NCBI GenBank assembly: GCA_944392295.1 | Contig: CALXWE010000004.1 | Span: 45,819-109,818, forward strand | Reading direction: 5' to 3' | DNA from: an uncultured Alphaproteobacteria bacterium | GTDB taxonomy: Bacteria > Pseudomonadota > Alphaproteobacteria > RF32 > CAG-239 | Length of the DNA stretch: 64,000 bases | Part shown: positions 1-64,000 of the stretch, piece after piece | Numbering within the stretch: position 1 is the stretch's first letter | Layout of the letters: the number at the start of each line of letters is the position of its first letter | Notes under the pieces: generated by a model | Databases searched by the model: none | Told to the model about the DNA's origin: nothing | Seen by the model: the letters and a program-made list of their open reading frames with translations, nothing else | Translations under genes and position numbers: made by a program

Positions 1-246
1 CGTCGGGCCGCCTTTGCCGTCAAGCCCCGTGCAGTTTAAAGCTCTGGCAATTAAGCGTGCGGTAGTGGTTTTGCCGACGCCTCGGATGCCGGTTAAAATA
101 TAGGCATGGTGCAAGCGGTTATTCTTTATGGCATTGGTTAAAGTTTGTACCAGCGCATCTTGACCCAGCAAATCTTCAAAAGTTTGCGGGCGGTATTTAC
201 GCGCCAAGACCACATACTGATTGTTGTTTGTTTCTTCTTCTGCCAT
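1..246 (-). CDS. dnaX: DNA polymerase III subunit gamma/tau, N-terminal 82 codons (gene runs off the window start)
   Basis: Manual minus-strand translation from the ATG at 246-244 gives [82 protein letters not shown]. The KYRP motif and Walker A GxxGxGKT are typical of DnaX. Not in the supplied ORF track because it is truncated. Confidence 0.85.
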
Positions 247-271
247 ATTATTCTCTGGATATTAACCTTAT

Positions 272-366
272 AAAAGGCGAAGGGACAAAAACCTCGGAGT
301 ATCCGTTACGGCTGCTTCCTTCCGAACCTGACCGGGTTGGCGGACTACCGACCTTTTGCCCTTCAT
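272..366 (-). ncRNA. ffs: Signal recognition particle RNA (small 4.5S type); ends approximate
   Basis: The minus strand of 310-333 reads GGUCAGGUUCGGAAGGAAGCAGCC. This nearly matches the conserved SRP RNA domain IV core as I recall it from E. coli 4.5S (GGUCAGGUCCGGAAGGAAGCAGCC). GAAGGG (364-359) can pair with CCCUUC (284-279) to close a long hairpin. It lies directly upstream of dnaX on the same strand, a common synteny. Confidence 0.75.
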
Positions 367-440
367 AAAAAAATCTACACTCTATATTGAAATAATTGCT
401 CAATTTTTCAAGTAAAAAATTGAACTATCAACATCACTTA

Positions 441-1853
441 TTACCATCCGATTATAAACGGTAAAGACGGCGTACTTTCATTGCGGCTTTTAAATAGGGC
501 GCTTTCAACAACCGCGGCATCTTTGCCATAAACCTTGGGCATGGGGTGTATATAGTTTGCCGTTTGATTTTTGCGGTTTGAAAATGAGCTTGGCGCTTTG
601 GCAACGATTTTAGGACCTTCGGCGGTTACTTTCATGACATCAAGTGCGTGCTGATTACTTCCGTCGGGTAAAATACGAAACGTACCGTTGATACCTATGT
701 AGCCTTCATCGTTGGTGATGGCAAAATTTAAATCATCGGTCTTTTTGCGCGATAAAGATGAAGCTAAGGCGATTCCGTCATAAGCAAAACTATACAACTG
801 ATTGGGCACTTCGCCGAAGTAATCTTGATATTTTTTATTAAAATATTCGTTATGAACGCGCGAAATTGCCGGATAAACACCGTTATACAAAGTTGTTTCT
901 TTTGATAAATCGGTGCTTTCCCAAACCGATGTGCCTAAAAACATAACCGTCGGATAGTTAACATCAAAATATCCGAAGGTGGCAACCGCCGCTTTTAATC
1001 GGTTGCCGGTTTCAGGAATTAAAATGGCATCAAAGTCTAAGTCGCCACTGGTATACGTCGTTTTTAATTTTTTTAATTCGTATTCAGCTTTTTTATCTCC
1101 GGCTTTGGCTTGAGCGGCAAGTAAATTTTTACGCTCGTTTACTTCTTGAGAACGAGTATCATAATCAGTCATCTGCTTTACAATATCCGCAAAATCCAGA
1201 GTATCTTGCGGGTAAAACCCGATTTTTACCAGCTCGGCATTGTTGTTTAAAACGCTCTGAAAGGTGGACGATGCCAAATTTAACCCCGATTGCGTATCGG
1301 GAACCAAAAGGGCAAAGCGTTTTCTGCCTTGTAAAACGGCGTAAGAAATAATCCGCTCCACTTGCTCGTTGCTTAATAAGCCTAAAGTATAAACTCCACT
1401 ACCTAAAACATCGGGCGAGGTGGAAAATGAAATAACCGGCACATCGTTTCTGGCGGCGATTGAGCTGATTGCCGAAACCTCACTTTTCATTAAAGGGCCG
1501 ATAATTAATTCAGAATCGTCTTTTATGGCTTCGCGGACCGCCATATCGGCTCCCGAGGGAGTACTTTGCGTATCGTAAAAATTAATTACCAGTTTGGCAT
1601 TATCCGCATCCTCAATGGCCATCATGGCGGCATTTTTTAAGCCTTGTCCGTAAACGGAAGCTTTGCCGCTTAAAGGCAGCAACATGGCTACCTTGAAATT
1701 ATCATTCTGTTCAAAAAATAAAGAATCGGCAGGTCTGCCAAAGCTTGTATCATAACTCCCGCCTTGCATGGAAACACGGTTTGGACCGCTTGACGAACAG
1801 CCGAATAAGATAATCATTAAAAAAAGAGCACTTATCTTTTTTAACACTTGCAT
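441..1853 (-). CDS. Lipoprotein with type-1 periplasmic-binding-protein fold, LpoA-like (penicillin-binding protein activator family candidate)
   Basis: Signal peptide with lipobox LFGC. Leu/Ile/Val-binding-like core (FKVAMLLPLSGKASVYGQGLKNAAMMAIED...). Divergently paired with rsmI, as lpoA(yraM)/rsmI(yraL) are in E. coli. Confidence 0.55.
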   Translation of the reverse strand: MQVLKKISALFLMIILFGCSSSGPNRVSMQGGSYDTSFGRPADSLFFEQNDNFKVAMLLPLSGKASVYGQGLKNAAMMAIEDADNAKLVINFYDTQSTPSGADMAVREAIKDDSELIIGPLMKSEVSAISSIAARNDVPVISFSTSPDVLGSGVYTLGLLSNEQVERIISYAVLQGRKRFALLVPDTQSGLNLASSTFQSVLNNNAELVKIGFYPQDTLDFADIVKQMTDYDTRSQEVNERKNLLAAQAKAGDKKAEYELKKLKTTYTSGDLDFDAILIPETGNRLKAAVATFGYFDVNYPTVMFLGTSVWESTDLSKETTLYNGVYPAISRVHNEYFNKKYQDYFGEVPNQLYSFAYDGIALASSLSRKKTDDLNFAITNDEGYIGINGTFRILPDGSNQHALDVMKVTAEGPKIVAKAPSSFSNRKNQTANYIHPMPKVYGKDAAVVESALFKSRNESTPSLPFIIGW

Positions 1854-1930
1854 TTTTCCTTAAAATATAAAACAATTCCGTTATGTTTTAAGTTGTAGAC
1901 TAAAAATGATGTATTGTAAAGAGTTATAAA

Positions 1931-2767
1931 ATGTCTGATTGCTCCTTATTTGTCGTAGCCACACCTATAGGTAATCTGCAGGATATTTCCGCAAGAGCCG
2001 TAAGTGTGTTAAATGCTGCCAAAATAATTGCTTGTGAAGATACACGCGTAACCAAAAAACTGTTTTCGCTGTTGGGTATTGCGCTTAATAAAGAATTTAT
2101 TTGTTATCAAAACTATAACGAAGAAGACAAGGCGCAGTTTATTGTCGATTTAATTAAAAACGGCAATGATGTGGCTTTGGTAAGCGATGCCGGTTCACCG
2201 CTTATTTCAGATCCGGGGTATAAGTTGGTAAGTTTGTGCCGCAAGCAAGGCGTGAAAGTGTGCCCCATACCAGGGGCTTCAGCCATTATTTGTGCATTGC
2301 AACTTTCGGGGCTGCCGACTAATCGGTTTATGTTTGCCGGATTTATTCCCAATAAAGATAAAGCCCGCTTTGACTTGTTTAATGAGTTAAAAGATATTGA
2401 TACAACCTTGGTCTTTTATGAAACGGCTCCGCGTTTGCTTAAAACTTTACAGGTTGCTGCTGAGGTTTTTAATTCCAGAGAAATTGCGGTGGTCCGTGAA
2501 ATAAGCAAGCTTTATGAAGAGGCGCAAAACGGCACGGCGGAAGAGTTGATAAATCACTTTACGCAAAATCCTCCCAAAGGGGAAATGGTGTTGGTTGTGG
2601 CTCCGCCTAAAGCTCAAGAAAACAAGTCCGCTATTGATGTTGAGCAAATGCTTTGTCAGGCACTTGAAAATATGAGCTTAAAATCGGCAGTGGCCGAAGT
2701 TGCCCTTAAAACCGGCATATCAAAAAAGGAAATTTATGATAAAGCTTTGGAACTTAAAAATAAATAA
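1931..2767 (+). CDS. rsmI: 16S rRNA (cytidine1402-2'-O)-methyltransferase
   Basis: N-terminus LFVVATPIGNLQDISARAVSVLNAAKIIACEDTRVTKKLF and the tetrapyrrole-methylase-like fold motifs are typical of RsmI. 278 aa. Confidence 0.9.
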   Translation: MSDCSLFVVATPIGNLQDISARAVSVLNAAKIIACEDTRVTKKLFSLLGIALNKEFICYQNYNEEDKAQFIVDLIKNGNDVALVSDAGSPLISDPGYKLVSLCRKQGVKVCPIPGASAIICALQLSGLPTNRFMFAGFIPNKDKARFDLFNELKDIDTTLVFYETAPRLLKTLQVAAEVFNSREIAVVREISKLYEEAQNGTAEELINHFTQNPPKGEMVLVVAPPKAQENKSAIDVEQMLCQALENMSLKSAVAEVALKTGISKKEIYDKALELKNK

Positions 2768-3125
2768 TCTCAAAAATCATGGTGGAAAGTTTGCCGAGCT
2801 TTTAGCACGATTTTATATGCGCTTTAAGGGCTATAAAATTGTGGCGACTAATGTAAAAGTCGGCAGAGGCACTACCGCCGGTGAAGTAGATTTTGTGGCG
2901 CTTAAGAGCGGAACTTTGGTGTTTGTTGAAGTTAAAAAACGTCAAAATTTAGATGTGGCAAGATATGCCATTTTACCTCAACAGCAAAAACGAATCGTAA
3001 CCGCAGCAAAAGTTTTTTTGCAAAATAATCGGCAATACCAAAACTATGATGTTCGTTTTGATGCGGTGCTCGTAAAATTACCGTTTACCATTGAGCATAT
3101 CCGAAATGCTTGGCAGGAAAAATAA
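2736..3125 (+). CDS. yraN: YraN family (UPF0102) endonuclease-like protein
   Basis: The GEVDFVALKSGTLVFVEVKKR motif is typical of UPF0102. I prefer the ATG at 2736, preceded by AAGGA at 2726-2730, over the track start at 2700. Overlaps the rsmI 3' end. Confidence 0.75.
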   Translation: MIKLWNLKINNLKNHGGKFAELLARFYMRFKGYKIVATNVKVGRGTTAGEVDFVALKSGTLVFVEVKKRQNLDVARYAILPQQQKRIVTAAKVFLQNNRQYQNYDVRFDAVLVKLPFTIEHIRNAWQEK

Positions 3126-3154
3126 AAAAGCCCGCTTTCCAGCGAGCTTTTTTG
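3124..3154. terminator. Bidirectional rho-independent terminator between convergent yraN and the PPIase gene
   Basis: A-run, stem AGCCCGCT (3129-3136) / AGCGAGCT (3141-3148) with one mismatch, loop TTCC, then a T-run. Confidence 0.6.
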
Positions 3155-3170
3155 TTGCAATCAGCCTCTT

Positions 3171-4025
3171 TTATTTAGCTTGTTGCTCGGCGGCAACCGG
3201 AATTTCTTTTCCTTGTAAATCATATTTTTGGATTTTGCCGTTTTTATATAAACCGTCAAAGGTTTGAGCAATGGCTTCTTGTGTTAACAAATTTTTGATT
3301 TGCGGTTCAACGTCTTTTAACGGTAAAGGCTGAGAATCGCGGAAATCTTCAACCAAAATCACATGGTAACCGAATTGAGTTTTAACCGGAGTTTTGGTGT
3401 ATTCGCCTTTAGGCAAAGCAAAAGCGGCCTTGGTAAATTCCGGAACCATAATGTCTTCGGCAAAATAACCGAGCTCAACAGTTGAATCTTTGGTGTATTT
3501 TTTAGCTACTTCATCAAAGTTGCTGCCGGCGTTTAATTCGGCGATGACTTTATTGGCAGTGGCTTCATCTTCAACCAAGATGTGTTTAGCGCGAGCTTCT
3601 TTTTTGCTTTTGAAATTTTTAACGTAATTGTTGTCGTAAAAGTTTTTGATTGAAGCATCATTTACCTTTTCGGCAACGATTTTTTCTAAGTAAACTTTAC
3701 GAGCCAAATCTTCCTGAGCTACTTTTAATTGCTCTTTATATTCGGGAGATTCTTGAACTTTGGCGGCACTGGCTGCCTGATACAAAAGTTTGCCGTTTAC
3801 AAAAACATCAACCGCTTTGGGGTAAAATTGCTCAAAAGGAACTTGAGCAGCAATTTGCGGATTAGCCTCATAACCTTTTTTAACATCTTCAATGCTTATT
3901 ACTTCACCGTTAACACGTGCAGCAACACCGGCATTTCTTTCGGCGTAAACCTTAAATGATGCAAAAGCGGCGGCTGCAATAACTACAACGGCTGCGGTTG
4001 TTGTCAAAATATATCTTTTGTTCAT
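3171..4025 (-). CDS. PpiC/parvulin-type peptidyl-prolyl cis-trans isomerase (SurA/PpiD-like), secreted
   Basis: Parvulin core AKHILVEDEATANKVIAELNAGSNFDEVAKKYTKD...FGYHVILVED. Start moved to MNKRYILTTTAAVVVIAAAAFA (ATG at 4025, SD GGAGG just upstream). The track's longer ORF overlaps the secA start. Confidence 0.8.
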   Translation of the reverse strand: MNKRYILTTTAAVVVIAAAAFASFKVYAERNAGVAARVNGEVISIEDVKKGYEANPQIAAQVPFEQFYPKAVDVFVNGKLLYQAASAAKVQESPEYKEQLKVAQEDLARKVYLEKIVAEKVNDASIKNFYDNNYVKNFKSKKEARAKHILVEDEATANKVIAELNAGSNFDEVAKKYTKDSTVELGYFAEDIMVPEFTKAAFALPKGEYTKTPVKTQFGYHVILVEDFRDSQPLPLKDVEPQIKNLLTQEAIAQTFDGLYKNGKIQKYDLQGKEIPVAAEQQAK

Positions 4026-4189
4026 ATTGACCTCCAAAATTTTTAAAATTACTGACTTTAGATATAAACTTTTTTTATTAATATTCCAAGTCTTTTTTAT
4101 AAGTCGTTCATAACTTAGTTTGTGAGTATTGACATTAGTTAAGATAAACACTAAATGTATCATATTGCGATAAATAATAAGGTAAGAAC

Positions 4190-6934
4190 ATGTTAAATAA
4201 AATAGCCCGTGCACTGTTTGGAAGTGCTAATGACAGATTTGTTAAAAGACAAATGAGAACAGTTGAAAAAATCAACTCTTTGGAGCCTGATTTTGTGAAA
4301 CTTTCCGATGATGAATTAAAAGCCAAAACCGATGAGTTTAGAGAGCGTATTAAAAACGGCGAGACTTTAGATGAGTTGTTGCCCGAAGCGTTTGCAACCG
4401 TAAGAGAAGCCGCCAAAAGGACCTTGGGTCAACGTCATTATGACGTCCAGATGGTTGGCGGTATTGTTTTACATAAAGGTATGATTGCCGAAATGAAAAC
4501 CGGTGAAGGTAAAACTTTGGTAGCAACTTTGGCAGCATACTTAAATGCCTTGGAAGGAAAAGGCGTTCATATTGTTACGGTTAACGATTATTTGGCTAAG
4601 CGCGATGCCGAGTGGATGGGACAGGTTTATCGGTTTTTAGGCTTGACCGTCGATTATATTGTGCATGGTAAAGATGATAATCAAAGAAGAGAAGCTTATA
4701 ACTCTGATATTATTTACGGTACTAATAATGAGTTGGGCTTTGATTATCTGCGCGATAATATGAAGTTTAATTTGGAAGACAGAGTACAGCGTGATTTTAA
4801 TTTTGCAATCGTTGACGAGGTGGACTCCATTTTAATTGATGAAGCCAGAACTCCGTTGATTATTTCGGGAGCTGCCGAAGATTCTTCAGAACGCTATATT
4901 ACGGTTAACTCCATTATTCCGCAGTTGACACAAGCCGATTATGAAAAGGATGAAAAGGCGCGTACCGTTACTTTAACCGAAGCCGGTATGACCCATGTTG
5001 AACAGTTGTTAAAACAGGCCGGCTTAATTACCGAGGGCGGTTTGTACGATGTAGGTAATGTACAGCTCGTGCACCATGTTAACCAAGCTTTGCGGGCACA
5101 CAAAATGTTTACTCGCGATGTGGATTATATTGTAAAAGACGGCAAGGTTGTAATTGTTGATGAATTTACAGGCCGTATTATGGAGGGTCGTCGGTACAGT
5201 GATGGTTTGCATCAGGCTTTGGAAGCCAAAGAACACGTTAATATCCAGTCTGAAAACCAGACCTTGGCATCTATTACTTTCCAAAACTATTTCCGCTTAT
5301 ATCCCAAACTTTCGGGTATGACCGGTACGGCTATGACCGAAGAAGCCGAGTTTGGTGATATTTACGGACTTTCTTGTGTGGAAATTCCGACCAATAAGCC
5401 GGTTATAAGAGTTGATGAACACGATGAAATTTATCGTACCGAAAAAGAAAAGTATGCGGCAATTATTAAAACTATTTTGGATTGTCATCGCCGCGGACAG
5501 CCGGTGCTTGTCGGTACGACCTCGGTTGAAAAGTCGGAAATTGTTGCCGATTTGTTATCGAAGGCTGCTCCGAATGTTCATTTTGAGGTGTTAAACGCCC
5601 GTCATCACGAGCGTGAAGCTGCCATTGTGGCTCAGGCCGGTGTGCCGGGAGCAATTACCATTGCTACCAATATGGCCGGACGCGGTACCGATATTCAGCT
5701 CGGCGGTAACTTAGATATGAAGTTAAAGTCGGTATTGACCGGTAATGAGACTCCCGAGCAGGTTGCCGAAATAAAAGAAAAACTTAAAAAAGAAATTGAG
5801 GCCGATAAACAAAAAGTTTTAGCAGCCGGAGGTCTTTATATTTTAGGTACTGAGCGTCATGAAAGCCGCCGTATTGATAACCAATTACGTGGTCGTTCAG
5901 GTCGTCAGGGAGACCCGGGAACTTCTAAATTTTTCCTCTCTTTGGAAGACGATTTAATGCGTATTTTCGGTTCAGACAGAATGTCGGCCGTGTTGCATAA
6001 ATTGGGCTTGCCCGAGGGTGAGGCTTTAGTTCATCCTTGGATTAGCAAGGCTTTGGAAAAAGCTCAGCAAAAGGTTGAGGAGCGTAACTTTGATATTCGT
6101 AAAAACTTGTTGAAATATGACAATGTTATGAATGAACAACGTAAAGTTATTTATGCGCAACGTAAAGAGCTGATGGAAACTGATGATGTCTCCGATGTAG
6201 TGGCTGATATGCGTCAGGAATATTTATCTTCGGTAATTGCCGAATATATTCCTTACGGCTCGGCTCCTGAAGACTGGAAAAAAGAAGAGTTAAAGCAAGA
6301 ACTTGCTAAAATTACGGGCTTTGTTTTGCCGATTAATAACTGGGCAAATGATCCCGAGATTGACAGCGAGACTATGACTCAGAAAATTTTGGATGAAGTT
6401 GAAAAGCGCTTAAACGATAAAAATGAGAATATTCCGGTTAATGTGGTTAAAATGGTTGAGAAGAGCATTTTGCTGCAAGTTTTGGATCAGCTCTGGAAAG
6501 ACCACATTGCAACGTTAGATTTAATGCGTCATACCATTGTTTTGAGAGCTTATGGTCAAAAAGATCCGCTTAATGAGTATAAGCGTGAAGCATTTAATAT
6601 GTTTTCGGATATGTTAGATGCTCTAAAAGAAAAGGTAACGATAGTAACCTGTCGTACACTTATTCAGAGCAATTCACACGAAGCCATGCAGCGCGCCGAG
6701 CAAAAACAGCAAAATGTTAAAATGCAAGCCGTACATGAACAGCCGCAAAATTTGGTAGGCGGACAGTCTGCTCCGGCCGAAGAAAACGAAGAAGAAAAGG
6801 CTGAACCATTCCGTCATGTAACAGGGCAGATTGATCCGAATAATCCGGCCACATGGGGCAAGGTCGCCCGCAATGATTTATGCCCGTGCGGCAGTGGTAA
6901 AAAGTACAAACACTGCCATGGCAAAATTGCTTAA
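4190..6934 (+). CDS. secA: Preprotein translocase ATPase SecA
   Basis: 914 aa. Canonical motifs [28 protein letters not shown] and [10 protein letters not shown], plus the C-terminal zinc motif [14 protein letters not shown]. Confidence 0.97.
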
Positions 6935-6937
6935 CAT

Positions 6938-6968
6938 AAAAAACCTCCGTGTTAACGGAGGTTTTTTA
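6938..6968 (+). terminator. Rho-independent terminator after secA
   Basis: AAAACCTCCGT (6940-6950) / ACGGAGGTTTT (6955-6965), loop GTTA, T-run. Confidence 0.85.
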
Positions 6969-7017
6969 TTGTTTAAGCGAACACATTGTTGTTGCATTTT
7001 AATAGTTGGTACTTTTT

Positions 7018-7659
7018 TTATTTTGTATTTTTAAAATAAAATTGGAAATAGACTTGCTTTTTATCAGTTAATTCGAACTGTTGTTCACATATGTTATTTA
7101 TTTCGGAAATACTCATATTGGCAAAATCATATTGAGCGTTTACCAGGTTTATGTTTTTTCCTCCACCGGGTTGATTTCTTAAATATATAAAAGTAAATCC
7201 TTTAGGATTTTCTCTGTAAATGGGTTGTAATGCAAGTAGAATATTACGGCAATAAGAAATACCGATATCAATGCTTGGGAAGGTTATTGGAGTTTCGTAT
7301 TGAGGTTTGCCGTATATGGCTAGTACCGTATCGTGATTTAATGGGTGATTGTAAATATATATTGTACTATAAGTACCAAAGGCATCTTTCAGATACTCGT
7401 TTTGAACAGACATACCGTCGGGAATAGCATTTAACTTTTGATATATCGGAATCAAAGAATCATTTGGTTCGGCTGATATTTGATATTGATAGGTATAAAT
7501 CATATTAATTAATGATGAAATTTGCTCAGCTTGCTTATTTAGTTTATATTTCATCATCGCCTTAGAGTAACCGGCGATGGCACCGACGGATAGCACTCCA
7601 ATTATCGCCAGAACGCCGAGCATTTCGACCATCGAGCGTCCAAGTTCATTAAATTTCAT
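7018..7659 (-). CDS. Type IV pilin-like protein (class III signal peptide), variable family paralog A, short leader
   Basis: MKFNELG|RSMVEMLGVLAIIGVLSVGAIAGYSKAMMKYKLNKQAEQ. Gly at -1, Glu at +5, then a hydrophobic helix. Divergent C-terminal domain. SD GGAGG before the ATG. Confidence 0.75.
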   Translation of the reverse strand: MKFNELGRSMVEMLGVLAIIGVLSVGAIAGYSKAMMKYKLNKQAEQISSLINMIYTYQYQISAEPNDSLIPIYQKLNAIPDGMSVQNEYLKDAFGTYSTIYIYNHPLNHDTVLAIYGKPQYETPITFPSIDIGISYCRNILLALQPIYRENPKGFTFIYLRNQPGGGKNINLVNAQYDFANMSISEINNICEQQFELTDKKQVYFQFYFKNTK

Positions 7660-7740
7660 CTAAAAACCTCCGATTTTGAGTTGTTAAAGGACTTTAAACG
7701 AAATCATAAACCGTTTTTTTTTTTTGCAACTTTAAAAGGA
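7660..7740 (-). promoter_or_regulatory. Conserved upstream cassette of the pilin-like family (copy 1): SD, putative -10 TATGAT, A12 tract, TTGCAA
   Basis: Coding-strand sequence TCCTTTTAAAGTTGCA(12xA)CGGTTTATGATTTCGTTTAAAGTCCTTTAACAACTCAAAATCGGAGGTTTTTAG-ATG. Nearly identical copies precede all six family genes. The homopolymer is at 7714-7725. Promoter hexamer assignment is tentative. Confidence 0.6.
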
Positions 7741-7777
7741 ATAAAGTTGATGTTTTATTTATAATATTGTTGTTAAA

Positions 7778-8407
7778 CTATTTCCAAGTAGCATAAAATA
7801 CGCATCCGCTTGATTCTTTTAAGCAACTATTACAGAGAGTATCAAAGTCTTCTAGAGTTAGACTTCTGATACATCTTTTGTTTTTAGATGTATCACAATA
7901 AGCGTCACCATGAAGAGTGTTTGATGAATATTCCGTATCTCCGTCTTCTGATTGACTTTGGATTTGTGAATAAGCGTTATACAATATTCCTGAATGTTCT
8001 TTGTATACATTAAGTAAGTTGCGGCATATTTCTAAACCGTTATTATCTGAACTAAATCGGTAGGCTAAACCGTAAACTGTTGGGTAGGCAAATACCCAAA
8101 TATCATTTTTAAAAATATCATTTAAATAGGTTGAGTTGCGGCGAGAGATTCCATCTGGGAGCATATTTAATTTATAAAGAGTTTCAGCAAAGTGCATGGC
8201 GGCGCCGTTGGTTGATGTATTAATTAACTTATGGCTTATTTCAAAAGCATTGATAAATAACATATTCATGCTTTCTGCTTGCTTATTTAGTTTATATTTC
8301 ATCATCGCCTTAGAGTAACCGGAGATGGCACCCACCGACAGTACGCCTATAATAGCCAAGACGCCGAGCATTTCGACCATCGAGCGTCCAAGTTCATTAA
8401 ATTTCAT
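7778..8407 (-). CDS. Type IV pilin-like protein, variable family paralog B, short leader
   Basis: Same leader and N-terminal helix as paralog A (MKFNELG|RSMVEMLGVLAIIGVLSVGAISGYSKAMMKYKLNKQAE). C-terminal Cys cluster CDTSKNKRC...CNSCLKESSGCVFY. Confidence 0.75.
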   Translation of the reverse strand: MKFNELGRSMVEMLGVLAIIGVLSVGAISGYSKAMMKYKLNKQAESMNMLFINAFEISHKLINTSTNGAAMHFAETLYKLNMLPDGISRRNSTYLNDIFKNDIWVFAYPTVYGLAYRFSSDNNGLEICRNLLNVYKEHSGILYNAYSQIQSQSEDGDTEYSSNTLHGDAYCDTSKNKRCIRSLTLEDFDTLCNSCLKESSGCVFYATWK

Positions 8408-8484
8408 CTAAAACCTCCGATTTTGAGTTGTTAACGGGCTTTAAACGAAATCATAAACCGTTTTTTTTTTTTGCAACTTTAAAG
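8408..8484 (-). promoter_or_regulatory. Conserved pilin-family upstream cassette (copy 2)
   Basis: Near-identical to 7660-7740. Homopolymer 8461-8472 (12 nt). Confidence 0.6.
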
Positions 8485-8494
8485 ATTCGGGCGA

Positions 8495-9250
8495 CTAATT
8501 TTTGTAGATAACGATTTCTTTATTGGAATTCATTTTGCCTAAAGCTTGGTCTAGCTCTTGGTTTGCCGGAAACATTCCGCTTTGATGAAAAATTTGCAAC
8601 TCGTTGACGTATTGACTGTAACGATTGCGATATTTGGGCAAATCGGGATTTATACCTCCTGTCTGCGGTGCCGTAATATCGGCAGTTTGAACACTATTAT
8701 TTTCCGGATTAATACCGCCCGTATTGTTAATATTGTCGGCAAAAGTCGGTACCGTAACGGGCTGTGGATTATCATCTTCAATAAAATCGGTGGTGATGAC
8801 GGCTTGATTGTTATTGTTTGCGTCTTGGCTCGTTGCCGTTTGTGTAATTTCAGATTTGGCAGGTGGTGTATTTTGAACAACATTGCCGGTTGCTTGATTA
8901 GCGTGGCTGCCGGTGTTAGAATCCGCGCCGGTCGCGGCTGCGGTATTTGTAGTTTCGGCTTTGGCGTATACCGGGATATATCTGCCGTCAACGGCTATGT
9001 AATGAGAAATTTTGGGCTTTTTTACTCTTATCGGGGCTTGTCTGGTATTTTGCCCGTTATTGCCGGTGTTATTGTTTCGGCTCCTTATTGCCGAAGGGAG
9101 CTTGGGCTGGGGAAGGGCTATAGGCGGAAGTTTTTCGTAACGGGGTTGTAGCTCGTTTTTCGGAATAAAAAAGGCTTCTTGCGCCGCAACAAACCTGCCG
9201 GCAGCTATTATACCGGTCGTTAAAAGTAAAAAAAATACCGTCTTTTTCAT
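8495..9250 (-). CDS. Secreted low-complexity (Asn/Thr/Gln/Pro-rich) protein, function unknown
   Basis: Signal peptide MKKTVFFLLLTTGIIAAGRFVAAQ. Internal repeat TGGINP(E/D). The antisense ORFs on the + strand are compositional artefacts. Confidence 0.55.
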   Translation of the reverse strand: MKKTVFFLLLTTGIIAAGRFVAAQEAFFIPKNELQPRYEKLPPIALPQPKLPSAIRSRNNNTGNNGQNTRQAPIRVKKPKISHYIAVDGRYIPVYAKAETTNTAAATGADSNTGSHANQATGNVVQNTPPAKSEITQTATSQDANNNNQAVITTDFIEDDNPQPVTVPTFADNINNTGGINPENNSVQTADITAPQTGGINPDLPKYRNRYSQYVNELQIFHQSGMFPANQELDQALGKMNSNKEIVIYKN

Positions 9251-9293
9251 AATGTTAACTCTAAATTGATAATTTTATAATAGCCTATTATAC

Positions 9294-9983
9294 ATGAAAA
9301 AGTTTTATTGTATATTAATTTTTGCATTTTGTGGGGTGTTTTGCAACGCAGCTCTCGCGGCGCCGACACCGGATGAAGTGTGCGCTAAAATTGTTCGTAA
9401 ACCAAAAGTCGAACTATCTGTTTCTTACGGCAAGCTGAAATATGATTTTTCTAAAAGCGGACGCAGTCTTACCAGAATGCATATTAAACATTACGGGGGA
9501 GGCGTTCCGGCCGGAAAATATGTTAACGGCTTGGCTACTAACGATTTAACTACCGAATTGACGTTTAAATTAACCAAAAACACCCTTAATAACGGTATGA
9601 CTTGCGTGTATCCTTCCGTGGTGGAACTGAAAGTTAAAATCGATAACCCGACTATTTATCTTGCTAAAGAAATGGAAAAAAATTCTTGCATGTACAATAT
9701 TGCCATGCGTCATGAACAAACTCATCAGCAAATAAATGTTGAAGCGTTTGATTATTATTTGCCGATGATTAAAAGTGCTTTGTTAAGAGCTGTGCAAAAT
9801 TTTCCGCTCATGAGCGGAAAAGCAGATGTAAGTTTGGTGCTTGCCAAGAAGCGTTTTACCGACGAATATATGAACGAGGTTAACCCCGTACTTAATGAGT
9901 TACAAAACGAAATAAAAACCGAACAAGCCAAACTTGACAGCCAATCGCATTACGACTATGAAGCCGCACTTTGCGGGAACTAA
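9294..9983 (+). CDS. Secreted putative Zn-metallopeptidase (HExxH; DUF922-like by recall)
   Basis: Signal peptide ending ALAAP. HEQTH motif in NIAMRHEQTHQQ. Conserved Cys before the motif, as I recall for DUF922. No search done. Confidence 0.45.
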   Translation: MKKFYCILIFAFCGVFCNAALAAPTPDEVCAKIVRKPKVELSVSYGKLKYDFSKSGRSLTRMHIKHYGGGVPAGKYVNGLATNDLTTELTFKLTKNTLNNGMTCVYPSVVELKVKIDNPTIYLAKEMEKNSCMYNIAMRHEQTHQQINVEAFDYYLPMIKSALLRAVQNFPLMSGKADVSLVLAKKRFTDEYMNEVNPVLNELQNEIKTEQAKLDSQSHYDYEAALCGN

Positions 9984-9995
9984 ACTTTTGCGTTT

Positions 9996-10673
9996 TTACT
10001 CTTTATTTTTTTTGCAATCAGTTAAAAATTCAACGCAAGCATCAATGCCTTTGTAGGCAGCATCAATATATTCTTTGTCTTTAGATGAGTTATTTTGATA
10101 GTAAATTCTGATAGTGGCCATGCCGGTTTCTTTGGCAAACTCTAGGTTTGAATAACTGTCATCTACAAAAATGCAATCGTGCGGATTATAGCCGATTTTA
10201 TCACAATATTGACGGTAAACATCGGCACTCTCATTCTTTTTATAAACTCCGAAATCTTCAACCGAATAAAAGCGGTCTTTGAACATATCGTATAAACCTA
10301 TCCGTTTTAATATTTTCTCGGAAGCGTAACGATTACTTGCCGTAAATACGTATTGCTCAAACGGAATTTTTGCCAATTTTTCAGCTAAACCTTCATATGG
10401 CTCAATCAAATGAACGGGCTTGCGATTAAAGTAATATTCAAATAAATCTTTGGGAGATATGCCGTAGTCGCGATAAAAAACTTCACCTCCGTCGCGGTAT
10501 ACTTTGTATGATTCTTTTACCAAAGCCTTACATTCGGGCACGCTCATCTTTACGCCTAAATCTTTTACCAATGCTTCAGCCATGGCTTCATCCAATTTAT
10601 CGCCAAACTCGGGGGTTACTCTGTACAGTGTGTTGTCTAAATCCCAAATAACAACTTTTTTATCGCAAAACAC
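9996..10673 (-). CDS. HAD-superfamily hydrolase (pyrimidine 5'-nucleotidase-like)
   Basis: Motif I VVIWDLDNTLY (DxDxT) and motif IV FVDDSYSNLEFAKETGM. Confidence 0.6.
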   Translation of the reverse strand: MFCDKKVVIWDLDNTLYRVTPEFGDKLDEAMAEALVKDLGVKMSVPECKALVKESYKVYRDGGEVFYRDYGISPKDLFEYYFNRKPVHLIEPYEGLAEKLAKIPFEQYVFTASNRYASEKILKRIGLYDMFKDRFYSVEDFGVYKKNESADVYRQYCDKIGYNPHDCIFVDDSYSNLEFAKETGMATIRIYYQNNSSKDKEYIDAAYKGIDACVEFLTDCKKNKE

Positions 10674-10855
10674 GTTCTTTATTCTCCATTACTCAAATCA
10701 ACTCAAACACCTTAGATTAACATTTTAGATTTCGCCGTCAAGATTTATTTGTGATGTGAATTGATATATTTGTGTAGAATTTTGTAAAAAAATATTTGCT
10801 ATTATCAAAAATAGTTCTAAACTTTACGATGTTTTAATTAGATGAGGACTTGAAA

Positions 10856-11878
10856 ATGTTTCAAATGTATAAGGCTGGATTGTTATCGGTAGGTACCGTG
10901 TTGCTGTGGGCGTTAATGAACGTTAGTTTGCGCTACTGTATTTTGGAACACGGTTGCGATCAGTTTGCTATTGCTTGTTCAAATGCCGTTTTTTGCGGAT
11001 TGGCTCTGATTGCTATCGGTAATTATAAAATTAATGTTTGGAAAATTTTGAAAAATTATCAAACTTGGCTGTTTGGTCTTATACAGGTCTTGCGAAATGT
11101 TTGTATGATTTCGGCCTTTGTTTATATATCTTCAACTCAGGCCAACCTACTTACTAATATCGAAATCGTTTTTTCGGTTTTATTTGCCTGGTTTTGGTTA
11201 AAACGCCGCCCTTCAGGCGTTGATTTCTTTTCAATGTTCTTTATCATTTTGGGCTGTTTTATATTGGTGGCAGGTATTCCCTATGATGTAATGGGTATCG
11301 CAACCATGTGGGTGTTGGCAGCTTCGGTATTGTCTGCTTTGCATGCCTTGTTGGCCGAAATTCATCCTGATAATCGCGGCGATTTAACAATGAAAGATCG
11401 TTTCAGCGTTACGGGGTGGATTATGTTTGTCAGTGGCTTGGCCTTTATTTTGTTCTTTGCGGCACTCTCGATAATTGCTAACTTCTTGCCGGACGATTTA
11501 ATTTCTCAAACCTTTATCTTGAAACATTTGCCCGAGCCTTCAACCTATTTTGCTTGGAATAACCTTATCGGCGGCTTTGTTACCGGCGTGTTCTTTTATG
11601 CTATATCTATGTATTTTTATCTTTATGCCGTTAGTATATCAACCAGCGAATATTTTATGATGTACCGCTCAACTCAGGCTGTGTTTACTTATATTGTTGA
11701 AATAGGCTTTAGCGCATTTACCGCTTTGCCCTTCTTAGAACTTAACTTAAATGATTGGTTTGCCGCCGTTACTATTATTTTGAGCTCGCTGTGTATGATT
11801 TTAATGCGTACTCCGCGTGGCGAAAAATTAAGACGCGTGGTCGCCGGAATGTTTAAAACCATGTATCGTGACTCATAA
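10856..11878 (+). CDS. Multi-pass inner-membrane protein (DMT/EamA-like transporter candidate)
   Basis: About 10 hydrophobic segments. I prefer the ATG at 10856 (SD GAGGA at 10844-10848) over the TTG at 10850. A hairpin follows at about 11907-11941. Confidence 0.4.
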   Translation: MFQMYKAGLLSVGTVLLWALMNVSLRYCILEHGCDQFAIACSNAVFCGLALIAIGNYKINVWKILKNYQTWLFGLIQVLRNVCMISAFVYISSTQANLLTNIEIVFSVLFAWFWLKRRPSGVDFFSMFFIILGCFILVAGIPYDVMGIATMWVLAASVLSALHALLAEIHPDNRGDLTMKDRFSVTGWIMFVSGLAFILFFAALSIIANFLPDDLISQTFILKHLPEPSTYFAWNNLIGGFVTGVFFYAISMYFYLYAVSISTSEYFMMYRSTQAVFTYIVEIGFSAFTALPFLELNLNDWFAAVTIILSSLCMILMRTPRGEKLRRVVAGMFKTMYRDS

Positions 11879-12079
11879 CTTAAACGGCTACGGCATTTTA
11901 TAATATAGGGCAGGCATCTGATTGAGAGCCTGCCTATTTTATGTTAATTTACTGACCGTTAATGCAAAGCTTAAACCTTAGGTCTGTGGTAAAGTTGATA
12001 AATCTTTTCAGAGCTTATCTTGAATTACGAATTTAAATGTTTATCTCCATATGCGGAAATCAATTTTAGGAGATTTACT

Positions 12080-12313
12080 ATGAAACATTTATCATTAATG
12101 AGTTTGATTTTGGCTTTGGTTGCTTTTGCTGCAGCTCCCTCGTATGCTCAGAGTATGTCGGATGATACTCAAGATACCGCAGATGTGGTAATTGAAGAAG
12201 ATGTTGTAACCGTAACTCCAGCAGATACTTCGGATTGTTCATCATCTCAATCTGCTGCAGATGACGGTGATGAAGAGGTTGTGGTTGAAGAAGATGAGGT
12301 TATGGCTGACTAA
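12080..12313 (+). CDS. Small secreted, highly acidic protein (77 aa)
   Basis: MKHLSLMSLILALVAFAAAPSYAQ signal, then a D/E-rich tail. SD TAGGAGA at 12067-12073. Strong terminator CCCCTAA...TTAGGGG plus T-run at about 12333-12368. Confidence 0.5.
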   Translation: MKHLSLMSLILALVAFAAAPSYAQSMSDDTQDTADVVIEEDVVTVTPADTSDCSSSQSAADDGDEEVVVEEDEVMAD

Positions 12314-12363
12314 TATCTAATCAATATATATCCCCTAATCTTAGTTAAGGTTAGGGGATTTTT

Positions 12364-13651
12364 TTATTTTGAAGTTTCTTCAAGAGCCTCGCGCGTGGCT
12401 TCTAAATAAGCATAACCATATTTTTGATCAGGCTCTAAATGCGCGCCTTCCGCCCATTCGTTCCAGGCATTGATAAACACAAATTGTTCGTTGTCTTTAT
12501 GGTTTTTGTGGGTCCAGCTGATAATGTCTTTCAGCCAAGTTTTGTAGTCTTGCGGTGTGTTTTCACAAATTTGGGCACCGTTATAACATTTGCGGGGAGT
12601 GTTGTCCCATGACGGAAAACAGCCCTTAAAAAATCTTAACCGAAGAGTCGTATAGGTAGCCTTTTTCTTTTACAAATTTTGCCATGTCATAGCATATGCC
12701 CTTAAATTTAGAATTAACGATTTTTTCCGATTTTTGATCAAGCATTTTGCTTAATCCGGCCGGAAAAAATTCTACCAGGGCATCAAAGCCATATTTGTTG
12801 ACGGTCTCGGCATATTCGCTTCGGGCTCCTTTGGCGGTGGTTATTAAATATATTCCTTCAAATCCCTCATTTCTGGCAATGCTTTGTATTTTATTTATGA
12901 AAGCCTTTAGGGTATCAAGAGGGTATTTTTGCGGCTGATACAAAATCAATAAGGGACGGTTATCAATTTTAATATAACGCGAATCTTTCATAAAGGGTAA
13001 AATATCTTGCATAAATTTTTCGGCATCACCATCAACAATTTCTTGCTTATAGAGTATTTCTTTTTCTTTACCGTTATCCCACAGCATTGACCAATCTTCG
13101 TTGGCCCAAAATAAGAAAAACGGCATATCCAAAGAGGTGTCGGCTAAAAATTTTTGAATGGGCTTTTCCATAATCTTGGTGCCGGAAAACCAGTAATAAT
13201 AAAAGCAAAAACCATATATACCGTATTGCTTGGCAAGCTCAATTTGGCGTTTCATAACATTAATGTTATCTAAATTATAATAGCCGACATCAATCGGAAT
13301 ATGAGGCTGCCAATGACCGACGTACTGCGGCACGGCTTTGGAGGTGTTTGACCATTCGCTAAAACCGCGGCCGAACCATTTAATGTTTTCTGCAAAATCA
13401 TGGTATTGCGGCAGGTAAAAGGCAATGGGTTTTACTTTATTTGAACCGTTATATAAATTGTTGCGGTCGCAGCCGATAAATAACGATTTATCAAGCTGAT
13501 GATTGAGCACATATTCTATATAAGCGTCTTTATCATTATCGTTTATGACTGCCGCTTGTATTTTTTCTTTATGACGGATTTTAATTTTTATGCCTAAAAA
13601 TTTAATAACGGTCAGCTTTTTTTCTTTATTGATACCAAACAGAGAAGACAT
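12364..13651 (-). pseudogene. WbsX-family (GH99-like / Glyco_tran_WbsX) gene interrupted by a frameshift in a homopolymer
   Basis: The track ORF 12626-13651 ends ...SSVKIF*. The next frame continues without a stop as (F)KGCFPSWDNTPRKCYNGAQICENTPQDYKTWLKDIISWTHKNHKDNEQFVFINAWNEWAEGAHLEPDQKYGYAYLEATREALEETSK*, with its stop at 12364-12366. That is the conserved C-terminal part of the family. The frames join if the run of six A (plus strand 12628-12633) is one base shorter. Confidence 0.7.
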
Positions 13652-13653
13652 TT

Positions 13654-14316
13654 TTATGCCTCCAGATATTTATCAATGATTTTTACGGCAAAGTCTATTT
13701 CTTCCTGAATGGTCATTTTTGAAGTATCAAGCAAAACGGCATCGGGTGCCGGTTTGAGCGGCGCAGTGCTGCGTTCGCTGTCGCGTTTATCGCGGGCGGT
13801 TAAATCTGCCAGAACCTGTTCAAAAGTGGTATCTATACCTTTGGCAGTAAATTCGGCAAAACGGCGTTTGGCTCTCACTTCAGGAGATGCTACCACAAAA
13901 AATTTAATATCGGCGTGCGGGCAGACTACTGTTCCCGTATCGCGACCGTCGTAGACAACGCCGTTGGCGGGAGTGCCGTCGGCAAATACCGGATTTAACG
14001 AAAAATCTTGTTGCATTTTAAGCAAGGCTCGTCTTACCTTGGGTAGTGCCGAAACTTTTGAAGCTGCCGTACCGCCTACCTGTGAACGGAAATCCGGGTG
14101 TTGGGATAATTGCATCATTTTGCTAAAAGTTAATTCTTTGGCAGCTTTTTCTGCCAAATTTTCATCTTCTGGATTTTGTCCGCTTAAAACCATCTCAAGA
14201 CCTACTGCGCGGTATAACATACCGGTGTCAAAATATGCCAAATGGTAGCGTTCGGCTAATGCCGATGATAAAGTGCCTTTGCCGGCGGCAGCCGGTCCGT
14301 CAATCGTAATTATCAT
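13654..14316 (-). CDS. cmk: Cytidylate kinase
   Basis: MIITIDGPAAAGKGTLSSALAERYHLAYFDTGMLYRAV is a canonical Cmk N-terminus. 220 aa. Confidence 0.92.
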   Translation of the reverse strand: MIITIDGPAAAGKGTLSSALAERYHLAYFDTGMLYRAVGLEMVLSGQNPEDENLAEKAAKELTFSKMMQLSQHPDFRSQVGGTAASKVSALPKVRRALLKMQQDFSLNPVFADGTPANGVVYDGRDTGTVVCPHADIKFFVVASPEVRAKRRFAEFTAKGIDTTFEQVLADLTARDKRDSERSTAPLKPAPDAVLLDTSKMTIQEEIDFAVKIIDKYLEA

Positions 14317-14406
14317 GATTTTTTCCGTTCCTGTTATAATGTTATTATTTCCTTAACATAATTTTTATACAATGTATAATCAAACTAACATTTTATACAA
14401 AGATAT

Positions 14407-15150
14407 TTGAGAGTAAACGTGAGTAAAAAAAATAGAATAAGACTTTATACCGATGTTAACTTAGAGCAGGGCGGCATTGTGGAGTGTAATGAAAATCAGA
14501 CTCATTACCTTAGTAACGTGTTGCGCTTGCAGGAAGGTGATGAAGTGTATTTGTTTAACGGTAAAGACGGTGAATTTAAAACTCATATTAACAAACTTTC
14601 AAAAAAGAGCATTGAGCTTGCGGTTGATGAGTGCTTTTTACCCTTTACGTCCAGCCCCGATTTATGGCTTTTGTTTGCTCCACTTAAAAAAGATAATACC
14701 GATTTGGTAACGGTAAAGGCTACCGAACTCGGGGTTTCCAGATTATGCCCGATTATCAGTGAATTTACCAATACGGTAAACGTACGCAGGCAAAGGCTTA
14801 ATTTGTTGGCGGTGGAAGCTGCCGAACAATCAAGAAGGCAAGATGTTCCGCAAATTGATGAGCCGATGGATTTATGTAAACGACTTGCCGAATGGCCGCA
14901 AAATCGAACGTTGTTTTATTTAGATGAAACAGGCGGCGGTAAAACTATTATACAGGCTTTGCAAAATATATCCGGACCGGCAGCTTTTTTGGTTGGACCG
15001 GAAGGTGGATTTTCGCAAAAAGAACTGGAATTTTTAAGAAATTGCTCTTATACTTGTCCCATAACGCTCGGGAAAAGAATTTTACGGGCCGAAACCGCAG
15101 CTGTGGCAGCTTTATCTTGTTGGCAGGCTTTGTGTGGTGATTGGCGTTAA
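14407..15150 (+). CDS. rsmE: 16S rRNA (uracil1498-N3)-methyltransferase
   Basis: RsmE motifs GPEGGFSQKELEF and LGKRILRAETAAVAAL. Start uncertain (TTG at 14407 or GTG at 14419). Confidence 0.85.
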   Translation: MRVNVSKKNRIRLYTDVNLEQGGIVECNENQTHYLSNVLRLQEGDEVYLFNGKDGEFKTHINKLSKKSIELAVDECFLPFTSSPDLWLLFAPLKKDNTDLVTVKATELGVSRLCPIISEFTNTVNVRRQRLNLLAVEAAEQSRRQDVPQIDEPMDLCKRLAEWPQNRTLFYLDETGGGKTIIQALQNISGPAAFLVGPEGGFSQKELEFLRNCSYTCPITLGKRILRAETAAVAALSCWQALCGDWR

Positions 15151-15163
15151 TTTTTATTCGATT

Positions 15164-15877
15164 ATGAGGAGAACGGATTTGAAAATACTTATTGCTGATG
15201 ATCACGAGTTGTTCTTAAGAGGATTGGAATTTATTTTGAAATCTGATTATCCTAATGCTCAGGTGTGTTTGAGCAAAAATTATACGGAAGTTTTTGAACA
15301 GCTTGAAAAAAATACCGATTTCGATTTGATTGTTACCGATTTAGCTATGCCCGGAGCTAACTGGCTTGAGGCTTTGAAAAAAATTCATGATATGGCCAAA
15401 GATACGCCCATCGTTATTATTTCAGCCGTTTTTGATAAGGAAATTGTACAGAAAACTCTTGAGGTTGGAGTTTCGGGGTACATACCGAAGTCTTCTTCCA
15501 ATGCTGTTATGTTAAGTGCTATTAATTTGGTTTTGGCAGGGGGAGTTTATATTCCTCACGAGCTGTTAAATAATGAAATAGATAATAAGGAAATTACCCA
15601 AGAATTTCAAAAGTTGAAAACCTTTAATGATAGTGAAAAAAATAATGAAACGGCTGCCAATAAAAAGAAACTTACTCCAAGGCAAATAGAGGTGGTTCGT
15701 GCCATAGCCAGAGGATTGTCTAATAAAATGATTGCTTATGAACTGGGTTTGACCGAAGGTACGGTTAAAGTTCATGTTACGGTCATTCTTAAAGTATTAG
15801 GCGTTACTAACCGAGTAGCTGCCGTTATGGAAGCCGTAAAGCAAGGTTATGTTTCAAAAAATGAAGTTAATTTGTAA
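15164..15877 (+). CDS. Response regulator, REC + LuxR/FixJ-type HTH
   Basis: KILIADDHELFLRGL...DLIVTDLAMPG (receiver domain). LTPRQIEVVRAIARGLSNKMIAYELGLTEGTVKVHV (LuxR HTH). The start is either the ATG at 15164 or the in-frame TTG at 15179 after AGGAGA. No kinase gene is adjacent. Confidence 0.85.
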   Translation: MRRTDLKILIADDHELFLRGLEFILKSDYPNAQVCLSKNYTEVFEQLEKNTDFDLIVTDLAMPGANWLEALKKIHDMAKDTPIVIISAVFDKEIVQKTLEVGVSGYIPKSSSNAVMLSAINLVLAGGVYIPHELLNNEIDNKEITQEFQKLKTFNDSEKNNETAANKKKLTPRQIEVVRAIARGLSNKMIAYELGLTEGTVKVHVTVILKVLGVTNRVAAVMEAVKQGYVSKNEVNL

Positions 15878-15903
15878 ATACCGTTAGATTATGAGGAAAA
15901 GGT

Positions 15904-16641
15904 ATGCCTGCTACAAAGTATAATATTGTTAAAAGCTCTAAGGCCGTTAAAACTCCGGCTTATGTTAAAGAGATATATGGTAAAATCTATGAAAATGAAA
16001 AATTGTGCCGCTTTTTAGATGATGATCGCATAGTTTCCGTTATGACATGGGGATTGCAAAATCGTTTGGTAGATGATGTGGTTAAAGAGATAAGTACTAA
16101 CAGTAAGGTGCTGCAAATAGGTTGCACTTTCGGTAAGCAAATCGGTGCGGTGGCCGAAAAAATCGGTGCTTACGGAAAGTATGTTATTGAAGATGTTTGT
16201 CCGCAACAAATAAATCGCTGCCGTAGTAAGGAAATTTATCAAAAAATAAGTTTCCAATCGCATGATGCGAGCCGGCCTCGCAGCGAAAAGTATGATACCG
16301 TTATTTGCTATATGTTATTGCATGAACTACCCCCTGTTACCAAAGCTAAAGTGATAAACAATGCCTTGGACAGTGTTGATGAAGGTGGAAAGGTTATATT
16401 TGTGGATTATCACAAACCAAGCAAATGGAATTTGTTGCGCTATATAATACAGCCTTTTAACCGTTTGTATCAACCGTTTGCCGAAAGTATGTGGAAATAC
16501 GGCATTGAAGACTATGCCAAAGATAAAGAGTGCTTTGTGTGGCGCAAAAAAACTTACGGTGGCAGAATGTATCAAAAATTGGTAGCAGTGCGGCAAATTC
16601 CGGCGTATGAAAAGCCTGTGGTAAAGCCCAGTTTTTATTAA
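15904..16641 (+). CDS. Class I SAM-dependent methyltransferase fold, RquA-like (rhodoquinone biosynthesis candidate)
   Basis: Atypical motif I VLQIGCTFGKQ. LLHELPP, VIFVDYHKPSKWNLL and LYQPFAESMW resemble my recollection of R. rubrum RquA (LLHE.P, VDYH.P..W, LEPFA..LW). Needs an HMM and phylogeny check. Confidence 0.5.
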   Translation: MPATKYNIVKSSKAVKTPAYVKEIYGKIYENEKLCRFLDDDRIVSVMTWGLQNRLVDDVVKEISTNSKVLQIGCTFGKQIGAVAEKIGAYGKYVIEDVCPQQINRCRSKEIYQKISFQSHDASRPRSEKYDTVICYMLLHELPPVTKAKVINNALDSVDEGGKVIFVDYHKPSKWNLLRYIIQPFNRLYQPFAESMWKYGIEDYAKDKECFVWRKKTYGGRMYQKLVAVRQIPAYEKPVVKPSFY

Positions 16642-16656
16642 CTCAAAATACAAAAT

Positions 16657-16689
16657 AAAAGCGGTACTTTTACAAAAGCACCGCTTTTA
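16657..16689. terminator. Bidirectional terminator between the RquA-like gene and the 1992-aa gene
   Basis: AAAAGCGGTACTTTT-ACA-AAAAGCACCGCTTTT, a 15-bp stem with one mismatch. Confidence 0.8.
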
Positions 16690-16691
16690 TT

Positions 16692-19600
16692 TTATTGGGT
16701 TATAGAATTGTTATTTTCAAGTTTCTTTTGGCGATACATACGTATCAACTTGGTTATGTAATTTTGTATCATTGAAACCATATATTTTTGATTATAGCTG
16801 TTGTGAATTTCATCATAATTATCTGTAGATGAAATGTTTTGCGTTTCTTTACCCTTTACAAAAAGTTTGATAAGAGCTTTTTTAAGTGCGGTCGGATTGG
16901 TGTTTTCTTGGGCTAAAAATACTTCTAAACCTTTTCCGGCAACACTGCGTGTTAGGGAATTGGGGTTACGGGACTTAAAGGTATCCGACATACCGCGAAT
17001 AACTTCCTTATCATTTTTACCGGAAAGCAATATCGCTCTTACAGCATTATATCCGGCTAAATCTTCGTTAGTCTTTGAGTTGTTAATGCTTTGTGCTATC
17101 TTAATAATGGCGGCAATTTTGGCGGCGTATTGCGATTTATAATTACCGCTTTTATATAACATCATATAGGTTGTTATCATATCGGGAGTTTCGCCTTCGC
17201 CCTTTTCGGCTACCGTAAAGTTAAAGGTATCGTATAAAAGACGTCCGAATTCATATCGGTCCTCAGGTGAAAATGGATGATTGTTTTCTTGTCTGTTAAT
17301 GGTATAGATAACCTCTTTCATGATGCCTTTTAAAATGGCCGTATCAACATTTTGACGTTTGATTAATTCTCCGATTGTCGGCATAAATTCCTTTGGTATA
17401 TCCGGACTTAAGGAATTTTTATCAAGTTCCTGAATGCGATCGGCCATTATTTTGAGTAATGGTATTTTAACTTCCGATGCTTGTTGAACTTTAATTATTT
17501 CTTTCTTGATTACGCTGCCTATTTTGGCGGGTAAATACTTAAAGGAATCGGCGTACATATTAAACAACATACTGCCTAAAAATTCTCTGTCCGAATACGA
17601 TAATAAATTTTGTTCTGAATAAAATAAACCGAGTTGTTTTATTCCTTCATCAACAAAACCGGTTATGATGCTTTCATCAATTGAGGTATTGCCGTCAGCT
17701 AAGGCGTTGTTTATACAATCTACCAAATCAATGATTTGAAAATCTTTATAAAAATCAATAACAGAGAGCAGTGTCTTTAGGCAATCTGATAAGTAGGATG
17801 AAGTCGTTTGTTTTAGCCGATAAGCATCTTCAATTTTGTTTCCGAGAGTAACGCTGAACTGACGGAATAAATTTCCTTCAAAATTACTGCTTACCATTTT
17901 CTCAAAAGTTTGGTATAAAAATTTTCCAAGCAATTTTTTATCTTGTGCCGAGGCATATACGGTGGCTCGTGCTCCACTATCAAAAATACAAATGGTATTA
18001 GTTTCCGGATTGAGGCGTATCTGTCGGCCAAATTCAGTATTGCTGACATTTCCCCCGCTTATTAATTTGCTTAATTTAAGACTGTTATAAATTTTATTTA
18101 CTACCTGTCTGTAACGTAAATTTTTAATTGTATCTAATGTGTTGCCGTAACTTCTTTCCATTTCTGCCCAAGTTTTACCGTAAGCTGTCCAATTGGCTAC
18201 TCTTAGCTTAATCTTATAACCATCAATTTCAAATTCACGGTGATTGTAGGTCTTTTGGGCCGCTTTTAGCTGCTCGTAGCCTACACTTAAATCGGTCTCA
18301 ATTATAACATCATGTCGGGTTTGAGTAATTATTTGTAGAAGACTATTGATGTTTTCGGATAACAGATTGTCGTGGAATAAGTCGTACAAAGTGTCTTCAA
18401 ATGCCTTAAATTCTTTTTCGGCAGAAGTTTTTGTAGCAGCATAAACGATTTTTACAACTTTGTCGCTTTCAAATGGTGATTTGTTTTTTTCAAGTGCACC
18501 TTTTTCTAAAGTTATAAAATACGGATTGGAGCTTAGGCTGCGTCCGAGCCAGATGTTTGAACTGTAATCAAGTTTGTTATCGTCATCTTGTGTATTATAA
18601 AAGTCAAGCCATTCAAACAATTCCCAACGAGCTGGGTGCTGCTCCTTAAACTTTATTTTTTGTAACTCTTTACGTATATATTTAGGCAGAGCTAAACAAA
18701 CTGTTGCCGATTGTGCTATACGTGTAGCAACCGGACCGGCATTTTCTAAAAAGATGCGGGTGCACTCTGCTAAATTTTTATTAGCATCGATGGTTGCCGG
18801 TGTCTCAAGGGCAGCGCTCATGGCTGCAGCCAGATATAATGTGCGCTCTGAATTTTTATGAGCTTTGATGTAGCTGTGTAAAATCTTACATACAATTTGT
18901 TTCTTAACATCATCAACAGCGGGTAACAAATGTTTACATATGCAGTTGAAAATGTGCTCCCAATCATTGGCCGAAATCCCTAAATTAGAAGCTTGGATAA
19001 CTTCACCTAAAATGACGGCACGGGCCTCTATTGGATATCCCCAAAATTCATGGTAAAGCATATCAAGAGTTTGCGGAGATATTCTTTCTTTACGAGAGCG
19101 TTGACTTTCTTGCAGTGCAGAATTTAAATGCTGGCTGTAGGCTTCACAATCCTTGTTACTACCGAATGTTAAAAGAAAGTCTATCAGATTATCGGCTTCC
19201 GTGCGGGATAAGGATATTAATGATTTAATTGTAGCAAATCCGGCAATTTGCAGCCTACATCCGTCATCTTCTTCGCTTATTTCCATAAAACTTGCAGGGT
19301 AGGGTTTTAACAGAAAAGCAAGTTTTTTTTGTGCTACAAATCTTTCTGCCAACAAGTGTGATAATTCAAGTCGGTCAGCCTGATTAACATTTTCATCAAT
19401 GTCTATGCCGAACATATTTTGTTCATAACTGTAGCCGTGCAGTTTTTGAGCATATACTTTTACTTTGTTGTAAAGGGATTCTGATTTGTCATCAATTTGT
19501 GAACCGCAGGAGCTAAATACCGATTGTACCCATAGCTGTTGATAACGCCTTCTTAAATCGGGGTCTAAAATACGGTGCTGCTTATTGATGAAAATATCGT

Positions 19601-22600
19601 AATAACTGTTTTTTAATTCAGGCTCGCGAATACTTTCTATCTCGGGAATAAAGTTTTCCAAAAATTGATGTTGTAAAACATAATCGTCGGCAAATCCGTT
19701 GACTTCAACCAATTTTTGATAGGCCTTAATTTTACCTATTAAATCGACATTGAATGCCGGGTTGTCTTGGATTAGCATATTTTTGAGTTGGTTGTCGCCA
19801 ATGTAGTCTAGTGTTTTGGCTATCTCAACCGAGGCAGCAAGAGCTTTTTGCGGGTTGTTTTCTTTTTTAATTTGTTTGATTATGTAGCTCAAACTTTCCG
19901 TATCATCAATAAGACCTTGCTCGCGAAGGCTGCGGTAGACCTTAACCATGCCCAAAATGTCGGCAGGATAATTTTCTCTTTTGATTAAAAACGGTTTGAG
20001 CTTGGCTCTTTGCAAATCCAGCAATTCATAAAGCGGATACTTTGATAATATCTCAAGCGGAAACAGATGCTTGTCATCGGTGATGATGTATAGCAGCATA
20101 CCGGTTCGGATATTGGCTGCCAAATCATCGGAAGATTGTAAAAGTTTTTCATCTTTAAAGTCGGCAAAATCAACCGGAAAATCTAGAGCCTTTCGAATGT
20201 GTTCGTAAAAGACCGGTTGATATTTTTGGAAATTAATATTCTCTAATGTTAAGTGTTTGTCTGCAGCCATTTCGTTAAGAGCAAAAACGGCAAGACGTTT
20301 TAATTCGGGAATGACAATGTTGTTTTTGCTTAACAGACCTAAATCGAGAAGTTTCTTAACGCCTACTTTTTCAAACAAGGTGTTGTAATATTTAATAAAT
20401 TGGGCTTCGCTGAAAAATTGTACGCTGCGTGGGGATTTAAGCGCATCTTTACAAAATTGCATAAATTCATATTCGATAGGTTGCAATGTGTTAAGCGACC
20501 AACCGTATTCTGCATGTTCAACGTCGTTGCAAACGTGGCTTAAGTAAGCTTCAAAAATTATGTTGTCGTTTTCAAGACTATACTTCGAATTAACAAATGC
20601 TAAAATCTCGGGACCGAGCAGTTTGTTAAATCGCAGCTCGTTAAATTTGCTGTAACCTTCGTAAATTTCCGAGGAAGTTTTGAGCATGTAAAAACTATCT
20701 TCTATAAAATTTTCAACAGGCTGTTTTTGCGGATAGGCAACGCTGGTATTATCTTTGAGTAAGGCATTGGCATAATCAAGGGATGATACTGCTTCTGACT
20801 TTGCTACATATTTGTATGGACCGGTGAGACCTTTAAGATGTAAGAGGTCTTTACTGCTTAAGTTTTTAATTTTTTGCGGATTTTGCGAAGCCGTACGAAT
20901 TATATCGTAGTACTGCTTAATCTCCTTGGCAAGCTGCCGATAAATGGTATCTTCCCTGGTTTGCAGTAAATCTTCAAGTTTGGCTTTATATTCTTTTGGT
21001 GAAAACGAATCGAGGATTTTGCCTTGATTGTCGCAAATATAAAACCAGCTCTTATCGGTAACATCAGCTGAAAATGGGGCTTCGCGGTAATTGCCGCGAT
21101 AGTGTATTATATAGCACCCTTTATATATTTCTTTGGCGGTTAATCCTAGGATTTTTTCATATACGGAAGATCGCAAAGCAATTAAGGGTATGGTCTTACC
21201 TTTATCAGAACCGTTTTGTTCCAGAGGTAATTTAGGAAATCTGTCCAGCTTAAATTTTTTAAACAGATAGCTATCGCTTTTAGGGTAAAATTTTAAATCT
21301 TGCGGTAAAAATGTAGTCGGGTTGTCGGAGCTGAAACAATCTCGGATATTGGAAAATTTTGACCATACACGACGCTGATATGCAGGGTCTTCTTGGTTGT
21401 GAAATACTTTTTCAAATTCTTCCAAAATGTTTCTTCCGGTAGGAAGTTTGCTGATATCAATATCTTCTATGCCGCTTAAAATACATCCGTTATAAATGCT
21501 TAAATAATCGCCGTCGGGAAGCTGGGTTTCTAAATCAAGCAATTTATCCCAGAACAAAACGTTGGGAAAAGTTCCCTCAGCAATGGCCCGCTTTTGATAC
21601 TCTTCAAGCAGATTGTTAAATCGGGAAACAGTTTCAAATGCATCATCAGGTACAATTTTTTGCGGAAAACTTTCTAAAATTGAAATACGATGCTCAAGAG
21701 ATTCCGGCAAAGGCGTATGAAAAATTTCTTGCCAACGTTTTTGACGCAACTCTTCGTGAGCCGGATTATAACTTTTAAATAATTCATAGTCGCTTTGAGA
21801 GACAATTTTACGTGCCATATTGCGTCTTAAGTCGGCGACATAACTTAAAATAACATCTTCAATTTGTACGGCTTGATTATGAGTTAATTCCTTTGAAGGC
21901 GGAATAAATTCTTTTAGAGCAGAAATTAATATATCTTGCTTTTCGATTAAACTAAAGGAATCGTACTTTTTACTTTCTAAAAGTTTACGCAGGCTTGATT
22001 TATAGTAACTTTTGTTTACCGAAGTTTTAAATTTAACCGGAATTTCGGTCGGCTCAAAAGCCGTAATGTCAATATCTTGTTTGTAATAGAAACTTTGTAA
22101 AGATTGAATCTTTAACTGTAAAGCATTAAGCATACTTTCATTATTAGGGTATTGTTTGAAAGCTTTTAAGATTTTTGCAGATAAAGAGTGATATTTTTGT
22201 GAGTTAAGAAAAATATGGGTTATTAAACTTTCGGCCTGGGCAATGTTATATTTGGCCTGAGCTAACATTTTAAGGGCGTTAAAGTCAGAAGAATCTCCTG
22301 CGCTGTAATCGGTGTTTTTGAAATAAGCAGGAATAAGTTTTAGCTCATAACTCATAATGAAGGCTAATTGGTCTTCATTTTGTACAATATTGATTAGACC
22401 TTTGGTTACGGTTAGGACAGGAATAAGGTTTTGCTTGCCGGCTTGATTTTTAATTTGCGGAACAACAAAGGAAATATTAGGTTCACTATCGTCGGTGATG
22501 CAGAAAAATACGGGATTTTGATCAAGATCAAATGAGGTGCCGAAAAGTCGGCGGGCTATACCCTCAAGATAAGAGCATCTTTCTTGTTCTTCTTGCAAAG

Positions 22601-22670
22601 TACCATCAATGATTTTAATCTGGTCATACAAATCAGAAGGTAAATTTCTTTTAATCTGTAAAACATCCAT
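16692..22670 (-). CDS. Giant orphan protein (1992 aa), mostly helical, with a degenerate ABC1/UbiB-like kinase-like module
   Basis: Uninterrupted 5.98-kb ORF with no signal peptide or TM segment evident. Residues ~1305-1600 (nt 17871-18758) loosely follow the ABC1 pattern (details in findings). Confidence 0.8.
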   Translation of the reverse strand: MDVLQIKRNLPSDLYDQIKIIDGTLQEEQERCSYLEGIARRLFGTSFDLDQNPVFFCITDDSEPNISFVVPQIKNQAGKQNLIPVLTVTKGLINIVQNEDQLAFIMSYELKLIPAYFKNTDYSAGDSSDFNALKMLAQAKYNIAQAESLITHIFLNSQKYHSLSAKILKAFKQYPNNESMLNALQLKIQSLQSFYYKQDIDITAFEPTEIPVKFKTSVNKSYYKSSLRKLLESKKYDSFSLIEKQDILISALKEFIPPSKELTHNQAVQIEDVILSYVADLRRNMARKIVSQSDYELFKSYNPAHEELRQKRWQEIFHTPLPESLEHRISILESFPQKIVPDDAFETVSRFNNLLEEYQKRAIAEGTFPNVLFWDKLLDLETQLPDGDYLSIYNGCILSGIEDIDISKLPTGRNILEEFEKVFHNQEDPAYQRRVWSKFSNIRDCFSSDNPTTFLPQDLKFYPKSDSYLFKKFKLDRFPKLPLEQNGSDKGKTIPLIALRSSVYEKILGLTAKEIYKGCYIIHYRGNYREAPFSADVTDKSWFYICDNQGKILDSFSPKEYKAKLEDLLQTREDTIYRQLAKEIKQYYDIIRTASQNPQKIKNLSSKDLLHLKGLTGPYKYVAKSEAVSSLDYANALLKDNTSVAYPQKQPVENFIEDSFYMLKTSSEIYEGYSKFNELRFNKLLGPEILAFVNSKYSLENDNIIFEAYLSHVCNDVEHAEYGWSLNTLQPIEYEFMQFCKDALKSPRSVQFFSEAQFIKYYNTLFEKVGVKKLLDLGLLSKNNIVIPELKRLAVFALNEMAADKHLTLENINFQKYQPVFYEHIRKALDFPVDFADFKDEKLLQSSDDLAANIRTGMLLYIITDDKHLFPLEILSKYPLYELLDLQRAKLKPFLIKRENYPADILGMVKVYRSLREQGLIDDTESLSYIIKQIKKENNPQKALAASVEIAKTLDYIGDNQLKNMLIQDNPAFNVDLIGKIKAYQKLVEVNGFADDYVLQHQFLENFIPEIESIREPELKNSYYDIFINKQHRILDPDLRRRYQQLWVQSVFSSCGSQIDDKSESLYNKVKVYAQKLHGYSYEQNMFGIDIDENVNQADRLELSHLLAERFVAQKKLAFLLKPYPASFMEISEEDDGCRLQIAGFATIKSLISLSRTEADNLIDFLLTFGSNKDCEAYSQHLNSALQESQRSRKERISPQTLDMLYHEFWGYPIEARAVILGEVIQASNLGISANDWEHIFNCICKHLLPAVDDVKKQIVCKILHSYIKAHKNSERTLYLAAAMSAALETPATIDANKNLAECTRIFLENAGPVATRIAQSATVCLALPKYIRKELQKIKFKEQHPARWELFEWLDFYNTQDDDNKLDYSSNIWLGRSLSSNPYFITLEKGALEKNKSPFESDKVVKIVYAATKTSAEKEFKAFEDTLYDLFHDNLLSENINSLLQIITQTRHDVIIETDLSVGYEQLKAAQKTYNHREFEIDGYKIKLRVANWTAYGKTWAEMERSYGNTLDTIKNLRYRQVVNKIYNSLKLSKLISGGNVSNTEFGRQIRLNPETNTICIFDSGARATVYASAQDKKLLGKFLYQTFEKMVSSNFEGNLFRQFSVTLGNKIEDAYRLKQTTSSYLSDCLKTLLSVIDFYKDFQIIDLVDCINNALADGNTSIDESIITGFVDEGIKQLGLFYSEQNLLSYSDREFLGSMLFNMYADSFKYLPAKIGSVIKKEIIKVQQASEVKIPLLKIMADRIQELDKNSLSPDIPKEFMPTIGELIKRQNVDTAILKGIMKEVIYTINRQENNHPFSPEDRYEFGRLLYDTFNFTVAEKGEGETPDMITTYMMLYKSGNYKSQYAAKIAAIIKIAQSINNSKTNEDLAGYNAVRAILLSGKNDKEVIRGMSDTFKSRNPNSLTRSVAGKGLEVFLAQENTNPTALKKALIKLFVKGKETQNISSTDNYDEIHNSYNQKYMVSMIQNYITKLIRMYRQKKLENNNSITQ

Positions 22671-22887
22671 ATCTCTATTCCTGAACCTATAATACGTTTA
22701 ATACTTATTGTTACATTCTAATACAAATTTGGTTTACAAATTATTACGATATTGTGAATTTTTTGCTTGAAGAATCGGAATTAGTAGTATAAATTTTAGC
22801 AGAATTGAAAGTTTTTTAATTTGGTTGCACATTTTTGTGTGCAGCTTGTGTTTAACTGAAATAGCTGCGAAAGGAGCTTAAATAACC

Positions 22888-25587
22888 ATGAGTAAATGGG
22901 TTTATACATTTGGAAACGGCAAAGCCGAAGGCGATGCCAGCATGCGTAATCTCCTCGGCGGTAAAGGTGCTAACCTTGCTGAAATGAACAAGGTTGGTTT
23001 GCCTGTTCCTCCGGGATTTACCGTAACAACTGAAGTTTGTACTTATTACTATGATAACAACAATACTTATCCGGCAGATTTGAAAGATCAGGTAAGAGAA
23101 GCCGTTGCCGGTGTTGAAAAAATTATGGGCAAAAAGTTTGCTGATGCCAATAATCCGTTGTTGTTCTCAGTTCGTTCCGGTGCAAGAGTTTCAATGCCTG
23201 GTATGATGGATACCGTTTTGAACTTGGGCTTAAACGATGAAACAGTTAAAGCTTTGGCTAAAGCTTCCGGCAGTGAAAGATTTGCTTACGACTCTTATCG
23301 CCGTTTCTTGCAAATGTTCTCCGACGTAGTTTTGGGTGCCGATTTGGATTTGTATGAAGAAGCTTTGGATAATATGAAAAAATCTAAAGGTTACAAGTCG
23401 GATACCGATTTAACTGCCGAAGATTTGAAAGAACTCGTTAAAGAATATAAAGAAATCGGTGCTAAATTAGGTAAAATCGTTCCGCAAGATCCTTGGGAAC
23501 AATTATGGGCAGGTATCGGTGCCGTATTTGGTTCTTGGATGTCGGCTCGTGCCATTACTTACCGTAAATTAAACAATATCCCCGGCGATTGGGGAACAGC
23601 CGTTAACGTTCAAACCATGGTATTTGGTAATGCCGGTGATGATTGTGCTACGGGTGTTTGCTTCTCTCGTGACCCTGCAACCGGTGAAAACGTATATTAC
23701 GGCGAATATTTAGTTAACGCTCAAGGTGAAGACGTTGTTGCCGGTATTCGTACTCCGCAACCGATGGGCAGTATCGGTGATGGCACTTCTTTGGAAGAAA
23801 AATGGCCTAACTTGTATAAAGAATTGGTTGATGCCAGAAATAATCTGGAAAATCACTACAAAGATATGCAGGATATGGAATTTACCATTGAACATGGTAA
23901 ACTTTGGATGTTGCAATGCCGTAACGGTAAAAGAACAGCTGCTGCTGCCGTTCGTATGGCCGTTGAAATGGTTGAAGAAGGTTTGCTCACCCCTGAGGAA
24001 GCTATTATGCGTGTAGGTGCTGACCAATTAGACCAATTGTTGCACCCGATGCTTGATCCTAAAGCTAAGAAAAATGTTATTGCTACCGGTTTGCCGGCTT
24101 CTCCTGGTGCTGCCGTTGGTCGTGCCGTATTTAACGCTGAAGATGCTGAAGCTTGGGCAGAAAAAGGTGAAAAAGTTATCTTGATCCGTAACGAAACCTC
24201 TCCGGAAGATATTGGCGGTATGCACGCTTCTCAAGGTGTTATTACTGCTCGCGGCGGTATGACTTCTCACGCAGCCGTTGTTGCTCGTGGTATGGGTACT
24301 CCTTGCGTTTCCGGTTCTAAAGATATTACAATCGATTATAAAACCAAAACTATGACCACTAAGTCTGGTGTTGTTGTTAAAGAAGGCGACTGGGTATCTT
24401 TGGATGGTGCTAAAGGTCAAATCATTGAAGGTCAAATTCCGACCGTTAAGGCTGATACCAATACCGGTAACTTCGGTAAATTGATGACTTGGGTTGATCA
24501 AATTCGTACTATGAAAGTTCGTGCTAACGCTGAAACTCCTAAAGATGCTCAACAAGCTCTTGATTTTGGTGCAGAAGGTATCGGTTTGGCTCGTACCGAA
24601 CATATGTTCTTCGATGCCGGTCGTATTGCTGATATGCGCGCTATGATTTTGGCTGATAACGAAGCTGGTCGTCGTGAGGCTTTGGCTCGTTTGCTGCCTT
24701 ATCAAAAACAAGACTTCAAAGACTTGTTCAAAATTATGAACGGTTTGCCGGTTACTATTCGTTTGTTGGATCCTCCGTTGCATGAATTCTTGCCTCATAC
24801 CGATCCGGAAATGAAGGAATTGGCCGATAAATTAGGTAAAACTTTGGAAGAAGTTAAAGTAAGAGCTAACGCTTTGCACGAATTGAACCCGATGTTGGGT
24901 CATCGTGGTTGCCGTTTGCCGATTACTTATCCTGAAATCGGTGAAATGCAAACTCGCGCTATCTTAGAAGCTGCTTTGGAATGCGAAGCTGAAGGAATTA
25001 AAGTTATTCCTGAAATCGAAGTTCCGTTAACAGGTTCTAAGAAAGAGTTGGATATTGTTAAAAACATTATCGATACAACTGCTGAAAAAGTATTTGCTGA
25101 AAAAGGTAAGAAGATTGATTACATCGTAGGTACCATGATTGAGTTGCCTCGTGCCGCTTTGATGGCTGAAGAAATTGCTGAATCTGCTGCATTCTTCGGT
25201 TTTGGTACAAACGACTTAACTCAAACCACTTTGGGTATGAGCCGTGATGATACCGGTGCCATTTTGGATGAATACCGCGCTAAAGGTGTTTATGTAGCTG
25301 ATCCGTTTGCTTCGATCGATGTTGACGGTGTTGGTAAATTGGTTCGTCGTGCCGCTGTTGAAGGCCGCGCTACCAATCCGGATTTACACTTAGGTGTTTG
25401 CGGTGAGCACGGTGGTGATCCTAAATCTATCGAATTCTTTGATGAAGTAGGTTTGGATTATGTTTCTTGCTCTCCGTTCCGTGTACCGGTTGCTCGTTTG
25501 GCTGCAGCTCAAGCTGCTGTTAAACACAAAGGCAAAAAGAAAGATGTCGATGGTGCATCTCACGGTTGCTGCAAAAAATGCGCTTAA
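22888..25587 (+). CDS. ppdK: Pyruvate, phosphate dikinase
   Basis: 899 aa. GGKGANLAEM, phosphohistidine loop GGMTSHAAVVARGMG, GLARTEHMF, and CGEHGGDP in the PEP-utilising C-terminal domain. Extra Lys/Cys-rich 21-aa tail. Confidence 0.97.
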   Translation: MSKWVYTFGNGKAEGDASMRNLLGGKGANLAEMNKVGLPVPPGFTVTTEVCTYYYDNNNTYPADLKDQVREAVAGVEKIMGKKFADANNPLLFSVRSGARVSMPGMMDTVLNLGLNDETVKALAKASGSERFAYDSYRRFLQMFSDVVLGADLDLYEEALDNMKKSKGYKSDTDLTAEDLKELVKEYKEIGAKLGKIVPQDPWEQLWAGIGAVFGSWMSARAITYRKLNNIPGDWGTAVNVQTMVFGNAGDDCATGVCFSRDPATGENVYYGEYLVNAQGEDVVAGIRTPQPMGSIGDGTSLEEKWPNLYKELVDARNNLENHYKDMQDMEFTIEHGKLWMLQCRNGKRTAAAAVRMAVEMVEEGLLTPEEAIMRVGADQLDQLLHPMLDPKAKKNVIATGLPASPGAAVGRAVFNAEDAEAWAEKGEKVILIRNETSPEDIGGMHASQGVITARGGMTSHAAVVARGMGTPCVSGSKDITIDYKTKTMTTKSGVVVKEGDWVSLDGAKGQIIEGQIPTVKADTNTGNFGKLMTWVDQIRTMKVRANAETPKDAQQALDFGAEGIGLARTEHMFFDAGRIADMRAMILADNEAGRREALARLLPYQKQDFKDLFKIMNGLPVTIRLLDPPLHEFLPHTDPEMKELADKLGKTLEEVKVRANALHELNPMLGHRGCRLPITYPEIGEMQTRAILEAALECEAEGIKVIPEIEVPLTGSKKELDIVKNIIDTTAEKVFAEKGKKIDYIVGTMIELPRAALMAEEIAESAAFFGFGTNDLTQTTLGMSRDDTGAILDEYRAKGVYVADPFASIDVDGVGKLVRRAAVEGRATNPDLHLGVCGEHGGDPKSIEFFDEVGLDYVSCSPFRVPVARLAAAQAAVKHKGKKKDVDGASHGCCKKCA

Positions 25588-25631
25588 TTTAGAAGTGTTT
25601 AGATAATACTTATAAATTGGAAGCAAATTGC

Positions 25632-25664
25632 AAAGAGCGTCTGATATTTATCAGGCGCTCTTTA
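25632..25664 (+). terminator. Rho-independent terminator after ppdK
   Basis: AGAGCGTCTGAT (25634-25645) / ATCAGGCGCTCT (25650-25661) with one G-U pair, then TTT. Confidence 0.75.
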
Positions 25665-25774
25665 ATGATTTAAATTTGATGAAACTTTTGGGTAATAATA
25701 CGGTGTTAAATTTCTGGAAATGATGACTTTAACGTTTATTTAAGTGCTTTTACCGATTAGGATTATGTGTTAAT

Positions 25775-26443
25775 TTACTTAAATACATAATATACAACAC
25801 ATATGTTACCCTTTAAGCATTGATTACATAAATTCCAGATAGTGCTAATATCTGCTGAATAAATACAATAGTCCTGGTTACTACACGTTTTACCATAGAG
25901 CCACTGCTGTTGATTTTCGTCGTTACTATCGGTACCGTTAAATCCGATTGCTTGTAATTCATAGGCAAAGCCTTTTGCTAAGTTAAAGCGATTAATACAA
26001 GAATCTATATCGCTGTTATAAAAACGGATGAATGTTTGCTTACTTGTATTGTCTCTGTATATAAGTATTTGATTATTGAAACTATCATAAATATAATCAG
26101 TATTATCTTTAATCATTTCTTGGGGGATTATGTTAAGCTTTTTATAATATGGAAGCATATATGTTACTTGTTCAGATGAATTTGTTTCGTATAATATGTT
26201 TTTGTATTCAATCATTCCGCTTAAAAGCTGGCTAAGTTGTTCGGTCTGTTTGTTAAGTTTATATTTCATCATTGCTTTAGAGTAACCGGCGATGGCGCCG
26301 ACGGACAAAACTCCGATAATTGCCAGCACGCCCAGCATTTCGACCATACTTCTTCCGGCGGAAAGTTTGTATAAGGGCTCATCTAAAGCCGTTTTATGGG
26401 AGCTTATTTTTACGAATTGGCATAAAAATTTATAAAATTTCAT
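25775..26443 (-). CDS. Type IV pilin-like protein, variable family paralog C, 30-aa leader
   Basis: MKFYKFLCQFVKISSHKTALDEPLYKLSAG|RSMVEMLGVLAIIGVLSVGAIAGYSKAMMKYKLNKQTEQ. C-terminal CSNQDYC...CNQCLKGNICVVYY. Confidence 0.75.
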   Translation of the reverse strand: MKFYKFLCQFVKISSHKTALDEPLYKLSAGRSMVEMLGVLAIIGVLSVGAIAGYSKAMMKYKLNKQTEQLSQLLSGMIEYKNILYETNSSEQVTYMLPYYKKLNIIPQEMIKDNTDYIYDSFNNQILIYRDNTSKQTFIRFYNSDIDSCINRFNLAKGFAYELQAIGFNGTDSNDENQQQWLYGKTCSNQDYCIYSADISTIWNLCNQCLKGNICVVYYVFK

Positions 26444-26520
26444 CTAAAACCTCCGAGTTTTGTTCAATAAAGGACTTTAAACGAAATCATAAACCGTTTT
26501 TTTTTTTTGCAATTTTAAAG
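26444..26520 (-). promoter_or_regulatory. Conserved pilin-family upstream cassette (copy 3)
   Basis: Same cassette. Homopolymer 26497-26508 (12 nt). Confidence 0.6.
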
Positions 26521-26653
26521 TTAATGCGTTTGATAAAATCAGCTGGTATGTTATGTTTATTTTTTGTTAAATCTTATTGGTTACACTTTGTTTTATTGAC
26601 TTTTGTCGCTCTTTATTTTATAATGTGACAAAAGAAGACAAAAAAGGTGCGCC

Positions 26654-28144
26654 ATGAAAAAGGCTGAGTTGGTAAATTTTTTAGAGGCGGAATATGCCGC
26701 TGCACATCGTTCTCCAAAAACTATAAAGCTGTTGGGGCATTCTTATGTTATCCCTTGCGTGTATTTGACCGAATATCAAGATCCAGAAAAATCTTTTATG
26801 AATGATTTTTTTGAGTTAATGCGTAAAGATTATCTGCATTATAAACGTTGTAATGAAGAACCTCAGTATGTTTGTTTGGCGCTCGGTGATAAAAGTATAA
26901 GACTGGTGGTGCCTTATGCCTTACGCTATAAAAATCATACCCCAAATGAAATTGCCGATAAAATCTTAAAAAGAGCCAGTGATAAATATTGGCGGGCGGT
27001 TAGATTATCATCGGAGATGGCCGAAATTTATCCTGACAGACCGTTCAAAACATTTATTAATTTGGCTAACTTAAAAGAAATGCGTAACGCCTTAAGATTG
27101 CACCGTCTCAAAGAAGCTCGCGATAGAACTGCCTATATTACGAAAAAGGTTGGCACGTTCTTGGCTAAAAATGCTCGTAAAGTTACGAATAATATTAAAC
27201 ATATGGATGTTGACCGCCTTAAGGCCAAAGCTAAAACCTGGGCGGTGGTAGCGGTGCTTGGAGCAACCATTAATGCCGCTGTTTATACTGCTTTCCAAAT
27301 TAAAGATAAATCAGAACAAAAAAAAGAAGTACAAGCTAAAGACCCTTTGGGGCATATCAGAATGTTTTCACGTTGTCATGATGCCATTAAGGTTAGTTTG
27401 GCTTTTGCCGAAAATTTTGCTCCTAAAGCTTTTAAAGACGGTGTAGGTGTACCGACTATCGGTTACGATTGTACTTATTATTTGGATGAAAACGGTAAGG
27501 GAAGCCGTGCAACGTCGCCGGTGAAAATAGGAGATAATATTACTAAAGAAGAAGCCAATGTTCAAAAAGAGCGCTACTTACAGTTTGAAATCTTAAATCA
27601 AATTCAAGAAAATGTTAAAGTCCCGTTAGATGAAGCAACAATGATTGCTACATGTAATTTTGCTTATGTGTTGGGCTCAACGAACTTTAGGAATTCAGAG
27701 TATCTAAAAGCCTTAAATGAGGGTAAAAAAGGTGAAGAGCTCGTTAAATATTTAACCGGATATCGTCAGCAAAAGGGCTTGCTACCAAGATTTTATTTTA
27801 TGGGTGCTTTGCTTAACGGTAAATTAAAAACTTCCGATTTTTTGAATTTAACGGCAGAAGGTTGTTATAATCTTAGTACCAAAGATGTGTGCGTCTATAA
27901 AGGAAATAGAATAAAACTTGATGGTGAAGGGTTTGCCGAGTTTGATTATGATAAGTTAGAGCAAAATCTTGTAAAATCTAACAGAGCACGACGCAGTAAA
28001 GCTTGCGGAAATAAAAAGTGTCCGCCGGTTAAAGATATTTTACCGCAATCGGTAATTGACGGTGTTTTACAAATGGAAAAATCATCAAATTATACGGGCT
28101 TATTGTCGGAAAGTTTGTTGAATCTAAATGCCAATTCGAGATAA
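26654..28144 (+). CDS. Membrane-anchored protein with C-terminal GH24 (phage-type) lysozyme-like domain
   Basis: TM segment WAVVAVLGATINAAVYTAFQI. Downstream, AENFAPKAFKDGVGVPTIGYDCT...GDNITKEEANVQKERYL...VPLDEATMIATCNFAYVLG...LLPRFYFMGALL aligns by eye with P22/lambda-type lysozymes (EGxxLKAYxDxxGxxTIGxGHT...). The putative Glu, Asp and Thr are retained. Confidence 0.55.
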   Translation: MKKAELVNFLEAEYAAAHRSPKTIKLLGHSYVIPCVYLTEYQDPEKSFMNDFFELMRKDYLHYKRCNEEPQYVCLALGDKSIRLVVPYALRYKNHTPNEIADKILKRASDKYWRAVRLSSEMAEIYPDRPFKTFINLANLKEMRNALRLHRLKEARDRTAYITKKVGTFLAKNARKVTNNIKHMDVDRLKAKAKTWAVVAVLGATINAAVYTAFQIKDKSEQKKEVQAKDPLGHIRMFSRCHDAIKVSLAFAENFAPKAFKDGVGVPTIGYDCTYYLDENGKGSRATSPVKIGDNITKEEANVQKERYLQFEILNQIQENVKVPLDEATMIATCNFAYVLGSTNFRNSEYLKALNEGKKGEELVKYLTGYRQQKGLLPRFYFMGALLNGKLKTSDFLNLTAEGCYNLSTKDVCVYKGNRIKLDGEGFAEFDYDKLEQNLVKSNRARRSKACGNKKCPPVKDILPQSVIDGVLQMEKSSNYTGLLSESLLNLNANSR

Positions 28145-28145
28145 T

Positions 28146-28178
28146 AAAAAAGCTCCTTAATTTTTAAGGAGCTTTTTT
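28146..28178. terminator. Bidirectional terminator between the GH24-like gene and ackA
   Basis: AGCTCCTTA (28151-28159) / TAAGGAGCT (28165-28173), flanked by A- and T-runs. Confidence 0.8.
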
Positions 28179-28200
28179 ATTGTTTAAAGTTGACTTGGAA

Positions 28201-29379
28201 CTAGAATACCAATCTCATTGTATCTTTGGCAATCATCAATTCTTCATCGGTCGGGATAACAAAAACTTTTACTTTAGAATCCGGGGTTGATATTTCCAAA
28301 GTTTGTCCGCGTTTATTGTTATTTTCTTCATTAAGCTTAATGCCTAAATAAGCTAAGCGCTCAACAACAAGTTTACGAACGATTGAACCGTTTTCACCTA
28401 CACCTGCGGTAAAGACAATGGCGTCAACGCCGCCCAACACGGCAATGTAACCGCCGATAAAACGCAATAAGGTGTGAACATAGACGTTCATAGCATCAAT
28501 AGCATCTTGCTCGCCGTTTAAATAACGTGCTTCAACATCACGATTATCGGAAAATCCGCAAATGCCGAACATGCCGCTTTGTTTGTTAAGCAAAGTATTT
28601 ACTTCGTCTACGGTCTTGTTTTGAGTTTTCATAATGTACAGCGGAATGTAGGGATCGATATCGCCGGAACGAGTACCCATAACAACACCGGCCAGCGGAG
28701 TAAAGCCCATGGAGGTATCAACGCATTTACCGTGCTCAATGGCGGCAATTGACGCTCCGTTGCCTAAATGGCAGGTAATGATTTTACCTTCTTTACCAAT
28801 AAGTTCGGCAGCTTTTTGTGATACATATTTATGCGAAGTGCCATGGAAACCGTAACGACGAATTTTGTGCTCGGTGTATTGTTCTTTAGGCAGAGCGTAT
28901 AAAAAGGCTTCTTTAGCCATGGTCTGATGAAAAGCCGTATCAAATACTACAACTTGCGGAATATTTGGCAAAATGCTCTTTACGGCTCTGATACCGGCAA
29001 CGCTTGCCGGATTGTGTAAAGGTGCGAGCTCGGAAAGTTCGGCAATTTCTTCAATAACCTCATCGGTTACTATAGCAGAGCCCTTAAATGTTTCGCCGCC
29101 ATGCACAATACGGTGTCCTACGGCGCTTAATTCATCCATGCTGTGCAAAGGACCGCTCAAGAGCATATTTAATACCTCGCGGATGGCTTCGGTATGGGTC
29201 GGTAATTCAACATCTTTAACTTGTTTATCATCACCTATTTTTAAGCTGACAAAAGAGCCGTGAATACCGATACGATCGGCAACACCTTTGGCCAAAACTT
29301 CGTAGTTGTCGCCGTCAACGTTAAACAGCTGATATTTTAATGATGAGGAACCGGAGTTTAATACTAAAATTTTTTTCAT
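28201..29379 (-). CDS. ackA: Acetate kinase
   Basis: MKKILVLNSGSSSLKYQLF, RIVHGG and FHGTSHKYV are canonical. 392 aa. Confidence 0.95.
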   Translation of the reverse strand: MKKILVLNSGSSSLKYQLFNVDGDNYEVLAKGVADRIGIHGSFVSLKIGDDKQVKDVELPTHTEAIREVLNMLLSGPLHSMDELSAVGHRIVHGGETFKGSAIVTDEVIEEIAELSELAPLHNPASVAGIRAVKSILPNIPQVVVFDTAFHQTMAKEAFLYALPKEQYTEHKIRRYGFHGTSHKYVSQKAAELIGKEGKIITCHLGNGASIAAIEHGKCVDTSMGFTPLAGVVMGTRSGDIDPYIPLYIMKTQNKTVDEVNTLLNKQSGMFGICGFSDNRDVEARYLNGEQDAIDAMNVYVHTLLRFIGGYIAVLGGVDAIVFTAGVGENGSIVRKLVVERLAYLGIKLNEENNNKRGQTLEISTPDSKVKVFVIPTDEELMIAKDTMRLVF

Positions 29380-29403
29380 GTCTGTTTCCTTAAAAATTGA
29401 ATA

Positions 29404-30408
29404 TTACTTGTGAGTAGCCTGTAAGCAGGTGATGGCAATTACGCCGGCGATATCTTCGGCAAAGGCTCCGCGAGATAAATCGTTAATCGGGGCATTTAAG
29501 CCTTGCAACATCGGACCGTAAGCTTCACATCCGCCCAATCTTTGCAACAATTTATATCCGATGTTTCCGGCTTCCAAGTTAGGGAAGATTAAAACTTTGG
29601 CCTTACCGGCAACGTGGCTGTCGGGAGCTTTTTTCTTGGCAACTACGGCATCAAGTGCTGCATCGGCTTGCATTTCACCATCAATTTCAATGCCGGAATC
29701 TTTATAAATATCGGCTTTTAATGCTTCTTGAGCCAGGGCTGTGGCATTGCGTACTTTATCAACGTTTTCGCTCTTGGCCGAGCCACGGGTTGAAAATGAT
29801 AACATGGCAACTTTGGGCTCAATTCCGAATTGAATGGCTGTTTCGGCGGCGGTTAAAGCAATATCAGAAAGTTCTTTTTCCGTCGGATTAATTACTACTC
29901 CGCAGTCGGAAAATAAATATGGGGTGTCGTTTGATATCATAATCAAAAATGATGAAACACAGCGGTCTTTCTTAGCTGATTTTATAATCTGTAAGGCCGG
30001 ACGAACCGTATCGGCCGTTGAGTGATTGGCTCCCGATACCATACCGTCGGCATCACCGGCTTTTACCATTAAGGTTCCAAAGTAGGTATAGTTTACGGCA
30101 GTCTGTGCAGCTTGCTCTAAAGTCATACCTTTTTCTTTACGAAGGTTATATAATAATTCGGTATATTCGGCAAGCTTGGGTGATTTTTCGGGTTCTACTA
30201 CTTCAATCCCTCTTAAGCTCCAACCGTTCTTATTAAAATAATCGTGAATTTGGTCTTCTTTTCCGAGTATTATGAGCTTAGCGGCGTTGGCATCGGCAAT
30301 GATGTGTGCTGCTTTTAAAACTCTTTCCTCTTCACCTTCGGGTAAGACTATTGTTTTTAAATTTTCTGAGGCTTTGGCTATTATGCCGTTGAGATATTTA
30401 CTGAGCAT
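29404..30408 (-). CDS. pta: Phosphate acetyltransferase
   Basis: 334-aa PTA_PTB-type protein (…GADGMVSGANHSTADTVRPALQIIK…, …FPNLEAGNIGYKLLQRLGG…). Immediately upstream of ackA. Confidence 0.92.
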   Translation of the reverse strand: MLSKYLNGIIAKASENLKTIVLPEGEEERVLKAAHIIADANAAKLIILGKEDQIHDYFNKNGWSLRGIEVVEPEKSPKLAEYTELLYNLRKEKGMTLEQAAQTAVNYTYFGTLMVKAGDADGMVSGANHSTADTVRPALQIIKSAKKDRCVSSFLIMISNDTPYLFSDCGVVINPTEKELSDIALTAAETAIQFGIEPKVAMLSFSTRGSAKSENVDKVRNATALAQEALKADIYKDSGIEIDGEMQADAALDAVVAKKKAPDSHVAGKAKVLIFPNLEAGNIGYKLLQRLGGCEAYGPMLQGLNAPINDLSRGAFAEDIAGVIAITCLQATHK

Positions 30409-30549
30409 TTTTTATTTCCTTGTTTTTATTAAGATTATTTATGCCTAAACATTAAGCACTATATTGATAAAAAGTCTATAAAAAGTTTTGATTTTTACCA
30501 GATTTTATAATACCATACCCTAAATTATGTATAATGAGGTGGTGTGCTT

Positions 30550-31587
30550 ATGAAATTGAAGTTTTTTGTAGCTGTTTTGCTTTGCTTGTTCCCAATGATT
30601 TCTTGGGCCGAGGTTAGCTTTGATGCCGAGGTTAAGGCCTTTGCCGAGGCCGATAATGCGGCGCTTGCCAAAGAACAGGCTTTAACCAAAGCTAACAGAG
30701 AAGCCTTCTTAAAAGTTGCCTCGCGGCTTACAACCAAGGCTAATGTTGATGAGCTTGATAAATTAACCGATGAACAGATTGCTCATTTTATTCGTTCGGC
30801 ATCTTTTGCGGATGAAGTTAACGGCGCCACCACTTATGAAGCCGATTTAACGGTTAATATTAACGGTAAGTTGTTAAAACAGTATATGCAGGAAAATAAT
30901 ATGCTGGAAATGGTTTCGGCTCCGGCGCAAATATTAATTGTTCCGCTGTTTGCCGATACTTTATATCCGGATAAGGTCTTGTGGGAAGACGGTAATGTTT
31001 GGATGTCGGCATGGCTTGATAAAGGACTTATTAAATCGGGGTCGTTTGATTTTAAGGTTATTCCCGATATAGCTCCCAATAAAAATCTGCTATCGACCTA
31101 TAAAGCCGCAAATATGACAAGAGATGTTTATGACAGGCTTGTTGAAATTAACGGCATTAAAGATGTTTTTGTGGTAAGTGCCGTAAGGGCCGGCAGAAAT
31201 AATTTGGTGCTGATTATTACTTCGGTTCCCGATAATGTTGAAAAACGTTTTATGGTTACTGATGAAAACGGGCAAACACTCGAAAAAGCAATTGCCGAAA
31301 CGGTTGGCTATATAACTCTTACCATGCAGGAAAAAAATATGAGTGAAAATACCCGTACAGGTTATATATCTGCTGTCTTTCGTTATCAGAAACTGAAAGA
31401 TTGGCTTAATATGGAAAAACGCCTAAAGTCGGTGCCACAGGTTAAAAATGTTAAAACCGAATCGGTAGGCAACGGACAGGTTAAACTTAATTTTGAATTT
31501 TCCGGCTCGGAAGCATCACTGCGTTCCTCTATGGAAAATTTGGGCATCTTCTTGCAATCAGATAACGGAAATTATATCTTAAGATAG
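30550..31587 (+). CDS. Secreted hypothetical protein
   Basis: MKLKFFVAVLLCLFPMISWA signal. SD GAGGTGG before the ATG at 30550 (the track starts at the GTG at 30544). No motif recognised. Confidence 0.5.
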   Translation: MKLKFFVAVLLCLFPMISWAEVSFDAEVKAFAEADNAALAKEQALTKANREAFLKVASRLTTKANVDELDKLTDEQIAHFIRSASFADEVNGATTYEADLTVNINGKLLKQYMQENNMLEMVSAPAQILIVPLFADTLYPDKVLWEDGNVWMSAWLDKGLIKSGSFDFKVIPDIAPNKNLLSTYKAANMTRDVYDRLVEINGIKDVFVVSAVRAGRNNLVLIITSVPDNVEKRFMVTDENGQTLEKAIAETVGYITLTMQEKNMSENTRTGYISAVFRYQKLKDWLNMEKRLKSVPQVKNVKTESVGNGQVKLNFEFSGSEASLRSSMENLGIFLQSDNGNYILR

Positions 31588-31601
31588 AAAAGGGTAATTT
31601 T

Positions 31602-32801
31602 ATGAAACAACAATCTCAAAAAAATAATGATATAAAAAAATTAGTAAGTGACTTAAAGGCAGAACAATCGCTTAAAGCTGAAGTTAAAGAAAAAAAGGAA
31701 CCGGCAAAAGAAACCGTTAAATCGCCGAAAATCCATGCCGTAAAGATTGCCGGAAACCATAACGCAATTACTTGGCTTACTATCTTTTTGTTGTTTTGTG
31801 TTGCCGTGTATACATTGCGTTCGGTTTTAATGCCGTTTGTTGCCGGTATTGTTTTGGGCTATTTGTTTGACCCGTTGGCGAGCCGCTTTGAAAAATGGGG
31901 AATGTCGAGAACTCTTGCTACCATTTTAGTTTTTGTGGTGGTGATTGTAATTGCCGTGCCGGCGATTTTATTCTTGTTCGGGATGATTAATGAGCAGTTG
32001 ACCGTTTTTGTTGATGCAACTCCGGGATATATCGCTTCTTTTATAAAACGTACGGAACCGATGCTTTTAAGTCTGCAGGAAAAATTTCCTGATTTGGAAA
32101 TTGCCAATATTAAAGCCGTTTTAAAAGATAATATGACCAGCGGACTGCAGCTGGGCGGTAAACTCTTAAAAGGGGTTATTAATAACGGTTTTGCCATTAT
32201 TAACCTTATATCTTTGCTCTTAATTACTCCTGTTGTGGCCTTTTATATGTTAAGAGATTGGGATACTTTTGTTAAAAAAGTAGATACTCTTTTACCGCGT
32301 AAATCAAAGGCTACCATTCGTGAACAATTTAAACAAATCGACAGAGCTTTATCCGGTTTTATCAGAGGTCAACTCAGTGTTTGCTTGATTTTGGGAACTT
32401 ATTATTCTCTCGGATTAAAGTTTATCGGTTTGGAACTTGGTGTGTTGGTAGGCTTTTTGGCAGGACTTATCTCATTTATCCCTTACGTCGGAAGTATTTC
32501 GGGGTTTGTTATAAGTATTGTTTTGGCCTTAGCTCAATTTAATGATTATACCAAAGTTTTGGAAGTTATTGCCGTGTTTGCCGTAGGTCAGTTTGTTGAA
32601 GGCAACTTCTTAACTCCGAAACTTGTTGGTGATAATGTGGGGCTGCACCCTGTATGGGTTATGTTTGCTTTACTGGCAGGTGGTGTCCTTTTAGGATTTT
32701 TAGGCTTGATGATTGCTGTGCCGGTTGCTGCCATTATCGGTGTATTAATGCGTTATGCCATTAATAACTACAAAAAAAGCAGCTTGTATCTTGAAGATTA
32801 A
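31602..32801 (+). CDS. AI-2E family transporter (PerM/YhhT, UPF0118)
   Basis: Multi-TM protein. The C-terminal pattern GNFLTPKLVGDNVGLHPVWVMFALLAGGVLLGFLGLMIAVPVAAII is typical of the family. Hairpin AAAGGAGGC/GCCTCCTTT at 32803-32825. Confidence 0.75.
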   Translation: MKQQSQKNNDIKKLVSDLKAEQSLKAEVKEKKEPAKETVKSPKIHAVKIAGNHNAITWLTIFLLFCVAVYTLRSVLMPFVAGIVLGYLFDPLASRFEKWGMSRTLATILVFVVVIVIAVPAILFLFGMINEQLTVFVDATPGYIASFIKRTEPMLLSLQEKFPDLEIANIKAVLKDNMTSGLQLGGKLLKGVINNGFAIINLISLLLITPVVAFYMLRDWDTFVKKVDTLLPRKSKATIREQFKQIDRALSGFIRGQLSVCLILGTYYSLGLKFIGLELGVLVGFLAGLISFIPYVGSISGFVISIVLALAQFNDYTKVLEVIAVFAVGQFVEGNFLTPKLVGDNVGLHPVWVMFALLAGGVLLGFLGLMIAVPVAAIIGVLMRYAINNYKKSSLYLED

Positions 32802-32863
32802 TAAAGGAGGCGTTAAGCCTCCTTTATTAATAGTAATTTATTTGGTTATCTGTCGTTTTTTTA

Positions 32864-33829
32864 TTAATATTCTCGACTTTTATTGTAACCCTTAAGGCGA
32901 GCAGCCTCACGGCATTTGTCGCGCGCGTTTAAAAACTTATCATACTGCTCTTTGGCCTTTTGAGCTTCTTGAGTGTTACCGACTTGCTGATATAGATAAT
33001 TTAACGAGTAATATATATTTTTCTTTTCATTAAATTTGCGACCGCGGCTGAAATCTTGATCATTAATAACGGTTAACAGCTCTTGGTATATGGCGATTTT
33101 ATCATCAGTTGTGTGCGGCTTGTTAAGTTCTTCTCTTAATTGCTCATAGCGAATCTGGTTAAACTCCTGCCGTTCGGCGCGTTGTTGGGCTAAATCTTGT
33201 TTATACTCAAAATACAATTCTTTAATTTGGCGGTTATAATCGTAAGCTTTAGTGTCGATGGTTTTCTTTTTTATTTCCAGTAATAAAGCATAGCGCTTTT
33301 GTGCCGGAATATTTTTCATAAAATACTGCACTTGGCGGGCAATAATATTTAATGGCTGATGGTCAAAACTACCGTCATTGTGCTTTATATCTTTTACCGA
33401 TTTTTTAACGATTTCAAAGCGGTTGTTCCATGAAGTAGGTAAACGTTGTTCATCAATATCGTAAAGATGCTCATAAATACCAATACGGGTTGTAGTATTT
33501 TGCTTAGAATCATTGGGAATAAATTGTAAAATTTTTTTAAACTTGTTATAGGTTATGAGCATAAGCTCATCATCTTCGCAGTCGGCATCAATTTTGTAAC
33601 GATTGTTTATAGCTTGTTCTACAAGAGCCACTTTCTTTTGATAGTTTTCGGGGATATGGGGCAAAAGTTCGGCAACGGCTTCTTGATGAGGCATTTTGGC
33701 AACGGTGTCTATATCTTTTCTTGCTAAACGGCACAATGGCTCTAAAGATTTTCGTGGTCCGTCAATATTAAAATCATCACATACGCGGTGGTACACATAT
33801 TGTTCAAAAAGAGTTTTATTTCCGTTCAT
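32864..33829 (-). CDS. Hypothetical helical protein (321 aa)
   Basis: Long ORF with coding-like composition and no recognised motif. The C-terminal part has TPR-like heptads. Confidence 0.45.
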   Translation of the reverse strand: MNGNKTLFEQYVYHRVCDDFNIDGPRKSLEPLCRLARKDIDTVAKMPHQEAVAELLPHIPENYQKKVALVEQAINNRYKIDADCEDDELMLITYNKFKKILQFIPNDSKQNTTTRIGIYEHLYDIDEQRLPTSWNNRFEIVKKSVKDIKHNDGSFDHQPLNIIARQVQYFMKNIPAQKRYALLLEIKKKTIDTKAYDYNRQIKELYFEYKQDLAQQRAERQEFNQIRYEQLREELNKPHTTDDKIAIYQELLTVINDQDFSRGRKFNEKKNIYYSLNYLYQQVGNTQEAQKAKEQYDKFLNARDKCREAARLKGYNKSREY

Positions 33830-33841
33830 GCAAAAAACTTC

Positions 33842-34279
33842 CTACAATTTTTTTACCATCTTGGCAAAAGTTAGTCCCTGTTCTTCAAATAAATCGCCTT
33901 CTTGGTGGTAACCGAGCTTTTCATAAAAATGTACCACGGAAAGCATTGCATGCATAACAATTTGTGAATATCCGGCTTCTTTGGCGCGTTTTTCGGCGTA
34001 AGCAACCAGAGCTTTACCAACACCTTCGCCTTGATGTACGGTATCTACGGCAACCTGCATCAATCTGATTTCTTTATCATTTACAGGAGCTAAAATTAAG
34101 CCGCCGACCAGTTTGTCATCAAGGCTTTCAATACAGCCGATATGTAAATAAGAAATTTCCTTATCGCGAAACGAATCAAGAAACTTTAGACCAAGCGGCT
34201 CAAGCAGAATTTTATAACGAAGTTCTACCAATTCATCATAACGGGAAGAGCCAAATTCAATATCTACTATTTTTTTCAT
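33842..34279 (-). CDS. GNAT family N-acetyltransferase
   Basis: Acetyl-CoA motif A: QVAVDTVHQGEGVGKALVAYAEKRAKEAGY. Confidence 0.8.
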   Translation of the reverse strand: MKKIVDIEFGSSRYDELVELRYKILLEPLGLKFLDSFRDKEISYLHIGCIESLDDKLVGGLILAPVNDKEIRLMQVAVDTVHQGEGVGKALVAYAEKRAKEAGYSQIVMHAMLSVVHFYEKLGYHQEGDLFEEQGLTFAKMVKKL

Positions 34280-34396
34280 GAGCCGTCTCCTTTAATACTA
34301 AACATTAGAACATATTTTACTGATTTTTTCAATATTATATTGCTTAAAGTAAAAAATTAATTTATCAATGGTGTAAAATGAATAAAGGATAGTAAC

Positions 34397-36199
34397 ATGA
34401 CGGATTTAAGCTTGATTAGAAATTTTGCGATTATTGCCCATATCGACCATGGTAAATCGACATTGGCCGACAGAATGATTGAATATTGCGGTGGTTTGAG
34501 CGAACGAGAAATGACCGATCAAGTGTTAGATTCGATGGATATCGAAAAAGAACGCGGCATTACCATCAAAGCCCAGACCGTAAGGCTTAATTATAAGGCT
34601 AAAGATGGTAAAACTTATCAGCTTAATTTAATGGATACTCCGGGACACGTAGATTTTTCATATGAGGTTTCGCGCTCGCTGGCTTCATGTGAAGGCTCGG
34701 TATTGGTGGTTGACGCTACCCAAGGGGTTGAGGCTCAAACTTTGGCTAACGTTTATTTGGCAATTGAAAATAATCATGAGATTGTGCCGGTGTTAAACAA
34801 AGTTGATTTACCCTCGGCCGATGTGGAAAGGGTTAAGCAGCAGATAGAGGATGTTATCGGGCTTGATGCTTCCGATGCGGTTGAGACATCGGGTAAAACC
34901 GGTTTTGGCGTACCGGATTTGTTGGAAGCTATAGTACATAGATTACCGGCGCCGAAAGGCGATGAAAATGCTCCGTTAAAGGCTCTTTTGATTGATAGCT
35001 GGTATGATTCATATCTTGGTGTTATTATTTTAGTACGAATTAAAGACGGCGTATTAAAGAAGAAAATGCCAATACGTATGATGTCGAATAATGCAGTATA
35101 TTCTGTTGATAAAGTAGGTATATTTACGCCCAAGATGCAAGATGTTGAAGCCTTATATCCGGGTGAAGTCGGCTTTATTACCGCAAGTATTAAGAGTGTT
35201 AGCGACTGTCGTGTAGGTGATACAATTACCGATAATAAAACCCCTTGTTTGGAAGCGCTGCCGGGGTTTAAACCTTCCATTCCGGTGGTGTTCTGCTCTA
35301 TTTTTCCGGTAGATTCAAGCCAGTATGATGCCTTAAAAGATGCTTTGGCTAAGTTAAAACTTAATGATGCCAGTATTAATTATCAGAACGAAAATTCAGC
35401 GGCCCTTGGTTTGGGTTTTAGATGCGGATTTTTGGGCTTGCTTCATATGGAAATTATTCAAGAGCGAATCGGTCGTGAGTTTGATTTAGATATTATTACC
35501 ACGGCGCCATCGGTTGCTTATAAACTTCATATGACAACAGGTGAAGAACTTATGCTCCACAATCCGGCCGATATGCCCGATTTAAGTACCGTACGCTCTA
35601 TTGAAGAACCTATGGTAAGAGCAACAATTTTAGTGCCGGATAATTATTTGGGTGCCGTGTTAAAATTATGTACGGAAAGACGCGGTGAACAAGAAGAATT
35701 AACTTATGTCGGCAGCCGTGCCATGGTGGTTTATAAAATTCCGCTTAATGAGATTGTTTTTGATTTTTATGATCGCTTAAAATCGATTACCAGCGGATAT
35801 GCCAGCTTTGATTATGAGCTGACCGGATATCAGGAAGCGGATTTGGTTAAGGTACAGATTTTAATTAATGAAGAGCCGGTTGACGCGTTGGCGTTTTTGT
35901 GTCATCGCAGTGAGGCAGAATCTCGTGGAAGACAGATTTGCGAACGCTTAAAAGACTTAATTCCGAGGCACTTATTTAAGATTCCGATACAAGCGGCTAT
36001 CGGCGGAAGAGTTGTAGCACGTGAAACCATTTCGGCACTGCGTAAAGATGTAACGGCAAAATGTTACGGCGGGGATGTAACCCGTAAACGTAAGTTATTG
36101 GATAAGCAAAAGAAAGGTAAACAGCGTATGCGTCAATTCGGTAAAGTTGAAGTACCGCAATCGGCGTTTATCGAAGCTTTGCGAATCGGCGACGATTAA
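34397..36199 (+). CDS. lepA: Translation elongation factor 4
   Basis: [28 protein letters not shown] and NKVDL, plus the LepA C-terminal domain (...[26 protein letters not shown]). 600 aa. Confidence 0.97.
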
Positions 36200-36277
36200 A
36201 AGGCGTGATATGGCTTTGTACAGAGTAGTGAAACTATAAAGTATGGTTAGTTTATTAATGCTTTTGTTATGACTTTT

Positions 36278-37069
36278 TTATTTTGTAAAATCAAACTGTA
36301 TCCACTGGTAAAAGTAAAGACTACCGTTATTTACAAACTCATTGTAACTTTTTTGGCAGGCTTCATAAAAATCGTGGGTTGTCATATTAGGTAGGCAAGG
36401 GGATGTAGATTTACAATTTTGCCGATAATAGTAATAATATGGTCGCTCAATCCAAACGGTTGTCAAAGATGAAGTTTCTGGTTGTATGGATTTTAACATC
36501 TGAAACGTATTAACACAAGCATCTACGGAGCTTTGTGCTTTGTTATAATGAATAATAAATGCAAGATTATTTCCATTTTTTCCTACATATAATTCTATGC
36601 TTATACCAAGAGAGGTTTTGACAACGTTTTTGCTTATATAAGATACACCATCAGGTAATGATTTTAATGTATTCAGTAACCCGGCGACATCTGTTCCCGA
36701 AGATGTTTTTTCGTAATATTTTTGTGAAATAGTCGATGTAACAGCGGTCAGCAGTTCCGAAATTTGTTGGGTGTGTTTATTTAATTTATATTTTGTCATC
36801 GCCTTAGAGTAGCCGGATATAGCGCCAACCGATAGAATGCCAATGATAGCAAGAACACCAAGCATTTCGACCATACTTCTTCCGGCGGAAAGTTTGTATA
36901 AGTGCTCATCTAAAGCCGTTTTACGGTACTGAAAAAAATTCATGTACTTTTTGTGTACACTAAAATTTTTTTCGCCCCTAGAAACGACTTTATCTAAACT
37001 CTTCTCCAAACTTTCGGGAAAAAAGGGGCTGATTTTTACGAATTGGCATAAAAATTGATAAAATTTCAT
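36278..37069 (-). CDS. Type IV pilin-like protein, variable family paralog D, 63-aa leader
   Basis: MKFYQFLCQFVKIS[33-aa insert]RKTALDEHLYKLSAG|RSMVEMLGVLAIIGILSVGAISGYSKAMTKYKLNKHTQQ. The same cassette precedes the MKF start. Confidence 0.7.
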   Translation of the reverse strand: MKFYQFLCQFVKISPFFPESLEKSLDKVVSRGEKNFSVHKKYMNFFQYRKTALDEHLYKLSAGRSMVEMLGVLAIIGILSVGAISGYSKAMTKYKLNKHTQQISELLTAVTSTISQKYYEKTSSGTDVAGLLNTLKSLPDGVSYISKNVVKTSLGISIELYVGKNGNNLAFIIHYNKAQSSVDACVNTFQMLKSIQPETSSLTTVWIERPYYYYYRQNCKSTSPCLPNMTTHDFYEACQKSYNEFVNNGSLYFYQWIQFDFTK

Positions 37070-37150
37070 CTAAAATCTCCGAGTTTTATTCACTAAAGGA
37101 CTTTAAACGAAATCATAAACCGTTTTTTTTTTTTGCAACTTTAAAAGGAA
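37070..37150 (-). promoter_or_regulatory. Conserved pilin-family upstream cassette (copy 4)
   Basis: Same cassette. Homopolymer 37123-37134 (12 nt). Confidence 0.6.
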
Positions 37151-37191
37151 GTTGTCGGAAATTATCTGAGAATAAAACTTAATTTGATTAC

Positions 37192-37227
37192 AAAAAAAAA
37201 CACTCTCATTACTGAGAGTGTTTTTTT
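37192..37227 (-). terminator. Rho-independent terminator after tuf (bidirectional form)
   Basis: A-run, CACTCTCA (37201-37208) / TGAGAGTG (37213-37220), loop TTAC, T-run. Confidence 0.85.
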
Positions 37228-37256
37228 ACTTAACAATTCCGATAAGTTTATAAATC

Positions 37257-38447
37257 TTACTTCAAGATTTTAGAAACTACACCGGCACCTACTGTGTGAC
37301 CGCCTTCACGAATAGCAAAACGTAAACCTTCGTTCATAGCAATCGGGTGAATCAATTTTGCTGTCATTGTGATGTTATCACCAGGCATTACCATCTCGGT
37401 TCCTTCAGGTAATTCAATCGAACCGGTTACGTCCGTTGTACGGAAGTAGAATTGAGGACGGTAGTTAGAGAAGAACGGAGTATGACGTCCACCTTCTTCT
37501 TTAGTCAAAATGTAGCATTCACAGGTAAATTCTGTGTGAGGTGTAATGGAGCCAGGAGCTGCCAATACTTGACCACGTTCTACTTCTTCTCTCTTGGTGC
37601 CACGCAACAATACACCAATGTTATCGCCGGCTTCACCTTCATCCAACAACTTACGGAACATTTCAATACCGGTACATGTTGTCTTTTGGGTCGGCTTAAT
37701 ACCTACGATTTCAATTTCATCGCCTACTTTGATTACACCGCGTTCTACACGTCCGGTTACCACTGTACCACGACCGGAAATTGAGAATACGTCTTCAATC
37801 GGCATCAAGAACGGTTTGTCCTTCGGACGATCAGGTTGCGGAATGTAGTTGTCTACGGCGTTCATCAATTCAATGATAGAATCGTGTCCAATCTTCGGAT
37901 CGCCGTTTTCCAATACTGCCAAGGCACTTCCTTTAATAATCGGAATTTCATCTCCAGGGAAACCGTAAGAGGTTAACAAATCTCTGATTTCCATCTCTAC
38001 CAATTCCAACAATTCAGGATCGTCTACTTGGTCTACTTTGTTCATGTATACAACAATCGCCGGTACACCTACTTGACGAGCAAGCAAAATGTGCTCACGA
38101 GTTTGCGGCATCGGTCCATCTGCTGCACTTACTACCAAAATTGCACCATCCATTTGGGCTGCACCGGTAATCATGTTCTTTACATAGTCTGCGTGGCCGG
38201 GGCAGTCTACGTGTGCGTAGTGACGCTTTGCTGTTTCATATTCTACGTGTGAGGTCGAAATGGTAATACCACGAGCCTTCTCTTCAGGTGCTTTATCAAT
38301 TTGATCATATGCAGTGAAGTTGGCTCCGCCTTGCTCTGCCAATACTTTGGTAATGGCGGCGGTTAATGTTGTTTTACCATGGTCTACGTGACCGATAGTT
38401 CCTATGTTGCAGTGCGGCTTGCTCCGCTCAAATTTCTCTTTTGCCAT
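37257..38447 (-). CDS. tuf: Elongation factor Tu
   Basis: [33 protein letters not shown]..., 396 aa. Start set at the ATG at 38447. The track ORF is artificially extended upstream through the two tRNA genes. Confidence 0.97.
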
Positions 38448-38501
38448 TGTTGCTCTACCTTTAAAAAAAAGATTAAATTGACTTCCGATATTTAAGGATT
38501 T

Positions 38502-38575
38502 TGGAGCGGGTGAGGGGAATCGAACCCCCGTAATAAGCTTGGAAGGCTTCTGCTCTACCATTGAGCTACACCCGC
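38502..38575 (-). tRNA. tRNA-Gly (anticodon TCC)
   Basis: The minus strand reads GCGGGTGTAGCTCAATGGTAGAGCAGAAGCCTTCCAAGCTTATTACGGGGGTTCGATTCCCCTCACCCGCTCCA. Cloverleaf with anticodon loop CT-TCC-AA and encoded CCA. Confidence 0.9.
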
Positions 38576-38605
38576 AAACTCTTAATATATCAGAAGCGAT
38601 TAAAC

Positions 38606-38691
38606 TGGTGGAGGGGGATGGATTCGAACCATCGTAGACGAAAGTCGACGGATTTACAGTCCGTTGCATTTGACCGCTCTGCCACCCCTCC
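38606..38691 (-). tRNA. tRNA-Tyr (anticodon GTA), long variable arm
   Basis: The minus strand reads GGAGGGGTGGCAGAGCGGTCAAATGCAACGGACTGTAAATCCGTCGACTTTCGTCTACGATGGTTCGAATCCATCCCCCTCCACCA. The tRNA-Tyr/Gly-tuf order is a common synteny. Confidence 0.9.
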
Positions 38692-38841
38692 GTTAATCAG
38701 ACGGGAAAAGAACTTTTCTTTTTTACCTTCTGAATTGCAAATAACCTTATTTTTCGGATAATGTCAACCCTTTTTTCACAATATCTTAATTAATTTTGCA
38801 TATTTTATTTGTTTATAAGAGGTTAGAACGGAGATTCGTCT

Positions 38842-39729
38842 ATGTATAAAGCACCTTTAACCGAAGATATTAACCCTAATACGCTAAATATTGACCTGAT
38901 GAGTTCGTATGAAATTGCCAAAGTAATGAATAACGAAGATAAAAAAGTTGCGGCGGCGGTTGAAACTCAGTTAAAACCGATTGCCGAAGCCATAGATTTA
39001 ATTGCTAAGGCATTTTTACGGGGCGGCAGGCTGGCTTATTTCGGGGCAGGTACCAGCGGAAGACTGGGAGTTTTGGACGCAAGCGAGTGTGTGCCGACTT
39101 TCGGCGTTGCTCCCGATATGGTACAAGGGTTTATCGCCGGCGGCGACAAAGCCTTAAGAAATTCAATCGAGGCCGCAGAAGACAGCAAAGAAAAAGCCCT
39201 CGAAGATGTGGAAAAATTTAATCCGAGTGCCGATGATGTGGTGGTCGGAATTTCGGCCAGCGGTAATCCTAAATACGTAATTACCGCGTTGCAGTTTGCC
39301 AAAGAAGCCGGATGTGCGACAGTGGCATTGGTTTGTAACCCTGAAGCCGAGGTAAAACGTTTTGCCGATGTTTTTATTTGTCCGATTGTCGGGCAGGAGG
39401 TTATTTCGGGGTCTTCGCGCTTAAAAGCCGGAACGGCGCAAAAAATGATTTTGAATATGCTCTCAACCGGGGCGATGATACGAATCGGCAAAACCTACAA
39501 AAATTATATGGTAGATATGCAGATGACTAACGAAAAATTGACCAGACGAGGCAAAAAAATCGTTGCGGAAATTACCGGTGTGGATATATCTCGTGCGGAA
39601 GAGCTTTTAAAACAATCCGATAATAAAATAAAAGAAGCTTGTGTAATGGCGGTTAAAAATTGTTCTTTGCCACAAGCTGAAAGTATGCTAAAAGAAGCCG
39701 GCGGTATTTTGAGAAAGGTTATCAAATGA
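38842..39729 (+). CDS. murQ: N-acetylmuramic acid 6-phosphate etherase
   Basis: SIS-domain motifs GGRLAYFGAGTSGRLGVLDASECVPTFG and ISASGNPKYV. 295 aa. Confidence 0.9.
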   Translation: MYKAPLTEDINPNTLNIDLMSSYEIAKVMNNEDKKVAAAVETQLKPIAEAIDLIAKAFLRGGRLAYFGAGTSGRLGVLDASECVPTFGVAPDMVQGFIAGGDKALRNSIEAAEDSKEKALEDVEKFNPSADDVVVGISASGNPKYVITALQFAKEAGCATVALVCNPEAEVKRFADVFICPIVGQEVISGSSRLKAGTAQKMILNMLSTGAMIRIGKTYKNYMVDMQMTNEKLTRRGKKIVAEITGVDISRAEELLKQSDNKIKEACVMAVKNCSLPQAESMLKEAGGILRKVIK

Positions 39730-40481
39730 AAAAATTTAATAAAAATTTTCCAGCAAAAACAGATGGCAAAGGTTTGATTTTATACGGCAGACACGCTGTA
39801 TTGTCGGCCTTAGAGAATCCGGCGCGAAAAATATTTAAATTAATGTGTACACCCGAAAACGCTAAAGAAATTTCGCAAAAATTTCCGAGTGTCCCGTTGG
39901 TAACGCTCGATAAAAAAGAAATTGATAAACTTTTGCCGGGTGATTGCGTACACCAGGGATTGGCTTTGTCTTGTCAGCCGTTGCCGGGGTTGAGTATTGA
40001 AGAATTGTGTGCCAAGGCCGAAAGAGTTGATAATGCACGGGTGCTTATTTTAGACCAAGTTACCGATCCGCAAAACATCGGGGCAATTATTCGCTCATGT
40101 GCGGCGTTTGGGGCTTTGGCTCTTATAGTGCAAGATAAAAACTCGCCGCTTGAAAGCGGAGCTATGGCTAAGGCTGCTGCCGGAACGATGGAATTTTTAC
40201 CGATAGTAAGAGTAACCAATTTGTCTCGGAGTATCGAAATTTTGAAAAAACACGGGTTTTGGGTTGTCGGTATGGACGGTTATGCTCAAACAACTATTGA
40301 TAAAATGGATAAAAGCGGCAAATTAGCAGTGATTATGGGAAGCGAAGGGGCAGGTATGCGTCGGCTTGTGGAGGAATCTTGCGACATAACGGTAAGATTG
40401 CCGATATCGGAAAAAGTCGAGAGCTTAAATGTTTCAACGGCGGCGGCCATTACTTTATACGAGCTGAGTTTGCAACGTTAA
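39726..40481 (+). CDS. rlmB: TrmH/SpoU-family RNA 2'-O-methyltransferase (RlmB-like)
   Basis: N-terminal substrate-binding region ILYGRHAVLSALENPARKI. SpoU motifs LILDQVTDPQNIGAIIRS, VIMGSEGAGMR and ESLNVSTAAAITLYE. Confidence 0.75.
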   Translation: MKKFNKNFPAKTDGKGLILYGRHAVLSALENPARKIFKLMCTPENAKEISQKFPSVPLVTLDKKEIDKLLPGDCVHQGLALSCQPLPGLSIEELCAKAERVDNARVLILDQVTDPQNIGAIIRSCAAFGALALIVQDKNSPLESGAMAKAAAGTMEFLPIVRVTNLSRSIEILKKHGFWVVGMDGYAQTTIDKMDKSGKLAVIMGSEGAGMRRLVEESCDITVRLPISEKVESLNVSTAAAITLYELSLQR

Positions 40482-40495
40482 TTTTTTTATCAAAA

Positions 40496-40530
40496 CAAAA
40501 AGAGCGGCTTTTTAAAGCGGCTCTTTTTTA
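40496..40530. terminator. Bidirectional terminator hairpin (copy 1 of a repeated hairpin)
   Basis: A-run, AGAGC-G-GCTT TTTA AAGC-G-GCTCT (40501-40524), T-run. The same stem, including the G/G mismatch, recurs at 43099-43122. Confidence 0.75.
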
Positions 40531-40547
40531 GTTTTAGTGTCGGTATT

Positions 40548-40781
40548 TTAGTGTTGATATCTATATACCGTTTCCAGTATGTCGCCAAAGGTTTGCCAAT
40601 GGTCGACTTCTAAATCGGGGATGCAGATTGTAAAGTTGATTTCCAAGTCGTATGACAACATGTCTTTACAAAAGTCATCAAACCCCACATCAGCTAAGAG
40701 CGTATGCTCATCCATTTCCGGCAAGTCAGGTATAATAAACTCCATAAGCTCCCGGACTTTTTGTGTTACATTTATTACCAT
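40548..40781 (-). CDS. ACP-fold-like small protein lacking the phosphopantetheine-attachment Ser (paralog 1)
   Basis: 77 aa. ...LLADVGFDDFCKDMLSYDLE... aligns with the ACP DLGxDSLD helix II region, with Asp at the Ser position. Confidence 0.5.
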   Translation of the reverse strand: MVINVTQKVRELMEFIIPDLPEMDEHTLLADVGFDDFCKDMLSYDLEINFTICIPDLEVDHWQTFGDILETVYRYQH

Positions 40782-40929
40782 AATTATAAATATTTATGAG
40801 TATGGTAAATTTTGTGAAAAATATAGTCAAGTACTATTTATATGTATAATCTGCTAACTTTATGAAAAAAGTGCTTGCTTTTATAAAAAAGGGGTTTTAT
40901 ATAAGACTTGTTTGATTGTTAAAGTCAGA

Positions 40930-41140
40930 CGGGACGTAGTTCAGCTTAGGTCAAGCGCTTGCATGGGGCTGGAGGCGAAAAACGTTCCGGTGGAACGTTT
41001 TTAACGACAGACGAAGTTTTGTTATTTTGTTTTCAAACGATAGTTTGAGTAAATAAAAGTTACAAAACAAGTGACCGCAGCGAGTTAGCGATTGACTTTT
41101 GGGAAAAGGCAGAGCTTACGAGCCAGACAAGAAGTCGGAG
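40930..41140 (+). pseudogene. Disrupted tRNA-Pro-derived copy: 5' half, 159-nt insert, 13-nt remnant of the 3' half
   Basis: 40930-40968 (CGGGACGTAGTTCAGCTTAGGTCAAGCGCTTGCATGGGG) matches the intact tRNA-Pro at 41184-41222 except in the D-loop. 41128-41140 (CAAGAAGTCGGAG) is identical to 41224-41236 of the intact gene. No T-arm or acceptor 3' strand follows. Confidence 0.6.
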
Positions 41141-41183
41141 ACTTCTTGCACGGAGCACAAGGGATTATTATATGTTTTATATA

Positions 41184-41260
41184 CGGGACGTAGTTCAGCC
41201 TGGTAGAGCGCTTGCATGGGGTGCAAGAAGTCGGAGGTTCAAATCCTCTCGTCCCGACCA
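41184..41260 (+). tRNA. tRNA-Pro (anticodon GGG)
   Basis: CGGGACGTAGTTCAGCCTGGTAGAGCGCTTGCATGGGGTGCAAGAAGTCGGAGGTTCAAATCCTCTCGTCCCGACCA. Full cloverleaf with anticodon loop AT-GGG-GT and encoded CCA. Confidence 0.9.
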
Positions 41261-41263
41261 AAT

Positions 41264-41293
41264 AAAAAAACCGCCTTTATGGCGGTTTTTTTA
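41264..41293 (+). terminator. Rho-independent terminator after tRNA-Pro
   Basis: AAAAAAACCGCC TTTAT GGCGGTTTTTTT. Confidence 0.8.
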
Positions 41294-41468
41294 TTCGGAG
41301 AGGATTATCCTCTTTGGCATCTAATTTCGCTTACGGCAATTCATTGCCTTAGCTCAATAAAATGTTCCAAAGAACCTGCAGACAAAAAACGCCGGAGCAG
41401 CGGCGTTTTTTACTTAAATAAAAAAGATACATCGACACATAATGCAAGGTATCTTTAGCTATGACCTA

Positions 41469-41735
41469 TTACTGCAGCAAAAGGACTATAAATTGTTTAT
41501 CCATTGATACCGTAGGCTCAAATATATAGCCTTTGCGCCCATCACGTAATATTCTCCACATTCCGGGAATGCTTGTGCTGATTTCAAGGACAACCTCTCC
41601 ATCAAGTTTCCACTGAGCAGTGGTGCTCTTTTTGTTATTGGTGGTGAAAGTTGATTTTGAAAAGCCAAAACGCTTTCCCCTGGCGTCTACCGTAAAAGTT
41701 TTACTTTCGGTTAATGCTTCTAGAACTATTTCCAT
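41469..41735 (-). CDS. Hypothetical small protein (88 aa)
   Basis: ORF MEIVLEALTESKTFTVDARGKRF... with no clear SD. Hairpin terminator AACGCCG-GAGCAG-CGGCGTT (about 41384-41412) lies downstream. Weak call. Confidence 0.35.
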   Translation of the reverse strand: MEIVLEALTESKTFTVDARGKRFGFSKSTFTTNNKKSTTAQWKLDGEVVLEISTSIPGMWRILRDGRKGYIFEPTVSMDKQFIVLLLQ

Positions 41736-41920
41736 AAACAAAAAAATTAAAGAGTTATGATAATTTATTATACCTATGTATTTATATCACATCTTTTATT
41801 ATGCGCAAGTTTTAAATGTACATTAGATATAGATTCTGTGTTTGTTTTTTATTGTTGATTTTCTTGACTTTGCAACGCAAAGTCAGTACCTTGCCGGATG
41901 TTATTAAAAGGAGAATCGTG

Positions 41921-43072
41921 ATGAAAAAATTGTGGCTGGCTTTGATGCTTATTATATGCTCTGCCAATTCGGCTTGGGCTATGCAAATCTTTGTTAAAAC
42001 TTTAACCGGTAAACATATTACTCTGGAAGTTGAACCTACCGATACAATTGGAGACATAAAACTTAAAATTCAAGATAAAGAGGGCATTGCCCCAAGTGAA
42101 CAAACCTTGGTCTTTGCCGGAAAAGAACTTGAAGATGCTAATACTTTACAAGATTACAGCATTTTCAAAGATTCAACTCTGCATTTAGTCTCAAACAATA
42201 AGGTTACCAATTTATCATTAAATGTTAATCCGGCTCATATTGTAAGGCAAAATGCCGATATGCTGCTTAATAACGTTGCAGCTCGTACAAGCGGCGGGAT
42301 TAGCTCCTATAAAAGTGCCGAACAAATAAATCTGCAGGATAATACTTCTCTTTGGGTCAGCACTCTTGCCGGACATTCACAATATTTAAATACCGATACT
42401 TATGGTCTTTCGTTGGCCTTTGAAAAGAAGCTGGCAGATTTTAAATATGGTTTAGGTTATGCTTATTTAAAAAATGATATTGATGATGCTTTAAACACCG
42501 ATGTACAAAATCATTCCGGCTTTGTATATGCCGAATATAAGCCTTCAGCTTGGTATACCAATGCCATAGTTATGTATTCTCATTCGCGGTTTGAAGAAAA
42601 TGATTTTAATAAATATAACGTTCAAGCTATATCTTCTCAGTTGATGAGCGGATATGATTTTTATTATGTTACGCCGGAAATGGGAATTAGATATATCCAT
42701 ATTTGGAATAACCGCTATACCAATGCTCAAAATATGCAAATGACTAAAAATAATGAAGATATTTTAACGGGGGTTATCGGTATAAAGCTGGCAAAAGAGA
42801 TAACCTTAAATGCCGATTATAGTTTTGTTCCGCAAGCCAAGGTCTCGGCATTATATGATTTTTCACGAGCCAGCGGCGTTGCCAATGCTTATGTAAACGG
42901 CAAATATGCTGTTGTTCATAGTGATGTAATGGCTAAGTATGCCACGGAAATTAATGTCGGGCTTAAACTGGTTAAACAAAATTCGTGGGAGACTTATTTA
43001 GGCTATTATGCACAGTTGCGGAATAATTATAATATTCATTCCGTAATTGTTAATTTTGCCTATGACTTTTAA
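41921..43072 (+). CDS. Autotransporter with a eukaryote-type ubiquitin passenger domain
   Basis: SD AAGGAG, then ATG at 41921. Signal peptide [20 protein letters not shown] (41921-41980). Ubiquitin-like module [70 protein letters not shown] (41981-42190). Helical linker, then a ~235-aa beta-strand-patterned domain ending VIVNFAYDF (autotransporter/OMP signature). The track ORF start at 41816 is rejected. Confidence 0.85.
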
Positions 43073-43091
43073 AAGTCTTTTGCTTTAAAAC

Positions 43092-43128
43092 AAAAAAAAG
43101 AGCGGCTTTTGTAAAGCGGCTCTTTTTT
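43092..43128. terminator. Bidirectional terminator hairpin (copy 2 of the repeated hairpin)
   Basis: A-run, AGAGC-G-GCTT TTGT AAGC-G-GCTCT (43099-43122), T-run. Lies between the convergent ubiquitin-autotransporter gene and ACP-like paralog 2. Confidence 0.8.
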
Positions 43129-43149
43129 CTATTTCTTTACAATGATGTT

Positions 43150-43401
43150 CTACTCGGCGTGGCTTTCCACACTCTCATAGAATTCATCGAGCATGTACCA
43201 GTCATCATCGACTTCGTCGGCCGGTACATCAATACCGAGCTGCTCTTTGAGCAGTCTGGCAAGCTCCTGGCATTCGAATGCTCCGAAACCCAAATCGGCA
43301 GCAAGACCGATTCTTGCAGGGTCAATGTCGTTGATGTTGGAAGGCAGGGTACGAACCTGGTTCATGACTGCCTGTACTTTGTCTCTTAATTCTGTATTCA
43401 T
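43150..43401 (-). CDS. ACP-fold-like small protein lacking the phosphopantetheine-attachment Ser (paralog 2)
   Basis: 83 aa. ...GLAADLGFGAFECQELARLLKEQLGIDVPADEV... aligns along E. coli ACP (…[32 protein letters not shown]…), with Ala at the Ser36 position. Confidence 0.55.
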   Translation of the reverse strand: MNTELRDKVQAVMNQVRTLPSNINDIDPARIGLAADLGFGAFECQELARLLKEQLGIDVPADEVDDDWYMLDEFYESVESHAE

Positions 43402-43486
43402 GGCTATACTTATTGGTTAATAATTCAAATTTGTAAATGTATCCTAACGGAGTTTTTGCCACAAGTCAAGATATTTTTGTCAAAAT

Positions 43487-44419
43487 TTAATCGCCGTGTT
43501 GGGATAACTCCTCATCAATGGCCTTGGCAAGCTCATCATCTATGGTAAAACCATCCTCATCTTCAGGTATAACGGTATAGTTTTGCGTATCTTCTAAAGA
43601 TTTTGCTTCAGGAGCATCGGGTTTTTGTTCGTTTGGTGTTACCGAATCGATGACTTCTTGTTTCGGGCTGTCAGATTGCTCGTTTTTTCCCGATACTGAC
43701 GAGTTTTGAGATGCCTCTTGGGCTGATAGCTTTTCCGACTCCGCATTTAAGGCTTTGGAAAGTTCTTCGGCAGGTATTACAACCGTTTCTTCCTCAGGGT
43801 CTTCATACGAGGTTTTTATATTGAGCAGGTTTTCAGGACCTCCGCTGTTTTCTTCTTTGTTTTCAGTTATCTTTTCTTCAGCTTTTTCTTCTTTATACAT
43901 AGTATCTTTAAATTCTATGGTGTTGTCGGCTTTTTCAAAGCTGTTTTCTTCAAGCTGTTGTTGTTCTTGTCTGATTTCTGCTAAACGCGGTAAGTTGTCG
44001 CGAGCAGCTAATGCCTCTTCGGATAATAACTGTTCGGGTTTGACCTCAGTATTGATGCACTTTAACAACCATACATCATATATCGGGTGTTCAACAGCGT
44101 TAATTGCCGGTGATGATGAAAACATCCAGCCTTTGAAAATGTTAAATTCTTCTTTATCAAAGCTTTTATCTGTTACATCTACAAAAGCAAAGTTTTCAGG
44201 TATTTCATCTTCCGAACGAGTTTTACAAGAGCGTACCACTACCGAAAATGATCCGAATTTTACTTCGCCTCCGACCGGAACTTCAATAACGCTTACGCGC
44301 CCGGTTATTTTATCCATGGCCTGCATTTGCGCCGTGTTCATATCTATCTCCGCGGCTCTAACCCCGGAAATGCTTAATAAAAAAGCGGCTGTCGAAAAAA
44401 GTGTTTGTTTAATTTTCAT
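43487..44419 (-). CDS. DUF2155-like secreted protein with a long acidic C-terminal extension
   Basis: Signal peptide. LDKITGRVSVIEVPVGGEVKFGSFSVVVRSC...FKGWMFSSSPAINAVEHPIYDVWLLKC matches my recollection of the DUF2155 pattern. About 170 extra E/D/S/K-rich residues. Overlaps mlaD by 11 nt. Confidence 0.6.
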   Translation of the reverse strand: MKIKQTLFSTAAFLLSISGVRAAEIDMNTAQMQAMDKITGRVSVIEVPVGGEVKFGSFSVVVRSCKTRSEDEIPENFAFVDVTDKSFDKEEFNIFKGWMFSSSPAINAVEHPIYDVWLLKCINTEVKPEQLLSEEALAARDNLPRLAEIRQEQQQLEENSFEKADNTIEFKDTMYKEEKAEEKITENKEENSGGPENLLNIKTSYEDPEEETVVIPAEELSKALNAESEKLSAQEASQNSSVSGKNEQSDSPKQEVIDSVTPNEQKPDAPEAKSLEDTQNYTVIPEDEDGFTIDDELAKAIDEELSQHGD

Positions 44420-44861
44420 TGTCGGTCACCATAAAGATAATTTCGCCTACCATATCTTCTAAAGTCTTAAAATCTTTGGCGTTGGCAAAAGTATCCCCTT
44501 CTTTTAAATATTCTTTGGATTTTCCGGGAACGATTTTTATAAATTTATCTCCTACAAGACCGTCCCCGACGATTGCTACCTCACTGTCTACGGGCAGCTT
44601 TATCTCTGGAGAAATGCTCAAAATAACATCTACCAAATAATCGGTGTTGTCGAGCTTTTGGTTTACTACAGTGCCGACTTTTATGCCGTTAATGCGAACA
44701 TCGGAGCCTATGTTTAACCCTCCGACTTTTAAAAATTTGGCATTTAACTCATAGCCCTTTACTACCTGTAAATCGGAAACACGGTATGCAAACAGCAGAA
44801 AAAATACGGCAACCACCAGTACTACCATACCCATAATTGTTTCTATCGGCTTTTTATTCAT
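44409..44861 (-). CDS. mlaD: MlaD-like MCE-domain protein (outer-membrane lipid asymmetry system)
   Basis: N-terminal TM segment plus MCE domain (GLNIGSDVRINGIKVGTVVNQKLD...VAIVGDGLVGDKFIKIVPG). Confidence 0.75.
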   Translation of the reverse strand: MNKKPIETIMGMVVLVVAVFFLLFAYRVSDLQVVKGYELNAKFLKVGGLNIGSDVRINGIKVGTVVNQKLDNTDYLVDVILSISPEIKLPVDSEVAIVGDGLVGDKFIKIVPGKSKEYLKEGDTFANAKDFKTLEDMVGEIIFMVTDNEN

Positions 44862-44865
44862 CTTA

Positions 44866-45396
44866 TTATTCTCCTTGTTGATTGCTTGTTGTATCGGCGC
44901 TATCTGTTGTATTATCCGCTTGCGGTGTTCTTTTGGCTTTTCCTAACGCTATAATCCTATCTAACAATTCTTCCAAAACCATGGCATCTTGCGTGTAGCT
45001 GAACTGCCCGCCGTCGGTGATGTATTCTTCCGATCCACCGGGCTCTATCTCTATGTATTTACTGCCCATTAAACCACTGCTGACTATTGATGCGCTACTG
45101 TCGTCGGGAATTAATATGCCGTCTTTTATCTCAAGGGTGAGCACGGCGTTGAAATGATCATCAAGCTCAGCCCCGGAAACGCGACCAACATCAACTCCGG
45201 CTAAGCGAACCTTGTCGCCGGTTAATAAACCGTCAGTGCGGCCGAATGTTGCTTTTATGTGATAAACGTTGGTATCTATATGTTTGTATTTATGTGTAGA
45301 AAAGGCCATAAAACAAAATATACCTACGAAAAACAATAACGCTATCAGCCCAAAATTGAACGCTTTATTTTCTTCTTTTGAAAAAGTGTCTTGCAC
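44866..45396 (-). CDS. Second MCE-domain (MlaD-like) protein
   Basis: TM segment plus MCE domain (GLLTGDKVRLAGVDVGRVSGAELDD...ASIVSSGLMGSKYIEIEPGG). Tandem with the previous gene. Confidence 0.7.
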   Translation of the reverse strand: MQDTFSKEENKAFNFGLIALLFFVGIFCFMAFSTHKYKHIDTNVYHIKATFGRTDGLLTGDKVRLAGVDVGRVSGAELDDHFNAVLTLEIKDGILIPDDSSASIVSSGLMGSKYIEIEPGGSEEYITDGGQFSYTQDAMVLEELLDRIIALGKAKRTPQADNTTDSADTTSNQQGE

Positions 45397-45547
45397 TTTA
45401 ACTTTCTCCTCTCATCGTTAACATCGTATAAACTAATGCAAATTTTGCACTTTGTCATCAGAATTTTGCATATTTGTGAAAATATCCGACTGTTAAAAAT
45501 CTTTTTGAAGATTATATCTAGGTAAGAAAGGTTTAACAGCGTGTAAA

Positions 45548-46627
45548 ATGAAAATGTTGGATGATATTGCTTTTGAAAATGCAAACTTGATAGAAAAATT
45601 ATCGGGCATAGGTTATTGGAAATTTGATGTTAAGAATCGTAAATTTTATTACTCTCAACAGATGTGTCAAATTTTGGGCGTGAAAAAGACGGCCTCTAAT
45701 CTTAAAAAATATTTACCCCTTAAGGATTATAAAAAATTAATTGCAAACTTTGGCAGACTGTTACGCTACGGTGAAAAAAATACGCAGGATGTTAAGTTTA
45801 TAAGATCGGATAAATCGGTAATCTATTGCCGGGTTAATGCTTGCTTAATAAAGGAAAAAAATATAATTTGCGGAACGCTGCAAGATATAACCGAGTTTGT
45901 TAATATTAAAGCTCAGCTCATAAAAGCCAGAAACGAAGCCGAAAATTTAAGTCGTGAAAAATCGTTTTTTTTGGCGCAGGCCAGCCACGATTTAAGACAG
46001 CCTCTTTATGCCTTAAAATTGTATCTTGATTTATTGCAGCCGAAAAACTTTACTAAACAACAGTGGAAGTTGTGGGAAAATATTAATAAAAGTTCCGATA
46101 GCTTAAAATATTTGCTGGAAAATGTTTTAGATTTATCAAAACTTGATTATGGCGGTACCAAAGTTTTTAAAACAAATTTTAATATCGGAATGCTCATAAG
46201 CGATTTAGGAAGAGAGTTTAAGCATACCGCCGAATGCCAAGATTTGACATTGGAATATGTAATTTGCAACTGTCTTGTTTGTTCTGATGCTTTTTTGGTG
46301 GAGCGTATTTTACGCAATTTACTAAGCAACGCATTTAAGTTTGCCGATAAAAAGGTAAGTATGTTTTGCCATGAGCATAAACAAAAACTGATAGTTGAGG
46401 TTAAAGACGACGGAATAGGCATTGCCCCGCAAGATAAAAAGTATATCTTTGATGCTTTTTATCAGGGGCAGAATGTGCGTGATAACAATATTGAGGGTAT
46501 GGGGCTGGGGCTGACTATAGTAAAGCGTATAGCTACGGTTTTACACATTAAAATCAGTGTTACATCAAAACCCAATAAGGGAACTTCATTTAAATTATTT
46601 TTGCCTAAGGCTGCAGTTAAACATTAG
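45548..46627 (+). CDS. Cytoplasmic sensor histidine kinase (PAS-like + HisKA + HATPase_c)
   Basis: H-box FLAQASHDLRQPLYAL. N-box LRNLLSNAFKF. G-boxes VKDDGIGI and GMGLGLTIVKRIA. No TM segment and no adjacent regulator. Confidence 0.85.
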   Translation: MKMLDDIAFENANLIEKLSGIGYWKFDVKNRKFYYSQQMCQILGVKKTASNLKKYLPLKDYKKLIANFGRLLRYGEKNTQDVKFIRSDKSVIYCRVNACLIKEKNIICGTLQDITEFVNIKAQLIKARNEAENLSREKSFFLAQASHDLRQPLYALKLYLDLLQPKNFTKQQWKLWENINKSSDSLKYLLENVLDLSKLDYGGTKVFKTNFNIGMLISDLGREFKHTAECQDLTLEYVICNCLVCSDAFLVERILRNLLSNAFKFADKKVSMFCHEHKQKLIVEVKDDGIGIAPQDKKYIFDAFYQGQNVRDNNIEGMGLGLTIVKRIATVLHIKISVTSKPNKGTSFKLFLPKAAVKH

Positions 46628-47064
46628 TCGTCGACTTCATCTTCCTCACCGCCGGTATTGGCAGCAAAAATAACTTCTTGTATTAATTTTAGATGGTCGT
46701 TATTAAACGAAAAAATGCATTTTTCTTTGTTGAAATCAGCTCCGCCGAAGGTGTTTTGTGAGGCGGTTTGGTATAACGAACAATAACGGTTACGGTAGGC
46801 AAGCCAGCTGTTATACATATCTTTCAAATTACCGGAGAGCAAACCATTACCGTTGTTCCATTTGTTGGTAATTTCATTTTTGGTTAAATTAAGGTATATT
46901 TGTTGTATTTGCCTTAATATACGGGTGTTTTCGGCCTTCAGGCAAAGGGCAACTTCGTTATCGGTTTGGGCTTTGGCATAACAGGCTTCATATTCGGGAG
47001 ATGCCGCTTTAACATTGGTGTAGATGCAGCACATAAGTATAACGGCGGATATTTTTTTTAACAT
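46624..47064 (-). CDS. Secreted LprI/DUF1311-like protein
   Basis: MLKKISAVILMCCIYTNVKA signal (ATG at 47064, SD GGAGA). Cys-paired helical pattern CYAKAQTDNEVALC...WLAYRNRYC as I recall for DUF1311. The track's upstream extension is rejected. Confidence 0.55.
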   Translation of the reverse strand: MLKKISAVILMCCIYTNVKAASPEYEACYAKAQTDNEVALCLKAENTRILRQIQQIYLNLTKNEITNKWNNGNGLLSGNLKDMYNSWLAYRNRYCSLYQTASQNTFGGADFNKEKCIFSFNNDHLKLIQEVIFAANTGGEEDEVDD

Positions 47065-47119
47065 AGTATTTCTCCCCATAATTAACCATAAATCTGCCGA
47101 TATTCTAGATATATCTTTA

Positions 47120-47878
47120 TTAATTGTCAATTGCGAAAAATGACTTGCCAAGACGTAAAATCTGCTCGGCAGCTTCGGTATACGAGCCGTCTTGGTTATG
47201 GGTATAAAACGGAGGTAAAATTATGCTCGGAGCTTTGGAATCTTTTTGTGCAATCAACATTACGCGCTTGGCATTTTGCTTTTGTTTAGAATAAATGGGA
47301 ATTACTTTTATGCCTCCGGCCTTGCCTTGCAAAGCTGTTATAAATTCGTTTATGGCTTCCGTACGGTGTATGAAATATAAGTATCCGAACGGCTTTAACA
47401 TCTTTAGGCAAAAGTTTATCCACTGCGTTAAAGTAAAATCGGTGTGATTATGTGCCGTTGCTTTGCTTTTATTGGGAGAGGGCATATCGTGATCGGAGTA
47501 TGGAGGGTTAGATATAACATGATTAAAAGAGCAGGGCTTAACCGGCAGATTCTTGGTTTTAATGTCGCAGTTGTAGTAGCTAAGATTATCAAAACCGTTG
47601 GCTTGGGCACTTAAATTGCTGAGTTCTGCCAGCTCAGGTTGAATTTCAAGCCCGATTATTTTGTTTTGGGGAAAGCGTTTGGCCAAGCAAAGGGAAATGC
47701 CGCCGGTGCCGGAGCCTACGTCTAAAATACTGTCTTCAGGTTTAATTTTATTAGGTAGCGATGACAAAAGTACGGCATCAGATGATGTGTGGTAACCGTC
47801 AACGGGTTGAAAGATTTTTATTTGTTGATTAAGAAGGTAATTGTTGCAGTATTCCATATTTATTTTCCGATAGGGCAT
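47120..47878 (-). CDS. N6-adenine-type methyltransferase, TrmN6/YfiC-like (tRNA m6A37 candidate)
   Basis: SAM motif ILDVGSGTGGISLCLA and catalytic VISNPPY. Overall order resembles E. coli YfiC. Confidence 0.6.
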   Translation of the reverse strand: MPYRKINMEYCNNYLLNQQIKIFQPVDGYHTSSDAVLLSSLPNKIKPEDSILDVGSGTGGISLCLAKRFPQNKIIGLEIQPELAELSNLSAQANGFDNLSYYNCDIKTKNLPVKPCSFNHVISNPPYSDHDMPSPNKSKATAHNHTDFTLTQWINFCLKMLKPFGYLYFIHRTEAINEFITALQGKAGGIKVIPIYSKQKQNAKRVMLIAQKDSKAPSIILPPFYTHNQDGSYTEAAEQILRLGKSFFAIDN

Positions 47879-47963
47879 AAATTTATTGATAATATGCCGA
47901 AAAACTTTATCTTTGTAAAGAATTTAAATTGAAAAGACCCTTAAAACTTTTATCTCAAACTAA

Positions 47964-47990
47964 CAAAAAAGCCCCGATAACTCGGGGCTT
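47964..47990 (-). terminator. Rho-independent terminator after the small ORF 48008-48190
   Basis: The minus strand reads AAGCCCCGA GTTA TCGGGGCTTTTTTGT. Confidence 0.75.
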
Positions 47991-48007
47991 AACTTGTATA
48001 AAGAAGC

Positions 48008-48190
48008 TTAGCTACGCTCGCTCTTGCTTTTTGTATCTTGATTGACAGGAGTGGTAATAACTTTTAACTCTTCTTTACGAGAATCTTCAGCATTCATAAC
48101 TGCAACGCGTTCGCGCATATAATTTATGTTTGCCCGAAAGGCTCGGTTGCTAAATTCCTTTGCTTTCTTAACTGATATAACATTTACCAT
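48008..48190 (-). CDS. Small basic hypothetical protein (60 aa)
   Basis: ATG at 48190 preceded by GGAGAA. Followed by a strong terminator. No motif recognised. Confidence 0.45.
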   Translation of the reverse strand: MVNVISVKKAKEFSNRAFRANINYMRERVAVMNAEDSRKEELKVITTPVNQDTKSKSERS

Positions 48191-48329
48191 GACTATTCTC
48201 CTTCTAGCCAATCATCCTATTATGCTTAATGTAGCATATTTTATAAAACCTGTCAAGAAAATGTGACAAAAATGTTACAAGCCTTTTTTGTCAGGTCAAA
48301 ATGCTTATTTAACAATAGGTTATATCACC

Positions 48330-50765
48330 TTAGCCATTAATGCAGCCATGGGTTTCTTGAGCATAGTGAACGTAACATTTGTAATATTCTTCCAAGTTTT
48401 TGGCTACCATGTAATTTACCGTACCCTTAGGATATTGTCCGTTTTTATCAGGAGTACCGGCTTTCTTACCGGTTAATATCTCAATGCCGTCATCTACGGT
48501 ATCAACCGCATAAATATGGAATAAACCGTTTTCTACCGCTTCGACGATTTCTTCTTTCAGCATTAAGTTGCCGATATTGGTGCGCGGAATAATTACACCT
48601 TGTGTACCGGTTAATCCGTCATATTTGCAAACCTCAAAAAATCCTTCGATTTTTTCGTTTACTCCGCCGATGGGTTGAATTTCACCAAATTGATTGATGG
48701 AACCGGTTACCGCAATGTTTTGTTTTATCGGTAATTCGGCAATGGCCGATAACAGACAGTAGTACTCGGTTGAAGATGCACTATCTCCGTCAACCCCGCC
48801 GTAAGATTGTTCAAATACTACCGAGGCAGATAGTGATAACGGTTTGCGTTTGGCAAAGCGATTGGAAAGTAAGGCTTGCAAGATTAATACACCTTTGGTG
48901 TGAATAGGTCCGCTCATCTCAATTTCGCGCTCAATATCTACAAACTCGCCGTTACCCATACGAACCTGTGCCGTAATACGAGCCGGTTTACCAAAAGAAT
49001 TGCGTGAGAAGTTATATACTACCAAGCCGTTAATCTGACCTATACGCTCACCTTTAACATCCATTAAAATGGTGCCTTTATCAATCTGTTCAAGCATGGC
49101 TTTGTTAATACGGTCGCTGCGGTAAATTTGTGCAGATATTGCTTGCATAATGTGATTCTTTCCAATTTGTTTGGAGTTAGATACACGGGCCCAGTAATCC
49201 GCCTCTCTTAATAAGTCTCCGATTGAGGAAATGTGTGCCGTCAATTTTTCCGAATCGTCAGCTAACCGCGAAGCATATTCAATTACTTTGGCGACGGCCT
49301 GCTTGTTTAATGATCTAAGATGCTTCTTTTTGGTTAATGAACCGATTAATTTGGCATACTCTATTTCATTTTCTTCGGTACGATCCATTACTACTCCGAA
49401 ATCGGCTTCAACCTTGAAATAATCCGAAAAATCAGGGTCGCGCTCGCTTAATAACTCATATAATTCTTCATCGCCGGTTAAAATTACTTTGACATCTAAT
49501 GGTATCGGCTGAGGATCAAGAGATATGGTCGTAAAGCTCGTTTCATCTCCCGGAGATTCTATCTTTACGGTTTTGGAAGCCAGGGCTCGTTTTAATGAAT
49601 CCCAAGCGTAAGGCTGCATTAAAAGTTTGCGGGCATCTATTAATAAAAATCCGCCGTTGGCCTGATGCAAAGCTCCGGCTTTAATTAATGTAAAGTCGGT
49701 TAACAAAGCACCGTATTGTTGAATGCGCTCAACTTTACCTACCAGATTTCCTTGTGTGGGGTGGTCAAGCAAAACTATCGGGGCTCCCGAGCCGGGAATG
49801 TTTTTTACTACCACATTAACTTTGAATTTGGCAAACTTGTCTTCTTCGCTTTTGTTCATGCGGCTTAATAACAGGCTTAAAGCATCGTCCTCGCCGGCAG
49901 ATACCTGATTTTCATTAGAGGGCATAAAATCATCAATGTTTTCCAAAATGTTCTTTTGAATCGATTTTAAAAAGTCGGTTGCCGGTTTGTATGGTTTGTA
50001 TTTGCGGCGCAATTCATCAACCGGTGTGCTGATAACATTTTTTGCCAATTTTTCGCGTAAGTGCTCAATCTCTTCACGTTGTCTTTCTTCCCATTGAGGT
50101 AAATCTTGTGCGGTATTTTCAATTTCAACCTGCATGGCATTTAAATCATCGGTAATCTTTTGTTTTTCTTCATCCGATAATTGTTCAAAAGCTTCCGGAC
50201 TTAATACTTCTCCGTCTTTTACGGGGGCAACTACCAGTCCTACCGGCATGTGTAATAAAGAAACACTCTTACCTTTGGCTTTTTTTTGCAAAATCTTTAC
50301 GTATTCTTCTTTTTTACTTTTGTATTTTTGACGAATAATTTCAACCGCGGCTTTGTATTCGTCACTTTCCATAATGGCTGGTAAAGATGTGCTAAGTTCG
50401 GTTATTAAGCTGTCAACGTCTTTGGCAAACTCTCCGGCGGTTCCGGCTTCAAAATTAATGGCAATCGGCTTGTGCGGTTCATCAAAATTATACACATATG
50501 CCCAATCGTTAGGAGTGGGGCGCAGCTTTGATTCTTTTTCCAAAATGCGCTTAACCAAACTCATCTTACCGGTGCCCTCGGGACCAAAGCAAAACAGGTT
50601 ATACCCTTTCGATTTAATGTTGATACCAAGTTCAACCGCGCTTATGGCTCTATCTTGACCGAGAGCGGATAGCCTTTCTTCCAAATCGGCTGTCGAGTTG
50701 AAATCAAATTTGGAGGTATCGCATTTTTTGTAAAGCTGTTCGGGAGTTAATTTTGTAATTGCCAT
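48330..50765 (-). CDS. Lon-family protease, LonC/COG1067-like (AAA-like domain with helical insertion + S16 protease domain)
   Basis: P-loop GPEGTGKM. GGFLLIDA at the Walker B position. Long charged helical insert (aa ~130-250). C-terminal Lon protease domain with GGVDGDSASSTEYYCLLSAIA (Ser) and GGVNEKIEG (Lys). Confidence 0.8.
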   Translation of the reverse strand: MAITKLTPEQLYKKCDTSKFDFNSTADLEERLSALGQDRAISAVELGINIKSKGYNLFCFGPEGTGKMSLVKRILEKESKLRPTPNDWAYVYNFDEPHKPIAINFEAGTAGEFAKDVDSLITELSTSLPAIMESDEYKAAVEIIRQKYKSKKEEYVKILQKKAKGKSVSLLHMPVGLVVAPVKDGEVLSPEAFEQLSDEEKQKITDDLNAMQVEIENTAQDLPQWEERQREEIEHLREKLAKNVISTPVDELRRKYKPYKPATDFLKSIQKNILENIDDFMPSNENQVSAGEDDALSLLLSRMNKSEEDKFAKFKVNVVVKNIPGSGAPIVLLDHPTQGNLVGKVERIQQYGALLTDFTLIKAGALHQANGGFLLIDARKLLMQPYAWDSLKRALASKTVKIESPGDETSFTTISLDPQPIPLDVKVILTGDEELYELLSERDPDFSDYFKVEADFGVVMDRTEENEIEYAKLIGSLTKKKHLRSLNKQAVAKVIEYASRLADDSEKLTAHISSIGDLLREADYWARVSNSKQIGKNHIMQAISAQIYRSDRINKAMLEQIDKGTILMDVKGERIGQINGLVVYNFSRNSFGKPARITAQVRMGNGEFVDIEREIEMSGPIHTKGVLILQALLSNRFAKRKPLSLSASVVFEQSYGGVDGDSASSTEYYCLLSAIAELPIKQNIAVTGSINQFGEIQPIGGVNEKIEGFFEVCKYDGLTGTQGVIIPRTNIGNLMLKEEIVEAVENGLFHIYAVDTVDDGIEILTGKKAGTPDKNGQYPKGTVNYMVAKNLEEYYKCYVHYAQETHGCING

Positions 50766-50846
50766 TTTTTTAAAATTCCTTTATTACTTTCGATTGTGTT
50801 TACTAGTACTTATAGTCAATAAAAGCTAATTTAGTGTAAATGTTTT

Positions 50847-52325
50847 ATGAAATATTTTAATTTTGAACTTTTGGTATTTGTTTGCGTGGCGGCTTCTTGC
50901 TTTTGGACTTGGCGTTGCTTTGTGCTTAAAAAACACTTCTTGCTGATGATGCTTGAAAAAATTGTTTTAAAAAAACAGGCCGAAAATGAAAATTTAACTT
51001 TTTTTTCAGGACGTATTTTGCAACAACTCTCTTCCGTGCTGGCTAGGCAGAAAAAAATAAAACGTCAGCAAATTTTGACCGAATTACAAAAAGGAGAATA
51101 TCAACCTTTCTTGCAAATTTTATCTGATGATGTTGATAAAATAGGGTGTTTGGCCCATTTTGACATAAAAAAAGCTTTAGAATCGGCTGAGCGAAAAATT
51201 AAAGAAAATCCACAAAACGTTAATTTGCTGATTTTACTTGGATTTTTGTATGTTAATAATTTTGATTACGATAAAGCTCAAATAGTTGTTGATGATTTAC
51301 AAACTAAAAAACTTAATAAATGGCAAAAAGCTTATTTTTTGATGATGCGTGCCAAGTTGGAGTTTTATTTGGGAGATATGCACGAGGCTTGTGCCGATGT
51401 TTTGAATGCGCTACGCTTTTTTAAAAAACAAAGACTTGGTTTTGAAGAGGCCGGAGCCTATGGCTTGCTTGGTGAAATATACAGAGCCTGCGCCGTGTAT
51501 GATTTATCGCAAATGATGTTCGAGGTAGCTCAAAATTTATTTGATAAAATGAATCTTTCTGCCGAAAAGGCTAAGATATCGGCCCTGCTGGGTATGTTGT
51601 TGGCAGGGCAAAAAAGATTTAAAGAGGCGGCTGCTCACCTAAAGGAAAGCCGTAATATATTTAAAAAACTTAAATTTCACAAAGCTGAGGCTGAAGTTGT
51701 AAATCAGCAAGCCTTAAATTATTTGCTGACCGGAAAAAATGCTTTGGCTATGCGCTATGCACAAAAAGCCCTTGATATGCACATCAAATGTGAAAATATA
51801 GGAGGAGTTGCACAAAGTTTTGATTTAATGGCAATGTGCGCCTCGGAAAAGAAAAGTTTTAAGCAAGCTTTGCAGTTGGCAGAATCGGCAGCAGAAAATT
51901 ATCTGCAAGTTCGCAATTATTCCGCTTATGCCGAGAGCTTGTTTTTAAAAGCTACGCTGTTTTTTAAAAGTAATAATACCAAATCGGCCGAAAAAATATG
52001 CCGAGAATTGTTAAAGTTGTGTTCCGAACATAAAACGTGTTTTCATATTGCAAATATATATGCCATGTTAGGCAATATCTGTTTGCAGAAAAATAATTTA
52101 CATAAAGCCAAATCTTGGTTTCAACAATCATTGGCAAGAGAACAATCAGATGAACGCTATGCCGGTGCCGCTCTTGATTATTTTAATTTAGCACTTGTGG
52201 AACGTAAATTGTGTAATATGTCGGAGATGAAAAACAATATGGAAAAGGCTCTTGAAGCAGCAAAACAGAGCAATGACGAAAACTTGTGTGCAATTATCAG
52301 CAAACAAATTGCAAAAATAAGTTAA
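50847..52325 (+). CDS. Membrane-anchored TPR-repeat protein
   Basis: N-terminal hydrophobic segment LLVFVCVAASCFWTW, then many 34-residue A/Y/L-patterned repeats. Confidence 0.6.
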   Translation: MKYFNFELLVFVCVAASCFWTWRCFVLKKHFLLMMLEKIVLKKQAENENLTFFSGRILQQLSSVLARQKKIKRQQILTELQKGEYQPFLQILSDDVDKIGCLAHFDIKKALESAERKIKENPQNVNLLILLGFLYVNNFDYDKAQIVVDDLQTKKLNKWQKAYFLMMRAKLEFYLGDMHEACADVLNALRFFKKQRLGFEEAGAYGLLGEIYRACAVYDLSQMMFEVAQNLFDKMNLSAEKAKISALLGMLLAGQKRFKEAAAHLKESRNIFKKLKFHKAEAEVVNQQALNYLLTGKNALAMRYAQKALDMHIKCENIGGVAQSFDLMAMCASEKKSFKQALQLAESAAENYLQVRNYSAYAESLFLKATLFFKSNNTKSAEKICRELLKLCSEHKTCFHIANIYAMLGNICLQKNNLHKAKSWFQQSLAREQSDERYAGAALDYFNLALVERKLCNMSEMKNNMEKALEAAKQSNDENLCAIISKQIAKIS

Positions 52326-52412
52326 AATATTTATATTCGGTAATATATTTTTAATTTATTTGGAGTACAACGAAAAAAGTTATTCGTAGAAAATGACAGG
52401 AAAGGACTAAGT

Positions 52413-53831
52413 TTGATACTGTTGCAAGATATAGCATTGTTCTTACTGACTAACCGTCTAAGCATTGCCGTTACTCAAAATTTAAGCGGTATGGCAGGTT
52501 TTTTTCAACGCCATTTTTCGGGTACCGATAATTTAAGAGTTGTTTCCATTATCTTGTTGTTGTTAGCTTTTATCTTATTCTTATTCCTGATTGTTATCTT
52601 ATATATAAAATCTTTGCTGTCCTTTATTAAAAATGATGTTGCTCCCGGAGTTAAGGCGACGGGTTTTGGTGCATCTGCCGGCGGAAGAGAAAATGAGCAA
52701 GAAGAACAAATTATCGTAAAACAAAACGATACTTCACAGCAGCAAAAATTGGCCTACCAACAACAATTAAATAAAATGGAAGCAGAGCGTAAAGCTAGGG
52801 AACAGGCAGAAAAAGAACTTGCCGAACGCAGCAAAAAAGAAGCTAAAGAAAAAGCAATGCAAAATTCGGGAATGTCAGGTGTGCAGAGTTCAATGCCGTT
52901 TGCTTCGCAATCGGGCGGTAGGGGCAAGGCTTCGGCCAGCGAGTTTGATTGGCGTAAAGGCAGACAAGGTGAGCTAGACGAGATGGCTGCCGGTATTAGA
53001 CCGTTTAAGTATACACCTTCACATAAGCCTCTTGATGAAACGGTCGGTCTGATTGTTAATATGTTGGGTCGTGATATAGATGAAGGTAAAATAGCTCAGG
53101 TAGTAAAAGCTAAATGCGGCGATTTGGCCGGTGAAGATGATGTTATTCAAGTTATAGATTCTATTAAAAACTTTATATCTTTAAGTAATAACGGTAAATT
53201 TGATAATCTGCCAGATGCTCAAGATTTACCGGGTGCCGATGAAGCTTTGTATAATTTGACCAAAGGTGATCCTTCATATTGCTTGGCTTTGATGGAATCA
53301 TTGATGAATACCAATATTGATAAATGTCATCAGCTTAAAAATTCACCCAAAAGAGATATCGCATTTTTGGAAACCTCTAATTACGCATGTACGTTCGGAA
53401 CTTTGGCAAGTCTGCAAGATGTGCAACTGGCAACGGGCGCCTTTGAGTTGGCTATTGAACTTTCTCCCAAAAATGTTAACGCGTGGGGCAGAGCCGGTGA
53501 TATGTATGTTAAGGCCGATTCTGACAGCAAGGCTATTTGGGCTTACCAAAATGTTTTAAATATGGGCGATGAAGATATTTATCCGCATCAGGTAGCTAAT
53601 GCCAATAAGCATTTATCGCAATATTATTACGACCAAGGCGATACCAAAAAGGCAGCTAATCTTTATAATAAGAGTAACGACTACTATGCAACAATCGGTA
53701 TTAATCAAGATTTAACTGGCCGCGAAGAAGAAATCATTAATATTATAGAATCAAAACAAGAAGAAGATATGCCTGCAACCATCAGTAAGTTGCTAAATAT
53801 GAATATGAACCGCCGCAGCGGATATATGTAA
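52413..53831 (+). CDS. Membrane-anchored coiled-coil / TPR-like protein, function unknown
   Basis: TM segment VVSIILLLLAFILFLFLIVILYI. Q/E/K-rich coiled coil. C-terminal TPR-like repeats. Start uncertain (TTG at 52413 or ATG at 52491). Confidence 0.55.
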   Translation: MILLQDIALFLLTNRLSIAVTQNLSGMAGFFQRHFSGTDNLRVVSIILLLLAFILFLFLIVILYIKSLLSFIKNDVAPGVKATGFGASAGGRENEQEEQIIVKQNDTSQQQKLAYQQQLNKMEAERKAREQAEKELAERSKKEAKEKAMQNSGMSGVQSSMPFASQSGGRGKASASEFDWRKGRQGELDEMAAGIRPFKYTPSHKPLDETVGLIVNMLGRDIDEGKIAQVVKAKCGDLAGEDDVIQVIDSIKNFISLSNNGKFDNLPDAQDLPGADEALYNLTKGDPSYCLALMESLMNTNIDKCHQLKNSPKRDIAFLETSNYACTFGTLASLQDVQLATGAFELAIELSPKNVNAWGRAGDMYVKADSDSKAIWAYQNVLNMGDEDIYPHQVANANKHLSQYYYDQGDTKKAANLYNKSNDYYATIGINQDLTGREEEIINIIESKQEEDMPATISKLLNMNMNRRSGYM

Positions 53832-53856
53832 CCATTGTTTGTTTTGGGGTAATTAA

Positions 53857-54558
53857 ATGCTAAAACAGGCAGTTTTGTTTGATGAATTAGAAAAGTTACC
53901 CCCGCTTAAAGAAAATTGGGTAAGATTAGTGCATCGCCTAATAATAGGCGATGGTAAGGGCATTGATGATATTAAGCAAAATGGTTTAATCTTTAACAGA
54001 CAAGCCGCTGAAGTTTCGGTTTTGCAAAGGGGTGGAAATTACCAAAATTTAAGCTCCATGGTTTCGGTTTATAATGAAAATTTATTCTGGAAAAGTATGG
54101 AAAAGGACGATTTTGCCAATTTTGATAATGCCCGTTATGCCGATGCTAAATTGATTTTTGATGTACCTTTGGAAGAGTTTGCGTTTTTACAGGCTTACGG
54201 TAAATATGTAAAAGGCAAGGTTGATGCCAAATATTTGGTGGGGTGCGTTAAAAATGTTAATGCAAGCAATCCGACTTTAACGTTAAGCGAAAAAGAAGTA
54301 AGAAGAGCAAAAGAAAAATCGGTAAGCAGGCCTAATAAGAAGGTAGCGGAAAATAATGTAAAGTTATTGATAAACAGTTTACTAAATAAAGTAAAAATGG
54401 GCGATAAAGAGTACCTAAAAGAAGTAATAAACCAAAAGATAGCGGATGTAAAATCAGAAGTTGTTGAAGCTTTTAGGGAAAGGGAAGAAGCTCTTAGAGT
54501 TAATTTAAGCAGTAAAGTTAGTAATTCCGTTTTTAACGACCGCAATTTATCAAGATAA
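53857..54558 (+). CDS. Hypothetical protein (233 aa) with Lys-rich C-terminal helix
   Basis: ORF tightly following the previous gene. No motif recognised. Hairpin AGCCCCA GGTA TGGGGCT at 54566-54583. Confidence 0.5.
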   Translation: MLKQAVLFDELEKLPPLKENWVRLVHRLIIGDGKGIDDIKQNGLIFNRQAAEVSVLQRGGNYQNLSSMVSVYNENLFWKSMEKDDFANFDNARYADAKLIFDVPLEEFAFLQAYGKYVKGKVDAKYLVGCVKNVNASNPTLTLSEKEVRRAKEKSVSRPNKKVAENNVKLLINSLLNKVKMGDKEYLKEVINQKIADVKSEVVEAFREREEALRVNLSSKVSNSVFNDRNLSR

Positions 54559-54600
54559 ACAAAAAAGCCCCAGGTATGGGGCTTTCAGGAGCTATATTTA

Positions 54601-54677
<77 letters not shown>

Positions 54678-54800
54678 GAACGCTATCCTAACTATCATAG
54701 CATTTTTACTTTGGCAAGTGCTTTTTTTTCTTTGTTTATTTTTTTATAAAAAGTTAAGACTTTTTTGTTACTATCTAACCCTCAATGAAAGGGGTTTGCT

Positions 54801-55682
54801 TTGTCTGATACTCACTGCGATTTTTCCGTTAATTATAAAAATGTAACCGTATTTAATGAACAGGGAACCGATGACCCTAAATATCCGTTGCTTGTTTGTG
54901 TCCCTCATGCCGGTACTTATCTTCCTGATGAATTCTTAAAAGCTTCGCTCTTAGATAAGAAGCAGCTGCTTTCTAATGCCGATTTATTTGTCGATGAATT
55001 GGCTATGCCTCTGGTTAATATTGGTATTCCAGTGATTTCAATGCAAATTGCCCGCTCGTTTATTGATGTTAATCGTGATAAAATTGAACTTGATGCCAAA
55101 ATGTTTTACGACTATCCGGCCGATAAAATTGCCGTAGAAAATAATCGCTGCCGTTTTGGCTTGGGACTTATTCATAGAATCGATGCTGAAAATAACCCTA
55201 TTTATGGGGGGCTTATTTCTTATAGTGAAGTGCAACAGCGTATTAAAAATGTCTACGATGTTTATCATAAACGCTTGCAATACCTTATTAATAAATGTCT
55301 TAAAAAGTTTGGTATCTGCTTGCTACTTGATTATCATTCCATGCCTTCCAAAATTTGCAGCATTATTCCCGATAGCCCCAAAATAGATTTTTGTTTGGGT
55401 GATTTATTTTCTCAAAGCTGTCCTACGCAATATACTGCCTGTCTGCAGGAAAATTTGAAAAATAAGGGCTATATGGCAACCGTGAATGTACCATATTCCG
55501 GCGCCTTTACAACCTTTAATTATTGCCAGCCGCGGCGTAAAATCTATACGTTGCAATTAGAGGTTAACAGGGGCATTTATGCTGATGAAAAATCTTTTGA
55601 AAAAAATAATAATTTTCAAAAGGTTAGTCTGGATGTTGCCGAGTCTGTTCATGAGCTGGCAAAAAAAATGCTGGATTTTTAA
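54801..55682 (+). CDS. N-formylglutamate amidohydrolase family protein
   Basis: LLVCVPHAGTYLPDEF, SFIDVNRD and LLLDYHSMPS motifs, as I recall for the FGase family. TTG start after AAAGGGG. Confidence 0.65.
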   Translation: MSDTHCDFSVNYKNVTVFNEQGTDDPKYPLLVCVPHAGTYLPDEFLKASLLDKKQLLSNADLFVDELAMPLVNIGIPVISMQIARSFIDVNRDKIELDAKMFYDYPADKIAVENNRCRFGLGLIHRIDAENNPIYGGLISYSEVQQRIKNVYDVYHKRLQYLINKCLKKFGICLLLDYHSMPSKICSIIPDSPKIDFCLGDLFSQSCPTQYTACLQENLKNKGYMATVNVPYSGAFTTFNYCQPRRKIYTLQLEVNRGIYADEKSFEKNNNFQKVSLDVAESVHELAKKMLDF

Positions 55683-55873
55683 AAAAATATATGTTATCTA
55701 ACTACGAAATTTAATTTTCTGTTAATCTTTTGTTAGCGGAAAATTAAGCTTTTGTTTAACGCCTTTTTTAAGACTGCCGCTTTTGCTTTTATGCTTGCGG
55801 TTTGTAAGGTGGAAATCGGATAACGAGGGAAATCTTTTGCTTAAAATCGGCAAATATAGGATATTTTTTAATC

Positions 55874-56485
55874 GTGCTAAGAAAAATACTTTTTTTATTG
55901 GTTATTTCTTTAGTCATTGTTCACCCGCTTAAAGCTCAGAAAGAATACGAAGTAAATGCATCAAGACCCTTGCAGGCTGATGCTTCGGAGGTTTGTTCAC
56001 TGGCTGCGGCGCGTATGGAAGAAAAATACGCTATTAAAGATCATTTGTTGCAAACTATCTCAAGTGTTGAGACTGGTTTGTGGAATTATGAAAAAGAGCA
56101 GTTCGTTTCTTGGCCGTGGACTATTAATGTTAACGGACGTGGTTATCGTTTTGATACTAAGGAAGAGGCTATTGCTAAAGTTGAAGAACTGCAGGCTAAA
56201 GGAATAAAAAGCATAGATGTAGGGTGTATGCAAATAAGCCTTAAATATCATAAAAATGCGTTTGCTAACCTTGATGATGCTTTTGACCCTGATAAAAACG
56301 TCGAATACAGCGCTAAGTTTTTAACTAAACTTTATAAAAATCGCGGTAGTTGGCAGAAAGCTGCTATGGCTTATCATTCCAAAGTTCCTTCTCGCGGTTT
56401 GCGTTATAAAAATAAATTAGTATCTCGTTTTGAGCAAATAAATGTGGCTTTGGCCGATAATGCTCAGGATGTTTCCTTATTCTAA
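55874..56485 (+). CDS. Secreted lytic transglycosylase (SLT domain)
   Basis: Signal peptide. ISSVETG (catalytic Glu), WPWTINVNG, DVGCMQISLKYH and AMAYHS. GTG start. Confidence 0.7.
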   Translation: MLRKILFLLVISLVIVHPLKAQKEYEVNASRPLQADASEVCSLAAARMEEKYAIKDHLLQTISSVETGLWNYEKEQFVSWPWTINVNGRGYRFDTKEEAIAKVEELQAKGIKSIDVGCMQISLKYHKNAFANLDDAFDPDKNVEYSAKFLTKLYKNRGSWQKAAMAYHSKVPSRGLRYKNKLVSRFEQINVALADNAQDVSLF

Positions 56486-56500
56486 AGGATTTTTTAAGTC

Positions 56501-57226
56501 ATGGATAAATTTGTTAAACAGTATAATATTCGCACTTATGAATGCGATAAAAATTCTAACTTACGCATTTTGACTTTGATGAATATTTTACAGGATATGG
56601 CAGATTCCCATGCTACCGATTTACATTTGGGGTTAGAGTTCTGCTTAAGCCAGGGGTTGGCTTGGGTAGGCTCTAATTACCATATTAAAATAAACCGCTT
56701 GCCGACTTTACATGAAACCATTAAGGTTACTACTTGGCCTGCGGCTGAGAAAAAAATCGGGGCTATCCGTGATTTTGTTGTTGAAGATGAAGAGGGCAAT
56801 CAGATTATTGTTGCCTCAAGTCAGTGGATTTTAATTGATTTTAATAAGAAAAAGCCGGTTTCTTTGCGTGAGCATTTGCCTTTTTATCAAATTATTGATG
56901 AACGGGTATTGGAAACCGATTTTGTAAGATTGCCCGAACTTGAAAGAGTTGATTGCTCAAGGCAGTTTAAAGTGCGTTTTGATGATATAGATATCAATAA
57001 ACACGTTAACAATGCGGTTTATCCTCTGTGGGCAACAGAGGCTGTGGATTATGATTTTAGAGATGCTCATATTCCTGCGGAAATTGAAATTGCTTTCAAA
57101 AAAGAATGTCATTTGCAAGAAACCGTTGAGGTTAAAACGCAAATGACGGATATGACATCAATAACTTCAATTACTTCCTTAACCGATGGTCGTGAACTTG
57201 CTAAACTACGTATTCACTGGAAATAA
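56501..57226 (+). CDS. Acyl-ACP thioesterase (FatA/B-like, PF01643-type)
   Basis: Double hotdog pattern: YNIRTYECDKNSNLRILTLMNILQDMADSHA...WPAAEKKIGAIRDFVV...SQWILIDFNKKKP...VRFDDIDINKHVNN. Confidence 0.75.
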   Translation: MDKFVKQYNIRTYECDKNSNLRILTLMNILQDMADSHATDLHLGLEFCLSQGLAWVGSNYHIKINRLPTLHETIKVTTWPAAEKKIGAIRDFVVEDEEGNQIIVASSQWILIDFNKKKPVSLREHLPFYQIIDERVLETDFVRLPELERVDCSRQFKVRFDDIDINKHVNNAVYPLWATEAVDYDFRDAHIPAEIEIAFKKECHLQETVEVKTQMTDMTSITSITSLTDGRELAKLRIHWK

Positions 57227-57246
57227 GTTTAACCCGATAAATTGTT

Positions 57247-57276
57247 AAAAAAGCCTGCTTAATGCAGGCTTTTTTG
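57247..57276. terminator. Bidirectional terminator
   Basis: AAAAAAGCCTGC TTAAT GCAGGCTTTTTT. Confidence 0.85.
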
Positions 57277-57291
57277 TGCATTATAACGCTT

Positions 57292-57750
57292 TTAATTTTC
57301 CAGATAATTGTTGATTTGCTCGGTTAGGTAGTTGGTAAAATCTTGTCCGGTCGAGAGCATATTCTGCGGGTTGGGAATCTTGGCATAGCCTTGGGTTTGT
57401 CCGTTTTCATTTTTTACCAAAACAATGGCGATTTGTTCGGTTAACTTATAAGCCGTTGCGTAATCATATTCATTATCTTGTTGATAATTTAAGACGTAAA
57501 AATCGTACACGCCGTTATAATATTGATTAAAAATTTGTTGAGTAAGCTCCATAGTTTGCGGACATTGATAACAATCATTATCGTTATTGTAAAATAAATA
57601 AATGACGGAGCGATTGTTTTGCGGATTTTCGGCAGCAAAATACTCTTCTATCGGCTGGTTTAGCGGATAGTTACCTTCAAAGGTGAGTTGGGCGTGAGCA
57701 ACATTCAAGCCGGTAATCAAAATTACGGCGCTTAAAATCAGGCTTTTCAT
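57292..57750 (-). CDS. Secreted thioredoxin-like protein with CxxC
   Basis: Signal peptide MKSLILSAVILITGLNVAHA. CYQC motif preceded by a beta strand (VIYLFYNNDNDCYQC). Confidence 0.45.
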   Translation of the reverse strand: MKSLILSAVILITGLNVAHAQLTFEGNYPLNQPIEEYFAAENPQNNRSVIYLFYNNDNDCYQCPQTMELTQQIFNQYYNGVYDFYVLNYQQDNEYDYATAYKLTEQIAIVLVKNENGQTQGYAKIPNPQNMLSTGQDFTNYLTEQINNYLEN

Positions 57751-57774
57751 ATTAACCTCGTGTGTTTTATCGGT

Positions 57775-59469
57775 TTACAGAGGTGCGCAAGCCTTTTTTA
57801 GCCATTTAAGCTCTGCTTTGTTCATATACGGAGCAAGAGCATTATAAACGCTTGAATGATAATTATTAAGCCAGCTTACCTCACTATCGTTTAACAGATA
57901 TTTATTGATGAGGTGTTTATCAATAGGGATAAGCGTTAAATATTGAAATTTTAAAAAGCCGTCATATTCGGAGTTGGTGGTATATACCAAGTTTTCAATG
58001 CGAATTCCGTAAGCATTTTCTTTATAATATCCGGGTTCAATTGAGGTTATATAGTTGGCTTTTACGGGCATATGGCTGCGTAAACTTAATCCGAACGGCG
58101 CTTCATGGACATCGGAAAAATGCCCGACACTGTGTCCGGTGCCGTGTTTGTAGTCTTTACCTTGTTGCCATAATGGTTGGCGGCATACGGCATCTAAAAC
58201 ATTTGCCGGCGTATTTTGCGGAAATATGGCAGAAGCTAAAGCAATATGCGCCTTTAATACTTGAGTGAAACTTTCTTTAATTTCATCACTTGGGTTGCCT
58301 AAGGCAATGGTACGCGTAACATCGGTGGTTCCGTCATAATACTGGGCGCCGCTGTCCAGTAACAATACCGAATTGTTTTCTAATTTTTTATTGCTGTTCT
58401 CGTTGGGTTGGTAGTGGACAATGGCGGCATTGCTTGCCGTGGCGGCAATAGTGGCAAAACTGTCGGAAAAAAACAATTCTTGCTCTTGGCGCAGGCTTTT
58501 TAATTTGGCGACGACATCAAGCTCGCTTATCTCTTGATAATTATCATCCAGCCAGCATAAAAACTTGCTTACGGCAACACCGTCGCGCAGATGAGAGTTT
58601 TTATAACCTTCAAGTTCAACGGGATTTTTGGTTAGTTTGTGTTCAACAATCGGGTTGTTGATTTTGTTTTCAATTTTTACACCTTCGGGCAATAAGGAAA
58701 GCACTATTTGCGGGGTTTGTTTTTCATCAATAAAAATAGTTTTACCCTTATATTTGCTTAAAAGGTTTGAAAGTTCGGCAAATGGCTTAAAACCATACTT
58801 TTCCAAATTGTCGGCAATTAAGGTTAATTTACCGCTGCGCTCTAATAAGCCCCAGGCTCTTACAATCGGAGTATCGGGTAAATCGTAAGAGCGCAAGTTG
58901 CTAAGCCATGATACCAAATCGGAGGCACAAATTAACATGGCGTCAACAAAGGGTGGAAAATCGGCAATAACTTCGGCGCATTTTTCTTTAGAGCTTTTAC
59001 CACAGAATTTTATATCGTGCTGAAAAACTTTAACGGTTGAAGAGGCCGGCTCATTATCTAATGTATCTAAATCCGTGTTTTCGCTAAAGGTTATATCGGG
59101 AGCGTGCTTTTTTAAAAACTTAACGGTGGCAACAGATAAACATTCGGGATTATAGGCTAACTGTTTAATATTGTTTTGAGTACATATTTCCAGTATTTCA
59201 GCAAAGCTTCCCGAATAATCGACAACGGTTATGATGTTGCTGTCGGTTTCATTGCGAGCCTGAATGGAGTATCTGCCGTCAACAAACAACCAGGCATGAT
59301 TTTGGCTTATAAGCAAATTGCCGGCTGAGCCGCTAAATCCGGTTAAGTCTAAGATTTTGTTTTCTTGAGGTAAAATATCTTCACCGACAAAGTATGGCTT
59401 GTTACGGGTTATCAGCAGGGCTTGTAGATTTTGTTTACTTAAAAGTTTTTGAATATCGGTTATGCTCAT
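57775..59469 (-). CDS. Xaa-Pro aminopeptidase (M24B, aminopeptidase P family, long form)
   Basis: Metal ligand motifs LLDSGAQYYDGTTDVTRT, HGTGHSVGHFSDVHE and EPGYY. 564 aa. Confidence 0.85.
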   Translation of the reverse strand: MSITDIQKLLSKQNLQALLITRNKPYFVGEDILPQENKILDLTGFSGSAGNLLISQNHAWLFVDGRYSIQARNETDSNIITVVDYSGSFAEILEICTQNNIKQLAYNPECLSVATVKFLKKHAPDITFSENTDLDTLDNEPASSTVKVFQHDIKFCGKSSKEKCAEVIADFPPFVDAMLICASDLVSWLSNLRSYDLPDTPIVRAWGLLERSGKLTLIADNLEKYGFKPFAELSNLLSKYKGKTIFIDEKQTPQIVLSLLPEGVKIENKINNPIVEHKLTKNPVELEGYKNSHLRDGVAVSKFLCWLDDNYQEISELDVVAKLKSLRQEQELFFSDSFATIAATASNAAIVHYQPNENSNKKLENNSVLLLDSGAQYYDGTTDVTRTIALGNPSDEIKESFTQVLKAHIALASAIFPQNTPANVLDAVCRQPLWQQGKDYKHGTGHSVGHFSDVHEAPFGLSLRSHMPVKANYITSIEPGYYKENAYGIRIENLVYTTNSEYDGFLKFQYLTLIPIDKHLINKYLLNDSEVSWLNNYHSSVYNALAPYMNKAELKWLKKACAPL

Positions 59470-60347
59470 AATACTTTCTCCATTAATGCGGCGCGCCAGT
59501 TGTCAATTTTATACAGCTTTATTAATTTTAAGCCGAGTTTTTCATGAGCAGATAATACCCAATCGGTTTGGTCGTCAATAAAGCCGGATAATATGCAGCA
59601 GCCGCCGTTTTTCAAGCTTTTTGCCAAGTCGGGAGCCATTTCAATTAAGGGGCGTGCCAAAATATTTGCCATTATAAGATCGTAAGGGGCGTTGTTTTTA
59701 ATAAGGTCAGCCTTATAACCGTCGCTTTGCGTAACATCAATGTATTGCTCTAAATGATTGTCAAAGGCATTTTGAGCGGTTACATTTACGGCTTCATGGT
59801 CAATGTCGCCGGCAATTATTATAGGTTTTTGTTCAGCCCAAAGTTTGGCGCAAGCCAAAGATAATATGCCGGAACCCGTGCCGATATCTAAAATTTTATG
59901 ATGAGCTTTACCTAACTTGTTAACATCGCTTATTGCCTCTAAACAACAACGAGTGGTTTGGTGTGATGAACCGAAGGCAGTGGCTGCATAAATTTTTAAG
60001 GGTAGCTTATCGGTTTTTGGGGAGTGTTCTTCATGAATCCCGTAAATACAAAAATCGGCAACCTCAAAGGGGGCAAACTTAATAACGTTTTCGGTAAGCC
60101 AATTCTTATTTTCAAGCTTTTCTACACTAAACGGCGGAAGAGTAATGTTTTGAATTTGGGCCGCTTGTAATAAATCGTTCTCATTAAAATCGGTATTGGC
60201 ATAGCCGACATATTCTTCTTTGCCATCATCGGTATAGTTGCAGGCGGTTACACCGAAATATTCATCTAAAAAATCGGCCAATTCTTGAGGAGTTGTTTCT
60301 TGGGGGGTAAATTTTACCAATATGCAACTTGAAAAATTATTACTCAT
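59466..60347 (-). CDS. prmA: Ribosomal protein L11 methyltransferase
   Basis: FGSSHQTTRCCLEAI, ILDIGTGSGILSLACAKL and MANILARPL are typical PrmA motifs. Confidence 0.85.
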   Translation of the reverse strand: MSNNFSSCILVKFTPQETTPQELADFLDEYFGVTACNYTDDGKEEYVGYANTDFNENDLLQAAQIQNITLPPFSVEKLENKNWLTENVIKFAPFEVADFCIYGIHEEHSPKTDKLPLKIYAATAFGSSHQTTRCCLEAISDVNKLGKAHHKILDIGTGSGILSLACAKLWAEQKPIIIAGDIDHEAVNVTAQNAFDNHLEQYIDVTQSDGYKADLIKNNAPYDLIMANILARPLIEMAPDLAKSLKNGGCCILSGFIDDQTDWVLSAHEKLGLKLIKLYKIDNWRAALMEKVL

Positions 60348-60437
60348 CTTTTCTCCGTTTGTTATCTTTTTATTTACTAAATTTAGTTTATATTACACTC
60401 AGATATATGTTTAAACATTTAAAAAGAGATTATTCCT

Positions 60438-61199
60438 ATGAAAAAACTTGCAGCTATATTATCAGTTTCTATGCTCGCGGCTTGTGTTTATGCCGGAGAA
60501 GTAGATATCTTTAAAGGTCGTAATAAAATTTTTCAGGTTTGGCAGACCAATGAGATTTTTTTCTATGATACTCAATCGGGAGATGAGACTTTAACCGAGA
60601 GCAAGACCATTACCGAAGATGAAATTGACCGTAATCAGGTGCTTATTACTAAGGTTAATGATACGATGTTATTCAGCCGCACACAGCGAATCGATTTTTA
60701 CGGTTCAAGTAAGCTGACTGTTAATAAAGATGCCGTGATGAGCTCAAGCTATACTCCGGCTTATATTTATAAAAACAGCAATTTTGAAGCTTTGGGAGAG
60801 ACCAACATTGACGGTGCGGTTTATATGCTGGTAAAGCAAGGCAAGAGTAAAGATATTTTGCTTGTTGATGAAAAAGGTGAGGTATATCCACGTTTAGGAC
60901 GTATTGTTGATGATAGACTTGCTATTCTGGATATTGAATTTTTTGTAGAGCCGGATGATGTTAAGTTTACGCCGGTAGTAAGTACTCGTTCTGAAACATC
61001 AGACGTTATTTCCGGTTATGAACTGCGTTATAGCGGTGTTTCAAATAATTATATGAACTTTACGTACTCAACATTAGGTGATAACGGTCAGTCGGAAGAA
61101 TTTAGTTTTCCGCTCGGACAGGGCACCATCGAAATTAAAAATTTCCGCATTAATGTAATTGATGCCGGATACGATAAAATTGAGTACATAATTTTATAA
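60438..61199 (+). CDS. Putative lipoprotein, function unknown
   Basis: MKKLAAILSVSMLAAC lipobox. Terminator-like hairpin at about 61218-61250. Confidence 0.5.
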   Translation: MKKLAAILSVSMLAACVYAGEVDIFKGRNKIFQVWQTNEIFFYDTQSGDETLTESKTITEDEIDRNQVLITKVNDTMLFSRTQRIDFYGSSKLTVNKDAVMSSSYTPAYIYKNSNFEALGETNIDGAVYMLVKQGKSKDILLVDEKGEVYPRLGRIVDDRLAILDIEFFVEPDDVKFTPVVSTRSETSDVISGYELRYSGVSNNYMNFTYSTLGDNGQSEEFSFPLGQGTIEIKNFRINVIDAGYDKIEYIIL

Positions 61200-61272
61200 G
61201 ATGTTTGAGCTTTAATCAAAATCCCTCGGTTTTATGACCGGGGGATTTTTGTTATAACAAATGTTTTACCTA

Positions 61273-61983
61273 TTACTTTATAGGTAAAAAGATGTAAAAA
61301 TCACAACTGACTTCCGCTTCACAGCTATTACATAAAGTATCGATATCGGTTAAAGAAGCATTACGAAGACAGTTATTGGGATTAGTACATATAGAGTCTC
61401 CGTATAAAGCCGTGGTACCGTAACCATCTTCGTTTTTTTGCCGCATTTGAATAGAGTTTATGTTAGCGGCATTTTCTTTGGCGGCGGTAACTATATTGCG
61501 GCAGATTTGTGCCGAATAGGGGCTTATTTTGTTATTTACCCTATTCATGTTTATATAAATATTATATTCAACATGTTTGAATACAGCTTCAAAGTAATAT
61601 GAGGTGGAAATACGGTTATTAAATATATCGTAGATACGGTTGGTAGCTTCATCGTAATGCATACCCTCAGGTATCAGATTAAGTTGTTTGAAAATGATTG
61701 TGCCTATGGCCTGTTGTTGGAAGGAGCGATTTAATTGCGGACCCAATTGAATAGCATTATTAATCAGCGTGTTCATTGATTCTGCGTGTTTATTAAGTTT
61801 ATATTTGAACATGGCTTTGGAGTAGCCGGCAATAGCACCGACAGAAAGTACACCAATAATGGCTAAAACTCCCAACATTTCAACCATACTTCTTCCGGCG
61901 GAAAGTTTGTATAAGGGCTCATCTAAAGCCGTTTTACGGGAATTAAGTTTTACAAAATGGCATAAAAATTGATAAAATTTCAT
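61273..61983 (-). CDS. Type IV pilin-like protein, variable family paralog E, 30-aa leader
   Basis: MKFYQFLCHFVKLNSRKTALDEPLYKLSAG|RSMVEMLGVLAIIGVLSVGAIAGYSKAMFKYKLNKHAE. C-terminal CTNPNNC...CNSCEAEVSCDFY. Confidence 0.75.
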   Translation of the reverse strand: MKFYQFLCHFVKLNSRKTALDEPLYKLSAGRSMVEMLGVLAIIGVLSVGAIAGYSKAMFKYKLNKHAESMNTLINNAIQLGPQLNRSFQQQAIGTIIFKQLNLIPEGMHYDEATNRIYDIFNNRISTSYYFEAVFKHVEYNIYINMNRVNNKISPYSAQICRNIVTAAKENAANINSIQMRQKNEDGYGTTALYGDSICTNPNNCLRNASLTDIDTLCNSCEAEVSCDFYIFLPIK

Positions 61984-62072
61984 CTAAAATCTCCGAGTTT
62001 TATTCACTAAAGGACTTTAAACGAAATCATAAACCGTTTTTTTTTTTTGCAACTTTAAAAGGAGCTGTGCCC
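61984..62072 (-). promoter_or_regulatory. Conserved pilin-family upstream cassette (copy 5)
   Basis: Same cassette. Homopolymer 62037-62048 (12 nt). The extra shared tail AAAAGGAGCTGTGCCC is seen only in copies 5 and 6. Confidence 0.6.
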
Positions 62073-62109
62073 ACACCTAAGTGTTGTACTACTTTCGGCA
62101 AAGTTATTT

Positions 62110-62787
62110 CTATAAACGCCAGTTGATGTCAATGTTACAGGTTACTTTATCCATGCAGCTTTTGCACATACTGTATATTTCATCAAGAGTAATATCCGTA
62201 ATGCATTTTTGCGATGAATTGCAAGTCTTGCCGTAAAAATAAAACTCATATTGATGATCGTTGTTTCCGGATGAAGAACCGATGAATAAGTGTGAAAAAT
62301 CTTGTGAATGAGCCTTAGCAACATTTAACAGATTTTGGCAGGTTGTGAAGTTATCGGAAGTAGGTTCAAGATAATATACAATATGAGTGAGTAAAAAAGT
62401 CGGACCGCCGTTGTTACTGATTAATACTTTATTTCCCATAGCGTCATATAAAAACCCGTTTTCGACTTTCATACCATCTGGAATTAGGTTCATTTTTTGA
62501 AACAATGTTATCAAATTAGTCCACTGGTTATATTTTAATTGCGGAGTGTAGGTGGTCATAACATTAAATAGCCAGGAGATTTGCTCGGCTTGTTTGTTAA
62601 GCTTATATTTAGTCATCGCCTTAGAGTAGCCGGAAATGGCACCGACAGATAATACGCCTATGATTGCAAGAACGCCGAGCATTTCGACCATACTTCTTCC
62701 GGCGGAAAGTTTGTATAAGGGCTTATCTAAAGCTGTTTTACGGGGTCTTATTTTTACGAATTGGCATAAAAATTGGTAAAATTTCAT
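62110..62787 (-). CDS. Type IV pilin-like protein, variable family paralog F, 30-aa leader
   Basis: MKFYQFLCQFVKIRPRKTALDKPLYKLSAG|RSMVEMLGVLAIIGVLSVGAISGYSKAMTKYKLNKQAEQ. C-terminal CNSSQKC...CKSCMDKVTC. Confidence 0.75.
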   Translation of the reverse strand: MKFYQFLCQFVKIRPRKTALDKPLYKLSAGRSMVEMLGVLAIIGVLSVGAISGYSKAMTKYKLNKQAEQISWLFNVMTTYTPQLKYNQWTNLITLFQKMNLIPDGMKVENGFLYDAMGNKVLISNNGGPTFLLTHIVYYLEPTSDNFTTCQNLLNVAKAHSQDFSHLFIGSSSGNNDHQYEFYFYGKTCNSSQKCITDITLDEIYSMCKSCMDKVTCNIDINWRL

Positions 62788-62876
62788 CTAAAATCTCCAA
62801 AGTTTGATTCACTAAAGGACTTTAAACGAAATCATAAACCGTTTTTTTTTTTGCAACTTTAAAAGGAGCTGTGCCC
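62788..62876 (-). promoter_or_regulatory. Conserved pilin-family upstream cassette (copy 6), shorter homopolymer
   Basis: Same cassette. Homopolymer 62842-62852 is 11 nt, against 12 in the other five copies. Confidence 0.6.
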
Positions 62877-62959
62877 AAAAGTTGTGGGATTTATTGTAAA
62901 ATAATTCTGGTATTGTATCATAACTTGCCGTACTATCTTTCAAACTAAGGAGATGTATA

Positions 62960-63589
62960 ATGCCGGATTGGTCAGAAGAAAATAAATTTCAGGGTTTAAT
63001 CGCCGGAGTTGATGAAGCCGGACGCGGTCCGTGGGTCGGTCCGGTTGTTGCCGGTACCGTGGTATTTTTTAATCATGAAATTCATCCTTTTTTGTTAAAA
63101 AATCTTAATGATTCTAAAAAACTTACACCAAAAAAACGTGAGGAATTGTTTGAGGTTTTACAACAAGAAGCTAAACTTAATCATTTGGCTTGGGCGGTAG
63201 GTGAGGCTTCGGCTCAAGAAATTGATGAAATAAATATTTTGCAGGCAACGTTTATGGCTATGCAAAGAGCGGTTCAAGCACTTAATTGTAAGCCGGATAT
63301 GGCTCTTATTGACGGTAACCGCAATCCGCGAAATTTTCCTTGTCCGTCACAAACCCTTGTTAAAGGTGATGCTAAATCTTTTTCCGTTGCCGCGGCTTCC
63401 GTTGTTGCTAAAGTTTATCGTGATAATTTAATGAAAAAACTGGCAATCCAATATCCGGGATACGGTTTTGAAAAAAATGCCGGATACGGAACTAAAGAAC
63501 ATATCGCGGCTTTGCAAACATTGGGCGTTACTCCAGAACATAGAAAATCGTATAAGCCGGTTGCTGAAATCTTGGCTAAGAACCTCTAG
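62960..63589 (+). CDS. rnhB: Ribonuclease HII
   Basis: GVDEAGRGPWVGPVVAG, DSKKLTPKKRE and KGDAKSFSVAAASVVAKVYRD are canonical. 209 aa. Confidence 0.93.
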   Translation: MPDWSEENKFQGLIAGVDEAGRGPWVGPVVAGTVVFFNHEIHPFLLKNLNDSKKLTPKKREELFEVLQQEAKLNHLAWAVGEASAQEIDEINILQATFMAMQRAVQALNCKPDMALIDGNRNPRNFPCPSQTLVKGDAKSFSVAAASVVAKVYRDNLMKKLAIQYPGYGFEKNAGYGTKEHIAALQTLGVTPEHRKSYKPVAEILAKNL

Positions 63590-64000
63590 ATTTTTGTAAT
63601 TTGCCGATAAAGTTTTTTAAATCGTTTATTTTTAATTTTAATTCGGTCGACGGGTTGCTTTTTTGTGCTTTGTCAAGCTGTAGGGCGGCGGCATTTAAAT
63701 TTCCCAAACCGATGTTATATTGCGCCGAAGCATATAAAGCATGAGCCTCTTGATTATTTTCGTGGTAGGCTTTGGCAAGTAATAACCAAGCGGTGGAATT
63801 GTATTTTTTTATAACGATTTTATTTAAACTGCCGATAATTTCCGGCAACAACTCTCGATGTTCGGGCATTTCCAAAGCAGCTTGCGCCCAGCCTAATGAT
63901 ATTTCGGGAGAATCTCGTAATTGTTTTGCTTTTGAATATGCTTCAAAAGCCAGTTTAATTTTACCGCTTTCAAATAAAAACTGTCCTTTAAGTTCGTAAA
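63576..64000 (-). CDS. TPR-repeat protein, C-terminal part (ORF open to the window end)
   Basis: The track ORF starts at a TTG at 63875, but the frame stays open upstream to 64000 (…YELKGQFLFESGKIKLAFEAYSKAKQLRDSPEISLGWAQAALEMPEH…). TPR-like A/Y/L pattern. Confidence 0.6.
   Translation of the reverse strand, partial: YELKGQFLFESGKIKLAFEAYSKAKQLRDSPEISLGWAQAALEMPEHRELLPEIIGSLNKIVIKKYNSTAWLLLAKAYHENNQEAHALYASAQYNIGLGNLNAAALQLDKAQKSNPSTELKLKINDLKNFIGKLQKSRGS

Follow-up and report, generated by a model that had tools for sequence, protein, structure and literature searches.

To our knowledge, almost all that is known of type IVb pili comes from enteric pathogens, in which they act as colonisation factors (TCP, BFP, CFA/III and longus), with one major pilin each. 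Expanded families exist in Elusimicrobia and PVC bacteria, for example DUF1559 and the Verru_Chthon cassette proteins; a genome carries tens to hundreds of such genes, whose products combine a prepilin-type N-terminus with diverse C-terminal domains. The vlp genes of Mycoplasma hyorhinis form a multigene family of surface proteins with highly conserved 5' regions, in which the length of a poly(A) tract between -35 and -10 turns transcription on and off. A homopolymer inside the conserved promoter element of the Bordetella fim genes differs in length from strain to strain, and this length governs transcription (PMC1891110). In the class III signal, a hydrophilic leader with Gly(-1) as its last residue precedes about 21 residues that are mainly hydrophobic and broken by Glu+5; prepilins of the type IVb class are 180-200 aa long and their leaders about 15-30 aa (PMC4471445).

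Here we describe a lineage-specific multigene family of uncultured gut Alphaproteobacteria, six members of which lie in the window, by which we mean the whole stretch of 64,000 nt that was analysed. These six genes encode type IVb prepilins of the bundlin/PilS/TcpA class. The family is undescribed; no description of it was found in the literature on RF32, CAG-239 or gut Alphaproteobacteria and pilins. The data as a whole are best explained by a dispersed repertoire of type IVb prepilins that are processed by a peptidase, form filaments and are switched by slippage of a promoter A-run and by conversion of their 5' ends, and we consider this explanation likely.

Six prepilin genes and their family

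The preliminary description of this DNA had listed six ORFs of one family on the minus strand, standing beside secA, ppdK, lepA, tuf and rnhB; all six are present and the neighbours agree. Each gene is its own, monocistronic transcription unit. The genes c7018 (7018..7659, 213 aa) and c7778 (7778..8407, 209 aa) begin with the leader MKFNELG of 7 aa; their Gly(-1) codons are at 7639-7641 and 8387-8389, their invariant N-terminal blocks at 7522-7638 and 8270-8386, and the predicted mature proteins have 206 aa with 2 Cys and 202 aa with 6 Cys, respectively. A leader of 30 aa is found in c25775 (25775..26443, 222 aa), where it ends in KLSAG, in c61273 (61273..61983, 236 aa) and in c62110 (62110..62787, 225 aa), with N-terminal blocks at 26237-26353, 61777-61893 and 62581-62697 and mature proteins of 192, 206 and 195 aa. 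In c36278 (36278..37069, 263 aa; block 36764-36880; mature protein 200 aa), the leader of 63 aa is the 30-aa leader with an insertion of 33 aa. A degenerate pattern of the N-terminal block has exactly 6 matches in the window, as does the 22-nt core of the 5' cassette, and the expectation from shuffled sequence is 0.00 for both.

Common to the six proteins is an invariant block, G|RSMVEMLGVLAIIG...KYKLNK, which reads GRSMVEMLGVLAIIG(V/I)LSVGAI(A/S)GYSKAM.KYKLNK in their alignment. Besides this block, the scaffold motifs proposed earlier, (K/T)LN..P(D/E/Q)(G/E) and C.N.., are visible in the alignment, and so is the C-terminal Cys cluster attributed to four copies (c7778, c25775, c61273 and c62110), the spacing of which is C-x5-7-C and not C-x5-6-C as first given. 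All six proteins have a class III signal as defined above. Among 254 homologs, Gly(-1) is present in 252 and R+1, S+2, M+3 and E+5 in every one; conservation sets in exactly at Gly(-1), and the leader that precedes it ranges from 5 to 92 aa. Leader lengths are bimodal in the family (5-8 and 26-92 aa; 7, 30 and 63 aa in the window), and their range is therefore wider than in the known type IVb class, the longest (92 aa) going far beyond the 6-26 aa of known prepilin leaders (PMC4471445). In some clades the leaders are modular and built of palindromic elements with covarying arms. Rfam, at gathering thresholds, gave no RNA family in cassettes or leaders.

The residues G-R-S are encoded by unrelated codons in different copies (GGA CGC TCG, GGA AGA AGT and GGT CGG TCT). 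Because G-R-S is kept in spite of this, an internal start at the Met of S-M-V-E is ruled out and translation runs through G-R-S; the cassette ATG is in frame, and the frame open, in 104/104 in-frame cases. Mature proteins have 192-206 aa in the window, with a median of 202 aa in the family. An invariant pair of Cys, C128 and C192 by the numbering of c7778, aligns with the Cys pair of BfpA and TcpA; a disulfide between them would delimit a C-terminal D-region.

The proteins had been characterised as non-canonical and type IV pilin-like. The likeness to type IV pilins holds, and the epithet does not, since a sub-threshold N_methyl score, a variable +1 residue, a long leader and a mature protein of about 200 aa are normal for the type IVb class. 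In the proposed check with N_methyl (PF07963) and TIGR02532, all six proteins remain below the cut-offs (13.7-14.5 bits against 21.2, and about 10 bits against 16.3, respectively). BfpA, a bona fide type IVb pilin, scores only 14.1 bits with N_methyl and is itself below the cut-off, and therefore this test does not discriminate type IVb pilins. None of the six reaches the cut-offs of Pfam Bundlin (PF05307) or PilS (PF08805), the sole sub-threshold match to PilS being that of c62110 (13 bits, cut-off 22). A sister sub-clade with the same GRSM(I/V)EMLGVLAIIG block passes both PilS (54-58 bits) and Bundlin (40-60 bits), and hhalign aligns it with the window-type profile at a probability of 99.9% (E 6e-35). 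By tblastn, EPEC BfpA finds members of the family (E 9e-13 and 1e-11) and c36278 directly (33.6% identity over 125 aa, E 3.8e-5), and TcpA is the top PDB match by sequence.

Structure prediction of two paralogs (pLDDT about 86) gave in each an N-terminal helix of about 50 residues, covering residues 8-58 in the AF2 models, and an alpha/beta head. This is the type IVb pilin fold, a long alpha1 helix and an alpha/beta head with extra helices, and the head fold is specifically that of the polymerising major type IVb pilins CofA, TcpA and PilS; Foldseek gave no significant match against the PDB. Family membership, fold and homology to type IVb pilins are in our view demonstrated. T2SS pseudopilins (GspG-K) were considered and rejected: TIGR01710, TIGR01708 and related models, with cut-offs of 80-89 bits, give the window proteins 11.6-16.3 bits, and the N-terminus of these is RSMVE, not GFTLIE. 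The name "type II secretion system protein", wrongly given to some members by NCBI, is therefore unsupported; others are annotated "hypothetical", and there is no Pfam model for the family.

Clustering at 50% identity leaves 5,619 representatives, a MAG has at least 11-18 copies, and at least 563 stretches in GTDB genomes are confirmed, all of which bears out the earlier claim that the family is expanded and dispersed. Its distribution is confined to uncultured gut and rumen Alphaproteobacteria. The exact 22-nt cassette core has 0 matches in the GTDB representative genomes, from which the window species is absent or in which the cassette differs. A scan of viral contigs gave no relatives and tblastn against plasmids (PLSDB) no match, and therefore phages and plasmids do not carry this family as cargo. 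A sign that the repeat disturbs assembly is the location of many copies at contig ends, and the family might be taken for an assembly artefact, or for recent duplications devoid of functional meaning. However, several independent assemblies, made from different samples, contain the window genes with identical heads; paralogs are close to saturation at synonymous sites; and the distinct members, found in ENA, NCBI, JGI and Logan, number in the thousands. The artefact, which the preliminary description had named as a possible refutation, is thus already refuted, with a probability of practically nil. In practical terms, the family is one reason why MAGs of this lineage are fragmented.

Prepilin peptidase and assembly machinery

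The lack of a prepilin peptidase had been named as another possible refutation, and it does not apply to the clade. An A24 prepilin peptidase (PF01478, 56 bits), with GGGDIKL and PFGP motifs and both Asp motifs, shares its contig with family genes in both L143 and L181, and is flanked by them in L181. About 200 close homologs come from MAGs labelled "Alphaproteobacteria bacterium". The peptidase is an orphan gene among housekeeping genes, and is absent from the window, the 64,000 nt from which alone its genome is known here. Unlike BfpP, it has no Cys-rich N-terminal region; it has the peptidase domain only, so N-methylation is probably absent. A search of the first 1.09 Mb of related DNA gave no canonical GFTLIE pilins, which leaves the window family as the sole visible substrate of the peptidase there; its leaders are predicted to be cleaved.

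An uncleaved signal-anchor, which would make the proteins simple type II membrane proteins, is very unlikely. The R at +1 does fit the positive-inside rule, and the curated N_methyl and TIGR02532 models are not reached; BfpA, however, falls short of N_methyl by the same margin. Conservation starting exactly at Gly(-1), behind a leader of free length (5-92 aa), is expected of a leader that is discarded. Further, Glu+5 inside the helix is invariant, and in the clade an A24 peptidase that has both Asp motifs stands beside family genes.

Pilus and T2SS genes had been reported as absent from the window, and this holds by Pfam context and by tblastn with E. coli Gsp/Hof and EPEC Bfp proteins. With GspE, HofB, BfpD, BfpF, GspF, HofC, BfpE, GspD and BfpB of E. 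coli K-12 and EPEC as tblastn queries, together with motif searches, neither the window nor 1.76 Mb of related DNA gave an assembly ATPase (T2SSE), a platform protein, a secretin or a minor-pilin operon; this is a sample of only about 5-10% of any one genome, so that the non-detection is weak evidence. The only finds were the A24 peptidase and a VirB11/VirB10 pair (VirB11-type ATPase), which belongs to type IV secretion and is unrelated. Apart from the peptidase in L143 and L181, the copies have no machinery gene within 10 kb. The search for pilD, pilB, pilC or gsp genes elsewhere, suggested in the preliminary description, was successful for the peptidase in the clade, and not for ATPase, platform or secretin in the 1.76 Mb.

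These results would also suit proteins that are pilin-like but do not form a pilus, with signal and stem serving only for export, anchoring or a short pseudopilus, and with variable heads that are periplasmic or surface binding proteins. Around the roughly 190 copies in the 1.76 Mb, no ATPase, platform or secretin is seen; the peptidase stands alone among housekeeping genes; and the heads are under ordinary purifying selection, as would be expected of binding proteins. Comparable large pilin-like expansions exist in PVC bacteria and Elusimicrobia, and the Sulfolobus bindosome is a precedent (PMC4471445). We nevertheless consider this unlikely, because the head fold is the specific one of CofA, TcpA and PilS, which polymerise, because about 40 N-terminal residues are almost absolutely invariant from genus to genus, as a shared polymerisation interface would predict, and because the machinery search covered so little of each genome. 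We favour the reading in which the proteins would assemble into filaments.

The 5' cassette, its A-run and exchange between copies

Each copy had been said to have its own, nearly identical promoter and 5' cassette. This is confirmed by an upstream cassette of about 85 nt that is 90% identical between copies, versus 50% identity at third codon positions of the N-terminal block. By position and conservation, it comprises a putative sigma-70-like promoter (TTGCAA, A-run, TATGAT), followed by a GGAG RBS and the ATG. On the minus strand, the cassette of c7018 (7660..7738) has TTGCAA at 7724-7729, A12 at 7714-7725, TATGAT at 7703-7708 (15-nt spacer) and GGAG at 7668-7671. The same elements, also with A12, lie at 8471-8476, 8461-8472, 8450-8455 and 8415-8418 in c7778 (8408..8485); at 26507-26512, 26497-26508, 26486-26491 and 26451-26454 in c25775 (26444..26521); at 37133-37138, 37123-37134, 37112-37117 and 37077-37080 in c36278 (37070..37147); and at 62047-62052, 62037-62048, 62026-62031 and 61991-61994 in c61273 (61984..62061). 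In c62110 (62788..62865), TTGCAA is at 62851-62856, A11 at 62842-62852 (14-nt spacer), TATGAT at 62831-62836 and GGAG at 62795-62798. The promoter scan covers spacers of 16-18 nt, outside of which falls the modal 15-nt spacer; it flagged TTGCAA-16-TATGAT in the A13 version (16-nt spacer) and not the A12 version (15 nt). A sigma-54 promoter was rejected: TTGCA is present in the cassette, but a correctly spaced GG element is not.

The promoter A-run is polymorphic in length, from 9 to 14 with outliers of 16, 20 and 21, and this homopolymer inside a promoter, differing between strains or copies, is of the Bordetella fim type. Its modes are 12 and 10 in two clades, both giving the same 15-nt spacer, and 67 of 88 tracts are at the mode of their clade, while about 20% of copies deviate by one or more in either direction. 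Between the window and assembly L085, A12 versus A13 in c61273 is the sole difference in 1,762 aligned nt, and c7018 has A12 in the window versus A11 in assembly L001; the assemblies are short-read, at about 8x coverage, and one-base differences of this kind could be sequencing or assembly noise. The A-run differs in only 2 of 8 orthologous pairs.

Ordinary regulation would read these figures in another way: a constitutive or regulator-controlled promoter would have an A-run of fixed length, acting as a structural spacer or curvature element, its length differences would be noise, and there would be no phase variation. The concentration of tracts at the two modes, the few differing orthologs and the low coverage of the assemblies all fit this, and the single spacer that results from two modes suggests selection for one length. 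It is a possible account, but one from which we lean away: a fifth of the copies is off mode, the A-run is in one case all that separates two independent assemblies, and promoter-region homopolymers of 10-13 nt are an established switch in Bordetella fim2/fim3/fimX (PMC1891110). The polymorphism suggests to us a slippage-prone A-run and a switchable repertoire of surface fibres, with phase-variable expression through transcriptional switching.

The heads, of about 160 residues, share 30-40% identity between paralogs, and orthologous heads are identical or nearly so between samples. The median pairwise dN/dS of heads is about 0.23, with no informative pair above 1, which indicates purifying selection and rules out positive selection on the heads; to call the C-terminal domains hypervariable, as was done at first, is therefore misleading. 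Gene conversion between copies, also proposed at first, is real, but it exchanges the conserved 5' module and not the variable 3' ends. Conversion patches are confined to this module (promoter, leader and N-terminal block). Among pairs with near-identical heads, 11 of 14 have an N-terminal block dS of 0.17-1.8 or saturated, and some of these 11 carry different leaders.

Proposed variation of the fibre and comparison with known systems

We propose that the clade-specific A24 peptidase would remove the leader at the cytoplasmic face, leaving a predicted mature N-terminus R-S-M-V-E, and that the invariant alpha1 helix of about 40 residues would serve as membrane anchor and as core of the filament. 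The type IVb head (about 160 residues, one to three predicted disulfides) would differ between paralogs so as to offer various surface or adhesive specificities on a common stem. The choice of heads is probably varied by A-run slippage, giving a promoter spacer of 14, 15 or 16 nt, and by short-patch gene conversion of the 5' module, through which promoters and leaders would be re-associated with heads. An adhesive or immune-evasion function may be envisaged.

Uncultured Alphaproteobacteria of the human and animal gut have dozens of type IVb pilin genes per genome, with conserved cassettes that may act as switches. Should the genes encode alternative fibres, they would amount to a large repertoire of adhesins or antigens in a commensal lineage about which little is known, and, with a promoter homopolymer combined with 5'-module conversion, to a further example of a contingency-locus architecture, and a new one. 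A bolder reading, which we find rather doubtful, is that of a previously unrecognised system of programmed variation, in which 5' expression modules are shuffled among dozens of heads so that the displayed fibre can be changed, and which forms a new filament sub-class. The 5' module may then consist of the promoter with its A-run, the modular leader (5-92 aa) and the invariant stem. The new sub-class of type IV filaments may be defined by the invariant Arg+1...Glu+5 N-terminus together with an orphan peptidase that would not methylate, and its assembly machinery may be unusual or unlinked.

Like Neisseria pilE/pilS, the family has many pilin copies with common 5' sequence, divergent 3' parts and gene conversion between copies. 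In Neisseria, one locus is expressed, the silent copies have neither promoter nor N-terminal coding region, and conversion moves variable 3' segments, whereas here every copy has promoter, RBS, start codon and full N-terminus, and it is the 5' module that is moved. A system of silent cassettes is ruled out, as all six window copies have cassette, RBS, ATG and an open leader frame; in related loci, 104 of 111 cassette-bearing copies also have RBS, ATG and open leader frame. Neisseria pilins are moreover type IVa, and those of the window type IVb.

As in Bordetella fim2/fim3/fimX/fimN, several major-subunit genes are unlinked and away from assembly genes, and the counterpart of the fim promoter homopolymer is the A9-A14 run between the -35-like and -10-like hexamers. 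The fim genes encode chaperone-usher fimbriae and are three or four in number, with poly-C, in contrast to dozens of type IV pilin genes with poly-A here; length-dependent transcription is demonstrated in Bordetella and only inferred here. The vlp products of M. hyorhinis are lipoproteins with repetitive C-termini in a wall-less bacterium, whereas pilins are encoded here. The families of Elusimicrobia and PVC bacteria have a canonical GFTLIE N-terminus of type IVa or pseudopilin kind and unrelated heads, in contrast to RSMVE and the type IVb fold; TIGR02596 matches the window proteins weakly.

With the type IVb pilins BfpA (bundlin, EPEC), TcpA (V. cholerae), CofA/LngA (ETEC) and PilS (S. Typhi/IncI plasmids), the family shares Gly(-1) and Glu+5, a mature size near 200 aa, leaders that are long in some members, a +1 residue that is not Phe, and an alpha1 helix of about 50 residues with an alpha/beta head and C-terminal disulfide. 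It differs in the +1 residue itself, Arg instead of Met or Leu, in 40 N-terminal residues that are invariant across genera and in leaders of up to 92 aa. In place of a pilin gene heading one machinery operon (tcp, bfp, cof, lng, pil), its copies are dispersed, monocistronic and beside housekeeping genes. Known type IVb systems have one major and a few minor pilins and belong to enteric pathogens, whereas here dozens of paralogs per genome are found in a commensal alphaproteobacterium.

Identity and scale of the prepilin family

The six open reading frames of the preliminary description, named here by their starts, lie on the minus strand at 7018-7659 (c7018), 7778-8407 (c7778), 25775-26443 (c25775), 36278-37069 (c36278), 61273-61983 (c61273) and 62110-62787 (c62110), and the family is real and now better defined than was possible at first reading. 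Alignment of the six proteins gives a common invariant block, GRSMVEMLGVLAIIG(V/I)LSVGAI(A/S)GYSKAM.KYKLNK, together with the motifs (K/T)LN..P(D/E/Q)(G/E) and C.N.., and the Cys cluster described at the C-terminus of four copies is present. Pattern searches of the window gave exactly six matches to a 22-nt core from the upstream cassette, and exactly six again to a degenerate N-terminal-block pattern, with 0.00 expected from shuffles. An assembly artefact is ruled out, since metagenome contigs of several independent assemblies match the window.

The family proteins are very probably type IVb prepilins, a conclusion based on structural models, a PDB sequence match, matches to BfpA (EPEC bundlin) and a sister sub-clade. 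The AlphaFold models of c7018 and c7778 (pLDDT 86.1 and 85.7, respectively) both consist of an N-terminal helix of about 50 residues and an alpha/beta head; Foldseek returned no significant match. The best PDB sequence match, although weak (E 0.054), is TcpA, in an alignment that spans the head up to the conserved Cys. With BfpA taken from pMAR2 as query, tblastn found family members at E values of 9e-13 and, across 206 aa, 1e-11, and c36278 at 3.8e-5; an hhalign comparison of BfpA with the family profile gave E 2.2e-4 over 176 columns, pairing LPDG with IPDN and Cys with Cys. The sister sub-clade, which has the same GRSM(I/V)EMLGVLAIIG N-terminus, scores above the Pfam cut-offs for PilS (54-58 bits) and Bundlin (40-60 bits) and aligns with the window-type profile at a probability of 99.9% (E 6e-35). 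Among the Pfam and NCBIfam models, N_methyl, TIGR02532 and pseudopilin matches of the window proteins were all below threshold. BfpA itself reaches only 14.1 bits with N_methyl, so the relation to type IV pilins proposed earlier stands, but the low score behind the term “non-canonical” is a general property of type IVb pilins.

A word-indexed search gave at least 7,913 matches, whose named sources are “Alphaproteobacteria bacterium” MAGs, and of 1.84 billion cluster representatives searched by profile, 5,619 matched at E<=1e-3 and, at the stricter E<=1e-10, 3,886. GTDB representative genomes contain at least 563 confirmed stretches. The sources of the best 80 are all MAGs of uncultured Alphaproteobacteria from gut, rumen or faeces (one mislabelled Lachnospiraceae), and this subset alone gives a minimum of 11-18 copies per MAG; a further 515 stretches or more are in JGI metagenomes. 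No family member was found in the viral contigs and plasmids searched, and the literature search found no description of this pilin family. A large share of the family genes in MAGs is at most a few hundred bases from a contig end (for example, in loci L006, L012, L013, L014, L016 and L023); short-read assembly of these genomes evidently breaks at the conserved 5’ module (promoter, leader and N-terminal block), and copy numbers from MAGs are therefore underestimates. The interest of the family lies in its scale, its unusual invariant N-terminus, a possible contingency-locus design and a host lineage that is unstudied.

The 5’ module, leaders and heads

The near-identical 5’ cassette reported for each copy is confirmed: it spans about 85 nt with 90% identity between window copies, in the order CTTTTAAAG-TTGCAA-A-run-CGGTT-TATGAT-...-GGAG-N7-ATG. 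Over its first 36 residues the N-terminal peptide has about 97% identity, as against only 50% at the third codon positions of the block, and the remainder of each gene has 61% nucleotide identity. The copies are old, and cassette and N-terminal peptide are both under purifying selection.

In related loci, 104 of 111 cassettes have their ATG in frame with G-R-S, and the frame is open in all 104; G-R-S itself is encoded by unrelated codon sets (GGA CGC TCG, GGA AGA AGT, GGT CGG TCT, GGG CGC AGC). Translation must therefore run through the proposed cleavage site. Leaders are either short (5-8 aa; MKFNELG in c7018 and c7778) or long (26-92 aa; 30 aa in three window copies and 63 aa in c36278). Gly(-1), present in 252 of 254 homologs, is the exact start of conservation, followed by R+1, S+2, M+3 and E+5 in all 254; mature lengths are 194-210 aa. 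Two long-leader copies (L019 and L046, both at ~9820-10010) have the ATG out of frame with stops between, and may represent pseudogenes or “off” variants created by a frameshift.

Long leaders in the HGM16767 / ERR2619727 / B13 / H07603 / MGYG clade are made of palindromic modules, CCTGGA-N8-TCAAG-N8’-TGACAG (for example, L021 ~9830-10010, L027, L038, L062), whose arms covary perfectly, as in TTATCGGG/CCCGATAA, CCATCGGG/CCCGATGG and CACTCCGG/CCGGAGTG. They are found in either orientation and in variable number, always in frame, and are almost confined to family leaders, so that the nucleic-acid hairpin, not the peptide, is the target of selection or of a templated mechanism.

The heads had been called hypervariable, which the data contradict: their median pairwise dN/dS is 0.23 (n=80), no informative pair exceeds 1, and orthologous heads are identical between samples. 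Judged from these comparisons, they are a diversified yet conserved repertoire, not a fast-evolving one. The suggested gene conversion is real, but its patches fall on the conserved 5’ module of genes with near-identical heads. When the window is compared with L001, the tandem pair has 3 and 0 differences in the gene bodies; a further ~17-20 per gene cluster in the 5’ UTR, the leader and the initial ~28 codons, and the N-terminal-block allele of the window’s second tandem gene is exactly that of the first gene in L001. In 11 of 14 pairs with near-identical heads (dS 0-0.14), dS in the N-terminal block is 0.17-1.8 or saturated, and L037/L048, L027/L066 and L114/L116 carry wholly different leaders on near-identical heads. 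The 5’ module recombines.

Probable processing, possible assembly and neighbouring genes

Pfam context and tblastn both confirm the lack of pilus and T2SS genes in the window. The absence of a prepilin peptidase had been named as an argument against the pilin reading; none is in the window, but an A24 peptidase lies beside family genes in L143 (2.2 kb away, with groESL between) and L181 (GCA_965350415.1; a family gene on both sides). It has the GGGDIKL and PFGP motifs and ~200 close homologs (235-238 aa, PF01478 as sole domain), named “prepilin peptidase [Alphaproteobacteria bacterium]” by NCBI, and the gene is in every case an orphan amid housekeeping genes. One match in 1.58 Mb of family-targeted DNA approximates the expectation for a single-copy gene. 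A search of related DNA, over its first 1.09 Mb, found no canonical GFTLIE pilin, which makes this family the only visible substrate there, and processing by the A24 peptidase is probable.

Searching 1.76 Mb of related DNA with E. coli Gsp/Hof and EPEC Bfp proteins yielded this peptidase and a VirB11/VirB10 pair; no assembly ATPase, platform protein or secretin was found in this DNA, a weak negative given that it samples only ~5-10% of each genome. In three related MAGs (L011 2812-8090, minus strand; L014; L059) the pair, a VirB11-like ATPase (323 aa) and a VirB10/TrbI-like protein (1,431 aa, with a long, repetitive N-terminal region), lies directly downstream of a family gene, in convergent orientation. 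It was rejected as pilus assembly genes, being type IV secretion genes. We lean only slightly towards the family proteins assembling into filaments.

In the window (all six copies) and in related loci, family genes tend to occupy the negative-GC-skew strand: in the related loci 102 of 129 copies do so (75 of 91 where |skew| of the locus is at least 0.04), against 133 of 352 control ORFs of at least 300 aa. Most family genes are therefore oriented against their neighbours and probably meet replication head-on. Cumulative GC skew climbs across most of the window. Other window genes include a 418-aa protein (41816-43072, plus strand) with a clear eukaryote-type ubiquitin domain (residues 58-126; PF00240, 85 bits, E 2.6e-24) and a match to Rad60-SLD, a rarity among bacterial genomes that may point to an interaction with a eukaryotic host. 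In the region of window ~40.5-41.8 kb, a gene for a 1,517-aa NOV_C-domain protein, a strain-variable insertion, is present in one assembly (L086 1541-6094) and absent from another (L087). A 1,992-aa ORF (16692-22670, minus strand) without Pfam matches also occurs in the L001 assembly, and a 496-aa protein (26654-28144, plus strand), divergent from c25775, has a Phage_lysozyme domain at residues 253-374. The mechanical tuf ORF (37257-38669, minus strand) is over-extended 5’ across two tRNA genes (Rfam; 38505-38575 and 38609-38691), and the true EF-Tu start is downstream.

The A-run and comparison with known systems

The A-run has a mode of A12 in the window’s clade and A10 in a second clade, a difference offset by flank length, both clades having TTGCAA-15 nt-TAnnAT. 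About 20% of copies are off the mode (9, 11, 13 and 14, with outliers of 16, 20 and 21); c62110 has A11. Over 1,762 nt, the window and L085 differ solely in A12 versus A13 upstream of c61273, and a promoter scan flagged A13 (16-nt spacer), but not A12, as sigma-70-like. The A-run differs in only 2 of 8 orthologous pairs, at low coverage. These promoter sequences make phase-variable expression a possibility that we put forward tentatively. In the proposed mechanism, each autonomous unit would express a type IVb prepilin, whose leader would be cut off after Gly(-1) by the clade’s A24 peptidase; the invariant stem would enter the membrane and, if machinery exists, polymerise. Alternative heads would provide alternative surface specificities, and A-run slippage and 5’-module conversion would alter the set expressed.

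The clade’s peptidase lacks the CxxC motifs of BfpP, which makes N-methylation doubtful. At +1 the family has an unusual Arg, in contrast to Leu in BfpA and Met in TcpA; we speculate that, where the N-terminal amine is unmethylated, Arg+1 could be a positive partner for Glu+5 of the neighbouring subunit. The A-run promoter shares its homopolymer architecture with those of Bordetella fim2, fim3 and fimX (PMC1891110).

Follow-up and report, generated by a model that had tools for sequence, protein, structure and literature searches.

Transcription of the fimbrial subunit genes fim2, fim3, fimX and fimN of Bordetella is directed by a common promoter in which the length of a C-stretch sets the level of expression (PMC1891110). 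In Mycoplasma hyorhinis, all vlp genes have a poly-A tract in the promoter that switches them on and off (PMC10502178), each gene independently of the others through indels in its own tract (Citti and Wise 1995, as summarized there). The Bordetella fim promoter family is the closest relative in kind of the promoters analyzed here, and the vlp family the next closest. In Neisseria meningitidis, a homopolymer forms the spacer between the -35 and -10 elements of porA and opc, and single-base changes give a graded 'volume control'; these tracts are poly-G or poly-C, the genes are single-copy outer-membrane protein genes and the spacers are approximately canonical (16-17 bp). A promoter switch based on a homopolymer is not known to us from Alphaproteobacteria, nor one that acts on type IVb pili.

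The locus described here belongs to an uncultured gut alphaproteobacterium and resembles the fim genes of Bordetella pertussis and B. bronchiseptica in that paralogous major subunit genes each carry a conserved promoter cassette (the 'fim box' and C-stretch in Bordetella), with a long homopolymer between an upstream recognition element and the -10. In Bordetella, tract length differs among genes and strains and sets the transcript level (PMC1891110); here, too, length differs among genes and strains, and its effect on transcript level is putative. The tract is poly-C of 7-19 nt in Bordetella and poly-A of 10-12 nt here; chaperone-usher fimbriae are replaced by type IVb-like pilins (with DUF4402 and VirB2 proteins in relatives); the activator site has only a putative activator as counterpart; and the lengths are far more uniform, 78% being at the mode. 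The likeness to vlp lies in a poly-A promoter tract before every member of a surface-protein family. The vlp tracts are, however, longer (~17-20 A), and the vlp genes encode lipoproteins from one clustered locus of a wall-less Mollicute, whereas the genes described here are dispersed over the chromosome and their module is kept across many species. With porA and opc the cassette shares a homopolymer as -35/-10 spacer, which here is 15 bp and poly-A. In the features that can be checked, the A-tract promoters thus appear to work like those of fim and vlp, length-dependent transcription and reversible high-frequency switching being putative. They would then represent a known kind, the promoter-spacer homopolymer switch, in a further host clade and further gene families; what differs from that kind is the tract base, the gene families, the host clade, the 15-bp geometry and the length uniformity.

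Six cassettes are present in the window, by which we mean the whole 64-kb stretch of DNA analyzed, and all lie on the minus strand (Table 1). Each is composed of (G/A)TTGC, a run of 12 (five copies) or 11 (one copy) A's, CGGTT and TATGAT; the sequence 3′ of the A run is CGGTTTATGATTTCG in every copy, and the tracts appear as T runs on the plus strand. A window-wide pattern search recovered the cassettes at the positions, on the strand and with the tract lengths given by the first-pass annotation. Its description of the coding strand as GTTGCA followed by the A run counts one A twice, the strand reading GTTGC and then A12; nor is GTTGC common to all six, the copy at 26497 having ATTGC. The 32-nt cassette pattern gave five matches against 0.00 expected from 100 dinucleotide-preserving shuffles of the window, the A11 copy falling outside the matches because the pattern has a fixed length. 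Apart from these six tracts, the window has no A/T run of at least 10 nt, and a single other run reaches 9. The ATG of a pilin-like open reading frame of 209-263 amino acids was found 42-43 nt downstream of every cassette (6/6). An Rfam search revealed no family within or near the cassettes.

Table 1. Features of the window (a slash marks the end of the prepilin leader)
Feature	Position	Strand	Description
RNA gene	273-367	-	
Pilin-like gene	7018-7659	-	type IVb-pilin-like, 213 aa, short leader MKFNELG/RSMVEML
Leader with pairing	7657-7702	-	
Cassette 1	7703-7729	-	5′ of gene 7018-7659; TATGAT (-10-like) 7703-7708, CGGTT 7709-7713, A12 7714-7725, TTGC (start of -35-like TTGCAA) 7726-7729
Pilin-like paralogue	7778-8407	-	209 aa, short leader
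Leader with pairing	8405-8449	-	
Cassette 2	8450-8476	-	5′ of gene 7778-8407; A12 8461-8472
GAATC	8484-8488	-	7 nt upstream of TTGC of cassette 2
Open reading frame	16692-22670	-	1,992 aa, no Pfam match at E < 0.01
Pilin-like paralogue	25775-26443	-	222 aa, leader ~30 aa
Leader with pairing	26441-26485	-	
Cassette 3	26486-26512	-	5′ of gene 25775-26443; A12 26497-26508, begins ATTGC
Pilin-like paralogue	36278-37069	-	263 aa, leader ~62 aa
Leader with pairing	37067-37111	-	
Cassette 4	37112-37138	-	5′ of gene 36278-37069; A12 37123-37134
A9 run	37192-37200		adjoins hairpin
Hairpin	~37192-37227		just upstream of cassette 4
RNA gene	38502-38691	-	
RNA gene	41184-41260	+	
RNA gene	54601-54677	-	
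Pilin-like paralogue	61273-61983	-	236 aa, leader ~30 aa
Cassette 5	62026-62052	-	5′ of gene 61273-61983; A12 62037-62048
Pilin-like paralogue	62110-62787	-	225 aa, leader ~30 aa, intact behind the A11 promoter
Cassette 6	62831-62856	-	5′ of gene 62110-62787; A11 62842-62852

The six proteins have in common an invariant N-terminus, G/RSMVEMLGVLAIIGVLSVG...YSKAM.KYKLNK, beyond which their identity is only 31-42%. A homologue search gave at least 7,500 relatives, and G/RSMVEMLGVLAIIGVLSVG is invariant in the six proteins and in 62 aligned homologues. They display the hallmarks of type IV pilins, namely a prepilin leader ending in G, E at +5 and a hydrophobic N-terminal helix, and those of the pilin fold, an N-terminal helix of ~50 residues packed on an antiparallel sheet; the R at +1 is unusual. 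Pfam gave no match for the six proteins, and NCBIfam returned only GspG, GspH, PilA and TIGR02532 at 10-17 bits, all below threshold. A literature search found nothing relevant on pilins of this clade or on DUF4402. As at contingency loci, the genes form a multigene family of the surface-exposed, host-interaction type. In four of the six proteins (25775-26443, 36278-37069, 61273-61983 and 62110-62787, minus strand), 30-62 inserted amino acids separate the common start MKFYQ from the cleavage motif GRSMVEML, so that their prepilin leaders are unusually long and basic; relatives carry different long inserts at the corresponding position. The minus strand carries all six pilin genes, and the cumulative GC skew rises monotonically across the window. 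Within the RNA gene intervals of Table 1 lie the genes of a small SRP RNA and of four tRNAs (Gly, Tyr, Pro, Val). A hairpin, CACTCTCATTACTGAGAGTG, with an A9 run and a T7 run at its two sides, precedes cassette 4 and looks like a bidirectional intrinsic terminator that would insulate this cassette from the tRNA-side gene.

Searched exactly, the window's own cassette CGGTTTATGATTTCGTTTAAAG had no match in genome contigs or metagenome contigs, and relatives were obtained instead by a looser DNA pattern and by retrieval on protein identity, which is blind to the DNA motif. The degenerate pattern TTGCAAAAA-N0-15-AAACGGTTTA, in which the tract must reach 8 but may be interrupted, gave at least 117 loci with one genome per species. 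Among the matches listed, true cassettes were restricted to uncultured Alphaproteobacteria MAGs (roe-deer colon RGIG4267, SIG55, SIG51 and the BRZ_* bins), while the 55 interrupted-run matches are unrelated chance matches in other phyla. No true cassette was found in the viral contigs searched, and nothing therefore points to a phage origin. Protein-based retrieval recovered TTGC-A12, a 5-nt linker and TAnnnT in front of each of the clade-1 pilins examined. Orthologues 60-70% identical (L004, L005, L008, L238, L239 and L241/242) all have A12, and their leaders 3′ of the module have diverged; L241 and L242 have the linker TGATT in place of CGGTT and keep A12 plus 5 nt. Between these last two strains, which are 99.3% identical, the -35-like element of the same pilin promoter changes from TTGC to TAGC (L241:~1365 versus L242:~2410), which could be a point-mutation knock-down.

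A second clade was revealed by a protein-based scan of metagenome contigs, and its cassette reads ACAACTTATGCACAGC..GGACTCGTAAATATTGC-A10-CGCGAGC-TAAAAT. Clade 1 thus combines A12 with 5 nt and clade 2 A10 with 7 nt; because tract and linker lengths compensate, the distance from TTGC to the -10 stays at 17 nt in both. No other observation speaks as strongly as this compensation for a tract that acts as a spacer with selection on its overall length, and it supports the earlier proposal that the tract makes up most of a spacer whose length matters. The -10-like hexamer varies in clade 1 (TATGAT, TAGAAT, TAAGAT, TATAAT, TAAAGT, TATTAT) and in clade 2 (TAAAAT, TAATAT), TAnnnT always being kept. 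Although the search pattern permitted interruptions, none was seen in the tracts of ~80 clade-1 and 25 clade-2 cassettes. Taken together, anatomy, conservation, compensation and purity make us confident that the tract serves as a promoter spacer.

In relatives, the A12 module also precedes secreted DUF4402 proteins (28.2 bits versus a cutoff of 25.2), one TrbC/VirB2 pilin (here with A13; 31.1 bits versus 27.9) and a fourth secreted family, where it is followed by a conserved leader of ~230 nt; these loci are L039:765 (+), L090, L053, L110, L032, L107 and L113. The module resembles a promoter shared by a regulon and serving surface-filament subunits of several kinds. In more distant pilin homologues, the region upstream is quite different and contains no A tract. 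Among them, L161, L164, L165, L181, L183, L191, L195, L198-L201 and L204 share a TATGCTACACT box, then a hairpin with a T run and the ribosome-binding region AAAGGAAGTT, which looks like a different, possibly attenuator-type, control region. Metagenome contigs very often start or end at or within a cassette (L003, which ends inside the tract, L011, L013, L035, L068, L070, L116, L121 and many of L127-L206). Assemblies break at the repeated block of promoter and N-terminal coding sequence, and the copy number of these pilins per genome is thus probably under-counted in MAGs.

The geometry of the cassette was then compared with that of sigma-70 promoters. The -10 is close to TATAAT and has the A at position 2 and the T at position 6, with TATGAT in the window and TAGAAT, TAAGAT, TATAAT and TAAAAT in relatives, while TTGCAA agrees with the -35 consensus TTGACA at four of six positions. 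Between TTGCAA and TATGAT, A10 and CGGTT form a spacer of 15 bp, or 14 bp in the A11 copy, as had been proposed (14-15 nt), outside the 16-18 bp expected of a sigma-70 -35; a consensus promoter scan with 16-18 bp spacers did not call the cassettes. In 216 ordinary upstream regions of the same clade, TTG[AC][ACT]N-Nx-TAnnnT was observed 24 times at x = 16 and 29 times at x = 17 (shuffled expectation ~6 for each), and only 4 times at x = 15 (expectation 6.8). Ordinary promoters therefore peak at 16-17 bp, and the 15-bp A-tract geometry is non-canonical for these organisms. The tentative assignment of TTGCAA and TATGAT as -35 and -10 made in the first-pass annotation is supported as to the position of the tract between them and as to the -10, which is backed by TAnnnT; with a spacer 1-2 bp below the peak, TTGCAA may not be a canonical -35. 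At the level of sequence, the order TTGC(AA), A tract, 5-nt linker and TAnnnT is that of a contingency locus.

Sequences upstream of TTGC are conserved as well. A 7-nt AT-rich block, TTTAAAG, separate from the tract, precedes TTGC, and GANTC (GACTC or GAATC) lies exactly 7 nt 5′ of TTGC in 52 of 75 clade-1 and in 16 of 16 clade-2 cassettes; in the window it accompanies cassette 2 only (1/6). Further upstream, TTATCCMCA/ACAACTTATGCACAGC is conserved. GANTC is the CcrM methylation site of Alphaproteobacteria, and an epigenetic or GcrA-type input is possible. The 15-bp geometry and this conserved upstream sequence together suggest a promoter that is probably specialized and perhaps activator-dependent, in which the tract would set the distance between the upstream recognition module and the -10. 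Several known arrangements did not match the cassettes. A sigma-54 promoter (TGGCAC-N5-TTGCA), the type that serves pilin genes in many Proteobacteria, was rejected because TTGCA is present without a GG 10 nt upstream, the upstream consensus being GACTC-N7-TTGC; GGGCAC is found 19 nt away in window copies 5 and 6. On consensus inspection, neither CtrA (TTAA-N7-TTAA) nor sigma-28 (TAAA-N15-GCCGATAA) fits. An invertible promoter was also discarded, the two TTTAAAG copies being direct repeats that flank only ~35 bp, and the second copy not being conserved outside this sub-clade.

Tract lengths were compared among 79 flank-distinct clade-1 cassettes from 14 genomes or bins, among the matches listed. 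A12 was found in 62 (~78%), the remainder being A11 (8), A13 (4), A10 (1), A9 (1), A8 (1) and a TTGA + A12 variant with a C to A change (2); a second A9 was left out because its flanks duplicate those of another copy. A12 was likewise found in 13 of the 14 clade-1 cassettes ascertained by protein, and the 25 clade-2 tracts ascertained in this way are A10 (19), A9 (5) and A11 (1). Not one of more than 100 cassettes has A14, and few have A13. Wherever the downstream reading frame could be read, it is intact behind off-mode tracts (A8-A13). In 559 kb of clade-1 DNA, ~90 A/T runs of at least 10 nt lie in cassettes and 2 elsewhere; non-cassette runs number 510 at length 7, 131 at length 8, 14 at length 9 and 1 at length 10. 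The tract is thus polymorphic in length between strains and paralogues while its flanks are constant, as at contingency loci. Many of the ±1 variants come from low-coverage sources (SIG55, ~2.8x; ERZ1034928 contigs, 2.6-6x), and some could be homopolymer sequencing stutter in low-coverage MAGs; that -1 outnumbers +1 is explained by stutter as readily as by biology.

All six window cassettes are also present in independent same-strain assemblies made from other samples, and 30.4 kb of the window was compared in this way. The overlaps with L001 and L002 (ONAT22 samples; 6,642 and 4,398 nt) and with L209 (BRZ_IN, 14.9x; 10,992 nt) are 100% identical including the tracts, so that cassette 1 is the same in L001 and L002, cassette 2 in L001, and cassettes 3 and 4 in L209. 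The overlap with L208 (BRZ_IK, 7.9x; 12,729 nt) shows no mismatch and one gap, located in the tract 62037-62048, which is A12 in the window and A13 in BRZ_IK, a difference that rests on one contig at 7.9x. Over the 30.4 kb there is thus no mismatch and a single gap, and a single random difference would hit one of the 71 tract bases with a probability of ~0.002. This marks the tracts as either the most changeable or the most error-prone positions, both being compatible with the consensus assemblies. Concomitantly, the A11 tract at 62842-62852 was reproduced in the independent assembly L207/L208, which indicates a genuine allele and not an assembly error. Invariance across strains, which would count against the switch proposed in the first-pass annotation, was not observed: lengths range from A8 to A13, and one locus is seen as both A12 and A13.

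The tract is conserved and yet its length differs among copies, and also among strains that are otherwise identical; its role is therefore probably that of a switch of expression prone to slippage. The same anatomy would also be expected of a fixed structural spacer, a pure A tract being needed as such and its length held at an optimum without use as a switch; the sole difference is whether variation has consequences that selection uses. Such a spacer could consist, for example, of rigid over-twisted A-tract DNA that permits a short spacing, or offer a binding surface to a regulator, and off-mode lengths would be rare deleterious or neutral slips plus sequencing stutter. We regard this as a possibility to be taken seriously, if not the one we favor. 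It is consistent with the very sharp mode across species and three or four gene families, with a purity and A-strand orientation that are kept where the linker changes, as expected if the A tract matters, and with a 15-bp spacing that is non-canonical for the clade and suggests special structural needs; most variants are, moreover, ±1 and from low-coverage assemblies. The fixed A-tract element offered as an alternative in the first-pass annotation fits the A12 mode in the same way, although the tract is not UP-like: an UP element is AT-rich DNA 5′ of the -35, at about -40 to -60, and the tract is located 3′ of the -35-like TTGCAA. Tracts that are 2 to 4 nt short (A8, A9, A10) before intact genes are, however, difficult to call stutter, the A11 allele recurs in two assemblies, and the only same-strain difference in 30.4 kb sits in a tract. 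Furthermore, if only length and AT-richness mattered, substitutions would be expected, and none was found.

The spacer might also not be of the sigma-70 type at all. TTGC with the GANTC/AT block would then be an activator site or an alternative-sigma element, the tract setting its distance to the -10, or A12 (15 bp) would be a low state and A13-A14 (16-17 bp) a high one. The lack of enrichment of 15-bp spacings, the conserved upstream GANTC block and TTATCCMCA/ACAACTTATGCACAGC, and the build of the Bordetella fim promoters (activator site, C-stretch, -10) speak for it. We nevertheless consider it improbable: TTG is kept even in the TTGAAA variant, as for a -35; the sigma-54 (GG-N10-GC), CtrA and sigma-28 consensus sequences do not fit; the window cassettes mostly have no GANTC block; and the absence of A14 and rarity of A13 are at odds with an 'on' state of these lengths. 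Still less probable, in our judgment, is an action after transcription, through reiterative transcription or a structured leader in the 5′ UTR, or termination of the opposite strand by T12. Homopolymers can cause RNA polymerase slippage, which would suit such an action, and the UUUAAAG at the 5′ end of the leader can pair with the Shine-Dalgarno/AUG region. The tract lies, however, upstream of a well-conserved TAnnnT at a fixed distance, an RNA with the tract folds no better than shuffled sequence (z +0.99) and has no Rfam match, and no G+C-rich hairpin adjoins T12 on either strand, a terminator scan of 7000-9000 having given nothing at 7699-7730 or 8446-8477. Taken by themselves, the putative leaders have weak folds (z -1 to -2.2); in four of them (Table 1) the conserved 5′ end CGUUUAAAGYCC can pair with the Shine-Dalgarno/AUG region GGAGGUUUUAGAUG, which would give a weak hairpin occluding translation initiation.

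On balance we incline, with some reserve, towards a promoter-spacer homopolymer that slips and thereby changes the expression of individual pilus-subunit paralogues. The cassette would be a dedicated pilus-subunit promoter, conserved across a clade of uncultured gut Alphaproteobacteria, with the A tract as its spacer. Its upstream module, often a GANTC, then the 7-nt AT-rich block and TTGC/TTGCAA, would be held exactly 17 nt from TAnnnT (from the C of TTGC to the T of the -10), most of this distance being a pure run of 10-12 A's. Such a run would slip at replication, so that single paralogues would occasionally gain or lose an A and the module and the -10 would be mis-spaced. Most likely, the gene affected would thereby be turned down or off in a heritable and reversible way (phase or 'volume' variation). 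In the window, A12 (15-bp hexamer spacer) would then represent the working state, and the A11 copy at 62842-62852 a down-shifted allele. In this scheme, the sequences show the anatomy, its conservation across the clade, the compensation of lengths, the purity of the tract and its natural length polymorphism, while the transcription start, the effect of length on transcription, and the mechanism of slippage with its reversibility and rate are what we infer. A switch is suggested by the multigene surface-filament families, by tracts long enough to slip and kept pure, by intact genes behind off-mode tracts, and by deviations of up to -4 nt, the reproduced A11 allele and the same-strain A12/A13 difference. 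The sharp A12 mode (78%) argues against it, because most paralogues would be 'on' together, unlike classical contingency families in which most copies are off. A further-reaching form of the switch seems to us less likely than not: in commensal gut Alphaproteobacteria, a specialized factor would read a clade-wide class of dedicated 15-bp promoters, the spacer would be kept pure by selection for mutability, and each of the many type IVb-pilin, DUF4402 and VirB2 paralogues of a genome would have its own stochastic switch, giving a combinatorial repertoire of surface filaments.

The 12+5 versus 10+7 arrangement constitutes a clean natural experiment in which spacer length, and not sequence, is conserved. 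Since assemblies break or mis-call length at these promoters, MAG annotations of the clade call for care. If the tracts do switch, these uncultured gut Alphaproteobacteria would vary their surface filaments by means of dozens of one-base switches, each independent of the others, with effects in the gut on adhesion, phage susceptibility and recognition by the immune system, and tract lengths in metagenomic reads would provide a cheap read-out of which pilins are 'on' in each host.

Follow-up and report, generated by a model that had tools for sequence, protein, structure and literature searches.

Conserved synteny of an RquA gene with rsmE and a NarL-type response regulator in an uncultured gut alphaproteobacterium

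The window, i.e. the whole 64,000-nucleotide stretch of DNA analysed here, carries a gene for the rhodoquinone biosynthesis enzyme RquA, which follows rsmE and a response regulator gene on the plus strand. The genes and signals of this cluster and its left neighbor are as follows.

13654..14316, minus strand: cmk, (d)CMP kinase (TIGR00017 at 176.3 bits, cut-off 135.55)
14353..14380, plus strand: promoter-like site TTAACA-16-TATAAT, 5' of rsmE, with 11 of 12 consensus matches
14407..15150, plus strand: rsmE, 16S rRNA (uracil1498-N3)-methyltransferase (NF008696 at 282.2 bits, cut-off 234)
15179..15877, plus strand: NarL/FixJ-type response regulator with a receiver and a GerE/LuxR helix-turn-helix (PF00072, 74.6 bits; PF00196, 62.5 bits)
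15904..16641, plus strand: rquA, rhodoquinone biosynthesis enzyme (NF038261 at 211.5 bits, cut-off 175)
16650..16695, no strand assigned: hairpin with A/T-rich flanks (20-bp stem, MFE −22.6 kcal/mol, z = −7.8)

The cluster begins with rsmE. Gene callers on identical contigs place the start of this gene at window position 14419. The TTAACA-16-TATAAT site is the best promoter-like site in 13500–17200 and a candidate promoter of an rsmE–regulator–rquA transcript. The regulator gene starts with a TTG at 15179 with a GAGGAG site and ends 26 nt 5' of rquA; the best NCBIfam match of its product is ErdR, at 125 bits, under the cut-off of 390. A candidate for the kinase paired with this regulator is encoded at 45548–46627. 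At the other end, the hairpin lies between the convergent rquA and the gene for a 1992-aa protein, and none of 200 shuffled sequences folds equally well. It is a probable bidirectional intrinsic terminator closing the rquA cluster. Judged from these signals, rquA is probably co-transcribed from the candidate promoter 5' of rsmE, with the transcript ending at the hairpin.

The rquA ORF has an ATG start and encodes 245 aa plus a stop, with GAGGAAAAGG as the ribosome-binding site a few bases 5' of the ATG, and the strand opposite is interrupted by stops. All motif strings that the initial annotation had quoted for this 245-aa protein are present in the translation, which contains VLQIGCTFGKQ (residues 68–78), MLLHELPP (137–144), FVDYHKPSKWNLL (166–178), and LYQPFAESMW (188–197). 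An identical protein is encoded on at least 22 metagenome contigs (43 index blocks), with constant gene order and the frame intact, and homologs were found down to E = 7e-153. The ORF is real, far beyond chance. Its GC content is 38.9%, compared with 38.5% for the window. Against seven orthologs, dN/dS is at most 0.057; the gene is under strong purifying selection, with dN/dS of about 0.05 or lower.

The family assignment was examined with several models. Pfam recognizes Methyltransf_25, _23, and _11 above their cut-offs, all generic methyltransferase domains, and the JGI automatic annotation labels several homologs 'ubiquinone/menaquinone biosynthesis C-methylase UbiE'. These labels are what speaks for a mislabelled ordinary quinone C- or O-methyltransferase of the UbiE/UbiG type. 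Against this, NF038261, the NCBIfam equivalog model of RquA, aligns residues 18–229 to model positions 2–217 of 218 with E = 1.2e-62, at a score above its cut-off, and the UbiE model (NF001244 and relatives) stays at 13.4 bits, far under its cut-off of 216. No UbiG model was present among the NCBIfam matches at E ≤ 1. CpaM, the corrinoid protein-associated methyltransferase (NF043040), was rejected as an identity, its model giving 41.8 bits where 180 is the cut-off. We also built a separate HMM from nine non-gut RquAs, comprising seven sequences named RquA by NCBI, the Paulinella sequence, and one from Magnetococcales, whose NCBI name is only class I methyltransferase. This profile scored 173.9 bits for the window protein, 40.6 for UbiE, and 14.2 for UbiG. 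In pairwise comparison, the window protein is ~30–33% identical to named RquAs of other phyla, 24% identical to UbiG over 119 residues (28 bits), and 21% identical to E. coli UbiE over 131 residues. The RquA family is discrete: of 1.84 billion cluster representatives, 449 match at E ≤ 1e-3. Proteins 74–75% identical to the window RquA are already named RquA by NCBI.

Corrected distances from the window protein are 1.5 to named RquAs and 3.4–3.5, i.e. saturated, to UbiE/UbiG. A neighbor-joining tree with four outgroups did not split RquA from the outgroups (46% bootstrap); the outgroups joined aberrant long-branch singletons. A cleaned tree, from which 8 aberrant sequences and 2 distant outgroups had been removed, split RquA from UbiE/UbiG with 59% bootstrap. 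Neighbor joining separates RquA from UbiE/UbiG only weakly (46–59% bootstrap). In the comparison with RquA, UbiE, and UbiG sequences that had been proposed earlier, the window protein groups with RquA by profile and by distance.

An AlphaFold2 model of the protein (pTM 0.79) shows an alternating beta–alpha core. Foldseek returned more than 1300 PDB matches at E ≤ 0.001 with TM of 0.5–0.6, the best 50 of which are all SAM-dependent methyltransferases or putative ones. The predicted fold is that of a Rossmann-like class I SAM-dependent methyltransferase. The initial annotation had described an atypical motif I on such a fold; the fold is seen here by Pfam and AlphaFold2, and the altered motif I in the translation. 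At motif I position 3 (VLQIGCTFG), Q71 is Gln in 108/124 family members and Asp in E. coli UbiE and UbiG; this Gln replaces the Asp/Glu of UbiE/UbiG/Coq3/Coq5 (Lonjers 2012, cited in PMC7813818). Val for Gly at position 7 has been cited as RquA-diagnostic. The window protein has T75 there, neither Gly nor Val. A non-Gly residue at position 7 is, like Q71 and the three blocks below, common to the family and missing from UbiE/UbiG. Across the 124 members this position is V in 59, T in 26, A in 24, S in 6, and C in 4, so Val is not universal, and the gut clade is invariantly Thr. G77 also counts among the hallmarks of the window RquA.

D97 is Asp in 121/124 members, and D121 is D in 97 and N in 25. 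In five family members, the residues aligned to these two carry exactly the numbers 118 and 143; in E. coli UbiE, their counterparts are the post-I Asp and the Asn. In Rhodospirillum rubrum RquA, the double mutation of D118 and D143 abolishes activity (PMC9814641). The mapping of D97/D121 to R. rubrum D118/D143 is by numbering and homology; on this mapping, both SAM-contact aspartates appear to be conserved in the window protein. A profile search seeded by the five D118/D143-numbered representatives found named RquAs from Gammaproteobacteria, Anaerolineales, and Sedimenticola and a related Magnetococcales sequence, with Rhodospirillum absent among the 120 listed matches.

Three further family-specific blocks lie outside the SAM motifs: HExP after strand 4 (H140 in 107/124, E141 in 116/124, and P143 in 121/124), DY where strand 5 ends (D168 in 108/124 and Y169 in 101/124), and PF in the C-terminal segment (P191 in 118/124 and F192 in 94/124, with Y in 20 more). 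Most of these positions are different in UbiE and UbiG. The initial annotation had matched blocks of the protein to RquA, and this match was accurate; the family-specific blocks are present. Motif I has neither the Asp nor the GxGxG glycines, the RquA-specific blocks are in place, and the UbiE/UbiG-type reading is effectively refuted by the model scores, the nine-RquA profile, the hallmark residues, and the UbiE alignment, and we give it hardly any weight. The earlier claim that the protein is RquA, and not UbiE or UbiG, holds.

As a diverged RquA family member, the protein could still differ in its chemistry, its quinone substrate (another benzoquinone or a naphthoquinone), or its use of SAM. 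The gut subclade has invariants of its own that are absent from the majority of family members, namely T75, Q79, N186-R187-L188, and a C-terminal ...KPSFY tail; the low identity to named RquAs of other phyla fits such a reading, as does at least one rquA homolog, from the Desulfobacterota class GWC2-55-46, which yielded no rhodoquinone in E. coli (PMC13386864). This inactive homolog indicates that homology alone is no proof of RquA function. However, the window protein exceeds the equivalog cut-off and keeps all family-wide hallmark residues, and the gut MAG clade falls in Group A near the euglenid RquAs (Stairs et al. 2018, eLife 7:e34292), where the knock-down of rquA in Euglena removes RQ9. 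We consider a different chemistry improbable.

The surroundings of rquA were compared across 80 related loci. cmk adjoins the cluster in 76 of them, being divergent and bounding the syntenic block on its left; rsmE lies on the same strand at most 1.5 kb 5' of rquA in 78; and the regulator is directly upstream on the same strand in 55. The identity of RquA co-varies with the identities of the cmk and rsmE products and of the regulator (Pearson 0.76–0.90), and rquA is kept at the same locus even in genomes where RquA identity is down to 42%. Because the cmk / rsmE–(regulator)–rquA synteny is conserved and its members have co-diverged, the comparison points to a long vertical inheritance of rquA in the gut lineage, and not to a recent transfer. 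We rejected a recent horizontal arrival on the basis of the shared locus and the co-divergence with neighbors. Another reading would make the gene a non-functional or decaying remnant left by an ancient horizontal transfer. Nothing specific favors this, although the bacterial distribution of rquA is patchy; the low dN/dS, the frame intact on at least 22 contigs, and the retention of the locus despite divergence effectively refute it and leave it a negligible probability.

All close relatives of the window RquA come from uncultured gut Alphaproteobacteria and include the MAGs 'Azospirillum sp. 51_20' and 'Acetobacter sp. 46_36', to whose RquAs the window subclade is 44–45% identical; its nearest species-representative genome is 86% identical. 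Bins with this locus include CALXTJ01 (BRZ_KS bin114), CABQIK01 (MGYG-HGUT-00610), CAAFZY01 (HGM16767), and the one that contains ERZ16268135 scaffold_191. Stairs et al. (2018, eLife 7:e34292) reported 'MAG Azo/Aceto' gut Alphaproteobacteria as rquA carriers. Since the MAG names match this set, the relatives apparently belong to the same lineage, with the same locus (cmk / rsmE–rquA) and the same anaerobic gut habitat. In that study, the gut MAG clade lies within Group A, where it is sister, with weak support, to eukaryotic RquAs including those of euglenids, and a relatively recent LGT of rquA into the gut MAGs was proposed. In contrast, the synteny and co-divergence observed here favor long vertical inheritance, and an ancient vertical rquA in the gut lineage bears on that scenario. 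A donation of rquA from the gut clade to anaerobic protists such as Blastocystis has likewise been discussed as a possibility.

The literature already covers the family, its unusual chemistry, and its occurrence in MAGs of gut Alphaproteobacteria; the copy in the window is an ordinary, well-conserved one, and its carriage by relatives was known. Standard annotation pipelines would name the gene RquA, and as found it matters little. What is new in this analysis is small: the conserved cmk / rsmE–(response regulator)–rquA cluster, in which rquA has co-diverged with its neighbors, with a conserved response regulator immediately 5' of rquA, where no rquA-linked gene had been reported before.

We conclude that the gene likely encodes a functional RquA ortholog and is an old vertically inherited gene that ends a conserved rsmE–regulator–rquA cluster. 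R. rubrum RquA employs SAM for its amino donor with Mn2+ and exchanges a methoxy group of ubiquinone for an amino group, with no methyl transfer (PMC9814641). By orthology, the window RquA would perform the same amino transfer from SAM onto ubiquinone to give rhodoquinone. Such a low-potential quinone would let complex II run in reverse as fumarate reductase, and the host may use it with a fumarate reductase encoded elsewhere in its genome. The conversion of ubiquinone to rhodoquinone has been shown for RquAs of 15 species, none from the gut clade (PMC11707229). Purified R. rubrum RquA required oxygen in vitro; as the gut lineage may be strictly anaerobic, another oxidant would be required there.

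The supply of ubiquinone was approached through the DNA around rquA. NCBIfam scans found no ubi, sdh/frd, or nuo gene among the ORFs of the 64-kb window, nor in the 10 kb past its downstream end and the 8 kb past its upstream end, which hold only housekeeping genes. A tblastn search with 14 Ubi and Sdh queries from E. coli, SdhA/B/C/D among the targets, gave no match in the window and 86 related loci (at most 10 kb from rquA). The DNA sampled for these genes amounts to ~82 kb of the host genome and ~1.5 Mb around rquA in relatives, i.e. ~4% of one genome and ~1% of each other, which is too small to show absence. Nothing relevant on the quinones of RF32 or CAG-239 was found in the literature searched, including the supplements of a 2026 quinone survey and a 2026 preprint on rquA in animals.

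A functional RquA might instead act on scavenged ubiquinone, in a reduced, anaerobic gut bacterium without ubiquinone synthesis of its own that draws it from host cells, diet, or neighboring Proteobacteria. This reading would agree with the lack of ubi genes in the sampled DNA, with the rquA-bearing eukaryotes without ubiquinone synthesis for which scavenging was proposed (Stairs et al. 2018, eLife 7:e34292), and with the quinones known as growth factors for gut bacteria (reference cited in PMC13386864). However, absence means little in a sample of this size, and RquA of Pseudomonadota co-occurs with the ubiquinone pathway, e.g. with the O2-independent pathway in 73/84 genomes (PMC11707229). 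We regard scavenging as unlikely. In its fuller and equally doubtful form, ubiquinone taken from the host epithelium, diet, or neighbors would be turned into rhodoquinone for fumarate respiration, with the adjacent NarL-type regulator tying rquA expression to an environmental signal; if true, this would be bacterial quinone piracy and remodelling, and the first regulatory partner for rquA.

The window also holds three further genes of energy metabolism.

22888..25587, plus strand: ppdK, pyruvate phosphate dikinase (TIGR01828, 1348.6 bits)
28201..29379, minus strand: ackA (TIGR00016, 515.8 bits)
29404..30408, minus strand: pta (TIGR00651, 365 bits)

These identities, assigned in the initial annotation to ppdK and ackA-pta, are confirmed by the three models. 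ppdK lies downstream of rquA in the 4 closest relatives only and is not part of the rquA cluster. The genes of the acetate/ATP branch are transcribed in the order pta then ackA and serve as metabolic context only. The anaerobic lifestyle that had been read from these genes is plausible, as their identities and published analyses of gut MAGs agree: [FeFe]-hydrogenase, its maturases, and PFO occur in several human-gut alphaproteobacterial MAGs, apparently of the same lineage (PMC4967309), and Azospirillum sp. CAG:239 is without a terminal oxidase (PMC6431628). The window adds a data point for a widespread uncultured gut lineage that would combine anaerobic respiration on a low-potential quinone with acetate-forming fermentation.

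The founding and biochemically characterized member of the family is R. rubrum RquA (Rru_A3227, UniProt Q2RPC3). The window protein shares with it the NF038261 family, the class I methyltransferase fold, the Asp-to-Gln change in motif I, a similar size, and a variable N-terminus of ~20–40 residues with low model confidence in both. Judged from other non-gut RquAs, their identity is probably 30–40%. Motif I position 7 is Thr here and not Val, and the hosts differ, the present one being a non-photosynthetic gut bacterium; the rsmE–regulator–rquA cluster also contrasts with R. rubrum, for which no linked gene is reported. UbiE/Coq5, the C-methyltransferase of ubiquinone/menaquinone synthesis, is the presumed parent family of RquA. 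The two have in common the class I SAM-dependent fold, a quinone substrate, and ~130 alignable residues (motif I, post-I acidic, and motif II), whereas motif I reads VLQIGCTFG here and VLDLAGGTG in UbiE, the HExP, DY, and NRLYQPFAE blocks are RquA-specific, and RquA chemistry is amino and not methyl transfer (PMC9814641). Eukaryotic RquAs (Euglena gracilis, Pygsuia biforma, Blastocystis, ciliates, and Paulinella) belong to the same family, with the Paulinella sequence 33% identical to the window RquA over 223 residues. They carry N-terminal mitochondrial targeting extensions, with lengths of 290–400, whereas the window RquA lacks such an extension and sits in a bacterial operon context.

The rquA open reading frame (15904-16641, plus strand) starts with ATG and runs for 245 codons to a stop, with a ribosome-binding site, GAGGAAAAGG, just 5' of the start and many stops on the opposite strand. 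The strings that the initial annotation had quoted for its product (VLQIGCTFGKQ, LLHELPP, FVDYHKPSKWNLL and LYQPFAESMW) are each found in the translation. At least 22 independent metagenome contigs encode an identical RquA protein in constant gene order; it therefore comes from a recurrent natural organism and is no assembly artefact.

Pfam assigns only generic class I methyltransferase domains to the protein, and no PDB sequence matches it better than E = 0.013. The NCBI curated RquA equivalog model NF038261, however, matches it end to end at 211.5 bits, above the cut-off of 175. Identities as UbiE or CpaM were rejected, as these runner-up models score far under their cut-offs (UbiE, 13.4 vs 216 bits; CpaM, 41.8 vs 180 bits). 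An independent HMM was built from nine non-gut RquAs, comprising seven NCBI-named RquA proteins, one from the amoeba Paulinella and one from Magnetococcales that NCBI labels merely a class I methyltransferase. It scores the window protein at 173.9 bits and separates it from Escherichia coli UbiE (40.6) and UbiG (14.2). Homologs are many, and 74-75%-identical proteins already carry the NCBI name 'rhodoquinone biosynthesis methyltransferase RquA'. HMMER, run exhaustively over 1.84 billion cluster representatives, matched only 449 of them at E<=1e-3, with 189 reaching E<=1e-10; the RquA family is small and discrete, apart from the general methyltransferase continuum. Classification as RquA, which the initial annotation had favoured over UbiE/UbiG, rests on the NF038261 match, the non-gut RquA HMM and a residue alignment; the gene is a genuine rquA ortholog maintained by selection.

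In this alignment of 124 RquA family members with E. coli UbiE and UbiG, the window protein has all family hallmarks. Gln71 (Q in 108/124 members) replaces the motif I Asp of UbiE/UbiG, and Gly77, Asp97 (D in 121/124), Asp121 (D in 97, N in 25), His140-Glu141-x-Pro143, Asp168-Tyr169 and Pro191-Phe192 are present. A Gln at position 3 and a Val at position 7 of motif I have been described as diagnostic of RquA (PMC7813818, citing Lonjers 2012). The Gln is present, but position 7 is Thr (non-Gly, not Val); as the family has V in 59, T in 26 and A in 24 members here, we treat Val as a tendency, not a rule. In five family members, the residues aligned with Asp97 and Asp121 carry exactly the numbers 118 and 143; a pairwise alignment with E. 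coli UbiE matches the two aspartates to its post-I Asp and its adenine-contact Asn. In Rhodospirillum rubrum RquA, double Ala replacement of the aspartates at 118 and 143 abolishes rhodoquinone (RQ) synthesis (PMC9814641).

AlphaFold2 confidently models the protein as a class I Rossmann-like fold (pTM 0.79). Foldseek gave more than 1300 PDB matches at E<=0.001; the best 50, 10-18% identical, are known or putative SAM-dependent methyltransferases. Apparently, no structure of an RquA has been solved. The sole internal low-confidence stretch of the model, residues 181-194 (pLDDT below 50), coincides with the strongly conserved RquA-specific block NRLYQPFAE, which may be a mobile lid or a membrane-contact element. 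His140/Glu141 come after strand 4 and Asp168 lies at the end of strand 5. Enzymes of the catechol O-methyltransferase type have metal ligands at such end-of-strand-4 and strand-5 positions, and by this analogy we would guess that these residues form a putative Mn2+ site.

By orthology with R. rubrum RquA, the window protein would bind SAM in a modified class I pocket, with contacts from Asp97 to the ribose hydroxyls and from Asp121 to the adenine. In the presence of Mn2+, the alpha-amino group of SAM would go to ubiquinone (UQ) and the methoxy group would leave as methanol. This amino-transfer chemistry is established family knowledge (PMC9814641), and the mechanism is most likely the same here. 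The product would be RQ, whose redox potential is ~160 mV lower (PMC13386864), so that NADH electrons could reduce fumarate through complex II.

The separation from UbiE/UbiG was less clear in neighbour-joining trees computed from Kimura distances. A tree with four outgroups did not set these apart from the RquA family (46% bootstrap); they joined aberrant metagenomic singletons on long branches, distant from the clade of the window protein. Once eight sequences that had fewer than 8 of the 10 hallmarks were removed, along with the two most distant outgroups, UbiE and UbiG stood apart from all 82 family members with 59% support. The window's ten-member gut subclade is robust (96-97% bootstrap). 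The trees are consistent with the profile results, and alone are no strong evidence.

A scan with one genome per species found 159 genomes with a relative, the closest 86% identical. Every one of the best 80 of these 159 is an uncultured Alphaproteobacteria-type MAG of gut origin (human, ruminant, rabbit, mouse or chicken); 'Azospirillum sp. 51_20', 'Acetobacter sp. 46_36' and Candidatus Scatocola are among them. This matches the human-gut 'MAG Azo/Aceto' group, which Stairs et al. (2018) reported to carry rquA, placed in Group A as a weakly supported sister to the Blastocystis, Proteromonas, euglenid and neoparamoebid RquAs, and discussed as a possible donor of rquA to protists. In Euglena, RQ9 is lost on rquA knock-down. 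The finding of rquA in this gut alphaproteobacterial lineage is correct, yet already in the literature and in annotation pipelines. Separately, the NCBI-named RquA homologs P0279 and P0326 occur in MAGs labelled Anaerolineales (Chloroflexota). To our knowledge, Chloroflexota is a phylum not expected to make UQ; these cases may come from misbinning, or rquA may be more widely distributed.

rquA is the final gene of a tight same-strand cluster:

14353-14380, promoter-like site TTAACA-16-TATAAT upstream of rsmE (11/12 matches, the region's best)
14407-15150, same strand as rquA, rsmE, 16S rRNA m3U1498 methyltransferase
15179-15877, plus strand, NarL/FixJ-type response regulator, most similar to ErdR (125 bits, below cut-off)

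The gaps of 28 nt (rsmE-regulator) and 26 nt (regulator-rquA) both hold GAGGA-type ribosome-binding sites. A hairpin with a 20-bp stem (-22.6 kcal/mol, z = -7.8), a probable terminator, directly follows the rquA stop and is common to a convergent gene. From this layout we infer that the three genes are co-transcribed. In 78 of the 80 related genomes, rsmE is found on the same strand no more than 1.5 kb upstream of rquA. The regulator directly adjoins rquA in 55, which span 42-86% RquA identity; another 17 have rsmE next to rquA, with the regulator missing. RquA identity co-varies with that of the divergent (d)CMP kinase gene cmk (13654-14316, minus strand), rsmE and the regulator (Pearson 0.76, 0.84 and 0.90; Spearman p ~1e-9). 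The GC content of rquA is 38.9% (window, 38.5%), and its dN/dS against seven orthologs is <=0.057, with synonymous sites saturated. Synteny, co-divergence, GC and dN/dS together indicate a functional rquA, long vertically inherited at one locus in the gut lineage. This places the emphasis elsewhere than the suggestion that rquA reached these MAGs relatively recently by LGT (Stairs et al. 2018). The regulator may deserve minor interest, as there had been no report of a gene in genetic linkage with rquA. A histidine kinase gene 30 kb from it (45548-46627, plus strand) is most similar to the NahK/ErcS family. ErdR-type regulators and NahK/ErcS-type kinases form signalling pairs in Pseudomonas, and the two may, by analogy, be cognate partners.

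The genes on which an anaerobic metabolism had been proposed lie where the initial annotation put them:

22888-25587, ppdK (TIGR01828, 1348.6 bits)
28201-29379, ackA (TIGR00016, 515.8 bits)
29404-30408, pta (TIGR00651, 365 bits)

The proposal fits published traits of related gut MAGs, several of which have [FeFe]-hydrogenase with maturases and pyruvate:ferredoxin oxidoreductase (PMC4967309), while Azospirillum sp. CAG:239 is without a terminal oxidase (PMC6431628). Scanning all window ORFs revealed no ubi, sdh/frd, nuo or cyd genes, and the 10 kb downstream and 8 kb upstream of the window hold solely housekeeping genes. Fourteen E. coli Ubi/Sdh probes found no match in ~1.5 Mb flanking rquA in relatives. 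Together, these searches cover ~4% of one genome and ~1% of each of the others, and are uninformative on genome-wide absence. The organism might scavenge exogenous UQ for RquA, as already proposed for some protists (Stairs et al. 2018); we consider this improbable, since in surveyed Pseudomonadota RquA almost always occurs alongside a UQ pathway, for example the O2-independent one in 73/84 genomes (PMC11707229). From this co-occurrence we expect a UQ pathway in the genome.

The gene convergent with rquA (16692-22670, minus strand) encodes 1992 aa with no match in Pfam, NCBIfam, PADLOC or PDB sequences. Its homologs, 53-61% identical, are confined to the five closest related genomes and always lie between rquA and ppdK; the product is a very large lineage-restricted protein. 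Three cross-matching paralogous ORFs of ~210 aa (7018-7659, 7778-8407 and 25775-26443, all minus strand), with no family in Pfam, NCBIfam or PADLOC, recur near rquA in 16 related loci at varying positions. A WbsX-type glycosyltransferase gene (12626-13651, minus strand) has a longest ORF of 341 aa, vs 353 or 428 aa on other contigs encoding the identical RquA, which suggests strain-level truncation or frameshift of this surface-polysaccharide gene. Between ppdK and ackA, 26654-28144 (plus strand) encodes a product of 496 aa that contains a phage-lysozyme domain (PF00959) and weakly resembles the gene-transfer-agent endolysin BgtA. Two tandem MlaD paralogs of 150 and 176 aa (44409-45396, minus strand) score 124 and 127.9 bits, each slightly under the equivalog cut-off of 135. 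The RNA genes, listed with tuf, are ordinary housekeeping:

273-367, minus strand, bacterial small SRP RNA
37257-38501, minus strand, tuf
38502-38691, minus strand, tRNA-Gly(TCC) and tRNA-Tyr(GTA), immediately upstream of tuf
41184-41260, tRNA-Pro(GGG)
54601-54677, tRNA-Val(GAC)

Follow-up and report, generated by a model that had tools for sequence, protein, structure and literature searches.

The window (the whole stretch of 64,000 nucleotides analysed here) contains as its largest open reading frame, in agreement with the preliminary description, a complete gene for what we call the giant protein (Table 1). Its ATG is preceded, 9 nt upstream, by an AGGA, the N-terminus is conserved in homologues, and the stop codon is TAA (16692–16694). 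The protein features no hydrophobic segment (maximum Kyte–Doolittle mean over 19 residues of 1.06) and begins with a hydrophilic N-terminus, bearing out the earlier statement that it has neither a signal peptide nor a transmembrane segment. The peptides singled out in that description were all found where it had placed them (SYELKL, residues 107–112; RIAQ, 1317–1320; KVVKIVYA, 1404–1411; IETD, 1457–1460; VSNTEFGRQ, 1542–1550; FDSG, 1563–1566).

Downstream of the giant gene, the hairpin is probably a bidirectional terminator shared with a convergent neighbor (15904–16641), which scores as the methyltransferase RquA (NF038261, 211 bits against a cutoff of 175). Upstream, the divergent partner codes for pyruvate,phosphate dikinase (PPDK; 22888–25587, plus strand). 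The promoter of the giant gene presumably lies in the region between these two, where a consensus scan of the minus strand recovered no sigma-70-like site. The adjacency to PPDK is kept down to relatives of 41–46% identity, and neither the window nor any fetched locus contains a second family member.

Table 1. Features of the giant gene and its flanking DNA, in window coordinates.
Feature	Position	Strand	Residues or basis
Hairpin, 20-bp stem then T-run	16650..16695	(-)	begins at the last codon of the giant gene
Giant gene, complete	16692..22670	(-)	ORF list and translation; 1,992 aa
C-terminal all-helical region	16695..17870	(-)	residues 1601-1992
Three-fold motif	17904-17942, 17553-17591, 17223-17261	(-)	sequence pattern
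UbiB/ABC1-type atypical kinase-like domain, degenerate active site	17871..18788	(-)	residues 1295-1600
DFG equivalent, F1563-D-S-G1566	17973..17984	(-)	D1564 and G1566 invariant in family
Degenerate catalytic loop, V1542-S-N-T-E-F-G-R-Q1550	18021..18047	(-)	family F-D-x-D-R-H-G-x-Q; UbiB F-H-A-D-x-H-P-G-N
KxGQ-motif position, R1317-I-A-Q1320	18711..18722	(-)	family K-L-G-Q; aligns to UbiB KFGQ
Family-conserved helical region 5' of the kinase-like domain	18789..19748	(-)	residues 975-1294; shared core, conservation
Mostly alpha-helical scaffold, few small beta elements	19749..22055	(-)	residues 206-974; AF2 model, conservation profile
M48-metallopeptidase-like domain, catalytically dead (predicted)	22056..22655	(-)	residues ~6-205
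Other two M48 motif positions, both lost	22131..22301	(-)	alignments of relatives
HExxH zinc-binding helix relic, S107-Y-E-L-K-L112	22335..22352	(-)	alignments; family consensus G-H-E-L-x-H
Divergent intergenic region, giant gene / PPDK gene	22671..22887	.	ORF map

By itself, the giant protein matched nothing in Pfam and NCBIfam (even at E ≤ 10) or in a sequence search of the PDB, a profile of its close clade likewise had no match in the PDB, and a word-index search returned just 27 close homologues. Its designation as an orphan nevertheless proved wrong: an exhaustive profile search gave 480 cluster representatives at E ≤ 1e-3 (385 at E ≤ 1e-10), mostly 1,400–2,900 aa in length, with some related clusters containing hundreds of member sequences. 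The core common to nearly all 480 corresponds to profile positions ~175–880. The null searches with the protein itself would suit the view that an orphan helical protein, specific to one lineage, resembles kinases and HExxH peptidases by coincidence. Several independent lines of evidence (profile, structure and family) contradict that view, leaving it a negligible probability, and we reject it. The giant protein is thus a soluble member of a large, uncharacterized family of giant proteins, whose canonical layout combines an N-terminal M48 metallopeptidase, a mostly alpha-helical scaffold of ~1,000 residues, a conserved helical region, a UbiB/ABC1-type domain and a variable helical C-terminus. 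A literature search for an M48–UbiB fusion or for this family recovered no description, and public annotation names its members merely "M48 family metallopeptidase".

The few source labels present in the family are alphaproteobacterial. A single-sequence scan of genome contigs recovered no locus and an alignment-based scan only six MAG species, all of a gut clade with at least 46% identity to the window protein; hence, the taxonomy of the distant members rests on three "Alphaproteobacteria bacterium" labels. Across at least six MAG species, the homologues are full length and syntenic. A tblastn search of the PLSDB plasmids with one relative (P0080) had no match.

The N-terminal domain is homologous to M48 metallopeptidase domains. 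A profile HMM of the N-terminal sequences of distant relatives aligns to residues 6–315 of the giant protein (E = 1.2e-47), in which other residues stand at the ligand positions. The giant protein itself does not match Pfam PF01435, whereas relatives of 34–42% identity, and more distant ones, do so. When the family profile was compared with the PDB, it recovered the M48 entry 3c37 (E = 3.4e-17) and BepA (E = 1.6e-9), and the best eight Foldseek matches of the AF2 model are again BepA and 3c37, with modest E-values of 3e-3 to 4e-2. The preliminary description had seen a decayed HExxH helix in LAFIMSYELKLI, and the alignments, profile and Foldseek matches concur in making this segment the relic of an M48 peptidase. 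Of 113 long relatives, 97 have HExxH at the corresponding site. The gut clade as a whole lacks its first histidine, and the lineage of the window protein, P0002 and P0003 lacks the second as well. The two remaining motifs have fared no better: the family "gEExxAD", the Glu of which we take to be the third M48 zinc ligand, is GD--SSD in the giant protein (residues 124–131), and "HPxxxxR" is QYPNNESM (residues 172–180). Thus, the ~200 N-terminal residues share the fold of BepA/YfgC (6AIT, 6SAR), the Geobacter protein Q74D82 (3C37) and HtpX, and the homologous relatives carry HExxH together with the downstream Glu and His-Pro motifs, but every metal-ligand and catalytic position is substituted in the window protein. 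Characterized M48 enzymes work in the periplasm or at membranes; in contrast, the window domain has no signal peptide or anchor, and ~1,800 more residues come after it.

The succeeding scaffold is poorly conserved beyond the close clade. An AF2 model of residues 1–800 (pLDDT 83) matched no PDB fold beyond the M48/BepA part. The helical region preceding the kinase-like domain contains the most conserved block of the protein (residues 1020–1080; YYDIFINKQHRI..RRRYQQLWVQSVF..CGSQIDDKS) and was modeled with a pLDDT above 90; searches of family databases and of PDB sequences returned nothing for it. The structural models are based on alignments of 49–52 sequences and have pLDDT values of 78 and 83.

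The proposal of a degenerate ABC1/UbiB-like core was upheld by profile and structure comparisons alike. With hhalign, the family profile A3 aligned to E. coli UbiB with 96.1% probability (E = 2.8e-9), pairing UbiB residues 48–331 with residues 1295–1587 of the window protein motif by motif; the UbiB sequence used was confirmed as PF03109 (E = 2.4e-77). A direct search with PF03109 was split in its outcome: the window protein has no match even at E ≤ 10, and its relative P0087 passes the gathering score (23.8 bits, cutoff 22.9), with eight other relatives scanned without a match (including four at E ≤ 0.01 and three at E ≤ 10). The best eight Foldseek matches are COQ8A and MSMEG_1954 (E = 1.5e-5 to 7e-4), and the predicted kinase-like fold is closest to that of COQ8A/ADCK3.

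Members of the UbiB family (PF03109; 4PED, 5I35, 7UDP) are therefore the best structural matches of this region, and share with it a bilobal fold preceded by a KxGQ helical extension, with the same order of motifs: KxGQ, nucleotide loop, beta3, alphaC Glu, catalytic loop, DFG and C-lobe helix. The identity is just ~10–16%, and several of these motifs have changed. The KxGQ motif, called invariant in the UbiB family (10.1101/149823), has Lys in 49 and Gln in 51 of 52 sequences of the family alignment, and the window protein keeps just the Gln, with Lys replaced by Arg and Gly by Ala. The Ala-rich nucleotide loop reads L-S-S-N-P-Y (L-G-S-A-S-Y in the family, L-A-S-A-S-I in UbiB). In the catalytic loop, Asp and His (each 45 of 52 in the family) have become T1545 and F1547, and Q1550 is retained at the Asn position. 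The beta3 Lys (K1407) is present, and the alphaC Glu (E1458), like D1564, is family-invariant. The beta3 column itself varies even among the "intact" relatives (K 18, R 12 and S 11 of 52); therefore, the chemistry of the family may differ from that of canonical UbiB. Distinct from UbiB, ABC1 and COQ8, the domain lies far into a polypeptide of 1,992 residues without a transmembrane anchor and is fused to an M48 domain. The mycobacterial Rv3197/MSMEG_1954 (5YJZ, 7CYR) differ similarly, being stand-alone proteins of ~400–450 aa with intact nucleotide-site residues and without a protease domain or giant scaffold.

The C-terminal helical region is conserved among closer relatives only. Blocks 1700–1740 and 1780–1860 are among the most conserved of the gut clade, and the tail itself shows no conservation within the clade. 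The preliminary description had read "repeated helical modules" from a motif, D[KR]xx[LF]G[KSR]xL[YF]xx[FY], which does occur exactly three times (from residues 1577, 1694 and 1804) and in none of 20,000 shuffles, with the pattern being defined post hoc. Each copy opens a helix of ~20 residues in the model, and the first is part of the UbiB C-lobe helix, where QDKKLLGKFLY aligns with "EDKRYLAENF" of UbiB. The recurrence thus stands, but duplication of ~110-aa modules is weakly supported: in profile comparisons of the three segments, the similarity is confined to the motif helix of 14–26 residues (best pair 56% probability, E = 1e-4).

The losses follow a phyletic pattern. Among members 1,300 aa or longer, 109 keep both HExxH and the catalytic Asp/His, 53 lack both, 15 lack HExxH only and none lacks the kinase loop only. 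The 53 without either are all gut-clade proteins; the loss of both sites is confined to this clade, and the nearest outgroup retains both. In the window protein this comprises the change of HExxH to SYELKL with the disappearance of the "EE" and "HP" motifs, and, on the UbiB-like side, the change of D-R-H to T-E-F beside the altered KxGQ and Ala-rich loop; the beta3 Lys, alphaC Glu, DFG Asp and the Gln at the Asn position persist. The gene shows signs of integrity, including its own terminator, and evolves under strong constraint, with a dN/dS of ~0.05 against a 99%-identical strain variant. Against a 79% homologue, pN is 0.13 with pS saturated, and it is lowest in the dead M48 part (0.085).

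Given that the protein has stayed full length and syntenic, with strong purifying selection acting on it despite its decayed active sites, we consider it most likely (probability roughly 0.7) to be a double pseudoenzyme, a scaffold that would act by binding and would neither cleave proteins nor turn over ATP. The retained UbiB pocket might bind a nucleotide or hydrophobic ligand, and the binding of partners would be the working mode of the large scaffold. Bacterial pseudoenzymes such as CspA and CspC of C. difficile, and inactive metallopeptidase homologues (reviewed in PMC11266112), provide precedents: there, as here, the fold was kept under selection after the loss of catalytic residues, and function is presumed to be exerted through binding or regulation. 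The present case differs in that two unrelated enzyme domains of one polypeptide decayed in the same lineage.

The retention of the KxGQ Gln and the DFG Asp speaks against the double pseudoenzyme and is the basis for a less probable alternative, in which the UbiB-like domain still hydrolyzes ATP through its retained Gln, Asp, alphaC Glu and beta3 Lys, or other residues have taken over catalysis. Indeed, the window protein keeps Q1320, K1407, E1458, Q1550 and D1564, all of them conserved, purifying selection acts on the domain, and the UbiB family displays an unorthodox ATPase activity in which the KxGQ Gln of COQ8 holds the water proposed as the nucleophile (10.1101/149823). Yet the Asp and His of the catalytic loop are replaced differently in each subclade (T/F, A/F, R/L, N/L and E/F), which looks like relaxed constraint at these positions; moreover, the KxGQ Lys and Gly and the Ala-rich loop (GSAS to SSNP) are altered, and all M48 zinc-ligand positions are replaced. 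Pseudoenzymes sometimes keep activity via relocated residues, a consideration to be counted, along with the variable beta3 column, against a loss of activity.

Another possibility, to which we give still less weight and which the preliminary description had raised as speculation, is that of a secreted effector or toxin-like protein, catalytically dead or not, that would enter cells of a host or a competitor. The hints in its favor are circumstantial. The protein is giant, soluble and helical, with neither a signal peptide nor a transmembrane segment; distant family members come from genomes with autotransporters and ankyrin-repeat proteins; and a ubiquitin-domain protein is among the eukaryote-like features of the window genome. 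One family member lies on an island, next to an integrase and to genes for NikA-like and TraG/TrwB-like (coupling) proteins. However, no secretion system or secretion signal was recognized within the window, and the C-terminal tail is unconserved. PADLOC gave no defense-system match for the giant protein and three relatives; therefore, the idea of a defense island is unsupported. Further, the gene is single-copy and has a fixed place beside PPDK, as would be expected of a core gene passed on by vertical inheritance.

A quinone-pathway accessory factor, handling ubiquinone or rhodoquinone intermediates in the manner of UbiB/COQ8 together with the neighboring RquA, is suggested by the UbiB-type fold and by the adjacency to the RquA-like gene, which the clade with 53% identity or more has preserved. 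This adjacency is, however, missing from the 46% subclade, the outgroup and the distant relatives, the two genes are convergent with a strong terminator between them, and no quinone-gene neighbor recurs across the loci examined. Furthermore, the protein has no membrane anchor, and the catalytic residues are lost in exactly the RquA-adjacent clade. We therefore rejected a functional link to RquA, as the adjacency is limited to one subclade and the terminator separates the genes, and regard the quinone role as very improbable.

As for the intact family members, we tentatively suggest, as a possibility of low probability, that they are giant ATP-dependent machines, in which a UbiB-type ATPase is mechanically coupled to an M48 protease via a solenoid of ~1,000 residues. 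If so, the gut-clade proteins would be a naturally "double-dead" version that keeps binding and scaffolding, a built-in control for catalytic versus non-catalytic roles. The UbiB fold, otherwise known in ATPases that handle hydrophobic lipids at membranes, would thereby gain a new, soluble, non-quinone context.

These observations bear on an ancient and widespread family, UbiB/ABC1, whose mechanism is debated (ATPase, lipid chaperone or a role in a decarboxylation step); the papers on this debate treat its members as quinone-linked and COQ8 as membrane-bound. Approximately 480 sequence clusters now place a UbiB-type domain in a soluble protein of ~2,000 residues fused to an M48 protease. The work also illustrates how exhaustive profile searches and structure prediction can find a place for a protein that had looked like an "orphan" in word-index and Pfam searches. 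Finally, the gut clade provides a clean case from nature of how a double pseudoenzyme evolves, in human-gut Alphaproteobacteria that are common yet uncultured.

The longest open reading frame (ORF) of the window by far, already described as its largest gene, encodes a protein of 1,992 residues. AGGA occurs 9 nt before its ATG, and at its last codon begins a hairpin (20-bp stem) followed by a T-run, between the gene and its convergent neighbor. Since the N-terminus is hydrophilic and the Kyte–Doolittle mean reaches at most 1.06 in any 19-residue window, neither a signal peptide nor a membrane segment is obvious, in agreement with the preliminary description, every quoted peptide of which was found in its place. 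Neither Pfam nor NCBIfam yielded matches to the protein even at E ≤ 10, and sequence searches of the PDB returned no match.

A word-index homology search recovered only 27 full-length homologs (52–100% identity), unnamed and from metagenomes or MAGs, with the genome-collection matches labeled as uncultured human-gut Alphaproteobacteria. One 52%-identical homolog lies on contig CAVBCV010000032.1 (locus L007), which bears the label "Lachnospiraceae bacterium" where all other matches are Alphaproteobacteria or Proteobacteria; this contig is probably mis-binned. The protein had been called an orphan, a claim overturned by an exhaustive HMMER search with a profile of residues 800–1992 against 1.84 billion cluster representatives, which detected 480 proteins at E ≤ 1e-3, of which 385 reach E ≤ 1e-10 and 109 reach E ≤ 1e-30. 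These relatives are mostly 1,400–2,900 aa long and share a core corresponding to window residues ~975–1680; the few named ones are annotated as "M48 family metallopeptidase/metalloprotease" of an Alphaproteobacteria bacterium. The conserved center of this giant family is without a Pfam, NCBIfam or PADLOC model. One relative of 2,864 aa, P0141, carries an extra glutamine-synthetase catalytic domain (PF00120, E = 4e-18, residues 1709–1890) directly after its UbiB-like domain, so the family may use its C-terminal part as a variable "cargo" position.

Judged from its sequence, the N-terminal domain of the window protein is a dead M48 peptidase. Distant relatives match the Pfam Peptidase_M48 model at residues ~50–150, and relatives at 34–42% identity carry a precomputed PF01435 annotation that the gut clade (≥46% identity) lacks. 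HExxH occurs in 97 of 113 long relatives, mostly at residues ~85–170, with two further in. A profile made solely from the N-termini of distant relatives aligned with window residues 6–315 (149 bits, E = 1.2e-47), where SYELK- stands in place of GHELxH, GD--SSD in place of gEExxAD and QYPNNESM in place of vHPsdenR. The family profile also matched solved M48 structures (3c37, E = 3.4e-17; BepA, E = 1.6e-9), and the best eight Foldseek matches of an AlphaFold model of residues 1–800 (pLDDT 83, pTM 0.71) were BepA and 3c37 (probability 0.75–1.0, E = 3e-3 to 4e-2). Thus, with profile, structure-profile and fold matches to M48 and the motif replaced, the suspected decayed HExxH helix is a true relic.

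Residues 1295–1600 form a UbiB/ABC1-type kinase-like domain. The consensus of this region, drawn from a 52-sequence family alignment, reads ...LENxGPAxxKLGQAxxSxPxxPxxIRxEL...LGSASY...VxxxLRP...ETDxxxGxxQ...FDxDRHGxQ...FDTGAM. Comparison by hhalign of the family profile with E. coli UbiB (its sequence verified as PF03109 at E = 2.4e-77) gave 96.1% probability and, across 265 columns, E = 2.8e-9, with UbiB 48–331 aligned to window residues 1295–1587. The paired window and UbiB peptides, namely GPVATRIAQ with GPVWIKFGQ, KVVKIVYA with EVVIKVIRP, IIETD with LIDEL, VSNTEFGRQ with FHADMHPGN, IFDSG with GIDCG and QDKKLLGKFLY with EDKRYLAENFI, bear out each of the motif assignments proposed earlier. 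The PF03109 model left the window protein itself unmatched, but its relative P0087 passes the gathering score (23.8 vs 22.9 bits, E = 2.9e-5). An AlphaFold model of residues 800–1992 (pLDDT 77.7, ~82 within the UbiB-like domain; pTM 0.67) had eight Foldseek matches at E ≤ 1e-3, all to COQ8A/ADCK3 or MSMEG_1954, with Rv3197 just below them; the remainder of the model had generic alpha-solenoids as its sole matches.

The preliminary description further held that a motif recurs three times at ~110-aa spacing within repeated modules. The motif, D[KR]xx[LF]G[KSR]xL[YF]xx[FY], does start at residues 1577, 1694 and 1804, but profile comparison of the ~110-aa segments found similarity over 14–26 residues only (best pair 56% probability, E = 1e-4). 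By hhalign, the first copy is the UbiB C-lobe helix after DFG; the second and third each open a ~20-residue helix in the C-terminal helical region of the AlphaFold model. Duplication of whole ~110-aa modules is possible.

In the alignment with UbiB, T1545 and F1547 occupy the positions of the catalytic-loop Asp and His, consistent with the earlier reading of SNTEFGRQ as a replaced catalytic loop; D1543 and R1546 are also lost. Further, Lys and Gly of KxGQ are changed to Arg and Ala, and GSAS of the Ala-rich loop to SSNP. Q1320, K1407, E1458, Q1550 and D1564/G1566 are kept. Among all collected family members of at least 1,300 aa, 109 have both HExxH and the catalytic D/H intact, and 53, all from the gut clade (the window protein, P0002–P0048 and P0211–P0215), have lost both. 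HExxH alone is lost in 15, and the catalytic D/H alone in none, the two apparent cases being truncated proteins. Both sites are intact in the nearest outgroup (P0049 and P0201–P0210, 34–42% identity), of which P0206 lies at the same locus, adjoining PPDK. Which residues occupy the catalytic positions varies by subclade (T-E-F, A-E-F, R-Q-L, N-Q-L, E-R-F); this fits relaxed constraint there once function had been lost at an early stage. The window protein is without the defining catalytic features of either the M48 or the UbiB family and is therefore filed as a pseudo-member of each.

The homologs of the giant protein are all full length and syntenic. Comparison of the gene with a 99%-identical variant gave 135.7 synonymous and 29.3 non-synonymous differences (dN/dS 0.05); against a 79% homolog, pS is saturated (~0.78) and pN is 0.13, with the lowest value, 0.085, in the putatively dead M48 part. 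The most conserved blocks of the clade (1020–1080, 1700–1740 and 1780–1860) lie outside the former catalytic centers. From this full-length syntenic upkeep, the dN/dS and the placement of the conserved blocks, we infer a non-catalytic binding or scaffolding role, in which residual nucleotide or ligand binding would be possible. Differences from the 99%-identical variant P0029 (locus L019) fall nearly all in window positions 20322–21497 (residues ~392–783); dS is 0.355 in residues 221–970 and at most 0.025 elsewhere, suggesting an intragenic recombination tract.

The window is otherwise of a housekeeping character, with SecA, PPDK, Pta/AckA, EF-Tu, LepA, rRNA and tRNA methyltransferases, a NarL-type response regulator and a Lon-like protease annotated, and no secretion system was seen among its annotated genes. 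PADLOC and plasmid searches gave no match, and there is no paralog of the giant protein nearby. The RquA-like neighbor might link the window protein to the quinone pathway; this is unlikely, since the two genes adjoin only in the subclade of ≥53% identity and have a terminator between them. On gene content, the RquA-like gene along with PPDK, Pta and AckA points to an anaerobic, fumarate-respiring lifestyle of this gut alphaproteobacterium. The genes of distant relatives are monocistronic and have varied housekeeping surroundings, some of them near ankyrin-repeat proteins or autotransporters and one on an integrase/NikA/TraG-like island. These neighborhoods are compatible with host-associated lifestyles but fall short of demonstrating an effector function. 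In locus L012 (1133–16670), the relative P0080 has a phage-type integrase on one side and NikA-like, HTH_17 and AAA_15/AAA_21 genes on the other, and a TraG/TrwB-like coupling protein is encoded close by; this relative appears to belong to a mobile or integrative element, whereas the gene of the gut clade is inherited vertically.

Features of the window, with their coordinates
Feature	Coordinates	Strand	Details
Conserved ORF	7018-7659		200-260 aa; no Pfam match; syntenic in related MAGs
Conserved ORF	7778-8407		200-260 aa; no Pfam match; syntenic in related MAGs
Conserved ORF	8495-9250		200-260 aa; no Pfam match; syntenic in related MAGs
Conserved ORF	9294-9983		200-260 aa; no Pfam match; syntenic in related MAGs
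WbsX-type glycosyltransferase ORF	12626-13651	-	341 aa here and in L004
RquA-like gene	15904-16641	+	Convergent neighbor; NF038261, 211 bits vs cutoff 175
Giant gene	16692-22670	-	1,992 aa
PPDK gene	22888-25587	+	Divergent neighbor
Phage-lysozyme-domain protein	26654-28144	+	496 aa; PF00959, E = 9.5e-15
Conserved ORF	36278-37069		200-260 aa; no Pfam match
Ubiquitin-domain ORF	41816-43072	+	PF00240, E = 2.6e-24
LonB/LonC-like AAA+ protease	48330-50765	-	811 aa; PF13654, PF20436, PF20437, Lon_C

Several other genes deserve mention. In the ubiquitin-domain ORF, a signal-peptide-like segment is directly followed by a near-eukaryotic ubiquitin without the C-terminal LRLRGG and then by ~290 residues, the end of which (...NFAYDF) resembles an outer-membrane beta-barrel or autotransporter terminus; the product could be a bacterial ubiquitin that is secreted or displayed on the cell surface. 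The WbsX-type ORF is 428 aa long in L001 and L002, loci with an identical giant protein, and its shorter form may result from a truncation or frameshift at the strain level. The phage-lysozyme-domain protein, conserved in position in related MAGs, weakly matches the gene-transfer-agent endolysin BgtA. Most of the Pfam models that the Lon-like protease matches take their names from archaeal LonB or LonC.

Both components of the window protein, the M48 peptidase fold and the UbiB/ABC1 fold, are of known kinds; the literature searched contains no description of their combination in a soluble family of ~2,000 aa (~480 clusters). The window protein is not a new category; the finding is of use to specialists in UbiB and pseudoenzymes and for the annotation of gut Alphaproteobacteria.
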